Below the pieces are notes generated by a model. The model made no database searches. It was given only the letters and a program-made list of their open reading frames with translations, and was not told the origin of the DNA. The position numbers and the translations under genes are program-made. This document shows, piece by piece, positions 1 through 64,000 of a DNA stretch of 64,000 nt. Origin of the DNA: Gammaproteobacteria bacterium (lineage in GTDB: Bacteria; Pseudomonadota; Gammaproteobacteria; Steroidobacterales; Rariloculaceae); NCBI GenBank assembly GCA_036381515.1, contig DASVCR010000074.1, forward strand, positions 6,629 through 70,628, written 5' to 3'. Each line of letters opens with the position of its first letter. The first letter of the stretch is position 1.

Positions 1-669
1 GGCGGGATCGGCGAGCGCTGCCGCAACGCGCTCCGCGTCCGCTTCGCGATCGTCCGGATGATCGAGGTCGAACGGGCTCATCTTGACCAGCTCCTCGCGG
101 CTGTAGCCCGTGATCTCGCAGTAGCGGTCGTTGACGCGAACGATTCGGCCGGCCGCGTTCACCTGCACCGCGCCGACCGCGACGCTGTCGAAGAAACCGC
201 GGAGGTTCGCCTCGCTCTCCCTCAATGCCCGCTGGGCCTCGCGCTGCCGCTCCTCGCGGTCCGTGACGTCGACGAGCACCGTCGTCGCGCCGGTCGGCGC
301 TCCGGCGGCGTCGAACGTCGGGGTGACATAGCAGAGCACGGTGCGCCGACTTTGGTCCGGCCGGACGATCACCGTCTCGCTGCCCTCGTACGGCCGGCCG
401 TCGGCGAGCGCGAGCGCGGTCGGCGAACGGTCGGCCGGGAGTGGCGTGCCGTCCGGCGCAAGCAGGATCTCGGCGCCCGAGAACCGCTCGGTCAGGTCGT
501 TCAGCTTCGGCCGTCTGCCCCAGAGCGCCGCCGCGCGCTCGTTGAAGCCGGTGATCCGCCCTTCGGCGTCGCACGAGTACGTGGGCGCCGGCAGCGCTTC
601 GAGGGGCACCGCGTAGGCTTGGAGTGCGGGGGCGGACCGCGCCTCGTTGTCCGAAGCGGGAGCAGACAT
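1..669 (-). CDS. PAS-domain sensor protein, N-terminal part (gene runs off the window start)
   Basis: The minus-strand frame is open from ATG (669-667) to the window edge, so it is absent from the ORF track. My translation starts MSAPASDNEARSAPALQAY. It contains PAS-like blocks (YSCDAEGRITGFNERAAALWG; VQVNAAGRIVRVNDRYCEITGYSREELVKMSPFDLDHPDD). GC3 bias is strong. Confidence 0.75.
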   Translation of the reverse strand, partial: MSAPASDNEARSAPALQAYAVPLEALPAPTYSCDAEGRITGFNERAAALWGRRPKLNDLTERFSGAEILLAPDGTPLPADRSPTALALADGRPYEGSETVIVRPDQSRRTVLCYVTPTFDAAGAPTGATTVLVDVTDREERQREAQRALRESEANLRGFFDSVAVGAVQVNAAGRIVRVNDRYCEITGYSREELVKMSPFDLDHPDDREADAERVAAALADPA

Positions 670-760
670 GCCGGGGTCGCTCCTGATAGGAATCGTGTAG
701 GTGAAGCGGGCCGAGCCGAAGATAGCACAAGGCCGAGCGGTTGCCACCACGGTCCGCGGG

Positions 761-786
761 CGCATGTCGCCGACCGGCGACATGCG
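761..786 (-). terminator. Stem-loop downstream of the 809-2002 gene (11-bp perfect stem, 4-nt loop, no U-tract)
   Basis: cgcatgtcgcc-gacc-ggcgacatgcg read directly. It lies about 20 nt past the minus-strand stop at 809-811. Confidence 0.3.
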
Positions 787-808
787 TCGGACGCGCGGCG
801 CGCGCTCT

Positions 809-2002
809 TCAGCGAGGCGCGACTAGTTGCGGGCTCGTATCCTCGCCGATGAACTCGGGCGCGAGCTCGTTGCAGGGATGCGCGACGTACGGCACGTCGG
901 ACGGCAGCACGATGTCGTAGCCGACGTACTCGTCCTCGAAATAGACCGGGTCCCGGGCGACATAGTCGCGGCGCAGCTCCATCGTCTCCGGGTTCAGCGA
1001 GAAGCGCTCGACGACGTGCAGCTCGCTGCTGTGCCGCACCGGCGGCGCGAGCACGCCGGGCGCGAAGCCGATCGTGTCGACGACGAGCACGTCGCCTTCC
1101 CAGCGGCCGATCGAGTGCCCCGCATAGCTCGGCTCGACGTCCTCGGGATGCTCGTCCATGTTCATGTGGATCACGCGCTCGAAGCTGTAGAGGCCGTAGT
1201 TGATGACGATGCGATCGCCCTTCTGCGTGATCCGATTCACCGCGCCGTCGAAGACCCAGTCGAACAGGATGCTCGTCGGCTCGCAGCGCAGCCTCGGGTT
1301 GTCCTCGGGCGACCACATCCGGAACGCGTCCGCCTCGGCCTGCCCGCGCGCGGTCAGCGTGACGGGGCGCGGTCCCCAGCCGGCCGGCGGCACGTCCTCG
1401 AGCGCGACCTCGCCCGACTCGACGGCCTCGATCATGCTTTTCGGCACGAGATTGCTGCGGCCGTCCGGCGCGACCGCGATCACGTATTGCTCCTGCGCCC
1501 AGTCGCCCGAGATGTTCAACTCGCCTGACGCGAGGCGTAGCGGCCGATTCCCGCTCACGCTCGTCGTCCGATGCTCGAGCTGATCGTTGCGATTGAGCTC
1601 GAGCGCGTCGCCGATCTTGATGTCTTCGAGATAGCACGCGCTCGGATCGTCGCGGTGAGCGAAGCCGAAGACGGTCGCCTGCGCACCGATCTCGAACATC
1701 TCCTCGGTCCAGCCCGAGCGGCGAAGGAGCGTCGCTGCGCGCATCTCGCAGCGCATCGCTCGCGGCTCGCCGTTCGCGTCCACGGTGTCGAGGTACAGAT
1801 ACGAGTGCGGGTTCACGAAATCGATGCGGGTGATCGTGCCCGTGATTTCGACCGGCTGCGATCGGTCGAAGCGGCCGAGGCCGTGATGCGCGAGCGACAC
1901 GGCCGGTATCGTGAGGGCGGCGGCGACGGATGCCGCGAGGACGCCCGCAAGCGGCGCTTTGCGCGCGGCGACGACGCACCGCGTGAAGTCGAGTCGGTCC
2001 AC
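809..2002 (-). CDS. Secreted hypothetical protein (N-terminal HH...NPH module resembling DUF6152-type proteins; C-terminal domain paralogous to 4047-5546)
   Basis: ORF 809..2131(-). I place the start at GTG 2002, which is preceded by GGGGGGAGA. A signal peptide follows (VAARKAPLAGVLAASVAAALTIPAVSLAHHG). GC3 bias is strong. Confidence 0.75.
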   Translation of the reverse strand: MDRLDFTRCVVAARKAPLAGVLAASVAAALTIPAVSLAHHGLGRFDRSQPVEITGTITRIDFVNPHSYLYLDTVDANGEPRAMRCEMRAATLLRRSGWTEEMFEIGAQATVFGFAHRDDPSACYLEDIKIGDALELNRNDQLEHRTTSVSGNRPLRLASGELNISGDWAQEQYVIAVAPDGRSNLVPKSMIEAVESGEVALEDVPPAGWGPRPVTLTARGQAEADAFRMWSPEDNPRLRCEPTSILFDWVFDGAVNRITQKGDRIVINYGLYSFERVIHMNMDEHPEDVEPSYAGHSIGRWEGDVLVVDTIGFAPGVLAPPVRHSSELHVVERFSLNPETMELRRDYVARDPVYFEDEYVGYDIVLPSDVPYVAHPCNELAPEFIGEDTSPQLVAPR

Positions 2003-2219
2003 GCTGTCTCCCCCCTGTTGTCGTCGCGACGATCGTTGTCGCGACGATCGTCGAAACGGTGCGACGCGACCGATGTTCGCGCGCGCGGGCCGGTCTTGTC
2101 CAGCGCAGCGAAGGCACCTTGGTGTGCGCAACCGGGCCTCGCCGCCGAGCTTCTCGTGCGCGCCGGGATCGGCCGCGGCAGGCCCGGCCGATCCCGATGC
2201 GCGAGCCGCGCGAATCGGC

Positions 2220-2780
2220 TCAGCTCACGTCGTTGTAGGGTCGGATCTCGCTGACGGCCTGCTCGAGCCGGGACGCGTCGCGGGACGTCGTCGCGGTCAC
2301 CCAAGCGCCCGGCTGCAGCGCCTCGAGCTTCGCCGCCGAACCTTCGGGCACCCGAACGCGGAAGACGAGGTAGATGTCATCCATCTCCGTGCCGACGTAC
2401 TCGGCCGGAAGCTGGAGCTTGCCCGCGGAGCCCGCCGAGTCGCCCCGGCTGACCGCTGCAATGCCGGCGCCCCACGTGAGACCCGTCCACGTGATCGTGA
2501 TCCGATCGCCCTCCGACAGCTCGCGGAGTATCGAGCGGTCGGCACGCGCATCCATTCGCGCCTTCAGCGTCGCGGTCCGGGACGCCGCGTCGAACGAGAC
2601 GAGCTCGGCCGACCACTCGTATTGGCCGCTCTCGTCCGCCGAGCTTTCCGCGAAAGCCGGTTGTGACTGGACGAGCACGAGCATGGCGACGATCGACGCA
2701 CCGAACAGCGTGTCCTTGATCTTTGCCAATCTGCTTGCGATGGCGCTCACGGTGTTCCTCCTTTTTCGTTGTTGGTGCAT
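2220..2780 (-). CDS. Secreted hypothetical protein
   Basis: ORF 2220..2993(-). The internal ATG at 2780 gives MHQQRKRRNTVSAIASRLAKIKDTLFGASIVAMLVLVQSQPAFA, a signal-peptide-like N-terminus. The upstream extension is Arg/Pro-rich and looks non-coding. Confidence 0.65.
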   Translation of the reverse strand: MHQQRKRRNTVSAIASRLAKIKDTLFGASIVAMLVLVQSQPAFAESSADESGQYEWSAELVSFDAASRTATLKARMDARADRSILRELSEGDRITITWTGLTWGAGIAAVSRGDSAGSAGKLQLPAEYVGTEMDDIYLVFRVRVPEGSAAKLEALQPGAWVTATTSRDASRLEQAVSEIRPYNDVS

Positions 2781-2845
2781 CGCGGCGCTGCAGACGGCGC
2801 ACGCAACGCCGCTAGGCACCGACACTAGGGTCGGCGAGCGCGAAT

Positions 2846-3082
2846 TCAAGGATCGGCGATTTGTGAATCCATACAGTCCGGCGGGTCGCGGTCGAGGATC
2901 CGACGCGCGCGCTCGAGCTGATCCTCCGGCACGAGCAGCTGCACGCCTTCGATGCCGCCTTCCCAGACCGTGCCGAGGCCGACGACGACGCACGGCACGC
3001 CCTCGGCCTCGAGGGCGATACGGTCGAGGTCCGCCTCGACGCGGGTCGGGTAAGTCGTCATCGAAATCATTCGTGCGCTCAT
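2846..3082 (-). CDS. Small DUF2007-like (putative signal-transducing) protein
   Basis: ORF 2846..3202(-). ATG at 3082 gives MSARMISMTTYPTRVEADLDRIALEAEGVPCVVVG...LLVPEDQLERARRIL, the pattern typical of DUF2007. Confidence 0.6.
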   Translation of the reverse strand: MSARMISMTTYPTRVEADLDRIALEAEGVPCVVVGLGTVWEGGIEGVQLLVPEDQLERARRILDRDPPDCMDSQIADP

Positions 3083-3248
3083 GGCGCTCCTCCCGTGGTG
3101 AAAATCGCCAATCCTTAGCGACGCGTATCCGGTTCGGCGTAAGGCTCCGACATCTAAATCAATATCTTGAAAAGAAAAAATGCTTTGGCACGCGATTCGC
3201 AACGAGGCGCCGGTTCATCGTGATCTCGACCATTTTTCCGGAGGCGCC

Positions 3249-3542
3249 ATGAAGATCCTGACCGTGCTGCTCGTGCTGCTCCTGATCGTGATCGGTCTGC
3301 CGATCCTCGCGTCTGCGGCATGGGCGATCTTCGCGCTCGTGTTGCCCGTCGCCTTCCTGGTGATCTGGTTCCTGCCGATCCTGATCATTCTGTGCTCGGA
3401 CAAGACGACGGGGGGCGAGAAGCTCGCGTGGATTCTCGCGATCGTCTTCCTCTCGTGGTTCGCGTGGATCTTCTACTTCCTGCTCGCACCGATTAAGCCC
3501 CGGTACGACTATCCGCGCTATACGCGTTCCTACTACGGTTGA
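3249..3542 (+). CDS. Small membrane protein with PLD-nuclease N-terminal (PLDc_N)-type domain
   Basis: ATG 3249 is preceded by GGAGG. The product has three hydrophobic helices and the KLAWILAIVFLSWFAWIFYFLL motif. Confidence 0.75.
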   Translation: MKILTVLLVLLLIVIGLPILASAAWAIFALVLPVAFLVIWFLPILIILCSDKTTGGEKLAWILAIVFLSWFAWIFYFLLAPIKPRYDYPRYTRSYYG

Positions 3543-3553
3543 GGCCCCCCGAC

Positions 3554-3901
3554 ATGCCGACCCGCTCCCGACCGCTGTCTGCAAAGCTGCTCGCCGCGAT
3601 CGCCGTGCTCGGGCTCGCCGTGCTCGGCCTGATCGGCATCGTGCTTCCGGTGATCCCGGGCCTCGTGTTCCTCGCCCTCGCGGCGTTGATCGTCGCCCGG
3701 CACGTGCCGTCGGTCGACGCCCGGCTGCGGCGACATCGCGTGCTCGGCAGACACATGCATCGTGTGGACCGGTTCTTCGGACTCGGCCTCGCGGATCGGA
3801 TGCGCGTCGCGGGCCTCGTCGCGCTGAAGGGCGTGCTCGACGGGCTCGACCGGGCGGCCGACTGGCTCGGGAAGCACGCGTCCGGGTCGCGCGTGCGCTG
3901 A
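3554..3901 (+). CDS. DUF454/YbaN-like inner-membrane protein
   Basis: ORF 3539..3901, ATG at 3554. LGLIGIVLPVIPGLVFLALAALIVARH resembles the YbaN-type N-terminal hairpin. Confidence 0.65.
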   Translation: MPTRSRPLSAKLLAAIAVLGLAVLGLIGIVLPVIPGLVFLALAALIVARHVPSVDARLRRHRVLGRHMHRVDRFFGLGLADRMRVAGLVALKGVLDGLDRAADWLGKHASGSRVR

Positions 3902-4046
3902 CGTTCGTCGGCGCCGCGCGCCCGCGTCCTCGGCCGTCACCGCGTCATCGCGCCGCCGGCGCAATGCTATAGTCCGATAGTCGCCGGAACGGCTCGGTCA
4001 CGATCCGTGCCCGCGCCGAAGCCCGAGCACCCGGGGGCGAAGAAAG

Positions 4047-5546
4047 ATGGCGCCGAGGGGGAGGAAAGCTCACGGTCCGTCGCGCAAAGCCGGGACTCAC
4101 CCGTTGCCGCGAGCGTGCGGCGTCGTCGTCGCGGCCGTCGCCGCGTCGGTGTTCGGCGCCGCCGAAGCGCAGCGCACGGCGCGGATCGACTTCGTCAGCG
4201 TCGGCCGCGGCGCGGCGCTCGATCCCGCGCTTCCTGCGCCGCTGCGCACGCCGCGGGAGGCGCTCGAAAACTTTCCGCCCGTCGAGATCGAAGGCTTGCC
4301 CGAGCGCCACTGGGTCGTCGGCCCGCACCGTATCATCCGCACGCGGCCGGACGGCGAGCGCTACGAGGAGCGCGTCGGCAGCGCATGGAACGGCGACGTG
4401 CCCGCCGGCATCGAGCCGCTGCCGGTCGACATCTTCACGACGGCCGACTTCTACGCCGACCGCGCGCTCTGGAGCGACCCGCGCTACTTCCGCTGCAACA
4501 GCCCCGGCGCGCTGGAGCAGCAGTGGGCGGCGTTCGGCGGCGGCGCTGGCGTCATCGGCGACGATCCGCCCGCGACGGCCGCGTGGGGTCACTGCGATCG
4601 CGACTATCCGCGCGACGCGATCGTGAGCCCGTATCCGTTCCGGACCGCCAAGGATCATTACGAGGCGCTGCTCGAGGAGACGCGTGCGAGAGGCGGGCCC
4701 ACGGTGCACACGTACGCGACCGTGCCCGGCGAGTGGAGCGGCCGCTACGTCTGGCCGCGCGGGCAGAACTGGTACGCGGAGCTCTTCTGGAATCAGTTCC
4801 CGACGATCCTGTCGCTCCTCACGCCGGAGTACCAGACCCGCTTCGTGCAGCAGGCGTATCACCAGGGACACACGAACGCGCCGCAGTGGCCGGCGCAATA
4901 TTGCTGGCCCGAGGGCTTCATGCGCCGCTGGCATTACCACGGCGTCACGAACCAGCCGCATACGGTCCTCGTGACGCCGACGCTCGTGCAGATCATGGCG
5001 GGCGATGCGGACAACTTCGTGACGAACGTGCACATCGGCCGCGAGTTCGAGATGGACGGTCCGGTCCCGTACCTCGGCGAGCAGGTGCCGCGCTGGTACG
5101 GCGAGACGATCGGCTTCTGGGACGGCGACGTGCTGATCACGTGGACGTCGAACATCCAGGGCTGGAAGGTGCACGGCAACCCCGAGTTCTCGAGCAGCCT
5201 GCAGACGATCGAGATCTACACGCCGAATCGGGACGAGGCCGGCGCGCTCGTCGGCCTCAATCACGAAGGCATCTTCTACGACCCCGAGGCGCTCGTCGAG
5301 CCGATCCGGATCGTTCGGAACCTCGAGAAGATCAGCGGCTTCGAAGAAGGCGATCCGTACGTCTTCATCGAATGCAATCAGACGATTTTCCCGATCGGCG
5401 GCCGCGCGACGCCCGTATCGCCGGGCACGACGATCGAGTACGAGATGCCGGACATCTACGGCCGCCCCTGGGCGGCCATCTGGGAGAAGCACTTCGAGCA
5501 GGGCATGCAGCGGCCCGACGAAGAGGATATCTTCGACTTCGAGTAG
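4047..5546 (+). CDS. Secreted hypothetical protein (paralogue of the C-terminal part of 809-2002)
   Basis: 499-aa ORF with a signal-peptide-like N-terminus ([17 protein letters not shown]). It shares the block [15 protein letters not shown] with GHSIGRWEGDVLVVD of the other protein. GC3 bias is strong. Confidence 0.8.
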
Positions 5547-5592
5547 CTTTCTCCGCGGTGCCTCCGCTCGCCGCGATTGCTAGACTCGCCGC

Positions 5593-6267
5593 ATGGCGAA
5601 GAGAACCGACATCCTCCCGGCCGAGGTCTATCAGTACGTGCTCCGCTCGTCGCGCGAGCCCGACGTGCTCGCGCGGCTGCGCGCGGCGACCGCGAAGCTG
5701 CCGAACAGCGTGATGCAGATCGGGCCCGATCAGGGCCAGCTGATGGCGCTCCTCGTCAAGCTGATCGGCGCGCGCCGCTGCATCGAGATCGGCACGTATA
5801 CGGGGTACTCGGCGCTCGCGGTCGCGCTCGCGCTGCCGCCGGACGGGCTCCTGATCACGTGCGACGTGAGCCGCGAATGGACCGACATCGGCCGCCCGTT
5901 CTGGCGCGAGGCCGGCGTCGAGTCGCGCATTGACCTGCGGATCAAGCCCGCCGTCGAAACGCTCGACGAGCTCCTCGCGGCGGGCGAGGCAGGGCGGTTC
6001 GATTTCGCCTTCATCGACGCCGACAAGACCGGCTACCGGGCCTACTACGAGCGCCTGCTGCGGCTGATTCGCCCGGGAGGCCTGATCGCCGTCGACAACA
6101 CGATCGCGCTCGCCGGCGGGCCGATCTTCTCCGAAGGGTCGGAAAGTGCCGCGGCGCTGCTCGAGCTGAACGCGTTGCTGCGCGACGACGAGCGCGTCGA
6201 TCACGCGATGCTGTCGGTCGGCGAAGGGCTCACGTTGCTGCGGAAACGCGACAGCGCGGCCGCATAG
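5593..6267 (+). CDS. Class I SAM-dependent O-methyltransferase (caffeoyl-CoA OMT-like family 3)
   Basis: 224 aa. It carries VMQIGPDQGQLMALLVKLIGARRCIEIGTYTGYSALAVALAL and FDFAFIDADKTGY...GGLIAVDN, which are family-typical motifs. Confidence 0.9.
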   Translation: MAKRTDILPAEVYQYVLRSSREPDVLARLRAATAKLPNSVMQIGPDQGQLMALLVKLIGARRCIEIGTYTGYSALAVALALPPDGLLITCDVSREWTDIGRPFWREAGVESRIDLRIKPAVETLDELLAAGEAGRFDFAFIDADKTGYRAYYERLLRLIRPGGLIAVDNTIALAGGPIFSEGSESAAALLELNALLRDDERVDHAMLSVGEGLTLLRKRDSAAA

Positions 6268-6277
6268 GGGCTTTGTC

Positions 6278-6333
6278 GCGGCGGGCCGTGCCCGGCGCGG
6301 CGGCCCGTGCCCCGGCGCGGCGGGCCGTGCCTC
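6278..6333. repeat. Three tandem copies of a ~20-bp GC-rich unit (ggcgcggcgggccgtgccc-like)
   Basis: Read directly in the intergenic region between the OMT stop (6267) and the next start (6425). Confidence 0.7.
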
Positions 6334-6424
6334 GGTCGCGACGCGGGATTTGCGGTTCCGTACGGGGGACACTTGCAGGCCCGATGCAGTATGCTACCCG
6401 AAACCACGTAGGTTATCGGGCACG

Positions 6425-8773
6425 ATGCTCTCGAGGCCGATCGTCGTTGCCGCCGGCGCGGCTGCCGCAGCCGTCGGCATTGCAGCCGTTGGGTTCTCCG
6501 CTGTCGGCGGGGGAATGTCTTGGCCGTGGCTCGGCGGCGGCGAGAAGTGGCAGGTCCTCGAGCGCTATTGCGTCACCTGCCACAACGATATCGACCGGTC
6601 AGGCGATCTCTCGTTCGAGAGGATCGACCGGAGCGACTTCCACGGCAACGCTGCGATCTGGGAGACGGCGGTGCGCAAGGTGCGCACCGGCTTCATGCCG
6701 CCGCTCGACGCGCCCCGCCCGGATCGTGAAGTGCTCGACGGCTTCGCCTCCTGGCTCGAGGACGAGCTCGACGCGGCCTGGCAGGCCGCGCCGAATCCCG
6801 GCACGAGGCCGCTCGCGCGGCTGAACCGTACCGAGTACGTGAACGCGATCCGGGATATTCTCGAGTTCGACGCGTCCGCAATCGCTGGGACGCTGCCGGC
6901 CGATGTCTCGGTCGACGGCTTCGACACGAACGCCGCGGCGCTGACGGTATCGCCGACGCTGCTCGAGGCCTACGCGCTCGCCGCGATGCAGATCGGCCGC
7001 CGCGCCGTCGGCGACGTGACGATGGGGCACGGCGAGACACGCTACACGGCGCCGGGCGGCCAGGCGCAGCGTCGGCATCTCGAAGGCTTGCCGCTCGGCA
7101 CGCGCGGCGGCCTCGTCGTCGAGCACGTCTTTCCGCTCGACGCCGTCTACGAGTTTTCCATCGCCGCGTCGAGCTCGCGGAAGGGATGGAACAACCCGAC
7201 CGGCGCGATGGTCTGGTGCGACGGGCCGAAGGTCGACGTGACGTTCAACGGGGCGCCGGTCGACGTGCCGAACCCCCGCCGCTTCCGCCTGCGCGTGCCG
7301 GCCGGCCCGCAGCAAATCGCGGTCGCGCTCGTCGACGACGTGCGCTGCGCGGGCGTGAACGAGCTCTATCTCGGGGAGATCGCGTCGCCCGGCGGCGTGC
7401 AGTCGTTGACGATCACCGGGCCGTTCGATCCCGAGGGCGCGGGCGATACGCCGAGCCGGCGCGAGATCTTCGTCTGTCACCCGGATTCGGGTGCGGACGA
7501 GGCCGCGTGCGCGCGGCGGATCCTGTCGCGGCTTGCGACGCGCGCGTACCGCCATCCGGCGACGCCCGCCGAGGTGGACGAGCTCCTCGAGTTCTATCGG
7601 CTCGGCCGGGACGAAGGCGGCGACTTCGAGGTCGGCATCCAGTACGCGCTGTCCAGGCTGCTCGCAAGCCCGCGGTTCCTCTATCGATTCGAGCACGAGC
7701 CAGCGGACCTTCCGGTCGGCTCCGTCTATCGGATCTCGGATTTCGAGCTCGCGACGCGGCTGTCGTTCTTCCTGTGGAGCAGCATTCCGGACGATGCGCT
7801 GCTCGCGGTCGCGGCCGAAGGGCGCCTCGCCGACCCCGACGTGCTCGCGGCCGAGGTCGAGCGGATGCTGGCCGACCCGCGCGCGTCGGCGCTCGTCGAG
7901 AGCTTCGCGAGCCAGTGGCTGCTGCTGCGCAAGCTGGACGAGGCAGCGCCGCAGGACCCGGACTTCGACGCGGACCTGCGCGCCGCGATGCGCCGCGAGA
8001 CGGAGCTCCTCTTCACGGACCTGCTCCGCGAGCGGCGCAGCGTTCTCGACCTGCTCGACAGCGACTACACGTATTTGAACGAGCGGCTCGCCGAGCACTA
8101 CGGCATCGAAGGCGTGCGGGGCAGCCACATGCGGCGCGTCGAGCTGCCGCCGGACAGCCCGCGCCGCGGGCTGCTCGGGCACGCGAGCCTGCTGACCGCG
8201 ACGTCCGCGCCGAACCGCACTTCGCCGGTCGTGCGCGGCAAATGGATCGTCGAGAACCTGCTCGGCGCGCCGGTGCCGTCGCCGCCGCCGGGTGCCGAGG
8301 CGGATCTGTCCGCCGAGGCCGCGGAGGCAGAGAACCTCAAGGGCGACACGGTGCGCGAGCGGCTCGAGATGCATCGCGCGAGCACCGCGTGCTCGGGCTG
8401 TCACGGGATGCTCGATCCGCTCGGGCTCGCGCTCGAGAACTTCGATCTGCTCGGCCGCTGGCGCGAGCAGGAGGACGGGCATCCGGTCGACGCGCGCGCG
8501 GAGATGGTCGACGGCACGCGGCTCGAAGGTCCGGCGGATCTTCGCCGTGCGCTCTTGTCGCGCTCGGAAGCGTTCGTGACGGCGCTGACCGAGCAGCTGA
8601 TGACGTACGCGCTCGGCCGCGAGCTCGAGCACTACGACAAGCCGGTCGTGCGTAGCGTCGTGCGCGCGGCCGCGCAGGACGACTACACGCTCCATTCGCT
8701 CGTGCACGCGATCGTCGCGAGCGATACGTTCCAGAAGCGCGTGAAGACCGGCACGGGACCGGTCTCGGAGTGA
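6425..8773 (+). CDS. DUF1592/DUF1588/DUF1585-family protein with N-terminal haem-c motif
   Basis: ORF 6350..8773, ATG at 6425 (MLSRPIVVAAGAAAAAVG). A CVTCH motif lies near the N-terminus. The long conserved-looking body is typical of the DUF1592 partner of DUF1552 proteins. Confidence 0.85.
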   Translation: MLSRPIVVAAGAAAAAVGIAAVGFSAVGGGMSWPWLGGGEKWQVLERYCVTCHNDIDRSGDLSFERIDRSDFHGNAAIWETAVRKVRTGFMPPLDAPRPDREVLDGFASWLEDELDAAWQAAPNPGTRPLARLNRTEYVNAIRDILEFDASAIAGTLPADVSVDGFDTNAAALTVSPTLLEAYALAAMQIGRRAVGDVTMGHGETRYTAPGGQAQRRHLEGLPLGTRGGLVVEHVFPLDAVYEFSIAASSSRKGWNNPTGAMVWCDGPKVDVTFNGAPVDVPNPRRFRLRVPAGPQQIAVALVDDVRCAGVNELYLGEIASPGGVQSLTITGPFDPEGAGDTPSRREIFVCHPDSGADEAACARRILSRLATRAYRHPATPAEVDELLEFYRLGRDEGGDFEVGIQYALSRLLASPRFLYRFEHEPADLPVGSVYRISDFELATRLSFFLWSSIPDDALLAVAAEGRLADPDVLAAEVERMLADPRASALVESFASQWLLLRKLDEAAPQDPDFDADLRAAMRRETELLFTDLLRERRSVLDLLDSDYTYLNERLAEHYGIEGVRGSHMRRVELPPDSPRRGLLGHASLLTATSAPNRTSPVVRGKWIVENLLGAPVPSPPPGAEADLSAEAAEAENLKGDTVRERLEMHRASTACSGCHGMLDPLGLALENFDLLGRWREQEDGHPVDARAEMVDGTRLEGPADLRRALLSRSEAFVTALTEQLMTYALGRELEHYDKPVVRSVVRAAAQDDYTLHSLVHAIVASDTFQKRVKTGTGPVSE

Positions 8774-8791
8774 ATCTCGACGGGAGGCGCT

Positions 8792-10075
8792 ATGCGGTAT
8801 CTGACGAAGAAACACCTGTCGAGGCGCACGGTGCTGCGCGGCGCCGGCGTCGCGATCGGGCTGCCGCTGCTCGAGTCGATGTTCCCCGCCGGCATGCGCC
8901 GCGCGTCCGCGGCCGGCGTGCCGCCGGTGCGGCTCGGGTTCTTCTACATCCCGCACGGCGCGGTCATGGACCGCTTCACGCCTTCCGGCGAAGGGCGCGA
9001 CTTCACGCTCGGGCCGATCCTCGAGCCGCTCGAGCCGTATCGCGATCGCTTCAACATCGTGAGCGGCCTGAAGCTCGGCGCCGCCTACATCGGCGACTCT
9101 TCGGCGGCCGAGAACCACTCGCGCTCGTCGAAGTGCTGGCTGACGTGCATGCCGGACGGCACGGGGCCGTCGCCCGCGTCCGCCGACCAGCTCGCGGCGC
9201 GGCACATCGGCCAGGAGACGCCGCTGCCGTCGCTCGAGCTCGCGCTCGAGGCGGGCTCGTCGATCGCGTACGCGACGCCGACTACGCCGCTGCCGATGGA
9301 GGTCAATCCGCGCATCGTGTTCGAGCGGCTGTTCGGCGACGGCAGCACACCCGAGGAGCGGGCGGCGCGGCAGCGGCAGCTGTCGAGCCTGCTCGACGCG
9401 GTGATGGGCGAGGCCGCGGCGTTGCAGCGCAACCTGCCGGCCGCCGATCGCGAGCGCGTCGACCGGTATCTCTCCGACATCCGCGAGCTCGAGCGGCGCC
9501 TCGCGCTCGTCGCGGACTCGCCGCTCGCCGAGCTCGAGGTGCCGGACAAGCCGGCCGGCGTGCCGTCCGACTTCGAGCAGCACGCGGCGCTGATGTTCGA
9601 CCTGCTCGCGATCGCGTGGGCCGCGGATCTCACGCGCGTCTCGACGTTCCTGATCGCGCGCGAGCTCAGCAACCGCGTCTATCCGCGGAGCGGCGTCAGC
9701 GAAGGGTTCCACAACTGCTCGCACCACTCCGAGGTGCCGGCGAACATCGACCGGCTCGCGCAGCTCAACGTCTATCACACGCGAACGACGATCGCGTACC
9801 TGCTCGAGAAGCTCGCGACGACGCCGGACGGCGACGGCACGCTGCTCGATCATTCGCTCGTGCTCTACGGCAGCGGCATGAGCAACCCGAACCAGCACGA
9901 TCACGATCCGCTGCCGATGCTGGTCGCGGGCGGCGCGTCCGGGCGGGTGCAGGGCGGGCGTCACATCCGCGTGCCGGAAGGCACGCCGGCTGCGAATCTC
10001 CTGCTCGCGATGCTGCACAAGGTCGACGTGCCGGTCGAGTCGTTCGCCGACAGCACGGGGCTCGTCGAGATCTGA
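8792..10075 (+). CDS. DUF1552 domain-containing protein (Tat-type signal)
   Basis: The start is preceded by GGGAGG. MRYLTKKHLSRRTVLRGAGVAIGLPLLESM is the hallmark DUF1552 N-terminus. Confidence 0.9.
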   Translation: MRYLTKKHLSRRTVLRGAGVAIGLPLLESMFPAGMRRASAAGVPPVRLGFFYIPHGAVMDRFTPSGEGRDFTLGPILEPLEPYRDRFNIVSGLKLGAAYIGDSSAAENHSRSSKCWLTCMPDGTGPSPASADQLAARHIGQETPLPSLELALEAGSSIAYATPTTPLPMEVNPRIVFERLFGDGSTPEERAARQRQLSSLLDAVMGEAAALQRNLPAADRERVDRYLSDIRELERRLALVADSPLAELEVPDKPAGVPSDFEQHAALMFDLLAIAWAADLTRVSTFLIARELSNRVYPRSGVSEGFHNCSHHSEVPANIDRLAQLNVYHTRTTIAYLLEKLATTPDGDGTLLDHSLVLYGSGMSNPNQHDHDPLPMLVAGGASGRVQGGRHIRVPEGTPAANLLLAMLHKVDVPVESFADSTGLVEI

Positions 10076-10076
10076 T

Positions 10077-11843
10077 ATGGCGCTCCGGGCAACGTCCGCC
10101 GTGCCGCACGAACGGGCGATCGACGCCGTATTGCGGCACGGCGTGGGCCTAACCGTGCCGCGCTCGCCCGCGGCGCTCGTCGGGCTCGGCGCGCTCGCGT
10201 TGGTTCTCGTGCTGACCACGAGTCCGTCCGCGCTCGCTCAGCCGCGAGCGATGCCCGACGGCGCGGCGCGCCCCGTGCCGCTCGCGCCCGCGCTCGAGGA
10301 CGTTCCCGCGTCGCCGCTCGCCGAGGCCGCGCGCCGCGGCGACGTCGACGACGTGCTCGCGCTCCTCGCCGCAGGCGGCCTCGACGTCGACGCGCCGAGC
10401 CGCGACGGCACGCCGGCGCTTCACTGGCTCGTGCGGCTCGGGGAGCGCGAGGCCGTGCGGCGGCTGATCGCGGCCGGTGCCGACGTCAACAGGGCGAACC
10501 GCTATGGGTTGAAGCCGCTGCACGTCGCGATCGAAGCGGGCGATGCCTCGATCGTGCGGCTTCTGCTCGAGGCCGGCGCCGATCCGAGCGCGCCCGATCG
10601 CGCCGGCGAGTTGCCGCTGATGCTCGCCGCGCGCGTCGGCGAGCCCGCGGTGGCCGAGGCGCTGCTCGCGCACGGCGCGGAGGTCGATGCGCGCGAGCCG
10701 CACTACGGACAGACGCCGCTGATGGTCGCGGTTCGCGAGGGACATCTCGAGCTCGTCGAGCTGCTTCTCGACGCGGGCGCCGACGTCGACGCGCAGACGT
10801 TCGCCGAAGATCCGCCGCGCTTCATCCCGCCGAGCGAATCTCCGGAGGGGCTCTCGAAGGGCGTCGGCATCATCCGCGCCGGCTGGCCCGAGGGACGCGG
10901 CAAGCGCTTCCCGGCGGGCGGCTCGAAGACGCCGCTGCTCTATGCGACGCGCCACGGTCACCTCGAGATCGTGCGGCGCCTGATCGAGGCCGGCGCCGAT
11001 CTCGAGCTCGCGGACGGCAACGACATCACGCCGCTGATCAACGCGATCGTGAACGCGAGCGCGGTGCGCATCAGCCGCGACGGCAAGACCGATCACATGA
11101 AGATCGCGAACGTGCTGCTCGATGCCGGCGCGAATCCGAACGCGATGGACTGGTACGGCCAGACGCCGCTCTGGGCCGCGGTCGACATGCGCAACCTCGA
11201 GCTCGGGCCGCGCAACAACGAGTTCAACGTCCGCGACGAGGCGTTCGCGCTGATCGAGCGGCTGCTCGAGCTAGGCGCGGATCCGAACGCGCGCACGCGC
11301 GAGTTTCCGCACGAGCGTCGCTTCATCGTCGAGGTCGTCGGCTCCGTCGCATGGGTGGATCTCACGGGACAGACGCCGTTCCTGCGCGCCGCGGCCGCGG
11401 GCGATCTCCCGGTGATGCGTCTGCTGCTCGAGCACGGCGCCGATCCGAACATCCCGACGTATGCGGGGACGACGCCGCTGATGGTCGCCGCGGGCGTCAA
11501 TTGGGCCGTGGACGAGACGTACACGGTCAGCGAGGACGCGCTGCTCGAGGCCGTGAAGATGACGATCGAGCTCGGCAACGACGTGAACGCCGTGAACTCG
11601 ATGGGCGTCGGCGCGATCCACGGCGCGGCGAATCGCGGTGCGAACGCGATCATCGAGTATCTCGCCGCGCACGGCGCGCGGCTCGACGTTCCGGATAAGC
11701 AGGGCCGCACGCCGCTCGATTGGGCGGAGGGCGTGTTTCTTGCGACGCATCCGCCGGTCCGCAAGCCCGAGACGATCGCGCTGATCGAGCGGCTGATCGA
11801 AGAACAAACGGGGCAGACAGGGCTCCGCCGTGCAGGGCTCTGA
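10077..11843 (+). CDS. Secreted ankyrin-repeat protein
   Basis: It starts 1 nt after the DUF1552 stop. It has a signal-peptide-like segment (LVGLGALALVLVLTTSPSALAQ). It carries many ankyrin repeats (G.TPLH.A...G....V..LL..GAD.N pattern). Confidence 0.85.
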   Translation: MALRATSAVPHERAIDAVLRHGVGLTVPRSPAALVGLGALALVLVLTTSPSALAQPRAMPDGAARPVPLAPALEDVPASPLAEAARRGDVDDVLALLAAGGLDVDAPSRDGTPALHWLVRLGEREAVRRLIAAGADVNRANRYGLKPLHVAIEAGDASIVRLLLEAGADPSAPDRAGELPLMLAARVGEPAVAEALLAHGAEVDAREPHYGQTPLMVAVREGHLELVELLLDAGADVDAQTFAEDPPRFIPPSESPEGLSKGVGIIRAGWPEGRGKRFPAGGSKTPLLYATRHGHLEIVRRLIEAGADLELADGNDITPLINAIVNASAVRISRDGKTDHMKIANVLLDAGANPNAMDWYGQTPLWAAVDMRNLELGPRNNEFNVRDEAFALIERLLELGADPNARTREFPHERRFIVEVVGSVAWVDLTGQTPFLRAAAAGDLPVMRLLLEHGADPNIPTYAGTTPLMVAAGVNWAVDETYTVSEDALLEAVKMTIELGNDVNAVNSMGVGAIHGAANRGANAIIEYLAAHGARLDVPDKQGRTPLDWAEGVFLATHPPVRKPETIALIERLIEEQTGQTGLRRAGL

Positions 11844-11878
11844 CCCCAAACACATTGAATCAGGCAGGGCTCTGACCC
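11832..11878 (+). repeat. Two direct copies of GCAGGGCTCTGACCC (variant of the REP-like core)
   Basis: Copies at 11832-11847 and 11864-11878. The first copy contains the ankyrin gene stop codon. Confidence 0.6.
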
Positions 11879-11917
11879 GAATCAACGACGATAACGAGAA
11901 CCAGCGAGGACCCGACG

Positions 11918-12967
11918 ATGAGTGCCCCGATTCCGCCCAAAGACGCCGACCGTGATGCCGCTTCGCTCGATCGCCGCACCGTGCTGCGCAGCGCGTCGGC
12001 GCTGCTCGCGGGCGCGGCGCTCGCGCAGACGTTCCGCGACGCGCGAGCGCAGGAGGGCGGCGGGGCAGGTGCATCCGCAGGCGCGGCCTCGTCGTCCGAG
12101 GGTCAAAGCGCTCCGCCGTCGATCCCGGGCTTCACGCCATATGACATCGAGACGAGCGGCGGCGTCACGATCCACGCGGTGAAGGGCGGCGACGGTCCGC
12201 CGGTGCTCCTGCTCCACGGTGCGCCGCTGACGCACTACACGTGGCGCGACGTCGCGCCGCGCCTCGCCGAGGAGTACACCGTCGTCGCCGCGGACCTGCG
12301 CGGCTACGGCGACAGCAGCAAGCCGCAGGGGCTGCCCGACCACTCGAACTACTCGAAGCGGGCGATGGCGCAGGATCAAATCGACGTGATGCGCCACTTC
12401 GGCTTCGAGCGGTTCGCGCTCGTCGGCCAGGACCGCGGCGGCCGCGTCGGTCATCGCATGGTGCTCGATCATCCGGACGCCGTCACGAAGGCGGTGTTCA
12501 TCGACATCGTGCCGACGTATTACCTCTACACGCACGTCACGCTCGACTTCGTGCAGGCGTACTACCACTGGTTCAGCTATCTGCGTCCCGCGCCGATCCC
12601 GGAGAACGAGCTGCTCGAGCGCAACGCGGAGCGCGCCCGCTCCGGGCGTCCGTTGCCGCCTGCGATGGCCGAGTACCAGCGCACGAACGGCACGCCGGAG
12701 GGCGTGCACGGCATGTGCGAGGACTATCGTGCCGGCGCATCGATCGACCTCGTGCACGACGCGGCGGACATCGACCAGCGCATCCGCTGCCCACTGCACA
12801 TCCTTTGGGCTGAGGGCGGCTCGATGGATCGCCTCTACGACGTGCTCGCGATCTGGCGCGAGCGCGGCACGAACGTGACCGGGCGCGCGATGCCCGGCGG
12901 TCACAACATGCAGGAGGGTGCGCCGGACGAGGTGCTTGCCGAGCTCAGGCAATTTCTGCGGAGCTGA
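11918..12967 (+). CDS. Tat-exported alpha/beta hydrolase, haloacetate-dehalogenase/epoxide-hydrolase-like (Asp nucleophile)
   Basis: Twin-arginine leader SLDRRTVLRSASALLAGAALA. HGAPLTHYTWRDV...DLRGYGDSSKP. The nucleophile elbow is GQDRGGRVGH (Asp rather than Ser). Confidence 0.85.
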   Translation: MSAPIPPKDADRDAASLDRRTVLRSASALLAGAALAQTFRDARAQEGGGAGASAGAASSSEGQSAPPSIPGFTPYDIETSGGVTIHAVKGGDGPPVLLLHGAPLTHYTWRDVAPRLAEEYTVVAADLRGYGDSSKPQGLPDHSNYSKRAMAQDQIDVMRHFGFERFALVGQDRGGRVGHRMVLDHPDAVTKAVFIDIVPTYYLYTHVTLDFVQAYYHWFSYLRPAPIPENELLERNAERARSGRPLPPAMAEYQRTNGTPEGVHGMCEDYRAGASIDLVHDAADIDQRIRCPLHILWAEGGSMDRLYDVLAIWRERGTNVTGRAMPGGHNMQEGAPDEVLAELRQFLRS

Positions 12968-13096
12968 CCGACGCCGCGCTTCTCGATCAACAGCGGTGGC
13001 GGCTATCGGGTGAGCGCAGATCGTGTCCGCAATCGCGCGCGAGCGGCGAGTTTGCTCGAAATGGTTCTATACGGGCACGGCTGGAGCGGGACTCGA

Positions 13097-13124
13097 AGTT
13101 CAGCGGCCGCGTGATGTCAACTGC
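13097..13124 (-). repeat. Truncated/degenerate copy of the attC-like element
   Basis: agttcagcggccgcgtga + tgtcaactgc: both arm ends of the 13917-14042 element are joined with the centre missing. It overlaps the stop of ORF 13117-13812. Confidence 0.45.
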
Positions 13125-13812
13125 CGGTCGAAAATTGAACATTTGTGGCGGCCGTCGGGTTTCCCTGGCATGCCGACGCGCGAATTTGCTGTACTCGCCG
13201 GCGAGTAACGCGCTGGAGCATGACAGGATAGCCATTTAGCAACATATTGAACGCGACGATCCACGCGGCCTCAGTGAACTGCCCGAGAGCCAGAAATAAC
13301 AGCGCGACTGAGGAAGCCAATATGAACGTCGCGCCGTGACATGCCTCGGCGCCTCGTGTCGTGGAGTCGATGCGATCCAGAAGTTCTCGACGGTTCTCGG
13401 CCTTTGGGGGTGGCTCCCCGCCGTGCATTAGAGGCCATATGCGGGTCGCAACGATCCGTTTGACCAGCCCGACGCCAAGGAAGCGGTAAAGGACGGGTTC
13501 TACCGGATGAATGGCTACGAGAAAACGAGGCAAGCGCAAAGCGCCGCGCATCAGCCACATCAAGAATAGACCGTTTGGACCCCACGCCAGCCCGAACGCC
13601 AACGCTGGGAAAGGCGAGCCAGCCAACGCAGATGGAAGAACTCCAAGGCCCAAGAAGAGTATCCGATACCCCCACACCTGTGCCGACAGTGGAATCATCG
13701 GTAACCTCATTCCGCCGGCGTGACACGGCCCGAAGCCAAGCTGCTCCAGGGCAAGCTTCAGGGACATGGTCGCCGTTCTGGGATAGCCGATACCAATTAC
13801 AGCAAGGGGCAT
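13117..13812 (-). CDS. Membrane protein with glycosyl-4,4'-diaponeurosporenoate acyltransferase (CrtO)-like C-terminal region; N-terminal ~34 aa look like a sulfotransferase fragment (possible chimeric or decayed cassette ORF)
   Basis: It lies in a low-G+C patch. The C-terminus HGATFILASSVALLFLALG...NMLLNGYPVMLQRVTRRR matches the N..NxYP..LQRYNR pattern. The N-terminus VIGIGYPRTATMSLKLALEQLGFGPCH matches the start of Sulfotransfer_4-type enzymes. Confidence 0.5.
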   Translation of the reverse strand: MPLAVIGIGYPRTATMSLKLALEQLGFGPCHAGGMRLPMIPLSAQVWGYRILFLGLGVLPSALAGSPFPALAFGLAWGPNGLFLMWLMRGALRLPRFLVAIHPVEPVLYRFLGVGLVKRIVATRIWPLMHGGEPPPKAENRRELLDRIDSTTRGAEACHGATFILASSVALLFLALGQFTEAAWIVAFNMLLNGYPVMLQRVTRRRVQQIRASACQGNPTAATNVQFSTGS

Positions 13813-13916
13813 ATTCGTCCTTTCAAGCGGGCAGGGTCACTGTGGTTAGCTCGTCCCCGTCAAAAGGAGACCTCGCCCTAAACTCGTTGCCAAAAGTGCG
13901 TGCGCGCTACTGCATC

Positions 13917-14042
13917 GCATAACGTCGCAGTTCAGCGGCCGCGTGACCACGTGTCCAGCGCGGTACTCGTGCATAATGAAATCGAGTACGTGCGACGCGC
14001 CCGTGCCGCCGTGTCACCGTCCGATGCAACTGCTCGTTCTAC
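13917..14042 (-). repeat. attC-like imperfect palindrome (integron cassette recombination-site architecture)
   Basis: The minus strand reads GTAGAAC-gagca-GTTGCATC...GCTGAAC-tgcgac-GTTATGC. This is the R''-L''...L'-R' layout with 5- and 6-nt spacers. The arms pair with a few unpaired bases. It starts 6 nt after the stop of ORF 14049-14519. It is closely similar to 17586-17710 in the opposite orientation. Confidence 0.55.
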
Positions 14043-14048
14043 GGGATG

Positions 14049-14519
14049 CTACGGCAAGCGCTTGCGAACTTCAGCGCGTGCGCGTGAGGCGATGCCAATA
14101 AACTCCTCGTCTGAGCCGCTGAGAAACGTCTGGCCGAACTCACTAAGATCATGCGCCAGATGGTGGAAGCCATCCATTGGGTCAGAAGAGAACCCGGGGT
14201 ACTGGTTAACGGGTTTCGCGCCCAACACAACTCTCATATAGGAATCGTGATCGAGCGACGTCTCGCCGAGATGATACGTAACTAGCCCGAGAGAATACCT
14301 GAAATGAAGTTCGAGTCGCCGCGTGCCGCGGACAAAGCTCCCACTGGCAGAGCTCCCGCCAGAGCTATGCCCTGCAGCGCCGGGAACCCATACGAAGCCG
14401 TGTGGAGCGAGCACCGGCTCGAGTATGGCGCAGCCGGCAGCAAGCGCTTCTTCAGGAGAACGCACCTGCGCAATCATGCGTATAACGCTCCGGATGAGCG
14501 GCGCGCTGCCGACGGTCAT
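14049..14519 (-). CDS. Hypothetical protein (orphan, cassette-like ORF)
   Basis: 156-aa ORF in the low-G+C patch. Its amino-acid composition is plausible and I recognise no motif. The attC-like element follows immediately at its 3' end. Confidence 0.55.
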   Translation of the reverse strand: MTVGSAPLIRSVIRMIAQVRSPEEALAAGCAILEPVLAPHGFVWVPGAAGHSSGGSSASGSFVRGTRRLELHFRYSLGLVTYHLGETSLDHDSYMRVVLGAKPVNQYPGFSSDPMDGFHHLAHDLSEFGQTFLSGSDEEFIGIASRARAEVRKRLP

Positions 14520-14553
14520 CTTTAGGCACTATATCCATCCCGCATCCGCTCCA

Positions 14554-14573
14554 CAGCTCAGCGGCCGCACGTC
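14554..14573 (-). repeat. Degenerate half-copy of the attC-like element arm
   Basis: cagctcagcggccgcacgtc resembles the gcagttcagcggccgcgtgac arm. No partner arm was found before the FG-GAP gene stop (14644). Confidence 0.35.
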
Positions 14574-14643
14574 GGCGTGTCATGCGTGGCGCGTGCGCAC
14601 AATGGCCACGCCGCGCTAGGAGGGACCCGCCAGCGCATCGGCG

Positions 14644-16071
14644 TTACGGCAGCGGCACCTCGGGGCTGTCCACCGCCCGGGCCTGCCGGAACGACGCGAC
14701 GGGCTCCGGCGTCCGCACCTGCTCTAGCCAGAACACGCCGTCGTAAGGTCCGCTGTTGCCGCGCGTGCCGACGAAATCCACATCGCCGTCCCCGTCCATG
14801 TCGCGCTCGATGAACATGTCGAACATCCCGCGCTGTCGGCGCGAGAAGTCGTGGCGGACCCACGTGCCGTCGCCCTGATTCTGGTACCACGCGAGCCGCC
14901 CGAGCGCGCCCCGCGGCGTCGGATCGTCGCGATCTCGCGGGCTCAGGCTGTAGCCGCCTGTCATCAGGTCCGGGTCGCCGTCGCCGTCGATGTCCGCGAC
15001 CCGAAGGCCCACGACCGAGTCCGGCGCGTATGAATCGATCCGGTGCTGTCGCCACGGCGACGTCGCCGTCTCCGGCTGCTCGAGCCAGACGAGCTCCGGC
15101 CCGACGATCCGCGCAGGATTGAACGTCACGATGTCGAGACGGCCGTCGCCCGAAAGGTCGACGAACTCCATGTGAAACCCGTGCACCGGGATCGGTGCCG
15201 CCGAAGGCTCGGCGGGCTCGAGCGCGAGGTCGTGCGTCGCGAAGCGAAACTCGCCGTCGCGGCCTTGGTTCTCGAACCAGACGATGCGCTGCTCGGCGAC
15301 GCTGCCGCCGACGATATCGATGTCGCCGTCGCCGTCGAGATCGACCGTGTGCGAGTTGATCGGCCACGTGATCTTCGTGAGCACGTGCTCGACCCACTCG
15401 TCGTCGAGCGGATCGCCGACGATCTCGAAGAACGAGATCGGCGTCGGATCCTGATCGACGGTCGGCCCTTGCGCGCCCTTGTTCGGCGACGTGACCTCGA
15501 GCCGGCCGTCGCCGTTCAGGTCCGCGACGAACACGCGGATGAACGAGCCGCGATCGCGGGTCACGGACGGGATCAGGCGCTGCCAGTCGGCGGCACGAGC
15601 GGCCGGTCCGCCCGGATTCTCGAAATAAATCAAGTGCGCGAGCTCGCACGCGACGATCACGTCGAGGTCACCGTCGCCGTCGAGGTCGGCGATCGCAGCG
15701 TCCTCGGCCGCGGCAGCCTCGGGACCTTCGGCGAGCGTCGCGAGCACCCAGCGGTCGGGATCGCCCGTGCCGAACGCGATCCGCACGTAGCCTTCCGGAT
15801 CGCCGCCGTAGACGTCGTCCGCCTCGTGCACCGAGATGATGTCCTCGTAGCCGTCGCCGTCGAGGTCCGCGATCGCGAGGCCGTCGCTGCCCCGGAGCGG
15901 GATGCCGCCGAGCGCCTCGTCGTCGATGATGTGCTCGCGCCACGAGATGTAGCGACCGTCCGCGGCTCGCGCGGCCGTCGGCTCGTCCGCGAGCCCGTCG
16001 GCGATCGCGGCGCGCTGAGGCAGCGCGAGCGGCGTGGCGGCGAGGATGAGCGCGGGAAGTGTTCTACTCAT
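14644..16071 (-). CDS. Secreted FG-GAP/VCBS repeat protein
   Basis: 475 aa. It has a signal peptide (MSRTLPALILAATPLALP) and repeated D.DGDGD.D calcium-binding/FG-GAP motifs throughout. Confidence 0.9.
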   Translation of the reverse strand: MSRTLPALILAATPLALPQRAAIADGLADEPTAARAADGRYISWREHIIDDEALGGIPLRGSDGLAIADLDGDGYEDIISVHEADDVYGGDPEGYVRIAFGTGDPDRWVLATLAEGPEAAAAEDAAIADLDGDGDLDVIVACELAHLIYFENPGGPAARAADWQRLIPSVTRDRGSFIRVFVADLNGDGRLEVTSPNKGAQGPTVDQDPTPISFFEIVGDPLDDEWVEHVLTKITWPINSHTVDLDGDGDIDIVGGSVAEQRIVWFENQGRDGEFRFATHDLALEPAEPSAAPIPVHGFHMEFVDLSGDGRLDIVTFNPARIVGPELVWLEQPETATSPWRQHRIDSYAPDSVVGLRVADIDGDGDPDLMTGGYSLSPRDRDDPTPRGALGRLAWYQNQGDGTWVRHDFSRRQRGMFDMFIERDMDGDGDVDFVGTRGNSGPYDGVFWLEQVRTPEPVASFRQARAVDSPEVPLP

Positions 16072-16341
16072 GGCGCATTCCCTCCTGCGGCACCGCGGCC
16101 AGCGCGGCCGCGCCGGTCAGTGTACCCGAAACGGGAACGGTCGCCGGCGGTGTGGTGTGCCTGGTTCGTGCGGCAGGGCTCGCTGTGTCGCGCGTTGCAC
16201 CGCCTCTCGTTGCTCGACCGCCGCGGCTGCCGTTCATGCGACGGCGGTGGCCTCGACGGCCGACGCTCGCGACGCGTACACTCGAGCGGCCTTGAGCCAT
16301 CGATAAACAAGAACCAAGCCGAATCGAGCGGGAAGAATGCG

Positions 16342-17211
16342 ATGATGATCGGAAAGACAGCGATGGGCTGCGTGCTGCTCCTTGCCGCGGGAGCGGCGTG
16401 CGCGCAGGCGCAGATCCCGGATCAGGTCGATGCGGTCTGCAGCCGCGCCGACCTCCAAGCGGCGGCCGAGAGCTACGTGGAAGCGCAGAAGTCGGGCGAC
16501 GTCTCGAAGATGAAGCTCGCGTCGGACGCGGTGTTCGTCGAGAACATGTCGCCCGTCGATCGCAGCGCAGGTTCGTGGAACACCGCGCTGCCGATCGCGT
16601 TGTCGCGGAGCTTCGTCGACGAGACGCGCTGCAAGACGTTCACGGAGATCGTCGTCACGGAGGGCGGTCACCCTTACGTGATCGGCACTCGGCTCTATGT
16701 CGACGGCGGCGAGGTCATCCGCGTCGACAGCCTCGTGACCGACGAAGGCGACTGGCTCTTCAACGCGAACGCGTACCTCAAGTATTCGAGCGCCGAGGAC
16801 TGGACCCCGCTGCCCGCGGAGCGGCGCACGCCGGCGCAGGAGCTGATCAACGCGGCGAACGCGTACCTCGATCTCTTCTCCGACAAGTTCGTCGAGGTGC
16901 CGTGGGGCATCCCGTGCGCGCGGCTAGAAGGCGGCGCGTACACCGATCGCAGCGGCGATCCGAACGCGACGTGCGAGGTCGGGATTCCGCGCGGCGTGCT
17001 CTACATCGTCAACCGCGACTACGTCGTCGACGAGGAGCTGGGCGTCGTGAACGTGTTTTGCCGCTTCGGCAACAGCACGACAGGCATGCCGGATTCGCAT
17101 ACGTTCCGTCTCGTCGACGGCAAGCTCAGGTACGTGCACACGTTGAGCGTGAATCTGAACCCGAACGCGCCATCGCCGCAGGCGGACGACAACGGCGTGA
17201 TCTTGCGCTAG
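16342..17211 (+). CDS. Secreted hypothetical protein
   Basis: This is the C-terminal part of track ORF 15043..17211. The in-frame ATG at 16342 gives MMIGKTAMGCVLLLAAGAACAQAQ, a signal peptide. GC3 bias appears only downstream of this point. Confidence 0.75.
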   Translation: MMIGKTAMGCVLLLAAGAACAQAQIPDQVDAVCSRADLQAAAESYVEAQKSGDVSKMKLASDAVFVENMSPVDRSAGSWNTALPIALSRSFVDETRCKTFTEIVVTEGGHPYVIGTRLYVDGGEVIRVDSLVTDEGDWLFNANAYLKYSSAEDWTPLPAERRTPAQELINAANAYLDLFSDKFVEVPWGIPCARLEGGAYTDRSGDPNATCEVGIPRGVLYIVNRDYVVDEELGVVNVFCRFGNSTTGMPDSHTFRLVDGKLRYVHTLSVNLNPNAPSPQADDNGVILR

Positions 17212-17274
17212 GAGGGTCAGCGTCGCAAGAAATTGGGGTCAGAGCCCGTTAGGCAGGAAGGGCGCCCGATCCGA

Positions 17275-17306
17275 GCGTTGTGCAATACAAGCGTTGTGCA
17301 ATACAA
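17275..17306 (+). repeat. Perfect tandem duplication of a 16-bp unit gcgttgtgcaatacaa (contains GTTGTGC core-like sites)
   Basis: Read directly. GTTGTGC is at 17277-17283 and 17293-17299. It is the exact complement of GCACAAC at 17586-17592. Confidence 0.8.
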
Positions 17307-17338
17307 ATGAGCCGTTTCACGATTCGCTGTGGGGGGCG

Positions 17339-17566
17339 ATGGACATTGCCTTGCGGGTAACTGTCTTATCGATCGTCGCGGTCGGCCTGTGTCTGATTGT
17401 GTGGCTGTGTTATCGCCTTTTGCGATGGGCGCGCACAGGGACTGGTGGAGCGCACATGCTGGGTGCGGTCCTAACCGAAGTTACTCAGAGCCCTGCTGTT
17501 CAGGAAGCCAAGCAGGGTAAGAAATCTCGTGAGGACGGTGGAGGTGACCCTCCGAACGGGCAGTGA
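17339..17566 (+). CDS. Small membrane protein (orphan, cassette-like ORF)
   Basis: ORF 17294..17566, ATG at 17339 (MDIALRVTVLSIVAVGLCLIVWLCYRLL). It has one TM helix and low G+C. An attC-like element lies 20 nt downstream. Confidence 0.5.
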   Translation: MDIALRVTVLSIVAVGLCLIVWLCYRLLRWARTGTGGAHMLGAVLTEVTQSPAVQEAKQGKKSREDGGGDPPNGQ

Positions 17567-17585
17567 AGAGCGCCGTGTGCCGCTT

Positions 17586-17710
17586 GCACAACAAGCAGTT
17601 GCAGCGGACCGTGACACCTTGGCGCGGGCGCGTCGCACTGCGACACTTCACTATGCACGTGCGGCGCGCTGGACGCGTGGTCACGCGGCCGCTGAACTGC
17701 GGCGCTTTGG
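17586..17710 (+). repeat. attC-like imperfect palindrome
   Basis: GCACAAC-aagca-GTTGCAGC...GCTGAAC-tgcggc-(gctttgg). R'', L'' and L' are well formed and the R' position is degenerate. Its arms and much of the centre match the 13917-14042 element in inverse orientation. Confidence 0.55.
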
Positions 17711-17737
17711 AAAAAGGGCTCTGACCCCGATTTTCTG

Positions 17738-17947
17738 TCACTTCCGCGCGCCGAGCCGCGCGAGCATCAGCGAGAGCTCTTCCGGGCTGATGTAGAAGTG
17801 CTCGCAGACGCGGCCCCAGAGCATCGCCGTCGGCACGTTGCGGTCGGCGCGCTCCTTCTGCGTCTCGTGCAGCACGTGGAGGACGATCCGCTCCTTCCGC
17901 GTCAGCCCGTCGCGGACGTCGGGGAGGATGTCGTCGAGGCGTTTCAC
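17738..17947 (-). CDS. Small hypothetical protein, possibly winged-helix
   Basis: ORF 17738..18037(-). The 5' end of that ORF is REP DNA, so I prefer the internal GTG at 17947 (VKRLDDILPDVRDGLTRKERIVLHVLHETQKE...). The start is uncertain and no clear RBS is present. Confidence 0.45.
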   Translation of the reverse strand: MKRLDDILPDVRDGLTRKERIVLHVLHETQKERADRNVPTAMLWGRVCEHFYISPEELSLMLARLGARK

Positions 17948-18019
17948 GGGAGGGGTTCCGCTTGCGTATTGCCGGGGCACGATGTCCAACGAGGCGCTGA
18001 CCCTACGATACCAGCAGGG

Positions 18020-18096
18020 GAAAATCGTGTCAGACACCTTTTTCGCAGAAAAAGGTGTCTGACACGATTTTCAAGAAGGTGTCTGACACGATTTTC
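18020..18096. repeat. REP-like cluster: three copies of GAAAATCGTGTCAGACACCTT (one forward, two inverted), the first two forming an 18-bp perfect hairpin
   Basis: cgtgtcagacaccttttt (18026-18043), loop cgcag, aaaaaggtgtctgacacg (18049-18066). The third copy is at 18076-18096. Confidence 0.85.
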
Positions 18097-18174
18097 GGTT
18101 GCGCGACGCTTCTGTCGTGGACGATGATGACGGCGCTCCCCTTTGGGGACAAGAACAACGAGGAGGGGAACCGC

Positions 18175-19587
18175 ATGACCGCATTGACGAGGTGGCTTTG
18201 CGCCGCGCTCGCGGCATTGGCCGTGTCGGCCGCGCACGCACAAATCTCGCTGAACGGCGCGCGTATCGGCGCCGAGGACGTCGCCGCGCTCGCAGAGTTC
18301 TACCAGAAGGCGTTCGGTCTCGAGGAAGTGAACCGGCTCGAGTTCCCGGGGATGCTCGAGATCATGCTCGACTTCGGCGACACGGTCGACGCCGCGAAGG
18401 CAAATCCCGCGGCGGACGTCGTGATCATGACGCGCGAGTCAGACGATCTGGAGGATTCGGTCCCCCACCTGATCTTCAACGTCGCCGATGCGGCCGCCGT
18501 CGCCGCGGCGGTCGAGGCGGCCGGCGGCACGATGGACGGACCGCCGCGCGCGTTCGGCAATACGGGCATATTGATCGCGTTCGGCCGCGATCCGGCCGGC
18601 AACCGCTTCGAGCTGATCCAGGGGCTCGGCGGTCCGCAGGCGTCGGCGGGGCGAGGCACGCTCGAGCGGATCACCGTCCACGGCACGTCGCTCGAGGGCA
18701 ACCTCTCCGGCGACGACCCGAATCGCGAGGTCTTCGTCTACCTGCCGCCGAGCTACGCGTCGCAGCCGCAGCGCCGCTATCCGGTCGTCTACTTCCTGCA
18801 CGGGTACGGCGTCGGCGCGGAAGTCTACGCGAACCTGCTCGGCCTGCCCGACGCGATCGACCAGGCGATCGCGAACGGCGCGCGCGAGATGATCGTCGTG
18901 CTGCCGGATGCAAACACGGTCTACAACGGCAGCATGTACTCGAGCTCGCCGACGAACGGCGACTGGGAGGGCTTCGTCGCGAACGACCTCGTCGCGTACA
19001 TCGACGAGCACTACCGGACGATCCCGCGCGCGGAGAGCCGCGGGCTCGCCGGCCACTCGATGGGCGGCTACGGCACGCTGCGTATCGGCATGAAGCACCC
19101 GGGCGTGTTCGGCGCGTTGTACGCGATGAGCTCGTGCTGCCTGATGAACGCCGCGCCGTCGAAGGAGGCCGTCGAAGCGCAGATCGAGCGCACGAAGAAC
19201 GGCCGGCCGACGGAAGGCCGCGGCTTCGCGAACGTGCTGCTCGCGCAGGCCGCGGCGTGGGCGCCGAATCCGCAGAATCCGCCGCTTTACATCGACTGGC
19301 CGTACAAGGACGGCGAGCGGCAGCCGCTCGTCGAGGCGAAGTGGATCGCGAATTCGCCGCTCGCGCTGGTCGATCAGTACGTGCCGAGCCTGAAAAGCTA
19401 CCGCGCGATCGCCATCGACGTCGGCAACGCGGACGGCCTGCACGACAGCAACGTGCAGCTATCGGAGGCTTTGCGCCGGCTCGGCGTCGAGCACACGTTC
19501 GAGGTGTACGACGGAGATCACGGCAACCGCGTGGCGCAGCGCTTCCGGGAGAACGTGATGACGTTCTTCACGGAGCACCTCGAGTAG
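18175..19587 (+). CDS. Secreted VOC (glyoxalase-fold) domain fused to esterase-D/putative esterase family alpha/beta hydrolase
   Basis: ORF 18055..19587. ATG 18175 is preceded by GAGGAGGGG and gives a signal peptide (MTALTRWLCAALAALAVSAAHA). The VOC-like N-domain is followed by YPVVYFLHGYG...GLAGHSMGGYG, the esterase nucleophile elbow. Confidence 0.85.
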   Translation: MTALTRWLCAALAALAVSAAHAQISLNGARIGAEDVAALAEFYQKAFGLEEVNRLEFPGMLEIMLDFGDTVDAAKANPAADVVIMTRESDDLEDSVPHLIFNVADAAAVAAAVEAAGGTMDGPPRAFGNTGILIAFGRDPAGNRFELIQGLGGPQASAGRGTLERITVHGTSLEGNLSGDDPNREVFVYLPPSYASQPQRRYPVVYFLHGYGVGAEVYANLLGLPDAIDQAIANGAREMIVVLPDANTVYNGSMYSSSPTNGDWEGFVANDLVAYIDEHYRTIPRAESRGLAGHSMGGYGTLRIGMKHPGVFGALYAMSSCCLMNAAPSKEAVEAQIERTKNGRPTEGRGFANVLLAQAAAWAPNPQNPPLYIDWPYKDGERQPLVEAKWIANSPLALVDQYVPSLKSYRAIAIDVGNADGLHDSNVQLSEALRRLGVEHTFEVYDGDHGNRVAQRFRENVMTFFTEHLE

Positions 19588-19606
19588 CGCGGCTCGAGCC
19601 GGACGG

Positions 19607-19632
19607 CACCGCTCGCCTCGGCGCGAGCGGTG
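19607..19632 (+). terminator. 10-bp perfect GC-rich stem-loop 20 nt after the stop (no U-tract)
   Basis: caccgctcgc-ctcggc-gcgagcggtg read directly. Confidence 0.35.
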
Positions 19633-19836
19633 CGGCCGGCCGCCTCGATCCCGGCGACGCGCGCGAGATCGATGGCCTACTAGCGCGCGATATAGCGCCC
19701 CCCGCCGCAGCACGAAGCGGCACATAGCACCGTCGCCGCGGCCCTAGCAGGTAGCCCGCGGCTACTGACAGGCGGCCGTCGCCGACGACGATCGCGAGCC
19801 CGGTCGACGCGACGCTCGTACGACGCGCCGACCCTG

Positions 19837-21216
19837 TCAGCGGGAGCCGCCGGACCGCGAGTACGCGATCCGATAGATCACGCTCGCCTCGTCGTCGCTC
19901 AGGAGCAGTGAGCCGTCGCCGAGCTGGACGAGGCTCGACGGCCGCCCCCACGGCTCGCCGGCGTCGGTGATGAAGCCGACGAGGAAATCGACGTACTCGC
20001 CGGTCGGCACGCCGTTCTCGAGCGGCAGCCGCACGACCTTGTGCCCGGTGCGGTCCGCGCGGTTCCACGACCCGTGGAACACGGCGAACGCATCGCCGAC
20101 GTACTCCTCGGGGAACGCCGCGGCGCCCGAGCTCGGCCCGTAGAACAGGAAGCCGACCGCGGCCGAGTGCGCGCGGTACGGCACGTCCGGCGTCAGCGCC
20201 TTGCCGGCGAGATCCGGCCGCTCTCCGGCGTGGCGCGGGTCCTCGTGGTTGCCCATGTAGTACCACGGCCAGCCGTAGAAGCCGCCTTCCTGCACGCGTG
20301 TCGAGTAGTCCGGGACGATCTCGTCGCCGAGCCCGTCGCGCTCGTTGACGGTGCACCACACGTCGCCGTTGTCCGGATTCATGCCGAGCGCGACGCAGTT
20401 CCGGATCCCCGTCGCGTAGATTTTGCCTTCGGGCGCGACGACCTTCCCGTCTGCCGCGACGTCGAAGACGAGCACGTCGGCGCGTCGCGTCTCGTTGCCC
20501 CACGCGGCGCCGACGCCGTGCTCCGCTTCCCACGCCTCGATGCCGCCGGGCGGCGATTCCGGCATGTCCTCGGCGACGTTCGACTCCGAGCCGACCGAGA
20601 CGAACATGCGACGTCCGTCCGGCGAGAAGACGAGGTCGCGCGTGTAATGGCCGCGGCCCGTCGGCGCGAGCTCGGGCACGAGGACCTCGGGCTCGCCGGA
20701 CGCGGTCGTGTCTCCCGCCCGGTAGCGATAGCGGACGACGCGGTTGTTCTCCGCGACGTACAGCCACTCCGGGTTCTCGGCCGGGTAGAACTGCATGCCG
20801 AACGGCTGCGTCAGCCCTTCGGCGAAGATCGCGACGCTCTTGGCCGTGGCCCCGTCCGCGGACGGGCGCAGCACCCTGATCCGGCCGGGGCGCGTCTCCG
20901 CGACGAACACGTCGCCGTTCGGCGCGACGCGCATCACGCGCGGCCGCTCGACGTCGCGGGTGTAGACGTCGACCGTGAATCCTTGCGGCACCGTGAGCTC
21001 TGCGTCGTCCGGCCGCGGGACGATGCGCGGGAAATTCACGTTGGAGCCCGTCGCGAACGGCTCGGGCAGCGAGGACAAGTCTATTCGATGCACGCGGCCC
21101 GGCGCGTCGCGCTGCCAGTCGGGACCTGCGTCCTGGGCGGCGACGACGCTCGGGATGAGCATCACGGCGGCGACGGAGAGAAAGACGGCCGAAAGCGCGG
21201 AATATCTCAGCGACAT
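19837..21216 (-). CDS. PQQ-dependent sugar (glucose/sorbosone) dehydrogenase-like beta-propeller
   Basis: ORF 19837..21255(-), ATG at 21216 (MSLRYSALSAVFLSVAAVMLIPSVVAAQ). LTVPQGFTVDVYTRDVERPRVMRVAPNGDVFVAE is the typical SGDH N-terminal pattern. Confidence 0.85.
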   Translation of the reverse strand: MSLRYSALSAVFLSVAAVMLIPSVVAAQDAGPDWQRDAPGRVHRIDLSSLPEPFATGSNVNFPRIVPRPDDAELTVPQGFTVDVYTRDVERPRVMRVAPNGDVFVAETRPGRIRVLRPSADGATAKSVAIFAEGLTQPFGMQFYPAENPEWLYVAENNRVVRYRYRAGDTTASGEPEVLVPELAPTGRGHYTRDLVFSPDGRRMFVSVGSESNVAEDMPESPPGGIEAWEAEHGVGAAWGNETRRADVLVFDVAADGKVVAPEGKIYATGIRNCVALGMNPDNGDVWCTVNERDGLGDEIVPDYSTRVQEGGFYGWPWYYMGNHEDPRHAGERPDLAGKALTPDVPYRAHSAAVGFLFYGPSSGAAAFPEEYVGDAFAVFHGSWNRADRTGHKVVRLPLENGVPTGEYVDFLVGFITDAGEPWGRPSSLVQLGDGSLLLSDDEASVIYRIAYSRSGGSR

Positions 21217-21448
21217 GGTGTCCCCCGGGCGGTTCGTTCGACTCGTTTGCGGCATTTTCGCACGAAATCGGGTCGGACACCTTGCAGATCAGGATCGCGG
21301 GCCGGCTCGGAAGAGCCGGCCCACCTTGGCCAAGCGCTACCTCGCCTCGGAGGGAAGACGCCACGCCTCAGCCGAGCGCGGCCTCATTTGAGGACCGGCA
21401 CGCTGTTGAAGACAGGCACGCCGTCCCACCTGAAAAAGGCGCGCCGCC

Positions 21449-22339
21449 TCAGCCGAGGAACGGCACGCCGTGCAGCGCCTGCACGAACGTGAACGCGACG
21501 AGCCCGACGTAGCCCGCCGCGGCGACGATCAGCGCGGCGCGGGCGTTCGGCCGCCCGAGCGCGACGGCGAGCGCGCCGAGCGCGGGCAGCGCCTGCTGCG
21601 CATGCAGCGCGAAGAAGTGTGCGACGCGCAGGTCTCCGCCGGTGCGCGACCAGCCGAGAAGAGGCAGGCCGCCGGCATCGGTCGCGACGCCGCCGACCCA
21701 ATGTCCGCCGCTCGCGCCCAGATATCCCGCGGTGATCAGCGTTGCGCCGAACGCGATCACCGCTCCCGCGACGAGACCGAAACGCATCGCCGGCGCGATC
21801 GGCACCGCACGTTGCCGCGCGATCATGATGCCCTGCACGAGGATCGCTGCGATCAGCACGACAGCGCCGACGCCGGCCAGCCTGAAGGCCGCGAGCCAGA
21901 ACGGCGAGTCGTAGTTGAAGTGCGACGGAACGCCGTTCGCCGCCGCGAGCACGAGCCAAGACATCTCGTAGAAGCCGACCGCGAGCGGGGCGAGGACCAC
22001 GAAGCGTCCCGCGCGCGTTCGCTGCGACTCGCGGGGCAGGAAGCCGAAGGCCCATGCGAGCGTCGCGTAGTACACGGCGAGCGAGATGAAGAACTTCGTC
22101 GGCTTGATCCACACGTCGATGCCGTTCACGGTGCGCGCGTCGAACGGCATCGCGGCGAGCGTGACCGCCGCGCCGACGAGCGCGATCAGTGCTGCGGTCG
22201 CGAGCTTCGGCTGACGCTCGTGAAGCGCTGCGAAGGGCCGCGGCAGCCTCCTCGCGAGCACGGAGCGGTTTTCTTGCGCGCCGGCGCGTCCCGATGCGTC
22301 GCGGCTCGCGTCGAACGTCGTTTGGAGCAGGGTAGCCAT
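21449..22339 (-). CDS. Integral membrane protein, function unknown
   Basis: 296 aa with multiple hydrophobic helices. It is divergent from the TetR gene, with a shared operator region. Confidence 0.75.
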   Translation of the reverse strand: MATLLQTTFDASRDASGRAGAQENRSVLARRLPRPFAALHERQPKLATAALIALVGAAVTLAAMPFDARTVNGIDVWIKPTKFFISLAVYYATLAWAFGFLPRESQRTRAGRFVVLAPLAVGFYEMSWLVLAAANGVPSHFNYDSPFWLAAFRLAGVGAVVLIAAILVQGIMIARQRAVPIAPAMRFGLVAGAVIAFGATLITAGYLGASGGHWVGGVATDAGGLPLLGWSRTGGDLRVAHFFALHAQQALPALGALAVALGRPNARAALIVAAAGYVGLVAFTFVQALHGVPFLG

Positions 22340-22355
22340 GTCGAGCCTCCCAATG

Positions 22356-22410
22356 TAGACAGTGTCTAGTTAACATCGACGACGGTACGACTTAAACTAG
22401 ACACTGTCAA
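22356..22410. promoter_or_regulatory. Two copies of a 13-bp palindromic operator TAGACAsTGTCTA (likely TetR binding sites) in the divergent promoter region
   Basis: tagacagtgtcta is at 22356-22368 and tagacactgtcaa at 22398-22410. Together they form the 14-bp inverted repeat gacagtgtctagtt / aactagacactgtc. The local sequence is AT-richer. Confidence 0.7.
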
Positions 22411-22432
22411 GTAGAGATCCGAAGAGCGGACC

Positions 22433-23215
22433 ATGGGCACATCGAGAAAGCGTCCGAGCGGCGGACCACGCAAACGGCCGGAGCCGACGCCGAGGAAGGC
22501 CGCAGCGCGCAGGCCCAAGACCGCGGGCGCGCCCCGCGCGGCCGGCAAGCCGCGCGGCGCGGCGGGGAAATCATCCGCAGGAGCCGCGCGCCGGGGCGCG
22601 GCCGGCCCGTATCACCATGGCGACCTCCGCCGCGCGCTGCTCGCGGCGACGGAGGAGCTGCTCGAGACCGCGGGCGTCGAGGCGTTCACGCTGCGCGAGG
22701 TCGCGCGCCGTGCCGGCGTCTCGCACGGCGCGCCGGCCCACCACTTCGGCGACGTGCAGGGGCTCCTGTCCGAGTTCACCGCCGAGTCGTTCGCGGAGCT
22801 CGCGGCCGCGATGCGGCGCCGGCGCTCGCAGGCGCCGGCCGGCGCGTTCGACCAGCTCCGCGCGAGCGGCATCGCATACGTCGAGTACGCGGTCACGCAT
22901 CGCGCCCGCTTCCAGCTGATGTTCCGCAGCGACCGGCTCGACTGGAACCGCGCGTCTCTCGCGAGGTCGTCCGCCGACGCGTTCGGGCAGTTCGTCGAAT
23001 GCATGGACCGCGTGTGCCGCGAGGCCGGCGCGCCGCCGGAGCTCGATGCCGACAAGATCGCGCTCGCGTGGTCCACGGTGCACGGCTTCGCGACGCTGCT
23101 GATCGACAACCGAATGTTCGCGGAGATCGTCTCGGGCGGCGAGCTTGCCCGCGCGCTCGCCGCGCTCGGCCGAGTGCTCGATTCGACGCGGCCGGCCCTG
23201 GAGCGTCGCGAATAG
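22433..23215 (+). CDS. TetR/AcrR-family transcriptional regulator (long basic N-terminal tail; start uncertain)
   Basis: HHGDLRRALLAATEELLETAGVEAFTLREVARRAGVSHGAPAHHF is a canonical TetR HTH. Confidence 0.9.
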   Translation: MGTSRKRPSGGPRKRPEPTPRKAAARRPKTAGAPRAAGKPRGAAGKSSAGAARRGAAGPYHHGDLRRALLAATEELLETAGVEAFTLREVARRAGVSHGAPAHHFGDVQGLLSEFTAESFAELAAAMRRRRSQAPAGAFDQLRASGIAYVEYAVTHRARFQLMFRSDRLDWNRASLARSSADAFGQFVECMDRVCREAGAPPELDADKIALAWSTVHGFATLLIDNRMFAEIVSGGELARALAALGRVLDSTRPALERRE

Positions 23216-23324
23216 CGCTGCGCGACGCCCTGCGTGCGGGCCGTTTCCTCGCGGACGGCGGAATTGTCGCGGGCACCTTCGCCTGCTAACGTGAACTCGG
23301 ATCACTCCGCGGGGGGAGACGATC

Positions 23325-25400
23325 ATGGCCGACCAAGAACGTCACGAAACAAAGGCCGATCCCGCACGCGAGAAGGGCTTGAGCCGGCGAGATTTCGTAA
23401 GGAGCGGCGCGGCGGGTCTCGGCGCGGCCGCGCTGCTCGTCGGCGGCCCCGCCGCTGCGCAGAACGGCCCGACGAACGCGGCCGGCATCGAATGGGACTA
23501 CGAGGTCGACGTCGTCGTCGCGGGCGCCGGCTGCGCCGGGCTCACCGCCGCGATCCGCGCGCGCGACCTGGGCGCGAGCGTCCTCGTCGTCGAGCAGAAC
23601 TTCGACGTCGGCGGCCGCATGCTGCACAGCGGCTCGTTCATCTCGCTCGGCGGCGGCGACCCGGTGCAGCTTCGCGACATGAAGGGCGAGAGCGATCCGG
23701 AGGGCTTCATCACGATGCCGCCGGTCGAAGGTCCGGAGGAGCTCGACGACGACGTCGAGCTGCTCTTCAAGGACATCACGGACTGGTCGATCGTCGACCG
23801 CAAAGGCGCCACGCCTTACCGCTACAACGAGCCGGAGATGGTCCGCGCGTGGGCCGAGAACTGCCCTGCAACGCGCGAGTTCCTGATGCAGAACTACATC
23901 CGATTCGCGCGCATCAACGGCACGCACGCGGGCGGCGGCATGTCGCGTGCGCGCGGGTGCGTCTGCTTTCTGATGCTCGGCGACGAGACCGACATCAAGG
24001 CCGGCACGATCACGGCGGAGGACGCGGGCCTCGCAGACCCCGAGCGGACGAGCGCGTTCGCGCCGGTGCAGATGAACATCGCGTCGCGCTTCGTCGGCCC
24101 GGGCGCGGTCAGCAACGGCGTCGCACTCGCGCGCCCGCTCGAGTTCTCGGCGCGCGAAAAGGGCGTTCAGTTCATGCTGAACCGCCACTTCGACGAGCTG
24201 ATCCGCGAGCAGCCTTTCGCCGGCCGCGTGCTCGGCATCAAGGCGCACTACTCGCCGCGCTTCGATCCGGAGACGGGGCAACGCCTCGAGAGCTACTGGC
24301 AGAACGGCAACATCGACGAGCGGCGCGAGGTCGTCTACATCCGCGCGCGCAAGGCCGTGATCCTCGCGAGCGGCGGACACGCCGGCAATCCGCAGCTTCG
24401 CAGCATGTTCTACCCCGCGTTCCGCGAGCCCCTGTTCCCGACGAGCGGTTTCGCGCTGTTGGGGCCGCACTCGCAGGACGGCAGTGCGCTGATCGCGGGC
24501 CTGAAGATCGGCGCGAATCTCGCAGGCATGCAGCAGAATCCGTCCGGGCTCACGTATCACATCTCGACGCGCCTCGGCACGCGTGACGCGTACACCGGGA
24601 TGATGCCGGGGCACCCGACGTTCCCGTTCCGCGGCTCGAGCGGGCTAGACGTCGGCAACGCCGGCTTCGAGGAGTTCATCGCGGTGAATCAGGTCGGCAA
24701 GCGGTTCTTCAACGAGGTGCGCCTGCCGCTGCGAGCCGGCGGCGGCCAATATCCGGGCGGCGGCATCGCGCCGAACCGAGGCGTCGAGCACAAGCCGGGC
24801 GACTGGCGTAACTGCCGGCACGAGTGGCTGCAGACGACGTACAGCTACGACCACGGCCTCGAGGCCGCGCTCGCGATCAACGAAGGCTCGGAGCCGCCGC
24901 ATTACTATTCGGGGCCGCTCTGGGCGATCTTCGACCAGGCGGCCGTCGAGCGGGCCGGTTGGGAGCTGCGCTTTCCGTTCGTCGCGGACAACGGCTACTT
25001 CTTCAAGGCCGACACGATCGAGGAGCTCGCCCGCAAGATCGAGGCCGGAAACGAGTTCCAGCGCGTGCCGCTGAAGTATCTCGCGGAGACCGTCGCGACG
25101 TGGAACCGCTACGTCGACGAGGGCGCGGACCCCGAGTTCGAGCGCGAGGCCGATGCGCCGATGCATCGGATCGACACGCCGCCTTTCTACGCGCTTTCGA
25201 TCATGGCGGTCTGGCACGACTCGTACGGCGGGCTGCGCTGCAACGGGAAGCAGCAGGTCATCGATCTGCAGGGCCAGGTGATCCCGGGCCTCTACGCCGG
25301 CGGCGAGGCCGTCGGCGGCTTCAACAAGCACGGCCTCGGCAAGGGCCACGTGCATGGCTTCATCGCGGGCACGCACGCGGCGCAGGAGCCGGTTGCATGA
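23325..25400 (+). CDS. Tat-exported FAD-binding oxidoreductase (fumarate reductase/3-ketosteroid dehydrogenase-like flavoprotein)
   Basis: RBS GGGGGGAGA. Leader LSRRDFVRSGAAGLGAAALLV. Dinucleotide fold DVVVAGAGCAGLTAAIRARDLGASVLVVEQ. Confidence 0.9.
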   Translation: MADQERHETKADPAREKGLSRRDFVRSGAAGLGAAALLVGGPAAAQNGPTNAAGIEWDYEVDVVVAGAGCAGLTAAIRARDLGASVLVVEQNFDVGGRMLHSGSFISLGGGDPVQLRDMKGESDPEGFITMPPVEGPEELDDDVELLFKDITDWSIVDRKGATPYRYNEPEMVRAWAENCPATREFLMQNYIRFARINGTHAGGGMSRARGCVCFLMLGDETDIKAGTITAEDAGLADPERTSAFAPVQMNIASRFVGPGAVSNGVALARPLEFSAREKGVQFMLNRHFDELIREQPFAGRVLGIKAHYSPRFDPETGQRLESYWQNGNIDERREVVYIRARKAVILASGGHAGNPQLRSMFYPAFREPLFPTSGFALLGPHSQDGSALIAGLKIGANLAGMQQNPSGLTYHISTRLGTRDAYTGMMPGHPTFPFRGSSGLDVGNAGFEEFIAVNQVGKRFFNEVRLPLRAGGGQYPGGGIAPNRGVEHKPGDWRNCRHEWLQTTYSYDHGLEAALAINEGSEPPHYYSGPLWAIFDQAAVERAGWELRFPFVADNGYFFKADTIEELARKIEAGNEFQRVPLKYLAETVATWNRYVDEGADPEFEREADAPMHRIDTPPFYALSIMAVWHDSYGGLRCNGKQQVIDLQGQVIPGLYAGGEAVGGFNKHGLGKGHVHGFIAGTHAAQEPVA

Positions 25401-25478
25401 GCGTGAGCGCCGGCCCCCGGCGACGCACCGGGCCGGCCGTAACGGCCACGTGACGCACGCAGATCGGAGTGTCGTGAC

Positions 25479-26132
25479 ATGAGCTCTGACAGCGACGAGA
25501 AGGCGAGCCGCGACCACGCGAACCTGCACGCGAGAAGCATCGTCGTCTGGGACGTGCCGAGCGCGATCGAGCGCGGCGCGACGTTCAGCGTCAAGGTCGG
25601 CATCAAGTGCAGCGCCGAATGCGTGCCCGATACGTGGGTCTTCGGCATCCGCGATCACGAGGGACGCGTGCGCGCGTCGCGGCGCGTCGGCCCGGAGCCG
25701 TGGCCCGGCACGGCGGCGCTGTTCTACGCGGAAGCCGAGCTCGAGGCCCCTGCTTCGGAAGGACTCTTCGCGTGGGAAGCCTTCGCCCCGGCGATCGATG
25801 GCGACGGCGACGACGTCGGCCACGGCGACGCGTGCGCGAAATTCAGCGTCCGGGTCGTGCCCGCACCCGAGTGCCGCCTGACGGTCGTCGCGATCGACAA
25901 GGAAAGCCGGTCGCCGGTCGCGGGCGCGAAGGTCGTCGTGCACCCGTACCGCGCGATCACCGACGAGCGCGGCGTCGCGGAGCTTCGCGTGCCGAAGGGA
26001 CCGTTCCGCCTGTTCGTCAGCGGCCGCGACTACTTCCCGTTCCGCCACGACGCCGACGCGGTCGAGGACGTGACGGTGACGGCGGAGCTCGAAGCGGATC
26101 TCGGCCCGAGCGACGCGGAGCTTTGGTCCTGA
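25479..26132 (+). CDS. Hypothetical protein with Ig-like N-domain and carboxypeptidase-regulatory-like C-domain
   Basis: 217 aa with GC3 bias. C-terminal LTVVAIDKESRSPVAGAKVVVHPY...TDERGVAELRVPKGPFRLFVS. Confidence 0.7.
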   Translation: MSSDSDEKASRDHANLHARSIVVWDVPSAIERGATFSVKVGIKCSAECVPDTWVFGIRDHEGRVRASRRVGPEPWPGTAALFYAEAELEAPASEGLFAWEAFAPAIDGDGDDVGHGDACAKFSVRVVPAPECRLTVVAIDKESRSPVAGAKVVVHPYRAITDERGVAELRVPKGPFRLFVSGRDYFPFRHDADAVEDVTVTAELEADLGPSDAELWS

Positions 26133-26599
26133 TCGCGCGGCTCGCGGCGCTCTGCGTGACGCTCGCCGTCGTGTCCGGGCGGCTCCCGGCGGACGAGCCG
26201 GCGAGGGGCGAATCCGCGGGCGGGCTCGAAGCGTCGATCTGGGACGGTGTCTTCACCGACGCGCAGGCGCGGCGCGGCCGCGAGCTCTATCCCGGACCGT
26301 GCGGCAAATGCCACGGCAAGCGGCTCGACGGGGCGCCCGACGATCCCGACATGTTCTCGACGAAACCGATCGGCGGCCCGAAATTCCTGCGGAACTGGGA
26401 CGGCCGCTCGCTCGGCGTGCTCTTCGAGTACCTCCGCACGACGATGCCGGCGAACAATCCGGGCTTCCTGTCGGACGGCGAGTATGCGGACCTGCTCGCG
26501 TACATGCTCGCGGTCAGCGGCGCGCCGCCGGGGGAGGTGGAGCTTCCGCCGGACCCGAGCGCGCTCGCAGCGGTCGCCATCCGCAAGGCGCCGGACTGA
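26123..26599 (+). CDS. Mono-haem c-type cytochrome (start codon uncertain: TTG 26123, or GTG 26156)
   Basis: This is the C-terminal part of track ORF 25607..26599. It has a hydrophobic leader LVLIARLAALCVTLAVVSG followed by a CGKCHG haem-binding motif. Confidence 0.7.
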   Translation: MVLIARLAALCVTLAVVSGRLPADEPARGESAGGLEASIWDGVFTDAQARRGRELYPGPCGKCHGKRLDGAPDDPDMFSTKPIGGPKFLRNWDGRSLGVLFEYLRTTMPANNPGFLSDGEYADLLAYMLAVSGAPPGEVELPPDPSALAAVAIRKAPD

Positions 26600-26612
26600 C
26601 CGGCCGCACCGA

Positions 26613-27365
26613 TCACCCGAGCTGCGCGAGCCAGGCCGTGAAGACGGCCCATGCCTCGGTGCGTGCGATCACGACCCGGAGCCACTGCACGGTCACGATC
26701 AGCGCCAACCCCGCCACCCACATCGGGTGCACGCGGCCGATCGCGCGCCGGTCGAGCAGGACGACGCCGATGAGGAGCAGGTCCACGATCACGGCGCCGA
26801 TCACGATCCGCTCGGGCTGTGCGATCTGCGGCACGATCATGATCAGCCGCGCGATGGCTGCCTGGATGATCGAGAACGCAGCCAGCGTCATTGCGCGGCG
26901 GTGCACGTCCGGGCGTCCGATGTTCGTGATGCCGACGGCGATGAACGTCGTGAAAAGCAGCGTGCCCGAGAAGCTGAGCGCGGCGGCGGCCCGCGCCGCG
27001 TCGGGCCTCGGTCCGGGAAGGTTCGCCGCGAGGCTCACGATCGCGGCGAGTATCCCCGAGAACAGCATCCACGCCGCGAGCGCGATACCGAAGAGCCCCA
27101 GCATCATGTGCGCGCGGGTCCGCCGCGCTGCGGCCAGGCTCGTCTGCGCTACGAAGTAGAGCGTCCACGCGAAGAACAGCACGCCGTGCACAAGGATCGC
27201 CGGGTGCAGCGCGAGCGTGCCGGCGACGAGCGGCGAAAAGAAGGTCGGTGTGAAGCCTGCGAACGCGATCGACGCGAGCAGTAGGGCGGAGTAGACGTAA
27301 AGGCGCGGGCGAGACCGGCGACGCGTGCACGCAGACGCGACGGCCGATGGAACGGCTACGGTCAT
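26613..27365 (-). CDS. Integral membrane protein, function unknown
   Basis: This is the C-terminal part of track ORF 26613..28484(-). ATG at 27365 (MTVAVPSAV...). The remainder has about 7 hydrophobic helices. Upstream of this ATG the frame is antisense to the regulator gene. Confidence 0.7.
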   Translation of the reverse strand: MTVAVPSAVASACTRRRSRPRLYVYSALLLASIAFAGFTPTFFSPLVAGTLALHPAILVHGVLFFAWTLYFVAQTSLAAARRTRAHMMLGLFGIALAAWMLFSGILAAIVSLAANLPGPRPDAARAAAALSFSGTLLFTTFIAVGITNIGRPDVHRRAMTLAAFSIIQAAIARLIMIVPQIAQPERIVIGAVIVDLLLIGVVLLDRRAIGRVHPMWVAGLALIVTVQWLRVVIARTEAWAVFTAWLAQLG

Positions 27366-27464
27366 GAGACGATCTCCTGTCGCCGACCGCCGTCCGATTG
27401 CCGCGGCGTCCGGCTCGGACGACACTATGAGGTCCGGAGCCAGTGAAATCGCGTTGCCGGAACG

Positions 27465-29045
27465 ATGAAATACGGTGAGACCGGCATGGGGGAAGCCCGT
27501 ATCGGTGACCTGTCGACCGGTGTCCGGAGCGGCGCGAACCCGATCTACGCATTCGGCGAGTTTCGGCTCGATCCCGCCGGCCGCAGGCTGACGTGCACCG
27601 ACGGTGAGGTCGTCGCGATCACCGGCAAGCCCTTCGATGCGCTCGTGTACCTCGTCGAGCGCGCCGGAACGGTCGTGTCGCGCCGCGAGCTCGCGCATGC
27701 GTTGTGGCCGACGACGATCGTCGAGGACAACAATCTGAGCCAGGTCGTGCTTGCGCTGCGCCGCGTGCTCGGCGACGCGCAGGACGCGCCGCGTTTCGTC
27801 GCGACCGTGCCGCGCCGCGGCTATCAGTTCGTCGCCGCGGTCCGGCGGTTGCAGGCTGCACCGGACGGACCGTCGCTCGTCCCGGCACCGAGGCCGATGC
27901 GGCGGCACGGGCTCTTCGCGGCGGGCGTGCTCGCCGTCGCGGCGATCGCCGGAGCCTGGCTCGCGTCGCGCGACGATGCCGGCGCCGCGGGGGAAGGCCT
28001 CCCGCCGAATGTCTCGTCGAGAGCCCCGGAGCCGACGACGTCGCTCGAGGCCTATGCGCTCTACTCGCAGGCGGTCGCGCTCTACCGCGCGAGCGGCGGC
28101 ATCGGCGTCGGCATGCCGCTCGCCGTTCGCGAGACGCTGACGGCGCGCCTGGACGAGGCGCTCGCGATCGATCCGGACTTCGCGGCCGCGCTCGGCTGGC
28201 GCGCGCACGTGGCGCTCGACTCGTTGATGTTCGACCCGTTGCCCGCCGACGACTGGCCGCTGGCGAGCCGGCGGCTGATCGAGCGCAGCGAGCGCGACGC
28301 GAGCCGGGCACTCGAGCTCGACCCGGGGCTCGCGATTGCGCACGTCGCGCTCGCGCGTCTCGACATGTATCGCGGCCGGTTCGCCGAGTCGAAGGTGCGG
28401 CTCGACGAGGCGCGGCGGCTGCGGCCGACCGATTCCGTCGTGCTGCACTATCTCGCGCTCGTCGCGAATCTGCTCGGTGAGCATCGCGAAGCGGCCTCGG
28501 CGGCGCGGCGCGCCCTCGAGCTCGAGCCGAAGAACCCGGCGCCGTACGCGCCGCTCAGCGTCGCGCTGCGCGCCCTCGGCGACCAGGCCGGCGCGGCGGC
28601 GGCCGCGCGCGGCATGATCGAGGCCGCTCCGGCCGCGGCGATCGGCTACGTTACGCTCGCGCGGACGGAGACCGAGCGTGGCGACGTGCCGCGAATCCTC
28701 GAGGCGTTACGGCTCGCCGAGCGCTTTCTCGACGAAACGACGCGCAACTTCCGCGCCGACGCCGCGCTGTCGTACGCCCGCGCGGGCGCGCCCGAGGACG
28801 CCGCGAGGTTGATTCGCGAGATCGAGGAAGACAGCGCCGGACGCCATATCGGCCCGGGGCTCGCCGCGATGATGCGGCTCGCGGTCGGCGACTATGCGGG
28901 CGCGCGAGAGCTTCTCGACGAGGCGATCGCGGCTCGCGCGGACGGCATGGATCCGATGCCGCTCTTTCTGATCGCGCGCAATAGCTGGGCGGATCCGGTG
29001 CTCGAGCAGCCGGAATGGCGGGCGCTGCGCGAGCGGCTCGAGTGA
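27465..29045 (+). CDS. CadC/ToxR-like transcriptional regulator: OmpR/PhoB-type winged-helix, TM segment, periplasmic TPR domain
   Basis: YAFGEFRLDPAGRRLTCTDGEVVAITGKPFDALVYLVERAGTVVSRRELAHALWP...VATVPRRGYQFV. A TM segment (LFAAGVLAVAAIAGAWLA) and TPR-like repeats follow. Confidence 0.85.
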   Translation: MKYGETGMGEARIGDLSTGVRSGANPIYAFGEFRLDPAGRRLTCTDGEVVAITGKPFDALVYLVERAGTVVSRRELAHALWPTTIVEDNNLSQVVLALRRVLGDAQDAPRFVATVPRRGYQFVAAVRRLQAAPDGPSLVPAPRPMRRHGLFAAGVLAVAAIAGAWLASRDDAGAAGEGLPPNVSSRAPEPTTSLEAYALYSQAVALYRASGGIGVGMPLAVRETLTARLDEALAIDPDFAAALGWRAHVALDSLMFDPLPADDWPLASRRLIERSERDASRALELDPGLAIAHVALARLDMYRGRFAESKVRLDEARRLRPTDSVVLHYLALVANLLGEHREAASAARRALELEPKNPAPYAPLSVALRALGDQAGAAAAARGMIEAAPAAAIGYVTLARTETERGDVPRILEALRLAERFLDETTRNFRADAALSYARAGAPEDAARLIREIEEDSAGRHIGPGLAAMMRLAVGDYAGARELLDEAIAARADGMDPMPLFLIARNSWADPVLEQPEWRALRERLE

Positions 29046-29120
29046 CCGCCGCGTCGCCGCTCGTTTCCGTCCGCGCCGCGCGGGTGTAAGCTCGGTATCC
29101 CCACCTTCGAGGCCATCCCG

Positions 29121-29960
29121 ATGCCGCGCCCCCTCGTCATGCTCCTCCTCGCCTTCGCGGCCGCATCGTCTGTCGAGGCCGCCGACGTCAACGGCATTCC
29201 GATCCACTACTCGACGCACGGATCCGGTCCCGCGACGCTCGTGTTCGTGCACGGCTGGACGTGCGACGAGACCTCGTGGGCGACGCAGATCGAGCCGTTC
29301 TCGGATCGCTATCGCGTCGTGACCGTCGACCTGCCGGGGCACGGCAAAAGCGGCATGCCGGCCGCGGACGCGTTCTCGCTCGATCTCTTCGCGGATGCGG
29401 TCGAGGCGGTCCGCGCGGAAATCGGCGCGGAGTCGATCGTGCTGATCGGGCACAGCATGGGTGCGCCCGTCATTCGGCAATACGCGCGCCGGTACCCGCA
29501 GCACGTCGCGGCGCTCGTGCCCGTCGACGGACCGATATCGGTGCAGGCGTTCGTGCTCCCGGGCTCGGAGAGCGGGGGACCGCCGCAGTTTCCGGACGTC
29601 AGCGGTCCGGAAGGGCTCGACGCGCGCGAGACCGCGATCCGCGCGATGTTCACGCCGGACACGTCTGCCGAGGTCGAGGCGCACGTGCTCCGGATGATGC
29701 TCGCCGCGCCGGAAGCGACGGCGGTCGGCGCGCTGCGCGCGATGGGCGACGAGGCCGTGTGGGCCGACGCGACGATCCCGATGCCGGTCTACGCGATCTA
29801 TGCGGGGACGGCGCAAATGCCGGATGTTGCCGTGGTGCGGCAGAACGTGCCGGAGTTCGAGGTCGTGCAACTCGAAGGCACGGGCCACTTCCTAATGATG
29901 GAGAAGCCGGCCGAGTTCAACGCGCTGCTCGAAGGGTTCCTGGACAGGTTGGGGTTCTGA
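29121..29960 (+). CDS. Secreted alpha/beta hydrolase
   Basis: Signal peptide MPRPLVMLLLAFAAASSVEA. HGWTCDE...GHSMGAPV nucleophile elbow. C-terminal GTGHFLMMEKP. Confidence 0.85.
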   Translation: MPRPLVMLLLAFAAASSVEAADVNGIPIHYSTHGSGPATLVFVHGWTCDETSWATQIEPFSDRYRVVTVDLPGHGKSGMPAADAFSLDLFADAVEAVRAEIGAESIVLIGHSMGAPVIRQYARRYPQHVAALVPVDGPISVQAFVLPGSESGGPPQFPDVSGPEGLDARETAIRAMFTPDTSAEVEAHVLRMMLAAPEATAVGALRAMGDEAVWADATIPMPVYAIYAGTAQMPDVAVVRQNVPEFEVVQLEGTGHFLMMEKPAEFNALLEGFLDRLGF

Positions 29961-30008
29961 AACGGCCGGCCACGGCGGCGCCGCTGGCCGCGCTCTGTGC
30001 CGGGCGGC

Positions 30009-30545
30009 TCAAAGTCCGGTCGGAATGTCGACCGGCGCCTCCCTCCGCAGGAATTTCCATTCGCCGTCCTCGCGGATGAATTGGTCATCGTAATGGCCGA
30101 GGAACACGAGTCTCGGCGCGCCATCGTCGCCGGGCGTGACGTACAGCCACAGAGTCCGCGCCGACGCCTGGTCGCCGTCGATCTCGATCTGCTCATTCGT
30201 CAGGATGTGGAACGTCCCGGAGCCTTCCGGGCGCGGGTCGTGGCCGATGGTGTCGTCCATCAGCTTGAAGATCGCGTCCGGGCCTTTCGCCGAGCCGAGG
30301 CCGCCTACCCACTCGCCGTTCGTCGCGAACAGGCCCGCGAGCGTCCGATAGTCGCGATGATCGTGTGCCGTGCCGTACGCGAGGATCAGCGCGCGTATCG
30401 CCTCGCGGTCCTCGAGGATCCGAACGCGCGCGGCGAGCGCTTCGATGTCGGCCGGCGCCGGTGCCGGCTGCTGCGCGTGCGCACTGAGCGTCGACATCGC
30501 CGCGGCGACCGTTACCGCCGCGATTCGGGCAGATCGAGCGGACAT
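30009..30545 (-). CDS. SnoaL-like / NTF2-fold protein with signal peptide
   Basis: RBS GAGGAGGAA. LEDREAIRALILAYGTAHDHRDYRTLAGLFATNGEW is typical of SnoaL_4. Confidence 0.8.
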   Translation of the reverse strand: MSARSARIAAVTVAAAMSTLSAHAQQPAPAPADIEALAARVRILEDREAIRALILAYGTAHDHRDYRTLAGLFATNGEWVGGLGSAKGPDAIFKLMDDTIGHDPRPEGSGTFHILTNEQIEIDGDQASARTLWLYVTPGDDGAPRLVFLGHYDDQFIREDGEWKFLRREAPVDIPTGL

Positions 30546-30783
30546 CGTCTTTTCCTCCTCCGACTGTGAGACGATTGCACGACGAGCTTACGCGCGGCCG
30601 AGGCGGGGGGAAACGCGGCCGCGACGTGGCCGCGGAGTATTGGCGAATGCGGAATGATCTTAGCGTATCGCGCCAGTCTATCGCGGTGCCGCCCATTTGC
30701 GCTTCCCGCGACGCAAACGTCCGAGGTCAAGAAACTCTTTTCCAGTCAATATTTTGGGGCGCGCCGAGCCGTCCTCGGGACGC

Positions 30784-30799
30784 TGGCACACGAATTGCC
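30784..30799 (+). promoter_or_regulatory. Sigma54 (-24/-12) promoter candidate upstream of the transporter operon
   Basis: TGGCACacgaaTTGCC matches the TGGCAC-N5-TTGC consensus with exact GG/GC spacing. It sits about 170 nt upstream of ATG 30971 in a 420-bp lower-G+C intergenic region. Confidence 0.6.
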
Positions 30800-30970
30800 A
30801 TCAAGCCGGAGCCCAGGAAGGGCACGTAACGGCAAGAGGAAGTCAGGGGACTCGAAGGGGACGCATCGCGCGAGCGATGCCGGCGATCCGACCGGGGACG
30901 ATGTCCGCGCCAGCGGGCATCGCAGGGAGATACGACGAATGACAACCGGACGTTTGCGTAGGGGCAGGCG

Positions 30971-31891
30971 ATGGCTGCCGTGATCGTCGCCGACAGCGTC
31001 ACGCACGCGTACAAGGGGGGCACCGTCGCGCTCGACGACGTCAGCCTCGAGATCGGCACCGGCCTCTTCGGCCTGCTCGGCTCGAACGGCGCCGGCAAGA
31101 GCACGTTGATGCGGATCCTCTGCACACTGCTCGTGCCGACGCAGGGCCACGTGACCGTGGACGGGCTCGACGTCGTGGCCGAGCGGCGCAGCGTACGCCG
31201 CCTTCTCGGCTACCTGCCGCAGGAGTGGAGCGCGTGGCGCCTGCAAACGGTCACCGAGGTGCTCGACACGCTCGCCGCGCTTTCCGGCCTCGTGGACAAG
31301 AAGATGCGCAAGCGGCGCATCGCCGAGGTGCTCGACGCGGTCGGCCTCGCGAAGGTCGCGAACCGCAAGGTCAAGCAGCTTTCCGGCGGCATGGTGCGGC
31401 GCCTCGGCGTCGCGCAGGCGCTCGTGCACGAGCCGAAGGTGCTCGTCGTCGACGAGCCGACGGTCGGTCTCGATCCCGAGGAGCGCTTGAGATTCCGTCA
31501 GCTGATGGCCGAGCTCGGCCGCGACCGTGCGATCGTGCTGTCGACGCACATCGTCGCCGATCTCGGCGCCGCGTGTTCCGACCTCGCGGTCCTGCACCGC
31601 GGCAAGGTCGAGTTTCGCGGCTCGCCGGCGGAGCTCGTCCGGCGTGCCGCCGGCAAGGTCGTCGAAATCGCGGTGCCGGAGGCGGCGGAGGCCGACCTCG
31701 CCGAGCGGCTCGAGGTCGTCGCGCGCGAATCGGCGAACGGCCGCGTGTCGCTGCGCGGCGTGATCAAGGACGGGCACGTCCCGGACGGCGCCCGCGCCGT
31801 CGACGACGTGACCCTAGAGGAAGCCTATCTCGCGTTCATGGTCGAGCGCGGCCGTCACATCGACGAGCTCGGCATCGACGACGGCGCGTAA
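30971..31891 (+). CDS. ABC transporter ATP-binding protein (ABC-2 type)
   Basis: Walker A GSNGAGKST, signature LSGGMVRR, Walker B VLVVDEPTVGLD. Confidence 0.95.
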   Translation: MAAVIVADSVTHAYKGGTVALDDVSLEIGTGLFGLLGSNGAGKSTLMRILCTLLVPTQGHVTVDGLDVVAERRSVRRLLGYLPQEWSAWRLQTVTEVLDTLAALSGLVDKKMRKRRIAEVLDAVGLAKVANRKVKQLSGGMVRRLGVAQALVHEPKVLVVDEPTVGLDPEERLRFRQLMAELGRDRAIVLSTHIVADLGAACSDLAVLHRGKVEFRGSPAELVRRAAGKVVEIAVPEAAEADLAERLEVVARESANGRVSLRGVIKDGHVPDGARAVDDVTLEEAYLAFMVERGRHIDELGIDDGA

Positions 31892-31970
31892 GCGCCGAAG
31901 GCTCGACTTTTTCTCGCAACCGGGGAGAACGGCCATCATCAACGTAAGCCACATCCGCACGGTCGCCCGC

Positions 31971-34900
31971 ATGGAAGGGCGGCACACGCGCCGTCTCGTG
32001 CGGTACTGGGTGTTCCTGTCGATCGCGTACCTGCTGGGCATCGTGTCTTACTTCTATTACGGCACGCTGCACGCGCTCTTCTCGTCGATGTCGGCGACCG
32101 TCGGCTTGATCGGTCCCCGCTATCTGATAGGGGCGATCGCGGTCTATTACATCACCGGCTTCGTGCTCGGCATCGTTTTTCTCGGCTTCGACGTACGGGC
32201 ACGCGACGTCCGAGAAGGAATCGTCGAGGTGCTCGATTCCCGGCCGCTGACGAATCTCGAGCTCGTCGCCGGCCGGTTCCTCGCGCTCTTCCTCGCCGGG
32301 TGGGTGCCGATCGTGATCCTCGCGGTCCTGATCCAGGCGCTCGGATGGCTGTTGCCGCTCCTCGGCTCGCCGGTCGGACGCACGGTGGAGCCGCTGTCGC
32401 TCGTCACACTCGCCGTGCTGATGGCCGTGCCCGCGATCGCGTTCGCGATCGCGCTCGTCTTCGTCATCACGCTGCTCGTGCGGCATCGGCTTCTCGCGGC
32501 GCTGATCTCGATCGCCGCGATCGTCGGCGTGTACTGGGCGCTGTTCACGATCCCGGTGATCTACGCGCCGTTCGTCGATTTCCTCGGCATGACGTCGGCG
32601 GGCACGCCGTCGGACATCGTTCCGGTCCTCGCGATGCCGGACGCCGGTGCGCAACGTCTCGGCATCCTCCTGGTCGCGCTCGGGCTCGTCGGCATCGCGG
32701 CCGTGATCCATCCGCGGCTCGACGGGGGCCGCCGCGGGCGGCCCGCGGCAGCGTCGCTCGCGCTCGTGCTCGTGGGCTTCGCGCTGATCGCGATGACGGC
32801 GCAGATGCGCATCGGTCAGGCCGCGCAGATGGAGGCGTGGCGCACCGCTCACGAGGCCCGGCGCGACGAGCCGATCGCCGACATCGTATCGATCGCAGGC
32901 ACGATCGACATCGAACCCGGCCGCGCCGTCCTCGCCGATCTCACCGTCGAGCTCGAGGCGCCGCCCGACCAGTCCTTGAGCCGAGTGCTGCTCACGCTGA
33001 ACCCCGGCCTCGTCGTCGACGACGTGCGCACGGCCGGCGGTGCGACGCTCGCATTCACGCAGCGCGACGGTCTGCTCGACATCGAGCTCGATCGTGCGCT
33101 CGCCGCAGGCGGACGGGCCGCGCTGACGCTCCGCTACGCCGGCAAGCCGGAAACCAGGTTCGCGTATCTCGACTCGGCGATCCGGCTCGAGCAGCTGAAC
33201 GCGAACCAGTCGCAGATCGGGCTTCTCGGCTACGAGCCCGCCGTCTTCGACCGGCGCTATGTCGCGTTGATGCCCGGGATTCACTGGCTGCCGGCTGCGG
33301 GGGTCGACGTCGGCCGCGACGATCCGCGGCACCGGCCGACGGACTATTTCGACGTCGCGCTCGACGTCACGTTGCCGCCGTCATGGCTCGCCGCGGGGCC
33401 CGGCAAGCGGCAGCCCGTGAGCTCGACGGACGACGCGGCCACGTTCCGGTTCGCGCCTGCCGTCAGCGTTCCGGAGGTCGCGCTGGTCGCCGGCGAGCTC
33501 GAGAGCTTCGCAACCGAAATCCGCGGGATCACGTTCGAGGCGCTCGTGCATCCGAGACACGCGGACAACTTCAAGGTGCTCGCCGGCGCTCGTGTGGAGA
33601 TCGAGCAGTGGATCGCGGACCGTCTCGATGCGAGCGCGGACGCCGGGCTCGACTACCCGTTCGATGCGTTTACGGTCGTCGAGGTCCCGAACAGGCTGAG
33701 GGGCTTCGCCGGCGGCTGGCGTCTCGATACGGCGCTCGCGCCGCCCGGCATGATGCTTCTGCGCGAGACGAGCTTCCCGACGGCGCGGTTCGACTTCGAC
33801 GTGCGCACGGTGTTCGGCAACCTCGACCCGGATGCGCAGGAAGGCGGCGCTGCTCGGGTCAACCGCGATCGCGTCGTGGCGTTCTTCAGCAACGACATCG
33901 CCGGCGGCAACGTGTTCACGGGCGCGGCCCGCTCGTTCTTCGCGCACCGCACGTCGGCGGCAGGGCCGGACGCGATCGCGCTCGACTTCGTGCTCGAGGA
34001 GCTCGCGACGCTGCTCGTGTCGGGGCAGCGCGGCTACTTCTCGGCGCATCTCTTCACGAACATCAACCAGGCGACGACCAGCGTCGTGAGCTCGATGCAA
34101 GGCGCGAGCAGCATCGCCGACGCGATGATCACGAGCCGGACCACGCAGCCGGACGTCTGGAACGTCGCGCTCGACGTGCCGCTGTCCGATATCGATCCGT
34201 GGAGCGATCCGCAGCGGACGATCGACCTGCTCGCGCTGAAGGGCGGGGAGATGGCGCAGGCGATTTACGACACGCTCGGCCCGCGCGCCGTCGGCGAGCT
34301 GCTCGCCGCGCTGCTCGAGCGCCGCGCGGGCCGGTCGTTCACGCTCGCCGATCTCGTCGCGGCCGGCGCCGACGTCGACGAGAGCCTCGGCCCGATGCTG
34401 ACCGAATGGGTCGGCGGCACGGGCCTTGCGGGCTTCGTCGCGCAGCGCGTCGAGCTCTATCGGCTGCCCGACGAAGGCAACGGCGACAGCCGCTATCAGC
34501 TCCTCGTGCGCATCGCGAACCCCGAGCCCGTCGTCGGATATGCGCGGGTCGCGTGGACGATGGAGCGCGGCGGGTCGCGCACGTTCGGCGACCCGATCCG
34601 GATCGCCGGCCGCTCGGCGATCGAGTACGGCGTCGTGCTGTCGCAGCCGCCGGCGGTCGTCTACGTGCATCCGTATCTGTCGCTGAACCGCGGCGACTTC
34701 CTCGCCGGGCTCACAGACACCGCGGAGGTCAGGAGCCGGAACGCCGAGCCGTTCAACGGCGTCCGCGACGTGCCGATCGACGAGCTCGCGGACGCGCGCA
34801 TCGTCGCGGACGATCTCGACGAAGGCTTCACGATCGTCGACGACGAGGCCGGCGCCGACATGCGCCTCGCCGGGCGAGGCGGGCCGACGGCCGGCCTCGA

Positions 34901-35405
34901 CAACGGTCTGCCGATCGCGGTGGGCGCGCTCCCGCCGGGCGCATGGAGCCGCAGGGCGAATGAGACGGCCTGGGGCCGGTACCGGCACACGTTCGCCTTC
35001 GTCGGCGCGGGCGAGGGCAAGCGCCGGGCGGTCATGCCGGCGTCGATCCCGACGGCCGGGCTCTGGGAGCTCGAGATTCACCTGCCGTTCGTGCAGATCC
35101 TGCCGGCGCCGAACCGCGGCACGTGGCAGCTCGAGATCGTGACGGCCGACGGGCGTGAGACGGTCAGCTACGATGCGACGGTCGCGAACGTCGGATGGAA
35201 CCTCGTCGGCCGGTTCCAACTCCCGGCCGGCGATGTGCGCGTCGAGATCAGCGACCGGACCGACGGCCGCATGGTGATCGCCGACGCGGTCGGCTGGTCG
35301 CCGGTGAGGGCCGATCGCCCGGCGGACGACACGGGCTCGAGCGAAGCGCTCTCCGACGACGCGCCGAGCGACGCCAACTCGAACGACACGGACTCGACCC
35401 TATGA
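31971..35405 (+). CDS. ABC-2-type permease fused to a very large extracytoplasmic domain
   Basis: 1144 aa. The N-terminal ~300 aa are multi-TM (ABC-2-like). The long soluble region has no HEXXH that I can find. The in-frame upstream peptide AIINVSHIRTVAR looks like the usual permease N-terminus. The true start may therefore be a non-canonical ATC near 31935, preceded by GGGGAGA. Confidence 0.8.
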   Translation: MEGRHTRRLVRYWVFLSIAYLLGIVSYFYYGTLHALFSSMSATVGLIGPRYLIGAIAVYYITGFVLGIVFLGFDVRARDVREGIVEVLDSRPLTNLELVAGRFLALFLAGWVPIVILAVLIQALGWLLPLLGSPVGRTVEPLSLVTLAVLMAVPAIAFAIALVFVITLLVRHRLLAALISIAAIVGVYWALFTIPVIYAPFVDFLGMTSAGTPSDIVPVLAMPDAGAQRLGILLVALGLVGIAAVIHPRLDGGRRGRPAAASLALVLVGFALIAMTAQMRIGQAAQMEAWRTAHEARRDEPIADIVSIAGTIDIEPGRAVLADLTVELEAPPDQSLSRVLLTLNPGLVVDDVRTAGGATLAFTQRDGLLDIELDRALAAGGRAALTLRYAGKPETRFAYLDSAIRLEQLNANQSQIGLLGYEPAVFDRRYVALMPGIHWLPAAGVDVGRDDPRHRPTDYFDVALDVTLPPSWLAAGPGKRQPVSSTDDAATFRFAPAVSVPEVALVAGELESFATEIRGITFEALVHPRHADNFKVLAGARVEIEQWIADRLDASADAGLDYPFDAFTVVEVPNRLRGFAGGWRLDTALAPPGMMLLRETSFPTARFDFDVRTVFGNLDPDAQEGGAARVNRDRVVAFFSNDIAGGNVFTGAARSFFAHRTSAAGPDAIALDFVLEELATLLVSGQRGYFSAHLFTNINQATTSVVSSMQGASSIADAMITSRTTQPDVWNVALDVPLSDIDPWSDPQRTIDLLALKGGEMAQAIYDTLGPRAVGELLAALLERRAGRSFTLADLVAAGADVDESLGPMLTEWVGGTGLAGFVAQRVELYRLPDEGNGDSRYQLLVRIANPEPVVGYARVAWTMERGGSRTFGDPIRIAGRSAIEYGVVLSQPPAVVYVHPYLSLNRGDFLAGLTDTAEVRSRNAEPFNGVRDVPIDELADARIVADDLDEGFTIVDDEAGADMRLAGRGGPTAGLDNGLPIAVGALPPGAWSRRANETAWGRYRHTFAFVGAGEGKRRAVMPASIPTAGLWELEIHLPFVQILPAPNRGTWQLEIVTADGRETVSYDATVANVGWNLVGRFQLPAGDVRVEISDRTDGRMVIADAVGWSPVRADRPADDTGSSEALSDDAPSDANSNDTDSTL

Positions 35406-36490
35406 GCAAGCTCCGCCGGACCCGAAGCAGGATCGCCCCCATCGCCGTCGCGAGCGTGCTCGTCGCCGCTTGCGCGCCGCAGGGCGGCGAGCAAACCGTC
35501 GAGTTCCGCGTGCCGGTCACGGTCGAGGAAGTCGGCGTCGCGACGCTCGAGGACCGCATCGTCACGACCGGCACGCTGCGCACGCCGGAGCTCGTCACGC
35601 TGAGCGCGCTCGACACGGGCGTGCTCGAGATCAATCGCGCGCCGTCCGGGCGCCGCTACGCCGAGGGCGACTTCGTCGCGGCCGGCGAAGAGATCGCGCG
35701 GATCGTCGGCGAGGACGTGCGGATCGCCGCGCGCATGGCGGCCGCGCAGCGCAGCTTCGAGGCCGCGCGCGCCGAGCTCGAGGCGAATCGGGATCTGTTC
35801 CAGCGCGGGCTGATCAACCAGACGGCGCTGAACAGCGTCGCGAGCGCGTTCGAGGACGCGAAGCTCGAGCTCGAGCGCGCGCGCCGCACCGAGGAGCGCA
35901 ACATCCTGATCACGCCGATCGACGGGGTCATCCTGAAGCTCGCGCGCAACGAGGACGGCCAGCTCCTCGCGAACGGCCAGCTCGTGAATCCGAATCAGAT
36001 GATCGCGCAGATCGCGCCGCTCGATCCGCTGATCGCCGACGTCGATCTCGTCGGCCGCGACATCGCCGTGGTGCGCGTCGGGCTCGAGGCGCGCGTCCGC
36101 TATCACGCGTGGCCGCACGAGGAGTTCACGGGCAAGGTGTTGCGGCTCGCGCCGACCGTCGACCCGCGCACGCGAGCGCTGCGCGCCGAGGTCGAGGTCG
36201 GCAACGCCGAGCGCGTGCTGCGCCCCGGGATGTTCGTCGAGGTCGTGCTGATCGGCGAGCGCCGCGAGAACGTGCCCGTCGTGCCCAGGCGCGCACTGAC
36301 CGATCGCGGCGGAAGGCGCGTCGTCTTCGTGCTGCGCGGGCAGCGCGTCGAGCAGCGCGCCGTCGAGATCGGGCTCGGCGACGACGAGTACGTCGAGATC
36401 CGGCAGGGCGTCGAGCCCGGCGACCGCGTCGTCGTCCGCGGCCTCGAGACGCTGACCGACCAGATGCTGGTGCGCGTCACCGGGCCGTGA
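35402..36490 (+). CDS. Efflux RND periplasmic adaptor (membrane fusion protein), lipoprotein
   Basis: The ATG overlaps the upstream stop (ATGA). Lipobox ASVLVAAC. It has HlyD/MFP-type coiled-coil and beta-barrel motifs (ITPIDGVILKL..., RPGMFVEVVL). Confidence 0.9.
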   Translation: MSKLRRTRSRIAPIAVASVLVAACAPQGGEQTVEFRVPVTVEEVGVATLEDRIVTTGTLRTPELVTLSALDTGVLEINRAPSGRRYAEGDFVAAGEEIARIVGEDVRIAARMAAAQRSFEAARAELEANRDLFQRGLINQTALNSVASAFEDAKLELERARRTEERNILITPIDGVILKLARNEDGQLLANGQLVNPNQMIAQIAPLDPLIADVDLVGRDIAVVRVGLEARVRYHAWPHEEFTGKVLRLAPTVDPRTRALRAEVEVGNAERVLRPGMFVEVVLIGERRENVPVVPRRALTDRGGRRVVFVLRGQRVEQRAVEIGLGDDEYVEIRQGVEPGDRVVVRGLETLTDQMLVRVTGP

Positions 36491-36494
36491 GAAC

Positions 36495-36578
36495 AAAAAT
36501 CGTGTCAGACACATTTTCGCACCGGAAATTGTGTCAGACACCTTTTTCCGGCGGAAAAAGGCGTCTGACACGACTTCC
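36495..36578. repeat. REP-like cluster (three copies, two forming a hairpin) inside the operon between the MFP and RND genes
   Basis: aaaaatcgtgtcagacacatttt; gaaattgtgtcagacaccttttt-ccggcgg-aaaaaggcgtctgacacgacttcc. Confidence 0.85.
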
Positions 36579-36587
36579 GCGACACTC

Positions 36588-39500
36588 ATGTCCGAAGCGC
36601 TAGCCCGCATCGCCGTCCGCCGCCCCGTCGCCGTCACCGTGCTCGCCGCCGCGATCGTCGTGCTCGGCTGGGTCTCGTGGCGCGGGCTGCCGCTCGATCT
36701 CCTGCCGGACATCGAGAGCCCGACCGTGCTCGTGTCGGTCACCGCCGGCGAGCGTCCCGCGATCGAGATGGAGCGGCTCTACGGTGAGCGCATCGAGCAG
36801 CTGCTCTTCACGGTGCGCGGCTTGCGAGGCATCGACCAGATCGCACGCACGGGCGAGCTGATCACGCGCGTGACGTTCGACTGGGACGCCGACATCGATC
36901 TCGCGCTCGTCGACGTCAACAAGGCCGTCGCGCCGATCGCCGCGGATACCGACGTCGACGAGGTCCGCGTGCGGCGCTTCGATCCGCGGCAGCTGCCGGT
37001 GCTCGTGCTCGGGCTCGTGCCGGCCGACGGGCGGCAGATGGACCTCGCGGAGCTGCGCCGCATCGCCGAGCGCCGGATCGCGCCGGGCCTCGAGCAGCTG
37101 CGCGGCGTCGCGGAGGTCCGGGTCACCGGCGGACGCGAGAAGCAGGTCGAGGTGCGCCTCGACCGCACGCGCCTCGACGCGTACGGCCTCACGATCGACG
37201 AGGTCCGGAGCCGCATCAGCGCGACGAACGCCGACGTGAACGCGGGCACGCTCGTGCAGGGCGATCGCGTGTACCTCGTGCGCGGCCTGTCGCGCTTCAC
37301 CGGCCCCGACGACGTCGCGAGGACGGTCGTGCGCTACGAGGAAACGGCCTCGCAGGGCACCGTGCCGATTCACGTCGCCGATCTCGGCGAGGTCGTGCTC
37401 GCCGACGCCGAGATCACGCACGTCGTGCGCGTCGACGGCGTCGAAGGCGTCGGGCTCTCGATATACAAGGAGGCCGGCGCGAACACCGTCGAGATCTCGC
37501 GGCTCGTGCGCGATGCGCTCGAGCGTCTTGCCACGGACCTGCCCGGGATCGACGTCAGGACGGTCGCGGACGAGGCCGCGCTGATCGAGGACGCGATCGC
37601 CGACGTCGAAAGCGCCGCGCTCCTCGGCATCGCGCTCGCGGTCGCGGTGCTCTTCGTGTTCCTGCGCAGCCCCGGGCCGATCCTCGTCGTCGCCACCGCG
37701 ATCCCGGTCTCGCTGCTCGCGACCGTGTTCGCGATGGGCCTCGCGGGCCACAGCCTGAACCTGATGACGCTCGGCGGCCTCGCGCTCGGCGCCGGCATGC
37801 TCGTCGACAACGCCATCGTGGTGATGGAGAGCATCTTCAGGCGGCGCGCGCAAGGCGACGCGCCGGCCGACGCGGCCGCGAAGGGAACGGGCCTCGTCGG
37901 CGGCGCGATCGTCGCGAGCACGCTGACGACGTGCGTCGTGTTTCTGCCCGTCGTGCTGATCGAGGGGATGGCCGCACGGCTCGTCGGCGGCATCGCGTTC
38001 ACGGTCGTGATGTCGCTCCTCGTGTCGCTCGCCGTCGCGGTCGCGCTGATCCCGGCGCTCGCGGCGTGGCTCCTGCCCCGCGAGCGCACGCGCGACGTCG
38101 ATCCGGGCAACTCGCGCGTCGAGGCGGTCGTCTATGCGCTGCTCGGCCGGCCGTGGACGGTCGTCGGATGCGCGGCCGTGCTCTCCGCCGTCGCGGCCGC
38201 ATCGCTGTGGCGGCTCGGGACGGAGCTCTTGCCGCCGGCCGATCCGCGGCAGTTCAGCGTGCGCATCGTCGGGCCGCCCGGACAGCGGGTTGAGTCTACG
38301 GTCGAGACAGTCTCCGTCGTCGAAGCCGTGCTCGCGGAGGCCGCCGGGGAGGATCTCCGCGCGATGCTGTCCGAGGTCGGCCGGCTGCCGAACGACGACC
38401 GTCTGATTCGCGAGCAGCAGACCGAGGAGAACACGGCGGAGATCAGGCTCCTGCTCGCGGCCGGCGGGCAGGGCGGCAGCACGGTCGTGCAGAAGGCCGT
38501 GCCGGTCGTCGCCGGGCTCAATGGCGTCGAGGCATCGTGGGAGGTCGGAAGCTCCGCGCTGTCGCGCGCGCTCGGCACGGCCGGGCCGCCGATCGTCGTC
38601 GAGATCGCCGGCGACTCGATCGAGGACCTCCGCAGCGCCGCGGAGCACGTGCGCGAGCGGCTCGCGGCGGTGCCCGAGCTCTGGAACGTGCAGACGTCGT
38701 TCGAAGGCGCGCCGCCCGAGATGCGCATCACGCTGAAGCGGGCGCTCGCGGACGGCCTCGGCGTCGACCTCGACGCGGTCGGCGCCGTGCTCGAGGCGTC
38801 GCTCGACGGGCTCGACGCGACGACGCTGACGATCGGCGACGAGGAATACGACGTCGTGCTGCGACTGCCCGTCGCCGATCCTGACACGTTGCTCGCGCTG
38901 CCGCTCAGCACGCGCGACGGTCATCGCGTCACGGTCGGCGACGTGGCCCGGCTCGACCAGGTCGAGGGCGCGCGCGAGATCGTAAGGCGCGATCAACGGC
39001 GCATCGCGCGCGTCACGGCGCGGATCGCACCCGGCGTGACGGCGCCCGAAGCGCGTGCCGCGGCGCTCGCCGCCGTCGCGGCGGCGGATCTGCCGCCGGG
39101 CCTCTCGGCCGAGCTCGCCGGCGAGGAGCGCGAGCGCGCGCGCACGACCGAGGAGCTCGGCTTTGCGGCGGCGCTCGCGTTGCTGCTCGTGTTCATGGTC
39201 CTCGCCGGCACGTTCGAGTCGCTGCTCCATCCGGTCACCGTCCTTGCGGCGATTCCGCTGTCGTTGATCGGCGTCGCGCTCGTGCTCGTGCCGGCCGGCG
39301 CGCCGATCGGCGTCATGGCGATGCTCGGCCTGATCGTGCTCGCGGGCATTGCCGTCAACGATGCGATCCTGCTCGCCGATGCGGCGAAGCGGCAGATCGA
39401 CGATGGCGTCGAGCGTCGGCGCGCGCTCGCTCGCGCGGCGTCGATACGCCTGCGGCCGATCATTATGACGACGGCGACGACGGTGCTTGCGCTCGTGCCG

Positions 39501-39659
39501 CTCGCGCTCGGGACCGGCGAGGCGGCGCAGCTGCGCGCGCCGCTCGCGCTGACGGTCATCGGCGGGCTCACGGCGTCGACGCTCGGCTCGCTGTTCGTGA
39601 TCCCGTGCGTCTATCTCGTGCTCGACCGGATCGGCTTCCGATCCCGCCGGGCGACGTAG
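36588..39659 (+). CDS. RND efflux transporter permease (AcrB/HAE-type)
   Basis: ORF 36531..39659. ATG 36588 gives MSEALARIAVRRPVAVTVLAAAIVVLGWVSWRGLPLDLLPDIESPTVLVSV, a canonical RND N-terminus. It is about 1020 aa with 12-TM architecture. Confidence 0.92.
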   Translation: MSEALARIAVRRPVAVTVLAAAIVVLGWVSWRGLPLDLLPDIESPTVLVSVTAGERPAIEMERLYGERIEQLLFTVRGLRGIDQIARTGELITRVTFDWDADIDLALVDVNKAVAPIAADTDVDEVRVRRFDPRQLPVLVLGLVPADGRQMDLAELRRIAERRIAPGLEQLRGVAEVRVTGGREKQVEVRLDRTRLDAYGLTIDEVRSRISATNADVNAGTLVQGDRVYLVRGLSRFTGPDDVARTVVRYEETASQGTVPIHVADLGEVVLADAEITHVVRVDGVEGVGLSIYKEAGANTVEISRLVRDALERLATDLPGIDVRTVADEAALIEDAIADVESAALLGIALAVAVLFVFLRSPGPILVVATAIPVSLLATVFAMGLAGHSLNLMTLGGLALGAGMLVDNAIVVMESIFRRRAQGDAPADAAAKGTGLVGGAIVASTLTTCVVFLPVVLIEGMAARLVGGIAFTVVMSLLVSLAVAVALIPALAAWLLPRERTRDVDPGNSRVEAVVYALLGRPWTVVGCAAVLSAVAAASLWRLGTELLPPADPRQFSVRIVGPPGQRVESTVETVSVVEAVLAEAAGEDLRAMLSEVGRLPNDDRLIREQQTEENTAEIRLLLAAGGQGGSTVVQKAVPVVAGLNGVEASWEVGSSALSRALGTAGPPIVVEIAGDSIEDLRSAAEHVRERLAAVPELWNVQTSFEGAPPEMRITLKRALADGLGVDLDAVGAVLEASLDGLDATTLTIGDEEYDVVLRLPVADPDTLLALPLSTRDGHRVTVGDVARLDQVEGAREIVRRDQRRIARVTARIAPGVTAPEARAAALAAVAAADLPPGLSAELAGEERERARTTEELGFAAALALLLVFMVLAGTFESLLHPVTVLAAIPLSLIGVALVLVPAGAPIGVMAMLGLIVLAGIAVNDAILLADAAKRQIDDGVERRRALARAASIRLRPIIMTTATTVLALVPLALGTGEAAQLRAPLALTVIGGLTASTLGSLFVIPCVYLVLDRIGFRSRRAT

Positions 39660-39667
39660 GTCCGACC

Positions 39668-42600
39668 GTGGTGCTCGACCTCGTCGCGCTGCCCGTTCGC
39701 CGGCCTACCGCGACGGCGATGTTCTTCCTCGCGCTCGTGATGCTCGGGCTCTTCGCGTGGTACCGGATACCGATCGAGCTGATGCCGGCGCTCCGCGGCG
39801 AGCAGCTCGTCGTGTCGTTCGTGCGTCCGGGGTCCGAGCCCGAGGTCGTCGAGCGCGAGATCCTGCTGCCGCTCGAGGCGCGCGTCGGCGAGCTGCCGGG
39901 GCTCACCGAGACGTGGGGCGAGGTGAACGGCGCGAGCGGCCGTCTGCAGCTCCAGTTCGAGCGCGGCACGAACATCCGCGTGCGCGAGCTCGAGCTCAAC
40001 AGCATCGCGGCGGAGCTCGCGCGCACGCAGCCGGAAGGCACGTTCATCAACGTCTCGTCGCAGGACCTGACGGCGTTCAGCCGCTTCGCGATGATCATCC
40101 ACGTGACCGGGGGCGCCGATCCGAACGCGTTGCGCGATCTCGTCGAGCAGCGGATCGAGCCGCGGGTCGCCGCGGTCCCCGGCGTGAGTCAGGTGCTTGC
40201 GACGGGCGGCGCGCCGCGCGAGGTCACCGTGTGGATCGACCCGGAGCGCTGCGCGGCGCTCGGCATCCGTCCCGAGACGGTCACGGCGCTGCTCGGCCGG
40301 TCCGTGCAGCGGCTGCGCTTTCTCGGCGGCACCGAGCGCGACGGCCGCCGCTGGCAGGTCACGCTCGACGGGCGCCCCGGCGGCGTCGCATCGCTCGGCG
40401 AGCTCAGGATCGATCCCGCGCGGCCGGTGCTCTTGCGCCACGTCGCCGACATCGAGATGACGACCGCGCGCGCCGACAGCGCGTTCCGGATCAACGGCGC
40501 CGACGCGACGGGGCTCATCGTCTTTCAGGAGGAGGGCGAGAACCTCGTGCGGCTCGGCCGCGCGCTGCGCGAGCGGGTCGAGGAGCTCCGCGCGGAGTGG
40601 GCGCCGTACGGCGTCGATTTCCGGATCGGCTTCGACGCGGCCGAGACCGTCGAGGAGCAGCTCGATCGGCTGAAGCAGCTCGCGCTGTCGGGCTTCGTGA
40701 TCGCGCTCGCCGTGCTCTACCTGTTCCTGCGCGAGCTGCGCGCGGTCGCGGTCGTCGCCGTCGCCGTGCCGATGAGCCTGCTCATCGCGGGCGCGATGCT
40801 CTATCTCGGCGGCTACACGCTGAATCTCGTCACGCTGCTTGGTCTCGCCGTCGGCATCGGCATGCTCGTCGACAACAGCATCGTCGTCTTCGAGGCCGTG
40901 CAGCGGTTCCTCGAGCGCGGGCTCTCGGCGGAGTCCGCTGCAATCGCGGGCATCAGGCGCACCGTCCGCGCGATCGTCGCGGCGAGCGCGACGAACGCCG
41001 TCGTGTTCCTGCCGGCCGTGTTCCTCGTCGACGACAGCTTCATCCGCGGCGCGCTCGAGCTCGTCGCGATCGCGATCCTGCTGCCGCTCTTCGCGTCGCT
41101 CGTCGTCGCGGTCGGCTTCGTGCCGCTCCTGGCCGAGAAGTTCGCGGCGCCTGCTGCGGCCGCGCGCCTCGCGCGGCGGGCCGATTGGCGGCGGGAGCAC
41201 GGCGGCAAGCCGCCGCCGCAACGTGCCCGGGCGCTCCTGTCCGCGATCCTGAAATCCGCGTTGCGGCGGCCCGCGCCTTGGCTCGTCGCCGTCACGGTGT
41301 CGATCGTGCTGACGATCGTGATCGCGTTGCCGTGGGTGCTCGTCGGCAGCCTCGCGCAGCAGGCCGAGCAGGCCGACCAGGTCAGCCTCGAGATCGAGCT
41401 CGCCGGGAGCCGATCGCTCGACGCGGCGACCTCCGTCTTCGCGCGGATCGAGCAGGCGGTGCTCGGCCTCGACGGGATCGAGCTCGTCGAGAGCTCGTTC
41501 CAGGAGGTCGGCGGCACGCTGACCGTGCACCTCGATCCCGCCGCACGCGACGCGGGCGGCGCAACGGCCGGGCGCGTCCGCGAAGAGGTGCGCAAGGCCG
41601 TCGAAGGCCTCGACGGCGTCGAGCTCCGGACGATGACTCTCGACGGCACCGGCGGGGGATCGGGCGACGAACGCAACGGCGGCGGGGGCGGCGCGCTCGG
41701 CGGGTCCGCGTCCGAGGTGCGCGTGTCCGGACCGGACATGGTGCAGATCAACCTGATCGCGCGCGAGATCCAGTCGCGGCTCGAGTCGATCCCCGACGTC
41801 GAGGAGGCGTGGATCTCGGGCGGCACGGGCCAGGACGAGCTGCGCGTCGAGCCGCTGGCCGCCGCGCTCGCCGCATATCGGCTCAATCCGGAGGACGTGC
41901 TGAACGCGCTGAACGTGTTCCGGCGCGAGGGCGTACAGCTCCAGGTCGGGTTCACGCTCGCCGACGGGCGCGAGCTGCCGCTGACCGTGCGTCGGCCCGA
42001 CGTCGTCGCGTACGACGCGCTCGCGTCGATCGACGCGCTCCGGCTCGCGACGGACGAAGGCGTCGTGCCGTTCGGCGTCGTGACGACGGGCAGCCGCGTG
42101 CCGGCGCCGCCCGCGATCGCGCATCACAATGGCCGGCGCGAGCTTTCGGTGAGCTACAGCCTCGGCAGCTCGGCGCCGGAGCAGGGGCCCGAGCGCCTGC
42201 GGCTCGAGTCGGCAATCGAAGAGGCGGTGCGCACCGTTTACCGGCCCTCGGGGTACACGGTCGAGTCGGTCGTCGACGAGGGCACGGATTGGTTCAGGCT
42301 CGTCTTCGTGCCGGTGCTCCTGCTGCTCTACGCCGTGCTCGCGATCACGTTCGAGTCGTTCACGCTGCCGATCCTCGTGCTCGTCGCCGTGCCGCTGACC
42401 GTGCTCGGCGCGACGTGGTCGCTCGTGCTCGCCGGCGTAGGCGCCGGCATCTACGCGCTCGTCGGCGTGATCGCGCTGCTCGGGCTCACGGTGAATCCCG
42501 CAATCCTGCTCGTCGACCGCATGCAGCAGCGCGTGCTCGGGAGCGGCTCGAGCGGCGGCGCGGCCGCGATCGCCGCGGTGCGCGAGCGCACGCGGCCCGT

Positions 42601-44431
42601 GCTGATGACGAGCGCGACGACGATCGCGGGCTTGTGGCCGCTCGCGCTGTCGACCGGCCAGGAGCTCGAGATCTGGCCGCCGTTCGCGACCGTCGTGATG
42701 GGCGGCCTCGCGACGTCGACCGTGCTGACGCTCGTCGTCATTCCGGTCGGCTTCGTGCTGCTGACGCGCATCGACCGGATCTTCGGCAAGCTCGGTCCGT
42801 GGATCGTGCTCGGCTGGATCGCGGCGACGGCGGCGGTCGTCGCGCCGCTGATCGTCACGGATCGCTTGAACGCGCTCGGCTGGCAGATCACGACGACCGT
42901 GCTCGTCGCCGCAGCGCTCCTGTGGCTCGCGCTCGCGATCTTCCACCGGGCGCCGAAGCTCGCGTTCGATCCCGCCGCGACGGCGATCGAGGCCCGCTAC
43001 CTCGCGAAGGTGTACGGCAGGCCAGGATCGGTCAAGCGCGCGTGGCGGCTCGGCCGCGACGGCGGCCGCGACGGCGGTGCGTCCGCCGCGCGCACGCGGC
43101 GCGACGCGGGCGAGCGCGCGCTGACGTTCACCATGCTCTTCGCGGGCGCGCTCTATCTCGCGACGCACCTGGGCTCGATGCCGTGGCGGCTCGTCTTCGC
43201 GTACATCGCGGCGGCGTTCGCGGCGCGTGCGGTGATCGAGCTCCGCCTCGCGGTGCTGCCGCCGCGCGAGGAGGCGCGCGACGCACGGATCGCCCGCGGC
43301 CTCACGTTCGATGCGATCGTTCCGACGCTCGCGCCGTGGATCATGCTCGCGGCGCTCGCGGTCGCGTACATGGTGCTGCCGGCCATCGACGGCACGCGCC
43401 AGGCGCTGCCGCCGGTCGCCGTCGTCGTGCTCGCCGGGCTCACGCTGATCGTGCAGCTCGGCCGCCGGACCGCGCGCCGCGCCGCGGGTGCGGCCGCGGC
43501 GGGCGCGCCGGCGGACGTCGGCCGCGTGCGCGCCGCGTGGCGGCAGGCGTGTCTCGCGGTATTCGGTCTCGACCTCCCGCGCGCCGAGATCGAGGCGCTC
43601 GCGACGACGAGCTTCGCGGCGAAGCAAGGCATGATCGGCATCCTCGGTCCGAACGGCGCCGGCAAGACGACGCTGCTCCGGATGCTTGCGGGCGTGCTCG
43701 ATCCGACCGCGGGCGCGATCCACTACAGCGGTCTGCCGAAGCGCCGCGTCGGCGGCTACGTGAGCCGCTGGGTCGGCTATCTGCCGCAGGAGTTCGGTCT
43801 GCCGAATCACCTGACCGCGCGCGAGTATCTCGACTACTTCGCGCTGCTCTACGAGGTCGGGGACCGGCAGGAGCGGCGCGAGCGCGTCGACGCGCTGCTC
43901 GCCGAGGTCGGTCTCGACGAACGCAAGGACGAGAAGATCGGCGCGTACTCGGGCGGCATGCGGCAGCGCGTCGCCGTCGCGCGCACGTTGCTCCGTCATC
44001 CGCCGATCATCATCGTCGACGAGCCGACGGTCGGGCTCGATCCGCGCGAGCGGATCCGTTTCCGGAACCTGCTCTCGCGGCTCGCCGAAGGGCGCGTCGT
44101 GCTGTTCTCGACGCACGTCGTCGAGGACGTCGCCGTGTCGTGCCGGCGGGTCATCGTGATGAGCCGCGGCCGGATCGTCTACGACGGCGCGCCTGCGGAC
44201 CTCGCGGGGCTCGCGGCGGGGAAGACGTGGGAGATCCGCCTGGCGGCCGGCGAGCACGTCGAGCTCCCGCGATCGTGCAAGGTCGTCGATCAGGTGCCCG
44301 ACGCGGGCGGCGGCGTGCGCATGCGCGTGCTGTCCGCGACGCAGCCGCATCCGGCGGCGAAGGCGATCGAGCCCGTGATCGAGGACGGCTATCTCGAGCT
44401 CGTGACGCGAGGAGGCGAGCGCGATGCGTGA
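39668..44431 (+). CDS. RND efflux permease fused in frame to extra TM helices and a C-terminal ABC ATPase domain
   Basis: ORF 39605..44431. GTG 39668 follows the upstream stop at 39659. The RND N-terminus is LPVRRPTATAMFFLALVMLGLFAWYRIPIELMP, and the RND body runs to about 42790. Hydrophobic segments follow. The NBD has GPNGAGKTT (about 43646-43672), YSGGMRQR (about 43949) and IIIVDEPTVGLD (about 44005-44030). No stop or frame change interrupts the ORF. Confidence 0.85.
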   Translation: MVLDLVALPVRRPTATAMFFLALVMLGLFAWYRIPIELMPALRGEQLVVSFVRPGSEPEVVEREILLPLEARVGELPGLTETWGEVNGASGRLQLQFERGTNIRVRELELNSIAAELARTQPEGTFINVSSQDLTAFSRFAMIIHVTGGADPNALRDLVEQRIEPRVAAVPGVSQVLATGGAPREVTVWIDPERCAALGIRPETVTALLGRSVQRLRFLGGTERDGRRWQVTLDGRPGGVASLGELRIDPARPVLLRHVADIEMTTARADSAFRINGADATGLIVFQEEGENLVRLGRALRERVEELRAEWAPYGVDFRIGFDAAETVEEQLDRLKQLALSGFVIALAVLYLFLRELRAVAVVAVAVPMSLLIAGAMLYLGGYTLNLVTLLGLAVGIGMLVDNSIVVFEAVQRFLERGLSAESAAIAGIRRTVRAIVAASATNAVVFLPAVFLVDDSFIRGALELVAIAILLPLFASLVVAVGFVPLLAEKFAAPAAAARLARRADWRREHGGKPPPQRARALLSAILKSALRRPAPWLVAVTVSIVLTIVIALPWVLVGSLAQQAEQADQVSLEIELAGSRSLDAATSVFARIEQAVLGLDGIELVESSFQEVGGTLTVHLDPAARDAGGATAGRVREEVRKAVEGLDGVELRTMTLDGTGGGSGDERNGGGGGALGGSASEVRVSGPDMVQINLIAREIQSRLESIPDVEEAWISGGTGQDELRVEPLAAALAAYRLNPEDVLNALNVFRREGVQLQVGFTLADGRELPLTVRRPDVVAYDALASIDALRLATDEGVVPFGVVTTGSRVPAPPAIAHHNGRRELSVSYSLGSSAPEQGPERLRLESAIEEAVRTVYRPSGYTVESVVDEGTDWFRLVFVPVLLLLYAVLAITFESFTLPILVLVAVPLTVLGATWSLVLAGVGAGIYALVGVIALLGLTVNPAILLVDRMQQRVLGSGSSGGAAAIAAVRERTRPVLMTSATTIAGLWPLALSTGQELEIWPPFATVVMGGLATSTVLTLVVIPVGFVLLTRIDRIFGKLGPWIVLGWIAATAAVVAPLIVTDRLNALGWQITTTVLVAAALLWLALAIFHRAPKLAFDPAATAIEARYLAKVYGRPGSVKRAWRLGRDGGRDGGASAARTRRDAGERALTFTMLFAGALYLATHLGSMPWRLVFAYIAAAFAARAVIELRLAVLPPREEARDARIARGLTFDAIVPTLAPWIMLAALAVAYMVLPAIDGTRQALPPVAVVVLAGLTLIVQLGRRTARRAAGAAAAGAPADVGRVRAAWRQACLAVFGLDLPRAEIEALATTSFAAKQGMIGILGPNGAGKTTLLRMLAGVLDPTAGAIHYSGLPKRRVGGYVSRWVGYLPQEFGLPNHLTAREYLDYFALLYEVGDRQERRERVDALLAEVGLDERKDEKIGAYSGGMRQRVAVARTLLRHPPIIIVDEPTVGLDPRERIRFRNLLSRLAEGRVVLFSTHVVEDVAVSCRRVIVMSRGRIVYDGAPADLAGLAAGKTWEIRLAAGEHVELPRSCKVVDQVPDAGGGVRMRVLSATQPHPAAKAIEPVIEDGYLELVTRGGERDA

Positions 44432-45206
44432 GCATGCGACGAAGGCGGGCGCGTCCGTGCGCGCGAGCGGGCTCCGCGCCGCGGCGGCGAGGGCCGCGGC
44501 CGCTGCGGTCGATGCGGCGCTGCTGCTCCGGCTGTCGCTGCGGCTCCAGCTCGGCAAGCGCTTCCTCGCCGTGCCGCTGCTCGCGCTCCTGTGGCCCGCG
44601 TACCAGGCGTTGACGCTCGTCGTCGGGTGGCGCGCCGAGAGCTTCGATGCGAGCGACGCGCAGAACGCGCTGATCGGCTTTCCGCTCGCCGTGCTTGGCA
44701 TCGGGCTCGGCGTGCGCATCATCGCGGGCGAGATCGAGCAGCGGACGCTCGAGGTTACGTACACGGTCCCGGGCGGCGCGGCGCGGGTCTGGATCTCGAA
44801 GCTCGCGGCCGCGGCGGCGGCGCTGCTTGCCGCGGAGGCGCTCCTCGGGATCGTGACGGCGTTGTTCTTCACGCCCTATCCGCCGAGCGCGCTCTACGGC
44901 GCGTTCCAAAGTGCGGTGTTCTATCTCGCCGCCGCAGCGGGGCTCGGCGCGCTCCTGCGGAGCGAGATCACGGCCGCGCTCGTCGCGGGCGTGCTGCTCA
45001 CCGCGAACGGTTTCCTGACCGGGTTCGGCGGCGCACCGAGCCGCTGGTCGCCGTTCTTCAATCCGCTCGCGGTCGACGAAGCGAGCGCTGCCGACGTGCT
45101 GGCGTGGACGGTGCAGAACCGCATCGGCGTCGCGCTCGCGACCGCGGCGCTCGTCGCGCTGTCGTGTGCTCGGGCGGAACGGCGGGAGAAGCTGCTCAGG
45201 GTGTGA
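44424..45206 (+). CDS. ABC-2-type transporter permease
   Basis: The ATG overlaps the upstream stop (8-nt overlap). 260 aa, multi-TM, with GEIEQRTLEV as the typical ABC-2 motif. Confidence 0.8.
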   Translation: MREHATKAGASVRASGLRAAAARAAAAAVDAALLLRLSLRLQLGKRFLAVPLLALLWPAYQALTLVVGWRAESFDASDAQNALIGFPLAVLGIGLGVRIIAGEIEQRTLEVTYTVPGGAARVWISKLAAAAAALLAAEALLGIVTALFFTPYPPSALYGAFQSAVFYLAAAAGLGALLRSEITAALVAGVLLTANGFLTGFGGAPSRWSPFFNPLAVDEASAADVLAWTVQNRIGVALATAALVALSCARAERREKLLRV

Positions 45207-45220
45207 GGCGATGAGCGACA

Positions 45221-45366
45221 CAAAAATCGTCGGCACGAAAATCGTGTCCACAAAAATCGTGTCAGACACCTTTTTCGGCGAGGTCCGTTCGATATCCCGA
45301 CCCCTTCGGCCGAAAAAGGTGTCTGACACGATTTTTCCGAGAAAAAGGGTGTCTGACACGATTTTT
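45221..45366. repeat. REP-like cluster: degenerate direct partial copies, then a long nested hairpin and a further inverted copy
   Basis: caaaaatcgtcggcac, gaaaatcgtgtccac and aaaaatcgtgtcagacaccttttt (45252-45275). Then aaaaaggtgtctgacacgattttt (45313-45336) and aaaaagggtgtctgacacgattttt (45342-45366). Confidence 0.85.
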
Positions 45367-45470
45367 GTCCGGAATGCAGAACCGCTGCGAAGTCAGGATC
45401 GTCGCGTGACTTCGCGCGGACGGCTGCCGATAATTTCGAGCGCCCGGCTTGGGGCGGGAGGTGAGTAACG

Positions 45471-45914
45471 ATGACTTGGTGGGCATGGATCATTCTCGGC
45501 GTCGTGCTGCTCGGCGCGGAGCTCTTCGCGATCGACGCGCAGTTCTATCTCGTGTTCCTCGGCCTGTCCGCAGTCCTCGTCGGCGTCGCGGGCAGCCTGG
45601 GGCCAGATCTGCCGTCGTGGATCGAATGGCTGTCGTTCGCGGCGCTTTCCGTCCTCACGATGTTCACCGTTCGGAAGCAGCTCTACGAGAAGGTGCGGGG
45701 CAGGCCGCTCGGCACCGTCGAGAGCGACGTCGGCGGACGCGTCGAGCTCGCGGAGGATCTCGCGCCGGGCAAGTCGTGCCGCACCGAGTACCGCGGCTCG
45801 CTGTGGACGGCGGTGAACGTCGGGACCCGGCCGATCCCGGCCGGCGAGCAAGCACGTATCGAGGCGGTCGACGGGCTCACGCTGCACGTCCGCAGCGTCG
45901 TCGGCGAAGAGTAG
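45471..45914 (+). CDS. NfeD-family membrane protein
   Basis: RBS GGGAGGTGAG. The product has two or three TM helices and a C-terminal OB-like domain (GRVELAEDLAPGKSCRTEYRGSLWTA). It lies upstream of an SPFH gene, as is usual. Confidence 0.85.
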   Translation: MTWWAWIILGVVLLGAELFAIDAQFYLVFLGLSAVLVGVAGSLGPDLPSWIEWLSFAALSVLTMFTVRKQLYEKVRGRPLGTVESDVGGRVELAEDLAPGKSCRTEYRGSLWTAVNVGTRPIPAGEQARIEAVDGLTLHVRSVVGEE

Positions 45915-45945
45915 CGGCCGGGTATCGGCCACGGAGGAGAGGCAC

Positions 45946-46929
45946 ATGGATCAATACACCGGGCTTGCAGTAGCCGGTGCACTCGTAGTTCTCGTCGTCA
46001 TCGTGATCGCGAAGACGGCGGTCGTCGTGCCCCAGCAAAACGCCTACATCGTCGAGATGCTCGGCAAGTACAGCCGCACTTTGCAGGCCGGCTTTCACAT
46101 CCTGATTCCGTTCGTCGAGCGCGTCGCGTACAAGCACACGTTGAAGGAGCAGGCAATCGACATTGCCGAGCAGGTGTGCATCACGAAAGACAACGTCCAG
46201 GTGGGCATCGACGGCGTGCTCTACCTCCGAGTCCTCGATCCCGCGCGCGCGTCCTACGGGATCTCGGATTACGTCTTCGCGATCTCGCAGCTCGCGCAGA
46301 CGACGCTGCGAAGCGAGATCGGCAAGATCGACCTCGATCGCACGTTCGAGGAGCGTGCGTCGATCAACGCGAACGTCGTCACCGAGCTCGACAAGGCTTC
46401 CGAGCCGTGGGGCGTCAAGGTGCTGCGCTACGAGATCAGAAACATCAATCCGCCCGCGGACGTGCTCCAGGCGATGGAGAAGCAGATGCGTGCGGAGCGG
46501 GAGAAGCGCGCGTTGATCCTGACGTCAGAGGGCGAGCGCGACGCGAAGATCAACCAGGCCGAGGGCGAGAAGCAGCGGATCATCAAGGCGTCGGAGGCCG
46601 CGCGCGAGCAGCAGATCAACGAGGCGGCCGGCGAGGCCGAGGCGATCCTCGCCGTCGCGAAGGCCACGGCCGAGGGCTTGAGGCTCATCGCCGAAGCCGT
46701 GAGCGGCGAAGGCGGGCTCGAGGCGATGCAGCTGCGCGTCGCCGAGGACTACGTGCGGCAGTTCGGCCACCTCGCGAAGAGCGCGAACACGCTCGTCGTG
46801 CCCGCGAATCTGAGCGACGTCGCCGGCATGATTGCGCTCGCGACCCGCATCTTCGGCGACGGCAAGGCGCCCGGGCCCGAGCGCTCGCCGGCCGTGACGG
46901 TGCCGAAGTCGACGGGCGTCTCGGGCTAG
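45946..46929 (+). CDS. SPFH/Band-7 (stomatin/paraslipin-like) protein
   Basis: RBS GGAGGAGA. VVPQQNAYIVEMLGKYSRTLQAGFHILIPFVERV...LRSEIGKIDLDRTFEER. Confidence 0.92.
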   Translation: MDQYTGLAVAGALVVLVVIVIAKTAVVVPQQNAYIVEMLGKYSRTLQAGFHILIPFVERVAYKHTLKEQAIDIAEQVCITKDNVQVGIDGVLYLRVLDPARASYGISDYVFAISQLAQTTLRSEIGKIDLDRTFEERASINANVVTELDKASEPWGVKVLRYEIRNINPPADVLQAMEKQMRAEREKRALILTSEGERDAKINQAEGEKQRIIKASEAAREQQINEAAGEAEAILAVAKATAEGLRLIAEAVSGEGGLEAMQLRVAEDYVRQFGHLAKSANTLVVPANLSDVAGMIALATRIFGDGKAPGPERSPAVTVPKSTGVSG

Positions 46930-46957
46930 CAACCGGGCAGCGCGGCGACCAGCGGGC

Positions 46958-47458
46958 TCAGCCCCCGAGGTAGTCGCGCTTGCCGATCTGTACGCCGTTG
47001 TGGCGGAGGATCAGGTAAGCCGTCGTATAGTGGAAATAGAAGTTCGGCACGACGTGCGTCAGCAGGTAGTCCTTGCCTTTGAAGGTCAGCGTCCCGTTCG
47101 GATACTTGAGCTCGATGTCGCGCGTCTCCCAGCCGTCGAAGTCCTCCCGTCGGAACGACTGCAGGTGATCGCGCGTCCGCGCGATGCGTCGGTGCAGGTC
47201 CGCGGAGGTCTGCTCGTCGTCGGCCCACTTCGGCGGCTCCTGTCCCGCAAGCCGGCTCGCGCAGCCCTTCGCCTGATCGGACATGATCTGGATCTGCTTC
47301 ACGAACGGCAGCATGTCGGGCGCGAGGCGCCCGTGCAGGAACACCTGCAGGTCGATCTTCCTCGCCTCCGCGTCCGCCTCCGCCTTCGTGAGGATCTTGT
47401 CGAGACTCCCGAGCATCGCGGAGAACGTGATGAATTGATCGTAGACGTCGATGGTCAT
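46958..47458 (-). CDS. DUF1993 domain-containing protein
   Basis: 166 aa. MTIDVYDQFITFSAMLGSLDKILTKAEADAEARKID...LAPDMLPFVKQIQI is typical of DUF1993. Confidence 0.85.
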   Translation of the reverse strand: MTIDVYDQFITFSAMLGSLDKILTKAEADAEARKIDLQVFLHGRLAPDMLPFVKQIQIMSDQAKGCASRLAGQEPPKWADDEQTSADLHRRIARTRDHLQSFRREDFDGWETRDIELKYPNGTLTFKGKDYLLTHVVPNFYFHYTTAYLILRHNGVQIGKRDYLGG

Positions 47459-47653
47459 ACGGACTCCTTACCGTGTGGACACCGCCGGCGTCCCCTCGCC
47501 GGCTGCCGCGCTATCATAGTCGCGCGCCCGACGCGCACATAGCTCGACGCCGTCGACCCGTCCCGGGCATCGCGAAGGCGGGAACCATCCTCGCGCCCAT
47601 CCGCTGGCGCGAAACTTGGATGCGCGCTCTCTAGGCACTCCGGTGAGCGCAGC

Positions 47654-49375
47654 ATGGCGAAGTCCGACCCCACGCCGCCGGCTCCCGTGTCGTGTCGGCC
47701 GTCTTTCCTGATCGGCGACGGGGAAATGGCGCGGCGCATACGCGAGCACAGCTGGTCCGCGACCACGCTCGGCCCGATCGAGCAATGGCCTGCGGCGCTG
47801 CGGGAGGCACTGGGCATTTGCCTGCAGTCGAGCTTCCCGACCGCGATCTACTGGGGGCCGGAGCTGCTTCTGCTCTACAACGATGCGTGGGCGCCGATCG
47901 CCGGCGACAAGCACCCGCAGGCGCTCGGACGCCCCGCCGCCGAGGTGTGGTCGGACATCTGGCACGTGATCGAGCCGCAGTTGCGCGAGGTGCTGCAGAA
48001 CGGCCGCGGCATATCGCTCTACGATCGGATGCTGCCGATGCAGCGAGGCGGCCGCATCGGCGAGACGTACTGGGACTACAGCTTCACGCCGATCCTCGAC
48101 GACGAAGGCAGGGTTGCCGGCGTTTTCAACCAGGGCCACGAGACCACGGACAGAGTCTTCGCGGCGCGCCGCCGCCAGGCCGAGGTGGATCGGCTGCGCG
48201 AGCTGTTCGAGCAGGCGCCTTCCGGCGTCGCCGTGCTGCGGGGACCGACCCACGTCTTCGAGATGGCGAATCCCGCCTACATGCACCTCGTCGGCAATCG
48301 TCAGATTCTCGGCAAAGCCGCCGCGGAGGCGCTGCCGGAGGTGGTCGACCAGGGCTTCATCGCCGTGCTGGACGAGGTTTTTCGCACCGGCAAGACACGC
48401 GCCGGGCACTCGATCAGCCTGATGTTGCAGCGCACGCCCGGCGTTCCCGTCGAGGAACGCGTGCTTGATTACGTGTACCAGCCGATCAAGAGCGCCGCCG
48501 GAAACGTGACCGGAATCCTAATCGGCGCGACGGACGTGACGGAGCGGGCGCGCACCGAAGCCGCGCTCCGCCGCAGCGAGGCGGCGCTGAAGGAGGCCGA
48601 TCGGCGCAAGAACGAGTTCCTTGCGACGCTCGCGCACGAGCTTCGCAACCCGCTCGCGCCGCTGCTGAACGCCGCGCGCCTGATCCAGCTTGCCGGCGAA
48701 GCCGACTCGCGGCTGCGCAAGGCGGCGGACATCGTCGTGCGTCAGGTCCAGACGATGGCCCGCCTCGTCGACGATCTCATCGACGTCTCCCGCATCACGC
48801 GCGGCAGGATCGAGCTCCGCGTGCAGCCCGTCGAGCTCGAGACGATCATCGCGAACGCCGTGGAGGCCGCCCGGCCTCTGATCGCCGAGAAGCGGCACGA
48901 GCTCGAGGTACGCCTCCCGGACCACCCCATCGTGATCGACGGCGACCCGGTGCGGTTGTCGCAGGCGCTGCTCAACGTCGTGAACAACGCCGCGCGCTAC
49001 ACGCCGCCCGGAGGGGCCATCGGGATTCGTGCGGCGCGCGACGGCGACCGCGTGACGATCAGCGTGACCGACAATGGCATCGGCATCGCGCCCGAAGCAT
49101 TGGACGATATCTTCGACCTCTTCACGCAACGCCATGCCGCGTCGGAGGAGCGCGCGCACGGGCTCGGCATCGGCCTCAATCTCGCGCGCGGATTCGTCGC
49201 GCTGCACGGCGGCGAGCTGACCGCGCGCAGCGAGGGCCCGGGACGGGGCAGCGAGTTCGTGCTGACCCTGCCGGCCCGGCCGGATGAGCCGCTGGGCTCC
49301 GACAGGCCGCGCGGCGGATCGCATCGCGGCGAGACGCCCGCATCGCCGCTCCATCCCGGCCGTCGCCTGCTGTGA
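47654..49375 (+). CDS. PAS-PAS sensor histidine kinase (no cognate response regulator adjacent)
   Basis: HisKA H-box NEFLATLAHELRNPL. HATPase N/G boxes LLNVVNNAARYT and DNGIGI. Two PAS-like regions lie upstream. Confidence 0.92.
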   Translation: MAKSDPTPPAPVSCRPSFLIGDGEMARRIREHSWSATTLGPIEQWPAALREALGICLQSSFPTAIYWGPELLLLYNDAWAPIAGDKHPQALGRPAAEVWSDIWHVIEPQLREVLQNGRGISLYDRMLPMQRGGRIGETYWDYSFTPILDDEGRVAGVFNQGHETTDRVFAARRRQAEVDRLRELFEQAPSGVAVLRGPTHVFEMANPAYMHLVGNRQILGKAAAEALPEVVDQGFIAVLDEVFRTGKTRAGHSISLMLQRTPGVPVEERVLDYVYQPIKSAAGNVTGILIGATDVTERARTEAALRRSEAALKEADRRKNEFLATLAHELRNPLAPLLNAARLIQLAGEADSRLRKAADIVVRQVQTMARLVDDLIDVSRITRGRIELRVQPVELETIIANAVEAARPLIAEKRHELEVRLPDHPIVIDGDPVRLSQALLNVVNNAARYTPPGGAIGIRAARDGDRVTISVTDNGIGIAPEALDDIFDLFTQRHAASEERAHGLGIGLNLARGFVALHGGELTARSEGPGRGSEFVLTLPARPDEPLGSDRPRGGSHRGETPASPLHPGRRLL

Positions 49376-49385
49376 CGGCTCCGAC

Positions 49386-51101
49386 ATGCGTGCGCTTCCG
49401 TCGCGGTCGTGGTTTTCGCGACGGCTCGAGCCGAGCCGCGCACACGTCGATTGTCCGTTCCGGACGCCGCTGTCGTCCCCGGGGCTTCTCGTCGGCACGC
49501 TGTTCTTCGCGTTCTCGCTGACGCCGAGCCTGTTGCCGCGCTCCGCGCCGATGCAGGGCATCGTCTCCGGCCTCTCGTTCACCGCCGGCTACGCGCTCGC
49601 CGTCTTCGGCGTGGCGCTGTGGCATTACCTCGAGCTGCCGGTCCCCAAAGGACGCGTGCGGCGCATCGTGCACGGCGTCGCGTGGGCGGGTTGCGTCGTA
49701 ACGGCCGCCGTCTTCCTGTGGAAGGCGTCGGATTGGCAGAACTCGATCCGTGCGCTGATGGAGATGCCGCCGGCCGAAGGCGCACGGCCCGTCACGGTCG
49801 GCATCGTGGCCGTCGCGCTTGCCGCCGTCGTGCTGATCGTCGCGCGGCTCTTCCGGCTGACGTACCGCATCGCGGCCCGCTTCCCCGCCCGCTACGTGCC
49901 GCCGCGGGTGTCGACGCTCCTGGGTATCATCGTCGCCGCCGCTGCCTTCTGGTCCGTCATCGACGGCGTGCTGTTTCGCTGGCTGCTCCGCGCGGTGGAC
50001 GGCTCCTTCCAGCAGCTCGACGCGATGATCGATGCGGACGCGGCGCCGCCCGCCGATCCGCTGCGAAGCGGCGCAGCGGCGTCGCTGCTCGACTGGCAGG
50101 ATCTCGGCCGGCAGGGGCGCGCGTTCGTGTCGTCGGGCCCGACGCGCGATGACCTGCGCGACTTCTTCGGCGACGATGTAGAGACGCCGATCCGGGTGTA
50201 CGTCGGCCTCAACTCGGCCGAGACCGTCGAGGAGCGCTCGCGGCTCGCGCTCGCCGAGCTCGAGCGTACCGGCGGATTCGAGCGCTCGGTGCTCCTCGTG
50301 GTCACGCCGACCGGCACCGGCTGGGTCGATCCGGACGCGATCGACACGATCGAATACGTGCATCGCGGCGACATCGCGAGCGTCGCCGTGCAGTACTCGT
50401 ACCTCGAGAGCGCGTTGTCGCTGCTGATCGAGCCCGAGCACGGCGAGGAGACGGCGCAGCGGCTTTTCGCGGACGTGTACGGCTACTGGACGAAGCTGCC
50501 CCGCGATCGCCGGCCGGCCCTCTACCTCTACGGGCTCAGCCTCGGGGCGCTGCACTCGGATCACTCGTTCGAGATCTACGACGTCATCGGAGACGTGTTC
50601 AACGGCGTGCTGTGGAGCGGCCCGCCGTACCGCAGCGAAACGTGGCGCTCCGCGACCGAGCGGCGCGTGCCGGTCTCGCCGGCATGGCTGCCGCGCTTCC
50701 GCGACAGCACGGTCATCCGCTTCACGGACCAGCACGATCGCCTCGACATGCCGGGCGTGCCGTGGGGGCCGCTGCGTATCGCGTTCCTGCAATACGCGAC
50801 GGATCCGATCACGTTCTTCGATCCGAGCATCGCGTATCGCTCGCCGGAGTGGCTCGATCCGCCCCGCGGGCCGGACGTGACGCCTGCGCTGCGCTGGATC
50901 CCGATCGTCACGATGCTGCAGCTCCTCGCCGACATGAGGGCGGGCGACATCACGCCGCCAGGCCATGGCCACAACTACGCGCCGGAGCATTACATCGACG
51001 CGTGGGTCGCGTTGACCGATCCGCCGCGTTGGAGCGACGAGGAGACGCGCCGGTTGAAGGCGCTCTTCGCGGGCCGCGACCCGAAAGACGCGCTCGACTA
51101 G
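49386..51101 (+). CDS. Membrane-anchored alpha/beta-hydrolase family protein (Abhydrolase_9-like)
   Basis: ORF 49284..51101, ATG at 49386. The N-terminal TM region (LLVGTLFFAFSLTPSLLPRS) is followed by a hydrolase-like domain (YLYGLSLGA). Confidence 0.8.
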   Translation: MRALPSRSWFSRRLEPSRAHVDCPFRTPLSSPGLLVGTLFFAFSLTPSLLPRSAPMQGIVSGLSFTAGYALAVFGVALWHYLELPVPKGRVRRIVHGVAWAGCVVTAAVFLWKASDWQNSIRALMEMPPAEGARPVTVGIVAVALAAVVLIVARLFRLTYRIAARFPARYVPPRVSTLLGIIVAAAAFWSVIDGVLFRWLLRAVDGSFQQLDAMIDADAAPPADPLRSGAAASLLDWQDLGRQGRAFVSSGPTRDDLRDFFGDDVETPIRVYVGLNSAETVEERSRLALAELERTGGFERSVLLVVTPTGTGWVDPDAIDTIEYVHRGDIASVAVQYSYLESALSLLIEPEHGEETAQRLFADVYGYWTKLPRDRRPALYLYGLSLGALHSDHSFEIYDVIGDVFNGVLWSGPPYRSETWRSATERRVPVSPAWLPRFRDSTVIRFTDQHDRLDMPGVPWGPLRIAFLQYATDPITFFDPSIAYRSPEWLDPPRGPDVTPALRWIPIVTMLQLLADMRAGDITPPGHGHNYAPEHYIDAWVALTDPPRWSDEETRRLKALFAGRDPKDALD

Positions 51102-51105
51102 TCCC

Positions 51106-52704
51106 TCACTCCGCGCAGACGAAGTTCTCCGCGTCGTCGATGCTGCCGTCGCCGTCGTAGCGTGCGACCTGCGGGTACGGGCACAGCGGCCGCGATCGCG
51201 TGACGTTGCCGCCGACGACCTTCTTCGCGACGAGCGCGTCGGGCGCGGCGCCCGTCTCGACCCAGTCGATCACGGCGGTGACCGCGTCGTACTGGTCCGG
51301 GCCGACCCCGCCGGCGCAGTGCGCCATGCCCGGCACCATGAAGAGGCGCATGAAGTCGGTCGGGTTCGGGCCGTTCGCGGCCGACGCCTTCTCGTAGTAC
51401 TCGACGCCCATCAGCGGCTGCAGGATCGCGTCCGCCCAGCCGTACGTCATGATGAGCTTGCCGCCGCGCTCGCGGAACTCGGCGAGGTCCGTGTCGGTCG
51501 CGTTCGCCGTCTCGGCCCAGCGCTCGAACAGCTCGACGTCGCGATCGAAATCGAACGTGCGATAGTCGTAGTCTGGCTGCGGCGGATCGAGCACGAGGTA
51601 GCGGAACAGCGACTCGGCGAGGTTGAAGTCCGCCGGCTTGCCGCCGGGCTGGGGTGGCAGGATCAGGTTCGCCCAGCCGGTCTGCTGCGTGCCGCTCGGG
51701 CCCGGCACGAGCGCTTCGCTGCCGACCATGAACCCCGGGAAGAGCCGCTCGCCGCGGCTGTTCGTCGGGCCGTCGTAGACTTTCTGGATCGCTTCCGCCT
51801 GCTCGGGCGTCAGGCATGCGTCCGTGTCGGTGCCGGCGGGACACATAGGCACGTCGCGCGCGACCTCGAACGAGCAGTTGCGGGGATCGTCGATGAGGCC
51901 GTCCTTAAGCCCGTCGACGGCGTCGCACACCGCCATCACGCGCTCGGCGACGAGCGACATCTTCGCCGGCGTGATCGCGACGTCGTCGAGCGCCTGCTGA
52001 TTCCAGATCGCACCGATCGCGAACCCGGTCTGGTCGACCCAAGGCGCGTTCGCGACGATGCCGTCGAAGTCGGACGGATAGCGCTGCGCCTCGAGCAGCC
52101 CCTGCCGGCCGCCGTTCGAGCACGAGTTCCAATAGGAGTACGCGACGGGCTCCGTGTAGTAGCGGTTCGCGATCTCCTTCGCGGCGACCGCCGTCACGTG
52201 CACGGCGCGATACGCGTAGTCGATCGCCTTCTGCGGGTTGCTGAGCACGAAGGTGCCGCCCGGCTCCTTGGCGGCGTCGTGGCCGGTATTCGTGCTCGCG
52301 ATCGCGAAGCCGTGCTCGAGCGCCGTGGCGCGCTCCTGCGCGCTGCGAGGATCGTCGGGTCCCTGGCCGGCGAGACCGCCGTTGCCGATCATGTAGAAGC
52401 GGCCGTTCCACATGGCGGGCAGGTTCACCTCGAACGCGACCTCGGGCTCGATCACGCCGTTCACTCGGCAGTGCGCAGGGACCGTTCCCTCCGCGGCGAT
52501 CTCCCGCGCGGTGATCTCGACGAGCTCGGGCAGCTCGACGTCGGCGAGCCGCGCGCACTCGGTCTTCGGCGCGATCGAGCCGCCCGAGTAGCCCGCGCGA
52601 GAGCGGGCCGCATCGGCGAACGGCTGGGCATGGAGCGGGGCCGCTGCGCCCGCGAGGACGCCCGTCGCGGCGACGAGCGCGAACGAAACCGGCGTGCTGC
52701 GCAT
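51106..52704 (-). CDS. Secreted tannase/feruloyl-esterase family hydrolase
   Basis: This is the C-terminal part of track ORF 51106..53244(-). ATG 52704 gives MRSTPVSFALVAATGVLAGAAAPLHA. NGRFYMIGNGGLAGQ and SYWNSCSNGGRQG are tannase-family signatures. Confidence 0.88.
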   Translation of the reverse strand: MRSTPVSFALVAATGVLAGAAAPLHAQPFADAARSRAGYSGGSIAPKTECARLADVELPELVEITAREIAAEGTVPAHCRVNGVIEPEVAFEVNLPAMWNGRFYMIGNGGLAGQGPDDPRSAQERATALEHGFAIASTNTGHDAAKEPGGTFVLSNPQKAIDYAYRAVHVTAVAAKEIANRYYTEPVAYSYWNSCSNGGRQGLLEAQRYPSDFDGIVANAPWVDQTGFAIGAIWNQQALDDVAITPAKMSLVAERVMAVCDAVDGLKDGLIDDPRNCSFEVARDVPMCPAGTDTDACLTPEQAEAIQKVYDGPTNSRGERLFPGFMVGSEALVPGPSGTQQTGWANLILPPQPGGKPADFNLAESLFRYLVLDPPQPDYDYRTFDFDRDVELFERWAETANATDTDLAEFRERGGKLIMTYGWADAILQPLMGVEYYEKASAANGPNPTDFMRLFMVPGMAHCAGGVGPDQYDAVTAVIDWVETGAAPDALVAKKVVGGNVTRSRPLCPYPQVARYDGDGSIDDAENFVCAE

Positions 52705-52830
52705 GGTGACGATCTCCCTGAATCCGGTAGGGTTCAGCATACACGTTTTTTCGGCGGTGCCGAGCGGAGGGCGGGGGCGGCGGCCGCGGGTTAGAATCCT
52801 GGATTCGTAGCTACAGCGACCCGCAGCGTC

Positions 52831-53394
52831 ATGACCGTCGTTTCCGAGAAAGCCATCGGGGATCATCTCGACTTCGTCGTCGCGCAGCCCGACCACGAGC
52901 AGGCCGTCGTGCGCGACCTCGTCTTCGCCGTGATGGCGTTCAATCAGTACACGCGCGGCGAGCCGCTGCAGGTCAGCTTCCCGCTTTACACGGAAGCGAA
53001 AGTCGCGAGCCGGGGGGCTCTCGGACCGTGCGTGCGGATCACGGGACCCGCGGAGAAGCTCTACGTGCTCACGTTGCGCTACGAGATCGCGGAGCACCTG
53101 CGGGCGGGCCGCGTGATGACGCTCATCCGCGACCGCGTCGTCGTCGAGGCTGGCCGCAACGAGCGCTTCTCGCTGATCCATGGCGCGCCGAAGATCGCGC
53201 TCGCGCAGCCGGCGCGTGCGCGGCCGCTCGTCCTCACCGGGCATTCGCGGCTCATCGAGACGGCAGCCGCGTTGGGCGTCGCCGTGAAGGACGAGGCGGC
53301 GTTCGTCGAGCGCGAGGAGAGCCCCGTCGCGACGGACGGCGAAGTGGATCTGCTCGGCTTCTCGGATCGGAAGACGCTGCCGGTTCTGAAATAG
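52831..53394 (+). CDS. Hypothetical protein (no recognisable domain)
   Basis: 187-aa ORF with good GC3 bias. It is on the same strand as, and 198 bp upstream of, the 53593-58399 operon. Confidence 0.6.
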   Translation: MTVVSEKAIGDHLDFVVAQPDHEQAVVRDLVFAVMAFNQYTRGEPLQVSFPLYTEAKVASRGALGPCVRITGPAEKLYVLTLRYEIAEHLRAGRVMTLIRDRVVVEAGRNERFSLIHGAPKIALAQPARARPLVLTGHSRLIETAAALGVAVKDEAAFVEREESPVATDGEVDLLGFSDRKTLPVLK

Positions 53395-53592
53395 CCCGCG
53401 GCGACGTTTCGTCTCCGCACGCGTCCTGCCCGGATGACGATGGCGCTGCGATCACTGCGCTCGGGACGCAGGAGGGGCGAGTGCCCCTCGTGGCGCGGGA
53501 GCAGCTGTTCGCCGGCCGAACTTTGAACTCGGTCCCCGACGCGCCCCCGGTGGGTGCTCTAACCTCCGCCTCTTCCACAGCGCGAGGTTGCA

Positions 53593-54324
53593 ATGAGCCG
53601 ACCGGTCCCTACACGGCACGAGCCGGCGGAGCGGTTCGCCGACGACCTGCTTCGCCGATTGGACGCGGCAGGCGAGCGAGGCCTGACGTCCGCGGAGCTC
53701 AAGCTGCCTAGCGCGGGCTCGCGGGCGGGCCGCGCGTGCCGCGGCGCGTTGCAGAGTCTGTTGAGGCGCGGCGAGATCGGTAATCTCGGCACCGCGAAGC
53801 GGCCCCGCTATGTTTCGATTGAGTATTACCGCCCGCTCGAGATCGCGTACGACCATATCGCGGCCCGGGCGCGCGAAGCCGGCACCAGGTTGTCGTCGAA
53901 GACCGCGCTCGCAAAGGGGCTCTCCGGCGCGGCAAAAGAGCGTGTCGACGAGGCATTGAAGCTCCTCGTCGCCGAGGGCGCGCTGCTGCGGCTCAAGTGG
54001 GGCGTGCATCCGCTCTACCTGCACGCATCAGCCGTATCCACGCGACCGAAAGGGCACACTGCTAACGGCATCGATGCCGCCGCGCTGCGCCGCGCGTACG
54101 ACGATACCGTCCGCGAGTTCGGGTATCCCGACGTGCTGATCCACGAGCTGCATTTGCGCCTCGGCGGCGAGCTCGAGCCGTTGAAACAGGCGCTGCTCGA
54201 TGCATGCCGGACAGGCGAGGCCATCCCCGGCGTCGGCGACTGGTCGTTGTCTTCGGAGAACGAGCGGGCCGCGGCGCTCTACGTCGACGGACGTCCGCAT
54301 TTGCGGATCCGTTTTAGGCGATGA
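53593..54324 (+). CDS. Hypothetical protein with two winged-helix-like segments
   Basis: 243 aa. LLRRLDAAGERGLTSAELKL...ALQSLLRRGEIGNLG and KERVDEALKLLVAEGALLRLKWG look like wHTH recognition units. Its stop overlaps the next start (ATGA at 54321-54324). Confidence 0.7.
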   Translation: MSRPVPTRHEPAERFADDLLRRLDAAGERGLTSAELKLPSAGSRAGRACRGALQSLLRRGEIGNLGTAKRPRYVSIEYYRPLEIAYDHIAARAREAGTRLSSKTALAKGLSGAAKERVDEALKLLVAEGALLRLKWGVHPLYLHASAVSTRPKGHTANGIDAAALRRAYDDTVREFGYPDVLIHELHLRLGGELEPLKQALLDACRTGEAIPGVGDWSLSSENERAAALYVDGRPHLRIRFRR

Positions 54325-56450
54325 CAACGATGGTCGAGCGGCAAGCGCTGTCCATCAATCCATTCGCCGACGACATTGTCGACGATCCGCGGCGGGTCGA
54401 GTACTCGGTGCCGGGGCTCAACGAAAAGGTCGCCTCGGAGATCGTTTCCCGGATCGAAGCGCTCTGCAACCCGGACGAGCTGAGCCGGCGCCCACACCCT
54501 CGAAAGGCGTTGATCGTGCTCTCGAGACGCGCCGGCTTCGGAAAGTCGCACCTGATCGGCACCGTCTTCAGGAAACTCAGTGGCAAGGCGACGCTCGTGA
54601 ACGTGCGTCCGTTCGAGGATCCGGCGACGCGTTGGAAATCGATCCTCGATCGGGTCGTGCAGGAGCTGGATTTTCCGGACCGCTACACGGAGTCCGTTGC
54701 CGATCAGCCGACGCAGCTCGAACTCTTCGCGCACGGCGTGCTGAGCAGGATTGCCGCCGACCAGCTCGAAGCGAGCCGCGGCAGCAAGCGGGACATCGAC
54801 CGATTACGGCAACCGGCCGACCGGCTGGCAGGACTCAAGCGCCACAAGAAGTGGCGCGAGTACATCGACAACGCGACGCGCGACGGTGCATGGCTGAGCC
54901 AGGTTGAACGTCGGTTGCAGGCGAGCCAGCTGCGCCTCGATACGCCACTGCCGACGTGGCTGCGCGTGCTGTACAGCTACGCCTATCAGGGCGATGACTG
55001 GGATCTGCGCCGTTCTTGTCTCGACTGGATACAGGCGGACGCGATAGAGGACGGGACCGCCGCGGCGATCGGCATCCGTATTGCGGACCGTGTCAATCCG
55101 ATGTATGGCGCGGTCGAGCTAAACGAGCTCGCGAAGACGCGCGTGCTCGACCTCTGCCGCCTGTCGAGATTCTTTCGGCCGTTCCTGTTCTGCTTTGATC
55201 AGACGGAGATGTACGGCAACTCGCCCGAGCTCGCGGCCGCGCTGGGGACGGTGATTCACGAGCTCGTCGACGAAGGCGTGAATCACGTGGCCGTGATCAC
55301 GGCCAATGCTGACCCATGGGAGAAGCTGTTGCGGCCGCACTGGCAGAATGCCAGTCGCGACCGGCTGGATCGACCGTACTTGACGCTGGAAGGCATCACC
55401 CGCCAGCAAGGTTGCGAGCTGGCTGAGCATCGGCTCGGGCTGTTCGACATCGACCGGGCCGGAAGGGACCGCTTCTGGGCCGACCGGCGCTGGCTCGAGG
55501 AACACTTCGAGAGTAGCGCCGAGGTCAGTGTCAGGGATTTTCTCCATCGATGCTCGCACCGGTGGATGGAGTGCGTCGCCCGTCCTGACGCCGCAGTGGC
55601 GCCGGCCGAGCGGGTCCCGCTCACCGCGCTGTTCGAGAAGTACGTTGACGCCGTCAGTGCGAAACCACGCCGACTGGTCTTCGACCGGGACGCGCTCCAT
55701 TGGCTCGTTCGCCATCTGGCCGAAGGGCTTGATGGCGTCGAAGTGGGCACGCTTGGTGAGCGCCCGAAGGGCGGGCTGCCGCTATGGCGGCACGCCGGGA
55801 AGGAGTACGTGTTCGGCTTCGAGTCCGGTACGCACTGGAAGAAGTGGCATAACATCGCACGGGCGGCGCTCGGCAAAAGCGCTGAGCACGGCCGGGTTCT
55901 GGTCTACCCGCGCACGCCGGAGCTGCCGCGGATTCCGAGACCGACGTGGAACGTTGCAAAGCCGGATATCGAGCGGGCGCGTGCGACCGGCGGCCTGCTG
56001 ATCCTCGAGCTCACGAAGCACCGAGTCGTCGAACTCTATGCCGCGCACGAGATGTACGCGGATGCGCTGCAAGGCAACATCGATTGGGCTGTAGACGACG
56101 TGGTGCCGTTCCTGCGCGAGCGATTGGCCGACTTCTGGCGCGAGGTGCTCGACCCTCGCGGCGAGCCTGCACCGACTCGAGGCCCTGATTCGGTATCCCC
56201 GAGTCCGTCCGACGCCGCGCCCGCGGAGCGAAAGCGCATGAAGCGGCGGCGTCCGAACGGCGGCGAGGGCGAGCTTTCGCGTCGCGTCGTCGACGTGATC
56301 CGCAGCAGACGGTTCATGAGCCTCGATGAGTTGCTCGCGACGCTACCCGACGCGGATCGCGAGGCGGTGCTCGGCATCTGCGGCGGCACGGCCGGCATCA
56401 AGGTGCATGCCCACCCGAACCAGACGATCCTGCAATGGCAGACCGCCTGA
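54321..56450 (+). CDS. Large P-loop NTPase (STAND/AAA-like) with C-terminal winged-helix-like tail
   Basis: 709 aa. Walker A LSRRAGFGKSHLIG (about 54531-54555). Walker-B-like FLFCFDQTE (about 55182-55208). The basic linker KRMKRRRP is followed by RFMSLDELLATLPDADREAVLGI. It overlaps both neighbouring genes. Confidence 0.75.
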   Translation: MTTMVERQALSINPFADDIVDDPRRVEYSVPGLNEKVASEIVSRIEALCNPDELSRRPHPRKALIVLSRRAGFGKSHLIGTVFRKLSGKATLVNVRPFEDPATRWKSILDRVVQELDFPDRYTESVADQPTQLELFAHGVLSRIAADQLEASRGSKRDIDRLRQPADRLAGLKRHKKWREYIDNATRDGAWLSQVERRLQASQLRLDTPLPTWLRVLYSYAYQGDDWDLRRSCLDWIQADAIEDGTAAAIGIRIADRVNPMYGAVELNELAKTRVLDLCRLSRFFRPFLFCFDQTEMYGNSPELAAALGTVIHELVDEGVNHVAVITANADPWEKLLRPHWQNASRDRLDRPYLTLEGITRQQGCELAEHRLGLFDIDRAGRDRFWADRRWLEEHFESSAEVSVRDFLHRCSHRWMECVARPDAAVAPAERVPLTALFEKYVDAVSAKPRRLVFDRDALHWLVRHLAEGLDGVEVGTLGERPKGGLPLWRHAGKEYVFGFESGTHWKKWHNIARAALGKSAEHGRVLVYPRTPELPRIPRPTWNVAKPDIERARATGGLLILELTKHRVVELYAAHEMYADALQGNIDWAVDDVVPFLRERLADFWREVLDPRGEPAPTRGPDSVSPSPSDAAPAERKRMKRRRPNGGEGELSRRVVDVIRSRRFMSLDELLATLPDADREAVLGICGGTAGIKVHAHPNQTILQWQTA

Positions 56451-58399
56451 GCGTCACGGAGCTCAAGTGCGCCGTGCTCGATCAAGAGTTTCGGCGCCGG
56501 CTGATCGACGGCGAGCGGCCCGCGATCCCGTGGTGCGTTCCGTCGAATGGCGGACCGCCGGTCAAGGGCGCGTTGTTTCACAAGCTCGCGGACGCGTTCA
56601 CGCGGTGGCTGTCGAGTGCCGGGCCGCAAGGCTTGGATCTCGTGACCGCGGACGATCTTTGGCACGCGCTCTACGACCGCTTCGCCGAAGCGGACCTGAC
56701 GGAGCTCGCGGAAACCGGGCAGCTCGAGTCGGCGCTCCATATAAGCCTTTGCCTGCGCACCTTCTGCACCCGGCTCGCCTCGCTGCGGGGCTCGATCCAG
56801 GGCTTCGCCGGCTGGCAGGATCTTTTCCTCGGCATGGAGCTCCCGATCGAAGGCGTCGTGATCGCGGATACCGACTTCGCGGTGTCGGGCCGGGTCGATG
56901 CAGTGCGCGCCGACACGAAACACGGCGTCGTCGTCGTGGACTACAAGTTGTCGCGCGGCAGTCAGACGAAGCATGACCTGCTGCAGCTGGCGATCTACGC
57001 GCATCTCCTCGAAGCGATTCGGCCCGGGTTGAGCTTCGCCGGGCTGCTCGAGTACTACGATCCGGAGCTCTGCTGCATAGAGGTAGACCCCGACGACCTG
57101 CGCGCATTGTTCCGCGACGTCGTAATGCCCGTGCTCCGCGAGATGACCGACACCCGCCGTGCTGCCGAGGCGCGGCGAACGGGCATCGCGGCGCATCCGG
57201 GCGACGGAAAGGCAGCATCGCCCCAGCAACGCGGTGCGGCCGGCGATCGTGCGGCGGACGAGGCAACCGACGGCTCGGCGGAGACGGCGCAAGCGGAAAC
57301 TACGCACGCCGACACTGCACGAGCGGACGAAGAGCCCGATCTGTCTACGCTAATCGTCGAGACGTTCGCCGACTTCCGTCTCGACGTCCAGGTGGTCGGG
57401 CGCGTGAAGGCGCCGCAGCTCGTGCGCTACAAGGTGCGGCCCGCGCGCGGCGTGAAGGTCGTTTCGCTCGCTAACCGCTCCGAGGACCTGCAGGTGCGCC
57501 TCACGTTGCCGTCACCGCCGCGAATCGGACCCTGCGAGGGATACGTCAGCGTCGACATTCCGAAGAGGTGCCCTCGAACCGTTTATTGGAGCGACATCCG
57601 TTCGGCCTCCCGATCTGAGCACGGGTCCGTCGTCTTTCCGATCGGCGTCGGCGTCGAAGGCGACGTGCTGTTCGCGGACTTCGCGGATCCCAACACGTGC
57701 CACGCGATCGTCGCCGGAACCTCCGGCAGCGGCAAGAGCGAGTTCCTGAAGTCGATGTGCGCGTCGCTGCTCGCGCGCAACCGCCCCGACACGCTGCGCC
57801 TGACGTTGGTCGACCCGAAGATCCTGACCTTCGGCGCGCTGAGCCGCTTCCCGCACGTGTCGGGGCCCGTGATCAGCGACGTCGACGAAGCGATCGAGTG
57901 CCTCGAGCGCGCCGTCGCGGAGATGGAGGCGCGCTATCGTCAGCTCGCCGATGAAGGGTTCACGAATCTCGCCGAGCGGATGTGCGCGGGCCGCGCCGAC
58001 CTGCCGTTCCATGTGATCGTCTTCGACGAGTTCGCGGATCTCGTGCTCGCCGGGAAGCAGCACAAGGCGACGTTCGAGAGCTTCGTCGCGCGGCTCGCCG
58101 CGAAGGGGAGAGCCGCCGGCATTCACCTCGTGCTCGCGACGCAGCGTCCCGACAGGACGATCGTGACCGGAATCATCAAGGCGAACCTGCCGCTGAAGGT
58201 GTGTCTCAAGGTCACGAGCGCCGTCAACTCGCAGATCATCCTCGACGAGGCCGGCGCCGAGACGCTCGTCGGCAAGGGCGATCTCTTGTGCGACCGCGGA
58301 CGCGGCGTCGAGCGCGCGCAATCGCCGTTCGTCCGTCCGGACGACCTCGACGCGCTTTACGCGGAGGCGGCACGTTTCGCGGATCGGGCGACCGCCTGA
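56435..58399 (+). CDS. PD-(D/E)XK (Cas4/RecB-like) nuclease domain fused to FtsK/SpoIIIE-type DNA translocase (alpha+beta domains, no TM, no gamma domain recognised)
   Basis: The N-terminus has GRVDAV...VVVVDYKL...QLAIYAHLL (D, D/ExK, QxxxY). A low-complexity linker follows. Then come the FtsK alpha-like segment (QLVRYKVRPARGVKVVSLANRSEDLQVRL), Walker A GTSGSGKS, Walker B FHVIVFDEFADL and AAGIHLVLATQRP. It overlaps the upstream gene by 16 nt. Confidence 0.85.
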   Translation: MADRLSVTELKCAVLDQEFRRRLIDGERPAIPWCVPSNGGPPVKGALFHKLADAFTRWLSSAGPQGLDLVTADDLWHALYDRFAEADLTELAETGQLESALHISLCLRTFCTRLASLRGSIQGFAGWQDLFLGMELPIEGVVIADTDFAVSGRVDAVRADTKHGVVVVDYKLSRGSQTKHDLLQLAIYAHLLEAIRPGLSFAGLLEYYDPELCCIEVDPDDLRALFRDVVMPVLREMTDTRRAAEARRTGIAAHPGDGKAASPQQRGAAGDRAADEATDGSAETAQAETTHADTARADEEPDLSTLIVETFADFRLDVQVVGRVKAPQLVRYKVRPARGVKVVSLANRSEDLQVRLTLPSPPRIGPCEGYVSVDIPKRCPRTVYWSDIRSASRSEHGSVVFPIGVGVEGDVLFADFADPNTCHAIVAGTSGSGKSEFLKSMCASLLARNRPDTLRLTLVDPKILTFGALSRFPHVSGPVISDVDEAIECLERAVAEMEARYRQLADEGFTNLAERMCAGRADLPFHVIVFDEFADLVLAGKQHKATFESFVARLAAKGRAAGIHLVLATQRPDRTIVTGIIKANLPLKVCLKVTSAVNSQIILDEAGAETLVGKGDLLCDRGRGVERAQSPFVRPDDLDALYAEAARFADRATA

Positions 58400-58612
58400 C
58401 CCGCTGTACCGCGGCCGCCTAGTCGGCGAGCACCCGTATCCAGCCGTCCTGGCGTGACGTCAGGAACAGCGTGCCGTCGCTGCCGCGGCAGCGCGTGCCT
58501 GGGATCGCGCCGGCGGCACCGCTCGCGCAGCTGGTCTTCCCAGGACTGTCGGCAGCGACGAGCACCGACGACCGCAGCTTGACTGTCCGCACGCGTCGTC
58601 GATACTCCGCCA

Positions 58613-59893
58613 GTGGCCAAACGTACAGGCAGCGCGGATCTTCCCCTGCACGGCGGCCGGGTTCCTGCCTGGCTCGCCGCCCGCATGGCCGCACTCGGCC
58701 GGGTGATTGCCGAGGCGATCGTCCATCATTACGGCCGCGACGAGCTGCTTCGAAGACTCGCGCATCCGTTCTGGTTTCAGTCGTTCGGCGCGGTGATGGG
58801 GATGGACTGGCACTCGTCGGGCATCACGACGAGCGTCATCGGCGCGCTGAAGCGCGGGCTCGCGCCGATCGAGAACGAGCTCGGCGTCTACGTGTGCGGC
58901 GGCCGCGGCCGGCACTCGCGCCGCACGCCGTCGGAGCTTGCGAGCGTCGGCGAGCGAACGGGCCTCGCGGGCGACGCGCTCGCGCAGACGAGCCGCCTCG
59001 TCGCAAAGATCGACTCTGCGGCGGTGCAGGACGGCTACGAGCTGTACCTTCATGCGTTCATCGTGAGCGCCGACGGCGATTGGTGCGTCGTGCAGCAGGG
59101 TCTGAACGATGCACGCCGTGAAGCGCGCCGCTACCATTGGCTTTCCGAGAACCTCGAAAGCTTTCTCGACTCGCCGCACGCGGCGATCGAGGGTCGGCGC
59201 CGCGGCAAGATCGTGAACCTCGCCGATGCGCGCGCGGCAGGAAACCGCAGCGCCGCGCTCGATCTGCTGCGCGACGGCCCGGACCGGACGCTCCGCGTGC
59301 TGCGACGGCTCCGCGCGTCCGGCAACGCGACGCCGAGCCTGTTCCCCGAGCTCGAGCCTGCGCACGATCACGTCGAGCTCCGCGACGACGCCCTCGCGCC
59401 GCTGCCCCGTCTGCAGATGCCGGCACGACACGAGGTCCGTGCATCGGACGTCGTGCTGAGAAGGCTGCATGGCGCGCTCGCGGCCGCGACCGAGCGCGGT
59501 CCTCGCGATTTCAGCGACGTGCTGCTGACGCCCGGCGTCGGCGCCCGCACCGTCGCGGCGCTCGCGCTCGTCGCCGAGGTCGTTCACGGCGCGCCGTGCA
59601 GGTTCTCGGACCCCGCGCGCTTCTCGCTCGCGCATGGCGGCAAAGACGGGCATCCGTTCCCGGTTCCGCTCCACGTGTACGACGAGACGATCCGCGTGCT
59701 GAAAAGCGCCGTCGACCGCGCCAGGCTCGGCAACGCCGATCGCCTGCACGCGATACGCCGCCTCGATGCCGAGGCTCGAGCGCTCGAGCGCACGGCGAGC
59801 GGGCCGCGCTTCGACGCGTTCGTCGCTCGGGAACGCGCGCGGTCCTTCGAATACGGCGGGCGCTCCGTCCGGCGACGGCTTCACGACGAATAG
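58613..59893 (+). CDS. DUF763 domain-containing protein
   Basis: GTG start. LPLHGGRVPAWLAARMAALG...HPFWFQSFGAVMGMDWHSSGITTSVIGALK is the conserved DUF763 N-terminus. Confidence 0.85.
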   Translation: MAKRTGSADLPLHGGRVPAWLAARMAALGRVIAEAIVHHYGRDELLRRLAHPFWFQSFGAVMGMDWHSSGITTSVIGALKRGLAPIENELGVYVCGGRGRHSRRTPSELASVGERTGLAGDALAQTSRLVAKIDSAAVQDGYELYLHAFIVSADGDWCVVQQGLNDARREARRYHWLSENLESFLDSPHAAIEGRRRGKIVNLADARAAGNRSAALDLLRDGPDRTLRVLRRLRASGNATPSLFPELEPAHDHVELRDDALAPLPRLQMPARHEVRASDVVLRRLHGALAAATERGPRDFSDVLLTPGVGARTVAALALVAEVVHGAPCRFSDPARFSLAHGGKDGHPFPVPLHVYDETIRVLKSAVDRARLGNADRLHAIRRLDAEARALERTASGPRFDAFVARERARSFEYGGRSVRRRLHDE

Positions 59894-59946
59894 GGGCGGG
59901 CCCTGTTCAATCTTCGCGTCCGTGCAGCCGGGTTGCCGCCTCGAGC

Positions 59947-59971
59947 AAGCATGCTTAATATAAGCTTGCTT
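59947..59971. promoter_or_regulatory. Two 10-bp near-identical palindromic boxes AAGCwTGCTT separated by aatat (MarR-type operator candidate)
   Basis: aagcatgctt (59947-59956) and aagcttgctt (59962-59971). They sit in a short AT-rich stretch immediately upstream of the MarR reading frame. Confidence 0.55.
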
Positions 59972-60056
59972 ATCAATCACGGAAGACCCGCAGATTCCCT
60001 CGAACCAGCCCCCTGAGCGCAGCGTCGGCTTTCTGATCACCGACGTCTCGCACCTG

Positions 60057-60533
60057 TTGCGTCGGAACTTCAACCGGCGCGCGCACGCGCTCGGCTTGAG
60101 CCAGGCGCAATGGCGCGCGCTCGCGCACCTGGCGCGCAACGAGGGGCTGAAGCAGAGCGCGCTCGCGGAGCGCCTCGAGGTCCAGCCGATCACGCTGACC
60201 CGTCTGATCGACCGCATGGAGGCGGCCGGATGGGTCGAGCGGCGGCCGGATCCGAACGATCGCCGGGCAGTGCGGCTCTATCTGACGACTCAGGCGCAGC
60301 CTGTGCTCGCCGAGATGCAGCGCGCCGCGACGGGGATGCTCGACGAGGCGCTGCGCGGCCTGTCGGTCGAGGATCGGCTGCAGCTCGTCGATGCGCTCTG
60401 CAGGATCAAGCGGAACCTGTCCGACGTGGAAGGTCCGGCGGTGCCCGGCCTGGATTCAAGGAAGAAACCCGATGTCCGAAGAGCAACGAAGAAACGCGAT
60501 GCCCGAAGAGATCGTGAAAGCAGAGCCCGCTGA
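60057..60533 (+). CDS. MarR-family transcriptional regulator (5' end probably extends upstream with a non-canonical start)
   Basis: LSQAQWRALAHLARNEGLKQSALAERLEVQPITLTRLIDRMEAAGWVERRPDPNDRRAV is a canonical MarR wHTH. The frame is open from 59964 and encodes SVGFLITDVSHLL upstream of TTG 60057. There is no ATG/GTG/TTG in that stretch. Confidence 0.85.
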   Translation: MRRNFNRRAHALGLSQAQWRALAHLARNEGLKQSALAERLEVQPITLTRLIDRMEAAGWVERRPDPNDRRAVRLYLTTQAQPVLAEMQRAATGMLDEALRGLSVEDRLQLVDALCRIKRNLSDVEGPAVPGLDSRKKPDVRRATKKRDARRDRESRAR

Positions 60534-61623
60534 GGCGCCGCGCCGTCGACCGCGCGTGCTGCGCGCGGTGCTGCTCCTGCTCGGCCCCGTGCTCGTGCTC
60601 GCCGTCGGCGGCTATGTCTATTACACCGGCGGCCGTTACGTCGAGACCGACAACGCCTACGTCAAGGCCGATATCGCGGTCATCAGCGCCGACGTGTCGG
60701 GGCCGATCGTCCGGGTCGAGGTGCACGAGAACCAGCCGGTCGCCGCGGGCGACGTGCTCTTCGCGATCGACGACCGGCCGTATCGCGTCGCGCTCGAGCA
60801 GGCGGACGCGCAGCTGCGCGCGGTGACCGCGATGATCGAGAGCCTGAAGGCGCAGTATCGTCAGCGCGTCGAGGAGCTCGAGCTCGCGCGCACCGACTAC
60901 GAGTTCGCGGAGCGCGAGCTGTCCCGCGCGGTCGCGCTAGCGGCGGACGACCTCGCCTCCGACGAGGCCGTGGACCGCGCGCGTCACGAGCTCGACAGTG
61001 CCGCACGGCGAATGGAGATCGTCCAGCGCGGCCTCGAGCAGCTGCTCGCGCAACTCGGCGGCTCGCCGGAAGGAGACATCGCTCAGCAGGCGAGCTACCA
61101 GGCCGTGAAGGCCATTCGCGATGCCGCCGCGCTCGATCTCGAGCGTACCGTCGTGCGCGCGCCGTTCGACGGCATCGCGAGCAAGGTGCCGGTGGTCGGC
61201 CGGTACGTGGTTCCGGGCGCGGCCGTGATGAGCGTCGTCGCGAGCGAGCACGTGTGGATCGAGGCGAACTACAAGGAAACGGAGCTGACGTACGTCTGTC
61301 CGGGGCAGCCCGTCGAGATCCGCGTCGACACGTATCCGGACCGCGTGTGGCACGGCCGAGTCGAAAGCATCAGCCAGGCGACCGGCGCCGAGTTCTCGGT
61401 GATCCCGGCGCAGAATGCGACGGGAAACTGGGTCAAGGTGATCCAGCGCATCCCGGTGCGGATCGCCGTCGAGCATGCGGAGGAGGGACCGCCTCTGCGC
61501 ACCGGCATGAGCACGACCGTCGAGATCGACACGGGCCACGAGCGCCAACTGCCGCGTTTCATTCGCTTCGGCAATGAAGCGGTCGCCGATTCGCTCGACG
61601 CATCGGACGCGTGCAACGGCTGA
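60472..61623 (+). CDS. emrA: HlyD/EmrA-type membrane fusion protein of an MFS efflux pump
   Basis: ORF 60391..61623. ATG 60472 is preceded by AAGGAAG. It has a TM anchor followed by YVETDNAYVKADIAVISADVSGPIVRVEV...GDVLFAIDDRPY, a canonical EmrA motif. Confidence 0.9.
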   Translation: MSEEQRRNAMPEEIVKAEPAEAPRRRPRVLRAVLLLLGPVLVLAVGGYVYYTGGRYVETDNAYVKADIAVISADVSGPIVRVEVHENQPVAAGDVLFAIDDRPYRVALEQADAQLRAVTAMIESLKAQYRQRVEELELARTDYEFAERELSRAVALAADDLASDEAVDRARHELDSAARRMEIVQRGLEQLLAQLGGSPEGDIAQQASYQAVKAIRDAAALDLERTVVRAPFDGIASKVPVVGRYVVPGAAVMSVVASEHVWIEANYKETELTYVCPGQPVEIRVDTYPDRVWHGRVESISQATGAEFSVIPAQNATGNWVKVIQRIPVRIAVEHAEEGPPLRTGMSTTVEIDTGHERQLPRFIRFGNEAVADSLDASDACNG

Positions 61624-61702
61624 TGTTTCTGCGTGCGCCGCGGCGGATTCTGCACGGACGCGGCGCAAGGCCGGCTCGACGAAGCGTTGCCGCAGGTCCT
61701 CG

Positions 61703-63232
61703 ATGAGCTCCACACCGGCAGTCCCGCACCGCGGCATGATCACGTTCTCGATCATGCTCGCGACGATCATGCAGGTCGTCGACATGACGATCGTGAACGT
61801 CGCGCTGCCGCACATGCAGGGCAGCATGTCGGCGACGCAGGATCAGATCGCGTGGGTGCTGACGTCGTACATCGTCGCGGCGGCGATCGCGACGCCTCTG
61901 ACCGGCGTGCTCGCGGGCCGCTTCGGGCGGAAGCGCCTGTTCGTCACGAGCGTCGTCGGCTTCACGATCGCATCGATGCTGTGCGGCGCGGCGACGTCGC
62001 TCGAGCAGATCGTCGTCTACCGCGTCGTCCAGGGCATGATGGGCGCGGCGCTCGTGCCGCTGTCGCAGGCCGTGCTGCTCGATACGTATCCGCGCGAGAG
62101 GCACGGCTCGGCGATGGCGCTGTGGGGCATGGGCGTGATGGTCGGGCCGATCGTCGGGCCGACGCTCGGCGGCTGGCTCACCGAGTACTACAGCTGGCGC
62201 TGGACCTTCTACATCAACGTGCCGCTCGGCACGCTCGCGCTGCTCGGCGTGCTGGCGTTCCTGCCGGAGACCGAGGGGCGGTCCGGCCGCTTCGACTACT
62301 TCGGCTTCGCGCTGCTCGCGCTCGCGATCGGCGCGCTGCAGCTGATGCTCGACCGCGGCGAGACGGCGGACTGGTTCGCGTCGCGCGAGATCGTTCTCGA
62401 GGCCGTGGTGTCGGGGCTCGCGCTCTATCTCTTCGTCGTGCACATGTTCACGGCGAAGGAGCCGTTCCTCGAGCCCCGTCTCTTCAAGGACCGCAATTTC
62501 GTCGCCGGACTGATGCTGATGTTCACGGTCGGCGTGATGCTGCTCGCGACGCTCGCGCTGCTGCCGCCGTTCCTGCAGAGCCTTCTCGACTTCCCAGTCG
62601 TCACGGCCGGCGTCGTGCTCGCGCCCCGCGGCGTGGGCACGATGGTCGCGATGCTCGTCGTCGGCCGCCTGATCGGCCGGGTCGACACGCGCGGCCTCGT
62701 GCTGTTCGGGCTCGCCGCGACCGCGTACTCGCTGTGGGAGATGACGCTGTTCACGATGGACGTCGGCGTCGCCGAGATCGTCTATACCGGCGTCGTTCAG
62801 GGCGTCGGGCTCGGCTTCATTTTCGTGCCGCTGACGACGATGGCGTTCTCGACGCTCGACCCGGCGCTCAGGAACGAGGGCACCGCGATGTTCAGCTTGA
62901 TCCGCAACATCGGCAGCAGCATCGGCATCTCGCTGTTCGTGACGCTCCTCGGTCAGCGGACGCAAGTCTCGCACGCCGGGCTCGCCGAGCAGGTCACGCC
63001 GTTCCGCGACGTGCTGCGCGCACCGTGGCTGCCGGATGTGTGGGACTTCACGACGCGGACGGGGGCGGTTGCGCTCGACGGCGAGGTCACGAGGCAGGCG
63101 TTGATGATGGCTTACCTCGACGACTTCCGGATCATGATGCTCGTGACGCTGCTGGCCGCGCCGTTGCTGCTGCTCGTGCGGAGCCCTTCTAGTCGCGCGA
63201 ACGCGACCGTCCGGAAGAAAGACGTTTCATGA
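61703..63232 (+). CDS. emrB: DHA2-family MFS drug efflux transporter (EmrB/QacA type, 14 TM)
   Basis: ORF 61574..63232, ATG 61703 (alternatively 61736). IMLATIMQVVDMTIVNVALPHMQGSM and GRFGRKRLF motifs. Confidence 0.9.
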   Translation: MSSTPAVPHRGMITFSIMLATIMQVVDMTIVNVALPHMQGSMSATQDQIAWVLTSYIVAAAIATPLTGVLAGRFGRKRLFVTSVVGFTIASMLCGAATSLEQIVVYRVVQGMMGAALVPLSQAVLLDTYPRERHGSAMALWGMGVMVGPIVGPTLGGWLTEYYSWRWTFYINVPLGTLALLGVLAFLPETEGRSGRFDYFGFALLALAIGALQLMLDRGETADWFASREIVLEAVVSGLALYLFVVHMFTAKEPFLEPRLFKDRNFVAGLMLMFTVGVMLLATLALLPPFLQSLLDFPVVTAGVVLAPRGVGTMVAMLVVGRLIGRVDTRGLVLFGLAATAYSLWEMTLFTMDVGVAEIVYTGVVQGVGLGFIFVPLTTMAFSTLDPALRNEGTAMFSLIRNIGSSIGISLFVTLLGQRTQVSHAGLAEQVTPFRDVLRAPWLPDVWDFTTRTGAVALDGEVTRQALMMAYLDDFRIMMLVTLLAAPLLLLVRSPSSRANATVRKKDVS

Positions 63233-63424
63233 CGGCGTGTGGCGCGCAAGCGCGCTGGACGTCATTGACGTGACACGGCTGCGCGTGCAACGCGCCGGGA
63301 TCTGTGGTCGCGCAATAGCGATCACGCTCGGTGTCCCAGGCCCGGTTTCTAGGCATCGTTCCCCATGCACCCGGCTGGCATCGCGCTTGCATCGCTTCAT
63401 GGCGAACGAAGCGAGGAGAAAGCG

Positions 63425-64000
63425 ATGCGTAGACGGACAGCGAGTTATGGCGCCCTTGCCGCGGCGGTGGTTCTCGCGTGCGGCGTTGCCAATGCCCAGG
63501 AGCGCGAGGAGCTCTCCGAGGCCGAGCGCGCCGAGGTCGAGCGGCAGACGGAGGAGCTCAGGCAGCGGACCGAGCAGCTGGAGCGACAAACGGAGCAGCT
63601 CGACGAGCAGACCGACGAGCTCGCGGAGGGGAACGAGGCCGTCGAGGAGCGGGAGCAGGAGATCGCCGAGCGCAGCGCCGAGGCCGCCGAGGAAGACGCC
63701 GAAGCGGTCGCGGACGAGCAGGAGCTCGAGCAGCGCCGCAACGAGATCATGCGGATGGCGGAAGAGACGCTGGACCAGCTGCGCGAGCAGAACCCTTCGG
63801 CTGCGGCGCTGTATGAGGAGGCGCACGGCTACGCGGTTTTCGATACGACGAAAGGCGGGCTGATCGTGACCGGTGCCGGCGGCACCGGCGTCGCGATGGA
63901 GAAGGACGGCGGCGAGCCGATCTTTATGCACCTCGGCCAGGCCGGCGTCGGCCTCGGTGCGGGCCTCGAGAACTATCGGCTCGTGATGCTGCTGGAGGAC
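63425..64000 (+). CDS. Lipoprotein with acidic coiled-coil region and SYLF (DUF500) lipid-binding domain; partial, continues past the window end
   Basis: The frame is open from ATG 63425 to the window end, so it is not in the track. MRRRTASYGALAAAVVLACG (lipobox). It has an E/Q-rich coiled coil followed by YAVFDTTKGGLIVTGAGGTGVAMEKDG...GQAGVGLGAG. Confidence 0.75.
   Translation, partial: MRRRTASYGALAAAVVLACGVANAQEREELSEAERAEVERQTEELRQRTEQLERQTEQLDEQTDELAEGNEAVEEREQEIAERSAEAAEEDAEAVADEQELEQRRNEIMRMAEETLDQLREQNPSAAALYEEAHGYAVFDTTKGGLIVTGAGGTGVAMEKDGGEPIFMHLGQAGVGLGAGLENYRLVMLLED

Follow-up and report, generated by a model that had tools for sequence, protein, structure and literature searches.

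A conserved six-gene operon in which an RND permease is fused to an ABC ATPase domain: a candidate hybrid export machine

Within the window, the 64,000-nucleotide stretch of gammaproteobacterial DNA analysed here (contig DASVCR010000074.1), six genes on the + strand (30971-45206) appear from their sequence to form a real operon, with a gene order conserved over several bacterial phyla and with one of its two RND permeases fused to an ABC nucleotide-binding domain (NBD). We propose, at a probability of about 0.5, that this operon encodes a two-step relay, in which ABC-2 modules are hard-wired to a tripartite RND exporter. RND and ABC transporters, which are taught as alternative pump types, would appear here to be joined in a single export machine, and our literature search found no paper describing this six-gene RND/ABC operon.

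The gene identities, the fusion, the topology, the catalytic motifs, the synteny and the phyletic spread were established directly. The six genes, matched by Pfam and NCBIfam profiles, are listed in Table 1; all are present in the order and with the identities given by an earlier note on this DNA, and the three junctions that it described proved exact. These are an ATGA at 35402-35405, where the start of gene C overlaps the stop of gene B; an 8-nt gap, GTCCGACC, at 39660-39667 between D and E, followed by GTG 39668; and the 8-nt overlap ATGCGTGA at 44424-44431 between E and F. The start of RND-1 is more likely to be ATG 36588 than 36531, giving ~1023 aa, so that a 97-nt REP-filled spacer follows the MFP gene; this spacer is lineage-specific and lies outside the conserved module. 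The true start of the giant permease is probably upstream of ATG 31971, at ATC 31935/31938 after GGGGAG. The sigma54-type motif upstream of gene A, of the form TGGCAC-N5-TTGC, can be regarded as a putative promoter; the same motif class precedes gene A only in loci L003, L004, L005 and L007, the background being 0.004 per 350 nt. The genome holds ~14 enhancer-binding proteins, none of them encoded within the window. No internal promoter or terminator signal rises above background in the operon, and a sigma70-like site (45406-45434) precedes nfeD.

Table 1. Features of the operon and its borders (positions in the window)
Feature	Position	Strand	Remarks
Gene A, ABC ATPase-1, 306 aa	30971..31891	+	ABC-2/DrrA/GldA-like NBD with C-terminal regulatory extension
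Gene B, giant ABC-2 permease, 1144 aa	31971..35405	+	
Gene C, lipoprotein membrane-fusion (periplasmic adaptor) protein, MFP, 362 aa	35402..36490	+	
Gene D, RND-1 permease	36531..39659	+	ACR_tran full-length
Gene E part 1, RND-2 permease body, residues 1-1054 of 1587-aa fusion	39668..42829	+	
Gene E part 2, six-TM linker	42830..43588	+	
Gene E part 3, ABC NBD and C-terminal regulatory domain	43589..44431	+	
Gene F, small ABC-2 permease, 260 aa	44424..45206	+	8-nt overlap with end of E
REP-like repeat spacer, AAAATCGTGTCAGACAC copies	36491..36587		between MFP and RND-1 genes; sequence reading
REP-like hairpin cluster ending the operon	45221..45366		upstream of nfeD; sequence reading
Sigma54-type promoter motif TGGCACacgaaTTGC	30784..30798	+	187 nt 5' of ATPase-1 start codon

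Gene E combines a full-length ACR_tran match and an ABC_tran match in a single open frame of 1587 aa. GC3 exceeds 0.88 throughout and reaches 0.93-0.97 in the linker; over the whole linker the codon bias keeps to this frame, and the RND-2::NBD fusion is genuine. The window's own 1587-aa fusion protein is also on database record. The linker comprises TM13-14, a conserved strand RYLxKVYGxPGP (42986-43015) and a four-TM insertion (~43097-43501); K1114, Y1116 and G1120 are invariant. The strand is beta1 of the NBD, four of the six linker TM helices being inserted between it and the remaining ATPase. In the AF2 model of the linker (pLDDT 85.7), the strand occupies residues 95-104 of the modelled piece and the helices residues 32-51, 58-80, 132-155, 159-184, 194-229 and 237-266. 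No homologue of the linker outside the fusion family was found among 1.84 billion representatives, and it is unrelated to F and to the TM domain of B (hhalign probability ~1%).

The fusion family counts at least 748 proteins of ~1580 aa, with a mean column identity of 66%, and occurs in at least 575 genome loci (575 of the 598 scanned genome stretches) in Gammaproteobacteria, Acidobacteriota, Desulfobacterota and others. The order A-B-C-D-E is collinear in 49/58 loci, counted only where there is enough flank, and C-D-E is kept in 55/60. The full A-F order recurs across phyla, distant ones included, with neighbouring genes that overlap or lie only a few bases apart. Among the compared loci, neither conserved flanking genes nor a conserved biosynthetic or substrate gene was found beside the module. 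SurA-like PPIase genes were found upstream of the module in 4-5 loci of Desulfatiglans type. In some lineages A-D and E-F stand apart; genomes with E-F alone carry a B..D cluster elsewhere, and both halves are retained in these split-cluster genomes. E is solitary in L045 and L049 and several Acidobacteriota have extra F paralogues, which indicates that the parts list is not fixed. The distribution is patchy even inside a single genus, where 3/10 species have the module. The earlier note had regarded independent shuffling of the genes in relatives as fatal to its single-machine reading; what was found is conserved synteny and a conserved fusion within flanks that are not conserved. As far as sequence comparison can tell, this clearly favours one functional unit.

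RND-1 matches ACR_tran over positions 2-1020 of 1021 (E 2e-198) and RND_permease_2 with 560 bits, under the cut-off of 1250 for that model; RND-2 matches ACR_tran over 3-1020 of 1021 (E 4e-144) and is 28% identical to RND-1. At AcrB positions 407/408/940/941/971/978, the relay reads D/N/N/D/R/T in 61-62/62 orthologues of RND-1 and D/N/N/P/R/T in 77-78/78 of RND-2. The equivalents of D407, R971 and T978 are kept in both, and the D408/K940 ion pair is replaced by N/N, as it is in a stand-alone RND paralogue of the same genome. The drug-pocket phenylalanines of AcrB are unconserved in both. Gene C scores 180 bits with TIGR01730 RND_mfp (cut-off 95), matches HlyD_D23, carries the lipobox LVAAC and has an alpha-hairpin ~14 residues shorter than that of AcrA. 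No OMF gene (PF02321) is present on the whole contig, and ~9 occur elsewhere in the genome. An OMF gene (PF02321, 5e-44) lies directly 3' of F in L005, L007, L010, L012, L013, L016, L017, L018 and L022; such loci number 9-10, all from one Desulfobacterota clade. The lack of an OMF/TolC gene, which the earlier note had listed, accordingly holds for the contig and belongs to the locus of this lineage, not to the system. The suggestion of an envelope-spanning machine gains indirect support from these OMF genes and from the retained MFP hairpin; the earlier note's further suggestions, that this is no drug pump and that it may export a lipid, a polymer or a large secreted substrate, are speculative.

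Gene A matches PF00005 (3e-30) and scores below the NCBIfam cut-offs for DrrA and GldA; its Walker A, LSGG, Walker B DE and H-loop are canonical in 47-49/49 orthologues. The fused NBD also matches PF00005 (6e-29), and the fusion family alignment shows no variation in its Walker A, Q-loop, SGG signature, Walker B D-E or H-loop. The two ATPases are mutual closest paralogues in the genome, and their 39% identity over 276 residues spans the C-terminal extension, bearing out the likeness of the extensions remarked on earlier. The best Foldseek matches of the fused NBD are TM_1403 (4yer), NosF (7osf, 7o0y) and ABCA7, and its predicted fold, which includes a regulatory domain, belongs to the ABC-2/NosF/ABCA type. 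Gene F, with ABC2_membrane_2 in 18/23 orthologues (best E 1e-8), lies directly 3' of E in 67/70 loci; since it is an ABC-2 permease, it would be the natural TMD partner of an NBD of this type. In gene B, seven TM helices are followed by a pseudo-M1-aminopeptidase domain in the periplasm and, at the C-terminus, by a Golvesin_C beta-sandwich (AF2 pLDDT 82.9, pTM 0.80), its orthologues matching ABC2_membrane in 6/16 and Golvesin_C in 14/16 cases. The periplasmic part, ~850 residues, matches IRAP, ERAP1 and APN in Foldseek (E 3e-18, probability 1.0). HExxH and GxMEN are absent from 16/16 orthologues, and a conserved FxNDxSGGN motif seems, by eye, to take the place that the zinc-binding helix would have. 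The modelled ectodomain is an M1-aminopeptidase fold without a zinc site.

We propose that the six genes would constitute a single conserved, horizontally mobile export module. Its tripartite conduit would consist of a heteromeric RND pump (RND-1 with RND-2), the lipoprotein adaptor and an OMF, which may be supplied from elsewhere in this genome and, in some lineages, by the gene directly after F. Two ABC-2 modules would be attached to this conduit. In the hard-wired one, the NBD borne on RND-2 by six extra TM helices would most likely pair with F; the other would comprise ATPase-1 and permease B, whose catalytically dead M1-like domain would probably be a substrate-binding or mechanotransducing arm. 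The ATP-driven modules would carry the substrate across the inner membrane, or pull it out of that membrane, and pass it to the proton-driven RND pump, which would expel it via the adaptor and the OMF. With a (RND-2)2(RND-1)1 trimer on the pattern of MdtB2C, there would be exactly the two NBDs that the obligatory ABC dimer requires, and the presence of two RND paralogues, of which one alone is fused, would be explained; the symmetries of RND trimer and ABC dimer are reconciled only by this assumed 2:1 heterotrimer. Physical assembly, stoichiometry, energy coupling, transport direction and substrate are what we infer here, and the peptidase-like fold of B hints at a peptide-like ligand. The D407, R971 and T978 equivalents in both RNDs favour the relay; against it count the N/N at D408/K940, with which the RND pump may or may not be coupled to protons, the variable parts list and the limitation of OMF linkage to one clade.

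A rather unlikely alternative is that the fused NBD dimer acts directly on RND-2 through the six-TM linker and drives or gates its conformational cycle with ATP, making a single transporter that runs on ATP as well as on the proton gradient, F being accessory or stabilising and not a translocating TMD. The invariance of fusion length and topology across phyla would fit such coupling, as would an orphan linker with conserved Trp, Pro and Gln and the four TM helices between beta1 and beta2, which would relay NBD closure to the membrane beside RND TM12. The N-P pair of RND-2 at AcrB 940/941, against N-D in RND-1, also leaves RND-2 without the extra TM10 Asp. However, RND-2 retains the D407, R971 and T978 equivalents, F nearly always adjoins an NBD of ordinary ABC-2 type, so that conventional NBD-TMD pairing is simpler, and no precedent for such a pump is known.

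It is unlikely, too, that the complex serves envelope biogenesis or maintenance rather than small-molecule efflux, for example the extraction and traffic of a lipid, lipoprotein, lipopeptide or surface polymer, with the pseudo-peptidase of B as chaperone or receptor, as in mechanotransmitting ABC systems (Lol, Lpt, NosDFY, MacB). The large periplasmic part of B with its dead M1 fold and beta-sandwich, the NosF- and ABCA-like NBDs, the upstream SurA-like genes and the accessory-trait-like patchiness are consistent with this, as are the unconserved drug-pocket phenylalanines, although pocket residues also differ widely between RNDs that are genuine drug pumps. Against this reading stand the patchiness within one genus, which disfavours a core envelope function, and the lack of a conserved biosynthetic or substrate gene beside the module. 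Three independent, co-regulated transporters (A/B; C/D/E; NBD/F) joined by a neutral tether are very improbable: every part resembles a self-sufficient known system, and the separated A-D and E-F clusters and the solitary E genes would suit independence, but neutrality would not keep the fusion fixed and its linker residues conserved at so many loci across phyla, gene order and translational coupling are maintained, and split genomes keep both halves. An artefactual frame (frameshift, mis-assembly or read-through of stop-free G+C-rich DNA), suggested by spurious ORFs of >1600 aa in other frames of the region, has virtually no likelihood, being refuted by codon-position G+C that keeps to the fusion frame across the linker, the recorded protein, the confidently predicted linker helices, the family alignment and the same architecture at genome loci in hundreds of independent assemblies.

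Among known systems, MdtABC-TolC and MuxABC-OpmB are tripartite pumps whose RND part is built from two paralogous subunits, MdtB2C being a heterotrimer (PMC8277102, PMC7015380). As in these, a single lipoprotein adaptor gene precedes a side-by-side pair of paralogous full-length RND genes, and in many cases the OMF is unlinked. Behind the generic RND models, the best equivalog matches include MdtB and MdtC, at 333-361 bits and so far under the cut-offs of 1584-1774. The operon differs in the low identity between its RNDs, the N/N at D408/K940, the extra helices and NBD of RND-2 and the two flanking ABC-2 sets. MacAB-TolC, an ABC-driven (type VII) tripartite efflux system, likewise combines an MFP and an OMF with an inner-membrane component that is driven by ATP and has a large periplasmic domain, and its mechanotransmission could apply to permease B. 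MacB, however, has an N-terminal NBD and four TM helices, with the periplasmic domain between TM1 and TM2 (FtsX fold), whereas the permeases here are of ABC-2 type without FtsX or MacB matches, the M1-like domain of B follows the seventh TM helix, and an RND pump is also present. NosDFY and other ABC-2 (type V) systems whose NBDs carry regulatory domains (NosF, TM_1403, ABCA) have the same fold of NBD and C-terminal regulatory domain as the fused NBD, the membrane partner is of ABC-2 type in them as, most likely, here, and NosDFY hydrolyses ATP in the service of a partner domain in the periplasm; the operon nevertheless lacks NosD, NosY and NosL homologues, an RND permease is joined to its NBD, which the four-TM insertion interrupts, and NCBIfam scores fall under every equivalog cut-off. 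The periplasmic part of B has the multi-domain fold of M1 zinc aminopeptidases (APN, ERAP1, IRAP, Deinococcus M1; PDB 5mj6, 3qnf, 6a8z), but without the HExxH-E zinc site and GxMEN in any of the 16 orthologues and fused to a 7-TM ABC-2 permease. Finally, in two-step efflux, single-component inner-membrane pumps cooperate with tripartite RND pumps (PMC4338810): one transporter takes its substrate as far as the periplasm or the outer leaflet, from where the RND pump removes it across the outer membrane. The partners in the known cases are separate, unlinked proteins, whereas here the stages would be covalently joined and co-inherited.

The window holds one representative of a conserved and mobile six-gene module, in which an RND permease and an ABC ATPase form a single polypeptide with an ABC-2 partner permease encoded beside it. 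In DNA with a G+C content of ~70%, a codon-position G+C filter delimits a single unbroken gene run on the + strand, from 30962 to 45206, and matches to Pfam and NCBIfam confirm the six genes and the identities that the earlier note had assigned to this segment. The three gene junctions it had quoted are exact on re-reading of the sequence, and the resemblance it had pointed out between the C-terminal extensions of the two NBDs is reflected in 39% identity over 276 residues, extension included. The NBDs of A and E are also mutual closest paralogues within the genome. The ACR_tran model covers RND-1 over positions 2-1020 of 1021 (E 2e-198) and RND-2 over positions 3-1020 (E 4e-144), with only 28% identity between the two permeases. 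Both match the full-length 12-TM domain, two large periplasmic loops included, that characterises HAE-1-like permeases of the RND superfamily. A glycine-rich loop of variable length in the second periplasmic loop of RND-2 (GTGGGSGDERNGGGGGALGG, residues about 675-700) is found in all orthologues and has no counterpart in RND-1 or AcrB. The divergent gene on the other side of the promoter region is conserved in the closest relative, L003, only.

Genes of the module and other features of the window (coordinates are window positions)
Feature	Coordinates	Strand	Description
Divergent gene	30009-30545	-	178 aa, signal peptide, GGAGGA ribosome-binding site; between a hydrolase gene and the operon promoter region
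Gene A (ATPase-1)	30971-31891	+	ABC ATPase of ABC-2/DrrA/GldA type; below all equivalog cut-offs (Pfam, NCBIfam)
Gene B (permease-1)	31971-35405	+	1144-aa membrane protein; sole direct Pfam match Golvesin_C near the C-terminus
Gene C (MFP)	35402-36490	+	RND-type periplasmic adaptor with lipoprotein signal (…LVAAC…)
REP-like copies	36491-36587		Fill the MFP/RND-1 spacer
Gene D (RND-1)	36531-39659	+	Full-length ACR_tran permease
Gene E (fusion)	39668-44431	+	Second full-length ACR_tran (RND-2), then ABC_tran, in one frame
Glycine-rich loop of RND-2	41690-41770		Variable length, second periplasmic loop
Gene F (small permease)	44424-45206	+	260 aa; weak ABC-2 membrane matches
REP-like copies	45221-45366		Hairpin cluster past F

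The most distinctive component of the module is gene E, a true fusion of an RND permease, a six-TM linker and an NBD, with intact ATPase motifs and a topology that places the NBD in the cytoplasm. GC3 in its frame stays at 0.88-0.98 from the RND body through the linker to the NBD, which excludes non-coding read-through and a frame change; this codon-position signal, together with hundreds of orthologues, rules out an artefact of frameshift or read-through. The 1587-aa product of the window is itself present in the protein database, where at least 748 relatives of ~1580 aa share its Pfam content. An alignment of 18 diverse members has a mean column identity of 66%, with invariant GPNGAGKTT (Walker A), Q-loop, SGG, Walker B DE and H-loop, such that the fused domain retains every catalytic motif of PF00005 and is predicted from these residues to be a competent ABC NBD. 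The linker, of ~250 residues, shows conserved Trp, Pro and Gln positions in the same alignment. The C-terminal 575 residues were modelled with AF2 (pLDDT 85.7), and in this model TM12 of the RND permease is followed by two TM helices, a 10-residue beta-strand, four long helices and then an NBD of canonical form, which bears a C-terminal regulatory domain; a total of 12 + 6 = 18 TM helices is what leaves the NBD cytoplasmic. The strand corresponds to the invariant motif RYLxKVYGxPGP, which resembles the N-terminal beta1 strand of ATPase-1 (VTHAYKGG), and homology to NBDs in the NCBIfam models starts at beta2, so that the four helices can be regarded as inserted between these two strands. The DSSP assignment, taken with the motif, leads us to infer that the strand would pair with the NBD sheet as its beta1. 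Foldseek neighbours of the fused NBD are the ABC-2-type ATPases with regulatory domains TM_1403, NosF and ABCA7. No relative of the linker outside the fusion family was found by phmmer among 1.84 billion representative proteins, which returned only family members and their fragments, and the possibility that it represents a degenerate ABC-2 TMD was rejected, hhalign giving a probability of ~1% against both F and the TM domain of B.

The order of the genes, which the earlier note had proposed as the test of its single-operon reading, is kept in the relatives. A scan of the genome collection yielded 575 confirmed fusion loci, the best 80 of which were fetched and searched by tblastn with the six window proteins. 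Among these best 80 of 575, A-B-C-D-E is collinear in 49 of the 58 loci with enough flank, the C-D-E arrangement is present in 55/60 and E and F are adjacent in 67/70, and gene boundaries overlap or almost touch even in distant phyla. The genes that flank the module in the window recur in the nearest relative L003 only, which indicates that the six genes travel as a unit. Exceptions to the arrangement fall by clade in the tree of E; in one Pseudomonadales/Azotimanducaceae clade, E-F stands alone and the B to D cluster is kept elsewhere on the chromosome. Species-level genomes with the module number in the hundreds, and come from soil, sediment, marine and sponge-associated habitats. Its hosts include, within the Gammaproteobacteria, uncultured members of the class, Pseudohongiellaceae, Pseudomonadales, Azotimanducaceae and Microbulbifer sp. 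TYP-18, and beyond them Acidobacteriota (Thermoanaerobaculia, Vicinamibacterales, Holophagae and strain Mor1), Desulfobacterota and others. Its distribution is patchy: no copy occurs in 200 genomes sampled from the same class, and the module is present in 3/10 species of the genus, 1/15 other genomes of the family and 0/16 of the order. The tree of E has its phyla interleaved, which fits an accessory module that has spread partly by horizontal transfer, with paralogy and mis-binned contigs as caveats. Identities correlate positively from component to component, at a resolution too coarse to carry weight. A tblastn search of plasmids with RND-1 returned generic RND matches only, at no more than 30% identity.

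Several loci depart from this scheme in their detail. Acidobacteriota of the Multivorans and Thermoanaerobaculia groups (L032, L035, L038, L041-L043, L051, L053, L059-L061 and L065) carry one to three further paralogues of F, at a distance of 0.5-4 kb on the downstream side of the module. In Candidatus Multivorans, a second copy of the fusion is found alone, with neither A-D upstream nor F downstream (L045, L049), in the same genome as a complete module (L059). The loci L010 and L017, labelled 'Bacteroides sp. SM23_62', fall inside a Desulfobacteraceae clade with branch lengths of <0.08 to L013, which suggests a mis-binned or mislabelled MAG and not a Bacteroides gene. In 4-5 Desulfatiglans-type loci, the region immediately upstream of A contains genes for SurA-like periplasmic chaperones/PPIases (SurA_N + Rotamase), for example at L016:497-1447 (-).

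The second ABC-2 pair of the module consists of ATPase-1 and a permease bearing a dead M1-peptidase ectodomain. ATPase-1 retains Walker A, Q-loop, signature, Walker B Glu and H-loop in 47-49 of 49 orthologues. F is identified as an ABC-2 permease by a match to ABC2_membrane_2 (PF12679) in 18/23 orthologues, and the N-terminus of B by matches to PF12698 or PF12679 in 6/16, the two being related to each other by hhalign (F against the TM domain of B, E 2e-4). From these profile matches, a predicted ABC-2 membrane subunit is thus encoded beside each NBD, F beside the fusion and B beside ATPase-1. The AF2 model of B (pLDDT 82.9, pTM 0.80) comprises seven TM helices; its basic N-terminus would lie inside, and the remaining ~850 residues are consequently placed in the periplasm. 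In the model, this periplasmic part is folded like an M1 aminopeptidase, with IRAP, ERAP1, APN and the M1 enzyme of Deinococcus among its Foldseek matches (E 3e-18, probability 1.0); a Golvesin_C beta-sandwich comes next in the chain. Since HExxH and GxMEN are absent from all 16 orthologues examined, the ectodomain is considered a pseudo-peptidase; neither the window protein nor its orthologues match Peptidase_M1 in Pfam, and a conserved FxNDxSGGN appears by eye to occupy the location expected for the zinc-binding helix. One might guess from the peptidase-like fold of this model that the ligand could be peptide-like. Residues conserved among B orthologues (…IAxAExRxTRRLxRYW) extend in frame upstream of the ATG at 31971 (…HIRTVARMEGRHTRRL), where the nearest start candidates are ATC at 31935 and 31938, 8-11 nt past GGGGAG, and this points to a non-canonical start. 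The Candidatus Azotimanducaceae chromosomes OZ242170.1 and OZ241909.1 (3.2-3.7 Mb, the genomes of L075 and L078) each carry ~20 full-length B-type permease paralogues, 24-35% identical to B and several of them in tandem, a large expansion of the family; the genome of the window has one.

On the RND side, the adaptor C scores 180 bits with TIGR01730 (RND_mfp; cut-off 95) and aligns with AcrA throughout, keeping an alpha-hairpin ~14 residues shorter than that of AcrA. The earlier note had seen no OMF/TolC gene in the window, which holds and extends to the whole of contig C74, where no PF02321 gene is present; ~9 OMF genes lie elsewhere in the genome. As a conserved property of the system, the lack of an OMF is refuted. 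A tblastn search with eight OMFs of the window's genome, too insensitive a test, found none in the 80 loci; clustering of flanking ORFs revealed a 560-aa gene starting 4-200 nt past F in 9-10 loci of a Desulfobacterota clade (L005, L007, L010, L012, L013, L016, L017, L018, L022), which is an OEP gene (Pfam, 5e-44). The module of that clade thus comprises seven genes, its own OMF among them, and this linkage supports an envelope-spanning, tripartite design. In the window's lineage the pump would have to rely on an OMF encoded elsewhere, a common situation for RND pumps. The same clustering returned no conserved neighbour that would name a substrate, the recurring flank clusters being clade-specific.

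With regard to expression, a perfect TGGCAC-N5-TTGC motif of sigma54 type lies 187 nt upstream of A. The same motif class precedes A in only four other loci of ~55, from Gamma- and Deltaproteobacteria, which is far above background and excludes a sigma54 promoter as a family-wide feature. The genome encodes ~14 enhancer-binding proteins, none of them in the window. Consensus scans found no excess of internal promoters or terminators within the operon. A REP-like element (AAAATCGTGTCAGACAC and its complement) accounts for both repeat clusters of the table, and one of its copies contains GTG 36531, the first codon of the longest RND-1 ORF, so that the ATG at 36588 (MSEALARIAVRRP…) is the likelier start.

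We propose that these parts form a single system whose ABC-2 modules, driven by ATP, feed a heteromeric RND/MFP/OMF conduit driven by protons, a reading to which we assign a probability of about 0.5 and which we regard as the best explanation of the data. The ABC-2 modules would hand their substrate to the conduit, and the module would represent a hard-wired form of a two-step efflux otherwise run by separate pumps. An ABC engine needs two NBDs. The fused NBD would most probably pair with F, and a (RND-2)2(RND-1)1 trimer, by analogy with MdtB2C, would supply two of them. The MdtB2C heterotrimer provides a precedent for a heteromeric RND trimer (PMC8277102, PMC7015380), and two-step efflux is known for separate pumps (PMC4338810).

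It can also be hypothesised that the fusion is dual-energised, ATP binding and hydrolysis by an NBD dimer driving or gating the cycle of the heterotrimeric RND through the orphan six-TM linker. The insertion of four linker helices inside the NBD itself speaks for such coupling, and we know of no transporter class in which a coupled primary and secondary active transporter has been described as a single engine; we consider this possibility unlikely. About as unlikely in our estimation is a role of the system in envelope biogenesis instead of drug efflux. A third proposal, that RND-2 has lost its proton relay and that ATP replaces the proton-motive force, was dropped after relay residues were read by alignment to E. 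coli AcrB in 62 RND-1 and 78 RND-2 orthologues: D407, R971 and T978 are kept in both permeases, and the N found at the D408 and K940 positions in all 62 and all 78 orthologues is shared by RND-1, RND-2 and a stand-alone RND paralogue of the same genome (C5:48080). The N/N pair is accordingly a trait of the subfamily and does not prove that proton coupling is lost; two other RNDs of the genome have the classical DD/K, and the neighbouring N941 position is D in RND-1 and P in RND-2.

ABC, RND and MFS engines are usually regarded as alternatives, and it is by this inner-membrane engine that tripartite envelope pumps are classed (PMC8277102). The module described here joins the two in a single polypeptide, RND permease and ABC ATPase together, within a fixed set of six genes, or seven with the OMF of one clade. 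In the openly searchable full-text literature, and by a term search of a 2021 Chem Rev article reviewing tripartite systems, we found neither an RND-ABC fusion nor this operon described. The components themselves are familiar; the covalent joining of RND and ABC, the splitting of the NBD and the fixed module appear to be undescribed. Should the ABC-2 modules and the RND conduit assemble in the proposed way, they would illustrate the hard-wiring of two-step efflux or, more boldly, the joint use of ATP and the proton-motive force by one pump; were the dual-energised reading true, primary and secondary active transport would be united in one coupled engine. Such an assembly would further define a large ABC-2 permease family whose M1-peptidase ectodomains are dead, as well as an NBD interrupted by membrane helices, and it would give heteromeric RND trimers a rationale, namely two NBDs per trimer. 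Direct testing appears feasible, since at least two of the hosts are apparently isolates and not metagenome bins, namely Microbulbifer sp. TYP-18 and Acidobacteria bacterium Mor1.

Of the systems known, MdtABC-TolC, a heteromeric RND pump, comes closest, and its arrangement of an adaptor gene followed by two paralogous RND genes is reproduced here as C-D-E (55/60 loci). The MdtB and MdtC equivalog cut-offs (1774 and 1584 bits) are nevertheless not reached, either by RND-1 (361 and 333 bits) or by RND-2 (215 and 223 bits). The ABC parts most resemble systems of the ABC-2/NosF type. In ABC-2 (type V) exporters the NBD is contiguous and either separate or joined to its own TMD, whereas that of gene E is carried by an RND permease and has its beta1 split from beta2 by a four-TM insertion. 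Both A (194 bits) and the fused NBD (174 bits) fall below the GldA equivalog cut-off of 403 bits, and no GldF/GldG partner matches were found. The MacB/FtsX (type VII) family is characterised by a 4-TM TMD of FtsX fold with a periplasmic domain between TM1 and TM2, in contrast to the seven TM helices and C-terminal periplasmic domain of B, and neither B nor F matches FtsX or MacB_PCD in Pfam. In fold, the ectodomain of B is closest to the M1 zinc aminopeptidases, yet it has neither their HExxH-x18-E zinc ligands nor GxMEN. The module departs from each of these systems in a defining feature, whether the equivalog cut-offs, an NBD that is contiguous or joined to its own TMD, the zinc site or the FtsX fold.

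What the first reader, a model, noticed from the sequence alone, without database searches (positions are those of the whole stretch)
39668..44431. In-frame fusion of a complete RND (AcrB-like) permease to an ABC ATPase domain
Seen: a single uninterrupted frame of about 1590 codons. A canonical 12-TM RND body runs to about nt 42790. About six further hydrophobic segments follow, then a complete nucleotide-binding domain (GPNGAGKTT, YSGGMRQR, IIIVDEPTVGLD). A typical NBD first strand (AIEARYLAKVYG, about 42986-43018) appears roughly 200 residues before the Walker A. The intervening region looks like TM helices inserted into the NBD N-terminus; this is tentative.

Established: RND pumps are proton-motive-force driven and ABC transporters are ATP driven. 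They are normally separate polypeptides. A covalent fusion suggests a hybrid-energised or ATP-gated exporter that I have not seen described.
Basis: partly seen in the sequence, partly recalled or inferred. Interest (0 to 1): 0.78.

Follow-up and report, generated by a model that had tools for sequence, protein, structure and literature searches.

The report
RND pump fused to ABC ATPase
One real, widely conserved bacterial gene joins a complete proton-driven RND efflux pump to an ATP-burning ABC motor domain, inside an operon that also encodes the motor's own membrane partners, and this pairing of two transporter classes appears in none of the papers I could search.

Summary
Window 39668-44431 (+) is one 1,587-codon gene. 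It encodes a full-length RND permease, two extra TM helices, an NBD first strand with its A-loop Tyr, four more TM helices, and then a catalytically complete ABC-2-type NBD.

It is not an artefact. More than 120 protein clusters and about 60 species-representative genomes carry it as a single ORF, at 44-76% G+C. They include Gammaproteobacteria, Acidobacteriota, Desulfobacterota, KSB1 and Latescibacterota. A second clade (named sources: Omnitrophota, Hinthialibacter, BRC1) has a short linker without TM helices.

The next gene is an ABC-2 permease (SMALL) that usually overlaps the fusion's stop codon. Most loci also encode a second ABC-2 ATPase, an ABC-2 permease fused to a catalytically dead M1-aminopeptidase-like periplasmic domain, a membrane-fusion lipoprotein and a second RND. 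Some add an outer-membrane factor.

My best reading is that an ATP-driven ABC-2 module is tethered to an ion-driven RND pump and the two share one envelope-spanning conduit.

The lack of AcrB's D408 and K940 is not evidence for ATP drive, because 63 of 70 nearest unfused RNDs lack them too.

Eight full-text literature searches, six aimed at this or the partner architecture, found no description. Substrate, stoichiometry and energy coupling are unknown.

The parts
30971..31891 (+). ABC1: free-standing ABC-2-type ATPase (306 aa), first gene of the conserved operon
   Evidence: Pfam ABC_tran 3e-30. Best NCBIfam matches are DrrA and GldA, both below their curated cut-offs. The same gene occupies the same position in L001-L003. 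All catalytic motifs are canonical, and beta1 and beta2 are contiguous.
31971..35405 (+). BIG: ABC-2 (NosY-like) permease with 6 TM helices (aa ~10-296), fused to a ~850-aa periplasmic domain that has an M1-aminopeptidase-like fold without catalytic motifs, plus a Golvesin_C-like beta-sandwich
   Evidence: Hydropathy. Homologues are named NosY-type or ABC-2 permease by JGI, and several hit PF12679 or PF12698. AlphaFold2 pLDDT 88.5, pTM 0.84. Foldseek matches IRAP, ERAP1 and PepN at E about 1e-19 over ~630 columns. None of 64 members has HExxH or GAMEN. Golvesin_C 1.2e-9.
35402..36490 (+). MFP: periplasmic adaptor lipoprotein (362 aa); its ATG overlaps BIG's stop codon (ATGA)
   Evidence: NCBIfam RND_mfp 7e-53, above its cut-off. 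Start and lipobox ...LVAAC. Found upstream of the fusion in 39 genome loci.
36501..36572 (.). REP-like repeat and near-perfect ~20-bp-arm palindrome in the MFP-RND1 spacer
   Evidence: the motif GTGTCAGACA occurs 9 times in the window against 0.17 expected.
36588..39659 (+). RND1: second, unfused RND permease (1,023 aa from the ATG at 36588), 27% identical to the fused RND
   Evidence: Pfam ACR_tran 1.8e-198, full length. Relay residues D-N / N-D / R-T. Start codon.
39668..42787 (+). RND2 body of the fusion (aa 1-1040): 12 TM helices and two periplasmic loops
   Evidence: Pfam ACR_tran 4e-144, profile positions 3-1020 of 1021. Best PDB sequence hit is MdtB. D402, N403, N943, P944, R974 and T981 are each present in at least 117 of 118 homologues.
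42797..42943 (+). TM13-TM14 hairpin (aa 1044-1092), which returns the chain to the cytoplasm
   Evidence: Hydropathy. AlphaFold2 helices 45-64 and 71-93 at block-mean pLDDT 81-94. Loop charges follow the positive-inside rule.
42986..43027 (+). Displaced NBD beta1 strand with A-loop (aa 1107-1120; K1114, Y1116 and G1120 invariant)
   Evidence: Predicted as a strand (model residues 108-117; block-mean pLDDT about 91). Invariant in 73 sequences. Y1116 aligns with the A-loop Tyr of ABC1. Calling it the A-loop rests on general knowledge of ABC NBDs.
43097..43498 (+). TM15-TM18: four-helix membrane insert between beta1/A-loop and beta2 of the NBD (aa 1144-1277)
   Evidence: AlphaFold2 helices 145-168, 172-197, 205-242 and 250-278, with block-mean pLDDT mostly above 85 (one block, residues 201-210, at 66); the tether before them is disordered (pLDDT ~51). 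An exhaustive search finds the linker only in this family: 34 hits among 1.84 billion representatives.
43523..44227 (+). Remainder of NBD2 (aa 1286-1520): beta2, Walker A (K1333), Q1374, signature S1428, Walker B D1451/E1452, H1483
   Evidence: Pfam and NCBIfam. PDB sequence hits are ABCA4, ABCA7, ABCA1, TM_1403 and NosF. Foldseek gives 4yer and NosF. Motifs are invariant or nearly so.
44228..44431 (+). C-terminal domain of NBD2 (aa 1521-1587) and stop codon
   Evidence: The Foldseek alignments to TM_1403 (4yer) and NosF span nearly the whole length of those targets, i.e. longer than an NBD core. Mean column identity 0.59.
44424..45206 (+). SMALL: divergent 6-TM ABC-2 permease (260 aa), overlapping the fusion's stop by 8 nt; presumed membrane partner of NBD2
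   Evidence: Pfam ABC2_membrane_2 and _3 at E 1.7e-3 and 3.3e-3 here. Six of 9 diverse orthologues hit PF12679 over the same profile region, one at the gathering score. It is adjacent in essentially all loci with enough downstream DNA, with a 4-nt overlap in 33.

Best explanation
This is a composite envelope exporter in which an ATP-driven ABC-2 (type V-like) transporter module is covalently tethered to an ion-driven RND pump.

Shown:
- RND2 and NBD2 are one polypeptide.
- NBD2 keeps every catalytic motif.
- The next, translationally coupled gene is an ABC-2 permease (SMALL).
- The usual operon adds a paralogous ATPase (ABC1), a second ABC-2 permease carrying a large dead-M1-like periplasmic domain (BIG), a membrane-fusion lipoprotein, a second RND and, in some lineages, an outer-membrane factor.
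- The RND keeps the conserved Asp, Arg and Thr (AcrB D407, R971, T978) of its subfamily.

Inferred:
- NBD2 dimerises with ABC1, or with a second NBD2 where ABC1 is not encoded nearby, and powers SMALL and BIG.
- The ABC-2 module flips, extracts or presents a still unknown amphipathic or envelope substrate at the outer face of the inner membrane, with BIG's periplasmic domain acting as a binding scaffold.
- The RND1/RND2 assembly, driven by the ion gradient, takes the substrate over and expels it through the adaptor and outer-membrane channel.
- The fusion, with the TM13-14 hairpin and the TM15-18 anchor inserted next to the A-loop, keeps the ATPase at the RND's membrane domain, fixes stoichiometry and could let the two cycles sense each other.
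For: - Single ORF in 53 of 55 evaluable genome loci at 44-76% G+C.
- More than 120 full-length clusters at 52-87% identity.
- Catalytic motifs and the beta1/A-loop are invariant or nearly so.
- Confident model of the TM12-to-NBD region: pLDDT 88.8, pTM 0.79.
- SMALL is adjacent and overlapping and is ABC-2-like.
- BIG is a NosY-type ABC-2 permease with an M1-like fold lacking HExxH and GAMEN.
- The operon order is conserved in distant lineages.
- The same parts recur, reshuffled, around the short-linker clade, with an OEP gene.
- D402, R974 and T981 are invariant in 118 of 118 homologues, and the same pattern occurs in 63 of 70 unfused relatives. This argues that the RND is still ion-coupled.
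- The tether between beta1 and TM15 is predicted disordered (pLDDT ~51). That fits an anchor better than a rigid force-transmitting element.
- MFP-dependent ABC-2 exporters with two different permeases, such as E. coli YbhGFSR, are known; this comes from my own knowledge, and a paper on YbhFSR was listed.
Against: - No experiment, complex model or co-evolution analysis supports any of the proposed contacts.
- I had no model coordinates, so I could not see how TM13-18 pack.
- RND pumps are usually trimers and ABC NBDs dimers, so the stoichiometry is unresolved.
- In a Pseudomonadales subgroup only the fusion and SMALL are encoded locally. ABC1, BIG, MFP and RND1 are therefore not obligatory neighbours.
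- The window's operon has no outer-membrane factor gene.
- SMALL's ABC-2 assignment rests on sub-threshold Pfam hits for most members.
- The substrate is unknown.
Confidence: 0.55

Rival explanations
1. ATP-powered or ATP-gated RND. NBD2 closure on ATP binding is transmitted through beta1/TM14 and TM15-18 into the RND2 membrane domain. It replaces or gates the ion-driven conformational cycle, in the way MacB transmits force to its periplasmic domain.
For: The covalent link is universal. The four-helix insert sits immediately after the nucleotide-contacting A-loop Tyr, which is invariant. RND2's TM10 has N-P where RND1 has N-D, so RND2 has one fewer carboxylate than its partner. AcrB carrying D408N or K940A is inactive (PMC4359379).
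Against: The D-N / N-x pattern is the norm in unfused relatives: 63 of 70 plus L087. It therefore says nothing about ATP. D402, R974 and T981 remain invariant. NBD2 has a dedicated ABC-2 permease gene next door. The beta1-to-TM15 tether is predicted disordered. The short-linker clade has no TM insert at all yet keeps the fusion. A lone NBD cannot hydrolyse ATP without a partner NBD.
Confidence: 0.17
2. The ABC-2 part is a mechanotransducer, not a transporter. As in NosDFY, LolCDE or FtsEX, cytoplasmic ATP hydrolysis drives movements of BIG's periplasmic M1-like clamp. The clamp captures a periplasmic or outer-leaflet molecule and loads it into the RND porter domain, and nothing crosses the inner membrane through the ABC module.
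For: BIG's TM domain is annotated NosY-type. NBD2's fold matches include NosF. BIG carries a large, catalytically dead M1-like domain. From my own knowledge, that fold opens and closes in ERAP1. An M1-like protein also accompanies the short-linker clade.
Against: The Pseudomonadales subgroup has the fusion and SMALL without BIG nearby. There is no evidence of any BIG-RND contact. This reading overlaps heavily with the best explanation and differs only in where the substrate starts.
Confidence: 0.2
3. Artefact: a frameshift, a missed stop codon or a chimeric assembly joined two separate genes, or the long ORF is a chance product of the high G+C content.
For: The window is 72% G+C, and two other ORFs of more than 1,600 codons overlap the region.
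Against: The same single ORF appears in independent assemblies from NCBI, JGI, ENA and Logan. It appears in 53 of 55 evaluable species-representative genomes down to 44% G+C. The junction and linker are conserved and fold confidently.
Confidence: 0.01

Closest known systems
MdtABC (E. coli): adaptor plus two RND paralogues that form a heterotrimer
   Same: An adaptor gene is followed by two tandem, divergent RND genes. MdtB is the best PDB sequence match of the fused RND. The interprotomer hairpin region is 6 residues shorter than AcrB's in MdtB, MdtC, RND1 and RND2.
   Different: MdtB and MdtC have no ATPase domain and carry the AcrB-type D407, D408, K940 relay. Here both RNDs have D-N / N-x, identity to MdtB and MdtC is only 21-24%, and the second RND carries six extra TM helices and an NBD.
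MFP-dependent ABC-2 exporters with two different permeases (E. coli YbhGFSR; YhiI-RbbA-YhhJ)
   Same: DrrA/GldA/RbbA-like ABC-2-type NBDs, two different ABC-2 permeases (BIG and SMALL) and a membrane-fusion protein in one operon.
   Different: Those systems contain no RND. Their two NBDs are fused to each other (YbhF) or to a permease (RbbA), never to an RND. This comparison rests on my own knowledge; only the NCBIfam RbbA hit was computed here.
MacAB-TolC: ATP-driven tripartite efflux pump
   Same: ATP hydrolysis, a membrane-fusion adaptor and an outer-membrane factor act in one envelope-spanning machine.
   Different: MacB is a type VII ABC protein with an FtsX-type TM domain and its own periplasmic domain. 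No FtsX or MacB_PCD domain occurs here, and the periplasmic porter here is an RND.
NosDFY and ABCA-type (type V) ABC systems
   Same: NBD2's best sequence and fold matches are ABCA4, ABCA7, ABCA1, TM_1403 and NosF. BIG resembles NosY or ABCA half-transporters in joining a 6-TM domain to a large extracytoplasmic domain.
   Different: None of these has TM helices inserted between beta1 and beta2 of the NBD, and none has an RND attached. BIG's extracytoplasmic domain is M1-peptidase-like, not NosD-like or ABCA-ECD-like.
CFTR NBD1 regulatory insertion
   Same: From my own knowledge, CFTR NBD1 carries an extra segment at the same structural site, between beta1 and beta2, and that segment modulates the domain.
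   Different: CFTR's insert is about 30 disordered soluble residues. Here it is about 190 residues containing four TM helices. The short-linker clade has about 50 soluble residues there. Not tested here.

Membership tests
RND permease superfamily (Pfam ACR_tran) | Full-length match to the 12-TM, two-periplasmic-loop architecture | tested here: met
   ACR_tran E 4e-144, profile positions 3-1020 of 1021, aa 7-1032.
RND permease superfamily (Pfam ACR_tran) | Conserved TM4 Asp and TM11 Arg/Thr (AcrB D407, R971, T978) | tested here: met
   D402, R974 and T981 are present in 118 of 118 homologues.
AcrB/MexB-type HAE-1 pumps | D407-D408-K940 proton-relay triad | tested here: not met
   D408 is replaced by N403 and K940 by N943 in at least 117 of 118 homologues. 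The same holds in RND1 and in 63 of 70 unfused relatives. These single changes inactivate AcrB (PMC4359379).
NCBIfam RND_permease_2 (NF033617) subfamily | Score at or above the curated cut-off of 1,250 bits | tested here: not met
   390.6 bits for the fusion and 560.1 bits for RND1. It is the best-matching model, but both scores are far below its cut-off.
ABC ATPase (Pfam ABC_tran), ABC-2/DrrA-GldA-NodI type | Walker A, Q-loop, LSGGQ-type signature, Walker B with catalytic Glu, D-loop and H-loop | tested here: met
   GPNGAGKTT, LPQE, YSGGMRQR, IIIVDEPTVGLD and FSTHVVED are present and nearly invariant. ABC_tran 6e-29 is above its cut-off.
ABC ATPase (Pfam ABC_tran), ABC-2/DrrA-GldA-NodI type | Contiguous N-terminal beta1/A-loop and beta2 preceding Walker A | tested here: not met
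   Beta1 and the A-loop (aa 1107-1120) are separated from beta2 by about 190 residues holding four TM helices. The Pfam and NCBIfam matches start only at profile positions 12-16.
GldA (TIGR03522) and DrrA (TIGR01188) equivalogs | Score at or above the curated cut-off (402.6 and 312.45 bits) | tested here: not met
   173.5 and 164.7 bits. The NBD is related to them but is a member of neither.
MdtABC-type heteromeric RND system | Adaptor gene followed by two paralogous RND genes | tested here: met
   MFP, RND1 and RND2 occur in this order in the window and in L001-L004.
MdtABC-type heteromeric RND system | The two RNDs form one heterotrimer | not testable with these tools
   No multimer prediction or experiment was available.
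ABC-2 (type V) exporter | 6-TM ABC-2 permease partner(s) encoded with the ATPase | tested here: inconclusive
   SMALL: the window copy scores E 1.7e-3, and 6 of 9 orthologues hit PF12679, one at the threshold. BIG: some homologues hit PF12679 or PF12698 and JGI names them NosY/ABC-2. The SMALL-BIG profile comparison is weak, E 0.024. No structure of SMALL was predicted.
Tripartite efflux system (pump + MFP + OMF) | Outer-membrane factor gene associated with the system | tested here: inconclusive
   No OEP gene was found among the ORFs scanned next to the operon in the window. An OEP gene lies directly downstream in L003, L004, L010-L013, L015-L017 and L071.
MacB-type (type VII) ABC efflux pump | FtsX-type TM domain and MacB periplasmic core domain | tested here: not met
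   No FtsX or MacB_PCD hit in any gene of the operon.
M1 zinc aminopeptidase (for BIG's periplasmic domain) | GAMEN and HExxH...E catalytic motifs | tested here: not met
   None of 64 family members has either motif, although the fold matches at E about 1e-19.

The most novel reading that the evidence does not exclude
ATP binding and hydrolysis by the fused NBD is mechanically coupled, through the TM13-18 helices packed against the RND membrane domain, to the RND's conformational cycle. This would make it the first RND transporter driven or obligatorily gated by ATP, and a single polypeptide that integrates ion-gradient and ATP energy for one transport step.
Probability: 0.15. Interest if true: 0.92.

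Novelty: new variant of a known kind. Interest (0 to 1): 0.72.

Why it matters
RND pumps (ion-gradient driven) and ABC transporters (ATP driven) are taught as separate energy classes that at most cooperate as independent proteins. Here evolution has welded them together and kept them so across several phyla, in at least two architectural versions. It has also embedded four membrane helices inside the ATPase fold, next to the nucleotide-contacting A-loop.

Even in the conservative reading, a tethered two-stage exporter, this is a natural and genetically fixed example of the proposed hand-off of substrate from an inner-membrane transporter to an RND pump, which has been hard to study with loose components.

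In the bolder reading it would be an ATP-gated RND.

The system offers defined targets for cryo-EM and mutagenesis. It shows that the beta1-beta2 site of an NBD can accept a membrane domain. It also points to an uncharacterised export pathway that is common in marine, sediment and sponge-associated uncultured bacteria.

Tried and rejected
1. Loss of the proton relay as evidence for ATP drive. D408N and K940N looked striking. Controls showed the same pattern in an unfused Clostridia RND and in 63 of 70 nearest unfused RNDs. I rejected it as fusion-specific evidence.

2. Split variants. L056, L058, L062 and L065 matched only the NBD in the genome scan. tblastn showed that L056 and L058 are fused in one frame with a diverged linker, and that L062 and L065 are cut at the contig end. 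The two short ORFs (L012, L046) contain runs of N.

3. The linker as a degenerate ABC-2 permease. Profile-profile comparison of the linker with SMALL and with BIG's TM domain gave only a 25-residue similarity at the beta1 motif (E 0.022) and nothing else. I rejected this because that segment is Arg/Lys-rich and so probably cytoplasmic, it directly follows the cytoplasmic end of TM12 in short-linker proteins, and it aligns with ABC1's beta1 and A-loop.

4. A free-standing TM-bearing NBD ancestor. The exhaustive linker search found only 34 hits. All are in fusion context or are short proteins that look like fragments.

5. A fold match for the extra TM helices. Foldseek hits were driven only by the NBD.

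6. Literature. Eight full-text searches were run. Six were aimed at this or the partner architecture, using fusion names, domain names and descriptive phrases, and found nothing relevant; one was rejected for syntax; one retrieved the AcrB relay papers.

7. Rfam and promoter/terminator scans gave nothing above background.

8. The look-up of the window's own protein in the contig index failed.

9. My first MFP query was one base out of frame, so the MFP rows are unreliable. This was corrected.

10. The plasmid search for background RNDs returned a single record at the threshold I used. It was superseded.
Full report
**Observation**

The region lies in DNA of about 72% G+C, and three ORFs of more than 1,600 codons overlap there. 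Only the frame 39605..44431 (+) reads as protein. The other + frame translates to Arg/Ala-rich nonsense. From the GTG at 39668 the product is 1,587 aa, identical to a protein held by NCBI from a Gammaproteobacteria MAG (P0001).

Pfam finds a full-length ACR_tran domain (aa 7-1032, profile positions 3-1020 of 1021, E 4e-144) and an ABC_tran domain (aa 1321-1454, E 6e-29). NCBIfam places the ATPase nearest GldA, DrrA and NodI, all below their cut-offs. Walker A, the Q-loop, the signature, Walker B with its catalytic Glu and the H-loop are all present.

**Is the fusion real?**

Yes.
- A search of 5.8 billion protein clusters returned more than 120 clusters of 1,555-1,607 aa with the same two Pfam domains, 52-87% identity and 99-100% coverage. 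They come from NCBI, JGI, ENA and Logan assemblies.
- A scan of one genome per GTDB species found relatives covering the whole linker and NBD in about 60 species. These include Pseudomonadales, Pseudohongiellaceae and OM182, several Acidobacteriota orders, Desulfatiglandales and Desulfobacterales, and more distantly KSB1 and Latescibacterota. Nearly all are MAGs.
- In 53 of 55 loci not cut by a contig end, RND, linker and NBD form one stop-free ORF of at least 1,571 codons, at 44-76% G+C. The two exceptions contain runs of ten Ns inside the RND body.
- Loci that seemed to match only the NBD are fused too, or are cut at the contig end.

**Anatomy of the junction**

Hydropathy and an AlphaFold2 model of aa 1000-1587 built on 73 sequences (pLDDT 88.8, pTM 0.79) agree on the following order.
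1. TM12.
2. A two-helix hairpin, TM13-14 (aa 1044-1092).
3. A beta-strand exactly at the displaced motif (aa 1107-1116).
4. A poorly ordered, Arg-rich tether.
5. Four long helices, TM15-18 (aa 1144-1277).
6. A helix, then beta2, Walker A and the rest of the NBD with a C-terminal domain.

Loop charges obey the positive-inside rule, and the even helix count leaves the NBD cytoplasmic. K1114, Y1116 and G1120 of the displaced strand are invariant. Y1116 aligns with the A-loop Tyr of the neighbouring ordinary ATPase ABC1. By general knowledge of ABC domains, this is the aromatic residue that stacks on adenine. The NBD is therefore split between its A-loop and beta2 by a membrane-embedded four-helix insert.

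The linker is family-specific. An exhaustive HMMER search of 1.84 billion representatives found 34 hits. All are at about position 1030-1300 of fusion-length proteins or in short proteins that look like fragments. Foldseek matched only the NBD and its C-terminal domain (TM_1403, NosF, ABCA7, ABCA4).

**A second architecture**

Proteins of about 1,416-1,469 aa carry the RND and the NBD with a linker of only about 100 residues. There are about 39-45 such clusters, and the few with source names are Omnitrophota, Hinthialibacter and BRC1. In these proteins beta1 (LIVEIDHLTRIYP) follows the cytoplasmic end of TM12, and about 50 non-hydrophobic residues separate it from beta2. The RND::NBD junction and the beta1/beta2 split are therefore old. 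The TM insert is an elaboration in the main family.

**Genomic context**

In the window the operon is:

| Gene | Coordinates | Product |
|---|---|---|
| ABC1 | 30971-31891 | ABC-2-type ATPase |
| BIG | 31971-35405 | ABC-2 permease with large periplasmic domain |
| MFP | 35402-36490 | adaptor lipoprotein; ATGA overlap with BIG |
| RND1 | 36588-39659 | unfused RND permease |
| fusion | 39668-44431 | RND2::NBD2 |
| SMALL | 44424-45206 | ABC-2 permease |

The same order occurs in unrelated assemblies, sometimes with an OEP gene after SMALL. MFP is detectable upstream in 39 genome loci (the MFP rows used an out-of-frame query and should be ignored).

SMALL is a divergent ABC-2 permease. The window copy has weak Pfam hits, 6 of 9 diverse orthologues hit PF12679 over the same region, and one reaches the gathering score. 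Its start overlaps the fusion's stop by 4 nt in 33 loci.

BIG has six TM helices of NosY/ABC-2 type. Its periplasmic domain is modelled with confidence (pLDDT 88.5, pTM 0.84) and has an M1-aminopeptidase fold (E about 1e-19 over ~630 columns). None of 64 family members has HExxH or GAMEN, so it is a dead-enzyme scaffold.

The short-linker clade is surrounded by the same kinds of parts in another order: ABC-2 permease, RND, M1-like protein, RND::NBD and OEP. A Pseudomonadales subgroup has only the fusion and SMALL locally. These two genes are the invariant core.

**Energy coupling of the RND**

I aligned the RNDs to E. coli AcrB, MdtB and MdtC. Both RNDs keep D407, R971 and T978 but have N at positions 408 and 940. 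In the fusion family these states are present in at least 117 of 118 sequences. In AcrB, D408N and K940A each abolish proton translocation and efflux (PMC4359379). It was tempting to read this as loss of proton drive.

The controls say otherwise. An unfused Clostridia RND and 63 of the 70 nearest unfused RNDs have the same D-N / N-N / R-T pattern. It is a trait of this little-studied RND subfamily. The invariant Asp, Arg and Thr argue that the fused RND is still ion-coupled.

One difference remains unexplained. RND1 has Asp at position 941 of TM10, whereas RND2 has Pro there.

**Mechanism**

I think the most likely reading (about 0.55) is a composite exporter. NBD2, with ABC1 or a second NBD2, powers the ABC-2 permeases SMALL and BIG. 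That module delivers or presents a substrate at the outer face of the inner membrane. The ion-driven RND1/RND2 assembly expels it through the adaptor and an outer-membrane factor. The fusion and its membrane anchor keep the two engines together in fixed stoichiometry.

A neat but untested corollary follows. A 2:1 RND1:RND2 heterotrimer would present exactly one NBD2 to pair with ABC1, and one SMALL to pair with BIG. From my own knowledge, this would be analogous to MdtB2C and to YbhFSR.

The rivals are:
- a NosDFY-like mechanotransducer variant, in which ATP moves BIG's periplasmic clamp (about 0.2);
- direct ATP drive or gating of the RND through TM13-18 (about 0.15-0.17);
- artefact (about 0.01).

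Four observations argue against direct drive: the dedicated permease gene, the disordered beta1-to-TM15 tether, the TM-less short-linker clade, and the retained relay residues. None of them is decisive, because I could not inspect helix packing or model the complex.

**Comparison with known systems and novelty**

The parts belong to known superfamilies. The protein fails several curated or defining tests of the specific families it resembles:
- the AcrB-type relay triad;
- the RND_permease_2, GldA and DrrA cut-offs;
- a contiguous NBD N-terminus;
- MacB's domains;
- M1 catalytic motifs, for BIG.

The closest analogues are MdtABC for the RND pair, YbhGFSR-type MFP-dependent ABC-2 exporters and NosDFY or ABCA systems for the ABC part, and MacAB-TolC as the known ATP-driven tripartite pump. 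None of them joins an RND to an NBD.

Automated annotation already labels these proteins with both names (JGI). Six full-text searches aimed at the fusion, or at BIG's permease-M1 architecture, found no description. The searchable library lacks many subscription papers, so this absence is not proof.

I class it as a new variant of known kinds. It is real, widespread and uncharacterised. Its covalent architecture would surprise efflux specialists, and it gives a tractable entry to the question of how inner-membrane transporters and RND pumps cooperate.

Noticed in passing
window 18026-18090, 36501-36572, 45258-45360: A REP-like intergenic repeat built on (C/T)GTGTCAGACA(C). It gives 9 matches against 0.17 expected, in three clusters of three copies. 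The cluster between MFP and RND1 forms a near-perfect palindrome with ~20-bp arms (GTGTCAGACACCTTTTTCCG / CGGAAAAAGGCGTCTGACAC), and another cluster lies just after SMALL. All are AT-rich islands in a 72% G+C sequence. It could be a REP or MITE element, an mRNA-stabilising hairpin or an intra-operon attenuator.
   Followed up: partly
window 31971-35405: BIG is an ABC-2 (NosY-like) permease fused to an M1-aminopeptidase-like periplasmic domain that lacks HExxH and GAMEN in all 64 homologues examined, followed by a Golvesin_C-like beta-sandwich and an acidic tail. It appears to be a dead-peptidase scaffold on an ABC permease, and the one search aimed at this architecture found no paper.
   Followed up: yes
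L070:1-4326 and L071:6944-11257; proteins P0275-P0315: A second clade of RND::NBD fusions (~1,416-1,469 aa; named sources are Omnitrophota, Hinthialibacter and BRC1) has a ~100-aa linker without TM helices. About 50 soluble residues separate beta1 from beta2. In L071 it sits in an operon with an ABC-2 permease, another RND, an M1-like protein and an OEP.
   Followed up: partly
window 42482-42511 (fusion TM10) versus RND1 TM10: TM10 reads V-N-P-A in the fused RND (in 117 of 118 homologues), V-N-D-A in the partner RND1, and V-N-N-A in most unfused relatives. The paralogue-specific Pro versus Asp difference is unexplained.
   Followed up: partly
window 39757-44613 (+) and 39611-44872 (-): Two further ORFs of 1,618 and 1,753 codons overlap the real gene. 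The + strand one translates to Arg/Ala-rich junk. They are shadow ORFs of high-G+C DNA and a reminder that ORF length alone means little here.
   Followed up: yes
window 41645-41707 (fusion aa 660-680): A Gly-rich, low-complexity loop (GTGGGSGDERNGGGGGALGGS) lies in the second periplasmic loop of the fused RND. The family consensus is also Gly-rich there.
   Followed up: no
L024, L025, L028-L030, L034-L036, L066: In several Acidobacteriota loci (mostly 'Ca. Multivorans') and one Gammaproteobacteria locus (L036), tblastn with SMALL gives two to four non-overlapping matches downstream of the fusion, which suggests tandem copies of the permease gene. Not verified at ORF level.
   Followed up: no
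L038-L043, L045, L047, L050, L055, L060: A Pseudomonadales subgroup (L040, L043 and L050 have 48-52% G+C) has only the fusion and SMALL together. In L043 the neighbours are unrelated (Na/sulfate symporter, acyltransferase, TonB receptor and others). In L042 a BIG homologue lies downstream instead of upstream.
   Followed up: partly
window 27465-29045 and 47654-49375: A winged-helix (Trans_reg_C) plus TPR protein lies upstream of the operon, and a PAS histidine kinase lies downstream. An SPFH/Band 7 gene (45946-46929) and a DUF1993 gene (46958-47458, minus strand) follow SMALL. I found no evidence that any of these belongs to the system.
   Followed up: no

Follow-up and report, generated by a model that had tools for sequence, protein, structure and literature searches.

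The window, by which is meant the whole 64,000-nucleotide stretch of DNA that was analysed, carries three genes on one strand, here termed B, C and D (Table 1), whose stop and start codons overlap as the first-pass annotation had stated. At the B/C junction, GGCGATGACA, the ATG of C (54321-54323) overlaps the TGA of B (54322-54324), and at the C/D junction the 3' end of C, ...CAATGGCAGACCGCCTGA, reaches 56450 and the ATG of D lies at 56435, an overlap of 16 nt. A gene caller places the start of C 9 nt further downstream, at Met4, to give a protein of 706 aa, and the ATGA overlap thus hinges on the methionine chosen for C. The arrangement recurs elsewhere: for 55 of the 74 homologous loci, extrapolation from a profile alignment puts the start of D 10-25 nt before the stop codon of C. 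The B-C-D order on one strand is almost invariant across approximately 60 dereplicated loci. B lies upstream of C in 70 of the 71 loci that could accommodate it, and D is present in 60 of 63 such loci; the co-occurrence of the three genes is near-exceptionless. B, C and D are a single conserved, translationally coupled cassette.

Table 1. Coordinates and supporting evidence for the B-C-D genes and their predicted domains.
Feature	Position	Strand	Description	Evidence
Gene B	53593-54324	+	243 aa	ORF
B winged helices	residues ~10-76, ~80-145, ~160-243		Three tandem wHTH domains	AF2 model
Gene C	54321-56450	+	709 aa	ORF
C AAA+ module	residues ~30-420		ORC/Cdc6 clade	Walker A GFGKS 72-76 (G72-F-G-K75-S76), Walker B FDQTE 292-296
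C REase-like domain	residues ~434-610		Without catalytic residues	alpha-beta-beta-beta-alpha-beta order in AF2 model
C C-terminal wHTH	residues ~645-709			AF2: H647-663, H668-674, H680-689, then beta-hairpin 693-706
Gene D	56435-58399	+	654 aa	ORF
D N-terminal nuclease	56435..57139	+	RecB/Cas4-type PD-(D/E)XK	Pfam PDDEXK_1 1.3e-10; PADLOC Cas4 models 1e-7
D FtsK-alpha domain	57296..57562	+		Pfam FtsK_alpha 8.1e-10, residues 288-376
D motor (beta)	57611..58399	+	FtsK/SpoIIIE	Pfam FtsK_SpoIIIE 1.9e-38

The genes flanking the cassette in the window are ordinary metabolic genes, and in a relative that is 85% identical the cassette occupies a syntenic position among metabolic genes. The lower G+C content of the block that had been judged by eye is real and mild: B-D has a value of 0.666 and the window one of 0.693, which puts the block at the 7th percentile of 4.8-kb windows, and a segment of the window at approximately 12.7-18.4 kb has a lower value than B-D. 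Apart from this dip, neither the window locus nor that of the 85%-identical relative bears an island signature.

In the product of D, an intact RecB/Cas4-type nuclease is followed by an FtsK-alpha domain and a complete FtsK dsDNA-pump module. Across 120 homologues, conservation of the nuclease residues D154, D169-x-K171 and Q183xxxY187 reaches 95% or more, and the alignment of these homologues places in the motor a Walker A motif, G428TSGSGKS (G428-S435), a Walker B motif, D531-E532, and Q570-R571. The fusion of a PD-(D/E)XK nuclease to an FtsK translocase, as proposed from the open reading frames, is upheld by the Pfam domains and by this motif conservation. In its alpha and beta motor domains D shows clear homology to cellular FtsK/SpoIIIE (NCBIfam FtsK 1.5e-56), but cellular FtsK has an N-terminal membrane domain and linker as well as a gamma (KOPS/XerD) domain, whereas D has a nuclease at its N-terminus, contains neither a membrane domain nor a gamma domain, and ends shortly after the motor. 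Identity with cellular FtsK/SpoIIIE was rejected on the NCBIfam score of 191.9 against an equivalog cutoff of 1566, and identity with CRISPR Cas4 on a TIGR00372 score of 29.9 against a cutoff of 65 and on the absence of cas genes among the neighbours, one weak Cas3c-like helicase match occurring elsewhere.

The first reading of C as a 709-aa P-loop NTPase was correct as to NTPase but too generic, as structure prediction places the protein with the ORC/Cdc6-type AAA+ ATPases. The AF2 model (pLDDT 88.5, pTM 0.89) has as its best Foldseek matches human ORC4 (7jpq_D), BrxC (9zll_B, 9zdx) and archaeal Cdc6/Orc1 (2qby_B, 1fnn_A, 1w5s), with probabilities of 0.98-1.0; the E-values are no better than 2e-3 to 2e-2, as the model was searched with all its domains together. 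At the level of sequence the matches are weak (AAA_16, DnaC), and there is no usable match to C in Pfam, NCBIfam, PADLOC or PHROGs; the Walker A and Walker B motifs and the sensor Asn are conserved across C homologues. The Walker B of C is D-Q rather than D-E, so that C is possibly a slow or non-hydrolysing switch. After the AAA+ core and ahead of the C-terminal wHTH, the model has a region ordered alpha(456-466)-beta-beta-beta(474-498)-alpha(506-523)-beta(525-531), which is the core order of the PD-(D/E)XK fold. This region lacks a conserved D...(D/E)xK, hhalign of the region against the D nuclease returned nothing, and neither did Pfam searches of the isolated sub-domains; a catalytically dead REase is a candidate assignment drawn from the predicted topology.

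B had been described as a double-wHTH protein, and its AF2 model (pLDDT 91.5) instead contains three winged helices. The best Foldseek matches are the tandem-WH proteins RPC34, TFIIIC tauB, AlkX/YcaQ and SelB WH2-4 (E 1.6e-5 to 8e-4); DndG, SspB and FokI are not within the best 50. B matches nothing in Pfam, PADLOC (its DptG and SspB models included), NCBIfam or PHROG, and when profiles of B and C were run against PDB sequences the outcome was noise only (DnaC, E 0.7). Identity to the window proteins declines from 50% for D to 36% for C and a median of 34% for B, and in 34 loci B falls below tblastn detection where C and D still show, which makes B the fastest-evolving of the three components. 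B is presumed to be the DNA- or target-recognition subunit, and the identity gradient, together with the frequency with which BLAST misses B, is in keeping with a sensor under arms-race pressure that works alongside a conserved effector.

The C family comprises 278 representative clusters (E<=1e-30, clustered at 50% identity), and the cassette occurs in at least six phyla or classes, including Gammaproteobacteria, Alphaproteobacteria, Desulfobacterales, Spirochaetota, Verrucomicrobiota and Planctomycetota (Kuenenia). Five homologues are C+D fusions of 1190-1418 aa, and in one further protein a HerA-type motor (DUF87/HerA_C) replaces FtsK. Under a rival reading the cassette is a bacterial counterpart of HerA-NurA or RecBCD/AddAB that serves DNA repair or end resection in a housekeeping or accessory capacity: the FtsK-nuclease would process double-strand breaks or stalled forks after being loaded at sites of damage by the ORC-like ATPase and the wHTH protein. 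The chromosomal position, syntenic among metabolic genes in the window and in the closest relative, is consistent with such a role, as are the absence of the cassette from phage records, viral contigs and (at full length) plasmids, the membership of the nuclease in the RecB/AddB/Cas4 family, and an SbcCD-like pair that adjoins the cassette in one locus. Repair systems are, however, usually inherited vertically and broadly present within clades, whereas this cassette is sporadic and patchily distributed, with approximately 50% identity across phyla. Decayed copies are frequent (five loci, in addition to an IS6-flanked fragment in a sixth), and the DNA-binding subunit evolves very fast. Related Orc/Cdc6 genes, moreover, are associated with TIR, KAP and STAND immunity modules in the published passages that treat them (PMC10853773). 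A role in repair is on balance unlikely.

The cassette is chromosomal. No full-length copy is present among the 72,556 plasmids of PLSDB, the 50,697 phage records of INPHARED or the IMG/VR contigs, the one plasmid match of C being a fragment flanked by IS6. The cassette might instead be part of a mobile element, or what is left of one after domestication, and work in the processing, segregation or transfer of that element's DNA. Precedents are Tn7-like TnsC (AAA+) acting with TnsA (REase) and dsDNA transfer of the TraB/FtsK type; plasmid transfer in Streptomyces is driven by FtsK-like motors. The pairing of ORC/Cdc6-clade AAA+ ATPases with REase-fold proteins in Tn7/Mu transposition, and the wording "mobile gene neighbourhoods", both found in the relevant passages of PMC10853773, lend this view some weight, as do six tyrosine integrases and two rve transposases among 269 neighbouring ORFs and a weak match of D to NCBIfam plasmid_TraB (5.9e-15). 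The score of that match is 54.8 against a cutoff of 800, on which basis, and for want of a full-length plasmid copy, a conjugative or TraB-type transfer ATPase was rejected. Among the 269 neighbours, genes for recombinases, transposases, relaxases or T4SS do not recur as conserved partners, and relaxase and T4SS families are missing from the 25 largest neighbour families listed. The neighbours in other genomes are mostly housekeeping genes with a small defence- or mobile-linked fraction, as raw counts with no background rate; besides the integrases and transposases they include two zeta toxins, two HEPN proteins and AbiLi, AriA and PDC candidates. At the window locus, the reported lack of integrase and relaxase genes was borne out by inspection of flanking genes, tRNAs and repeats: no integrase, relaxase, tRNA or flanking repeat lies near the cassette, and no meaningful direct, inverted or terminal repeats occur, so that a mobile-element origin at this locus was rejected. 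For the cassette as a whole, a mobile-element function is very improbable.

The first-pass annotation regarded the gene set as undescribed, and on this point it does not stand, as the architecture had already been predicted by Rakesh, Aravind & Krishnan (NAR 2024; PMC10853773). [quoted passage not shown] The domains are distributed over varied split and fused polypeptides, with motors captured from different sources, and the sets are read in silico as anti-invader "HerA/FtsK capture systems" (PMC10853773). The window cassette agrees with this description (PMC10853773) in the Orc/CDC6-family AAA+ module predicted for C by AF2 and Foldseek, in the C-terminal wHTH of its AF2 model, in the active REase-fold nuclease and the FtsK-alpha-bearing motor of D, and in the split and fused forms represented by the C+D fusions and the HerA-motor homologue. 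No substantive difference appears between the cassette and the description in these passages, the match being one of described architecture, with B appearing as a triple wHTH. The hypothesis advanced there is much the same as that of the first reading, in which the NTPase and wHTH proteins sense or load onto foreign DNA and the motor-nuclease degrades it, and the prediction is restated in PMC12839542. The possibility that a named system would be matched is therefore realised in part: the class is published, but it is predicted only and is absent from PADLOC, and the passages describing it give neither a detection model nor a system name. No experimental report on a system of the B-C-D type was found in full-text literature searches.

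We assign a probability of about 0.6 to the reading of B-C-D as a stand-alone, chromosomally carried member of this predicted Orc/Cdc6 + HerA/FtsK capture class, directed against invaders. The earlier suggestion of a DNA-targeting defence or conflict system is the best-supported reading, and a defence role is plausible. Besides the conserved cassette, the domain identities and the published prediction, what speaks for it is the fast divergence of B, the patchy distribution, the decayed copies and the occasional integrase, transposase, toxin and defence-gene neighbours. The syntenic position among metabolic genes, the mainly housekeeping neighbours elsewhere, the lack of visible means to spare the host chromosome and the D-Q Walker B of C count against it. 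The DndFGH/SspFGH (DptFGH) systems share a three-gene, modification-independent restriction logic built on an NTPase, a multi-wHTH protein and a protein that ends in a REase and a HerA/FtsK motor, and the D motor matches PADLOC SspH at 4.7e-58, confined to the C-terminal residues 1504-1761 of SspH (the last ~260 positions). DndH/SspH, however, is approximately 1700 aa with an eight-domain core, whereas D, at 654 aa, does not have its inactive SWI2/SNF2, beta-sandwich, TRD and inactive-methylase domains, and DndF is a kinase-like NTPase where C is of the ORC/Cdc6 AAA+ type. The Dnd/Ssp models match neither B nor C, and no dnd/ssp modification genes lie beside the cassette; membership of DndFGH/SspFGH was rejected on the partial SspH match and the lack of any PADLOC match to B and C. 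In the HerA-nuclease pairs (archaeal HerA-NurA, and the anti-phage HerA-DUF4297 and HerA-Sir2) a hexameric HerA/FtsK-superfamily ATPase is likewise physically coupled to a nuclease or effector, but in the cassette the nuclease lies in cis on an FtsK-type motor and an ORC-like ATPase and a wHTH subunit are added; PADLOC HerA models match weakly and in part (3.6e-10 or worse). C can be likened to BREX BrxC and the ORC/Cdc6 initiators, ATP-dependent, DNA-bound switches with a C-terminal wHTH whose AAA+ modules are structurally closest to its own, but the cassette does not include PglZ, PglX or BrxA/B, and C differs in its REase-like insert and its D-Q-T-E Walker B.

How the three proteins might act together can be outlined as a temporal progression. 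In a first step B, together with the wHTH and REase-like modules of C, would detect either some feature of foreign DNA as it enters or replicates, or a foreign protein sitting on that DNA. Candidate states of the invader DNA are an origin or intermediate of replication, a substrate for packaging or transfer, and free ends. ATP-bound C would then behave as an initiator or loader, in the manner of ORC/Cdc6, TnsC or BrxC, and recruit or assemble a D hexamer on the DNA, after which dsDNA would be pumped through the D ring and cut processively by the six N-terminal nucleases. Whether the cassette is a functional, modification-independent anti-phage or anti-plasmid system of this kind, in which C, guided by the hypervariable B, recognises a state of the invader DNA and loads an FtsK pump whose fused Cas4-like nucleases shred it, is a question on which we see about even odds. 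According to Pfam, PADLOC and NCBIfam, B-C-D encode no modification enzyme or other self-marking function, and the operon shows no visible basis for sparing the host chromosome; self would thus have to be told from non-self by gated activation or by reading a site or state of the DNA rather than by methylation. This same lack of self-marking is consistent with a reading in which sensed infection leads the motor-nuclease to degrade the host chromosome in an abortive, toxin-like suicide, and not selectively the DNA of the invader. Related HerA-nuclease systems carry out activated, non-specific DNA cleavage, which counts in the same direction, as do the occasional zeta-toxin and HEPN neighbours. 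The sequence has nothing that separates suicide from direct targeting, but the presence of several wHTH modules that read sequence or structure argues for targeted recruitment, and we consider suicide distinctly unlikely.

If validated, targeted destruction of invader DNA by the cassette would turn a purely computational prediction, for a class found in several phyla and approximately 280 clusters, into an experimental system. It would be, if true, the first experimentally tractable immune mechanism to combine an initiator-like loader with a dsDNA pump-nuclease, and with just three genes it would offer a compact model of the entire HerA/FtsK-capture class, DndH/SspH included. Its study could show how an ORC-like AAA+ switch and an FtsK pump cooperate, what the FtsK module does in DndH/SspH, and what, in the absence of DNA modification, holds a nuclease tethered to a pump in check on the host chromosome. 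With no Pfam, NCBIfam or PADLOC models covering B or C, the defence-annotation pipelines now in use miss the system, and the alignments from this analysis could seed detection models for both. A contig scan with D retrieved mainly housekeeping chlamydial FtsK, true full-length relatives being confined to loci L002-L008. The upstream 187-aa ORF at 52831-53394, which had been suggested as possibly part of the system, was rejected as a fourth component, being restricted to close relatives and absent beside every other cassette; its similarity to Cas6f (E 0.02) is not significant, and its conservation exceeds that of B, C and D.

The three genes B, C and D form a coupled unit, which adds a further example to a class of systems already published but predicted purely in silico, the Orc/Cdc6 plus HerA/FtsK capture systems. 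Rakesh, Aravind and Krishnan (NAR 2024, PMC10853773) took the FtsK domain of DndH as their starting point in setting out HerA/FtsK capture, and they repeated the concept in 2026 (PMC12839542). As described for this class in the 2024 paper, an Orc/CDC6 AAA+ ATPase, whose C-terminal wHTH is always separated from the AAA+ core by an inserted inactive REase, is combined with an active REase and a HerA/FtsK motor, the domains being spread over single or multiple polypeptides (PMC10853773). In one subset the HerA/FtsK bears an FtsK-alpha domain that was captured from the cellular FtsK, and a subset of the operons encodes a rapidly evolving protein of 2-4 wHTHs (PMC10853773). All tested elements match B-C-D; the middle domain of C may be a REase, and B may be specifically akin to DndG/SspB/FokI. 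The first-pass annotation had proposed an undescribed DNA-targeting defence system; the novelty is forestalled by PMC10853773, whereas the function proposed is the one that the leading hypothesis at present would also give. Full-text literature searches found no experimental study of such systems, and annotation pipelines miss the class.

The three reading frames and their overlapping junctions are as first annotated, with ATGA at the B/C junction and a 16-nt overlap at the C/D junction, although the former hinges on the Met chosen because gene calls in public assemblies start C three codons downstream (706 aa). The lower G+C content also proposed for this block is a genuine yet slight dip (0.666 versus 0.693 for the window, the 7th percentile among its 4.8-kb windows), and GC is lower still at ~12.7-18.4 kb. 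The window belongs to a gammaproteobacterial MAG, and the homologue P0001 shares 100% identity with D.

Features of the window and domains of protein D
Feature	Position	Strand	Size	Remarks
B	53593-54324	+	243 aa	
C	54321-56450	+	709 aa	
D	56435-58399	+	654 aa	
D, PDDEXK_1	residues 38-211			Pfam 1.3e-10
D, FtsK_alpha	residues 288-376			Pfam 8.1e-10
D, FtsK_SpoIIIE	residues 393-572			Pfam 1.9e-38
187-aa ORF	52831-53394	+	187 aa	between tannase-like gene and B
Ankyrin-repeat protein	10077-11843	+	588 aa	Ank_2 2e-63
FG-GAP/TcdB-like repeat protein	14644-16071	-		lowest-GC stretch
Long ORFs without Pfam match (n=3)	15043-17211, 18099-19727, 19568-21364			lowest-GC stretch

The nuclease and the pump are intact in sequence, and the ATPase is ORC-like. 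Both activities of D should be intact, as predicted from the conservation, at 95% or more across an aligned 120 homologues, of the RecB/Cas4 signature (D154, D169-x-K171, Q183xxxY187), Walker A (G428TSGSGKS), Walker B (D531-E532) and Q570-R571. D has neither a membrane domain nor a gamma domain and scores far under the cut-offs for cellular FtsK, TraB, EccC and Cas4, so that a cellular FtsK, a conjugative ATPase and a Cas4 adaptation module are ruled out. DndFGH/SspFGH is likewise excluded, as the top PADLOC match of D, SspH (4.7e-58), covers just the C-terminal 260 positions of a model of ~1760, and B and C have no PADLOC model.

No significant sequence-family match was found for C. Its confident AF2 model (pLDDT 88.5, pTM 0.89) has high-probability Foldseek matches to ORC4, archaeal Cdc6/Orc1 and the BREX ATPase BrxC, each of them belonging to the ORC/Cdc6 AAA+ clade. 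Beyond the modelled AAA+ lid lies an alpha-beta-beta-beta-alpha-beta unit (residues 456-531), in which no conserved acidic or lysine catalytic residues were found, and a C-terminal winged helix occupies residues 647-706. AAA+ proteins usually have a catalytic Glu where the Walker B of C (F-D-Q-T-E, residues 292-296, window 55194-55208) has Gln; across 50 homologues D, T and E are invariant and Q is at least 90% conserved. C may accordingly serve as a switch that binds ATP and hydrolyses it slowly or not at all, unless E296 substitutes. The AF2 model of B (pLDDT 91.5) shows three winged helices in succession and resembles the tandem-WH proteins RPC34, TFIIIC tauB, AlkX/YcaQ and SelB.

One plausible course of events is that B and the wHTH/REase-like modules of C would recognise a feature of foreign DNA, ATP-bound C would recruit or assemble a D hexamer, and D would reel in the DNA and cut it. 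No modification enzyme is encoded in the operon. Use of the same nuclease and pump as a repair or end-resection machine is unlikely, and a variant of the defence reading that acts by abortive infection is distinctly so.

The family is widespread: clustering at 90% leaves more than 500 D-like fusions, from several phyla, and the C family comprises 278 clusters (E<=1e-30, 50%-clustered library). The order B-C-D on one strand recurs across 80 C-anchored metagenomic and 8 genomic loci, and the three genes do co-occur elsewhere: among the metagenomic loci with room, 70/71 have B and 60/63 have D. C and D overlap in 55/74 loci and are fused in some relatives (1190-1418 aa). P0384, a C-family protein of 1378 aa, has a HerA-type (DUF87/HerA_C/TrwB-like) ATPase as its fusion partner in place of FtsK, which shows directly that the family has exchanged its motor. 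B, the presumed DNA-binding subunit, is hypervariable, with median identity to the window protein of 34% (D 50%, C 36%), and falls below tblastn detection in 34 loci retaining C and D. Degenerate cassettes also occur: B-C without D, D cut down to its nuclease, and truncated C. At L085 (8611-15528) and L086 C is reduced to its C-terminal 433 aa, B is missing, and D is followed by a protein of 373 aa and a HATPase_c (GHKL) protein of 788-879 aa, owing either to decay or to a change of partners.

That the cassette serves a mobile element is very improbable. As first noted, no mobility genes flank it in the window; its neighbours are ordinary genes (tannase-like esterase, Abhydrolase_9 protein, PAS histidine kinase, DUF763, MarR/EmrAB-like genes). 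There is no tRNA at the locus, and the flanking repeats (just 14-29 nt, imperfect) are at the chance level expected for GC-rich DNA. A census of 269 flanking ORFs at 56 dereplicated loci is dominated by housekeeping genes and revealed no conserved fourth gene. Embedding among relaxase, T4SS or integrase genes, which would have implied DNA transfer, is not seen: relaxase and T4SS are absent from the 25 families with most members, and tyrosine integrases number 6. Also present are 2 rve transposases, 2 zeta toxins, 2 HEPN proteins, AbiLi, AriA and several PADLOC candidate families. No full-length cassette was found in PLSDB plasmids, INPHARED phages or IMG/VR contigs. The sole plasmid match to C (L170 7055-7735, Methylosinus trichosporium OB3b pOB3b1) is a 226-aa fragment matching residues 390-609; two IS6 transposase copies lie immediately upstream of it, and it adjoins an RtcR/RtcB RNA-repair locus.

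The D-DUF763 junction is an indel hotspot, because in the closest relative, L082/L083 (12031-14102; D 85% identical), it holds a GSDH-family dehydrogenase gene and a 166-aa ORF, both absent from the window. The 187-aa ORF, once considered a possible component, is ruled out: it is confined to close relatives, absent from all other cassette loci, and more conserved in the closest relative (93%) than B (78%), C (81%) or D (85%). It has no family match (Cas6f/Csy4 and PdxR insignificant, E about 0.01-0.08) and appears to be a lineage-specific gene. In Desulfonema limicola (L084 5530-7175, CP061799) the genes directly upstream of B encode a ParB_N/AsnC-like protein of 354 aa and a PK_C-like protein of 182 aa, neither homologous to this ORF. 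Elsewhere, the lowest-GC stretch of the window (~12700-21400, 0.646) could be a separate acquired region, and its three Pfam-less ORFs may be spurious or novel genes. The window also encodes an ankyrin-repeat protein, a type that free-living bacteria seldom have and that often functions as an effector.
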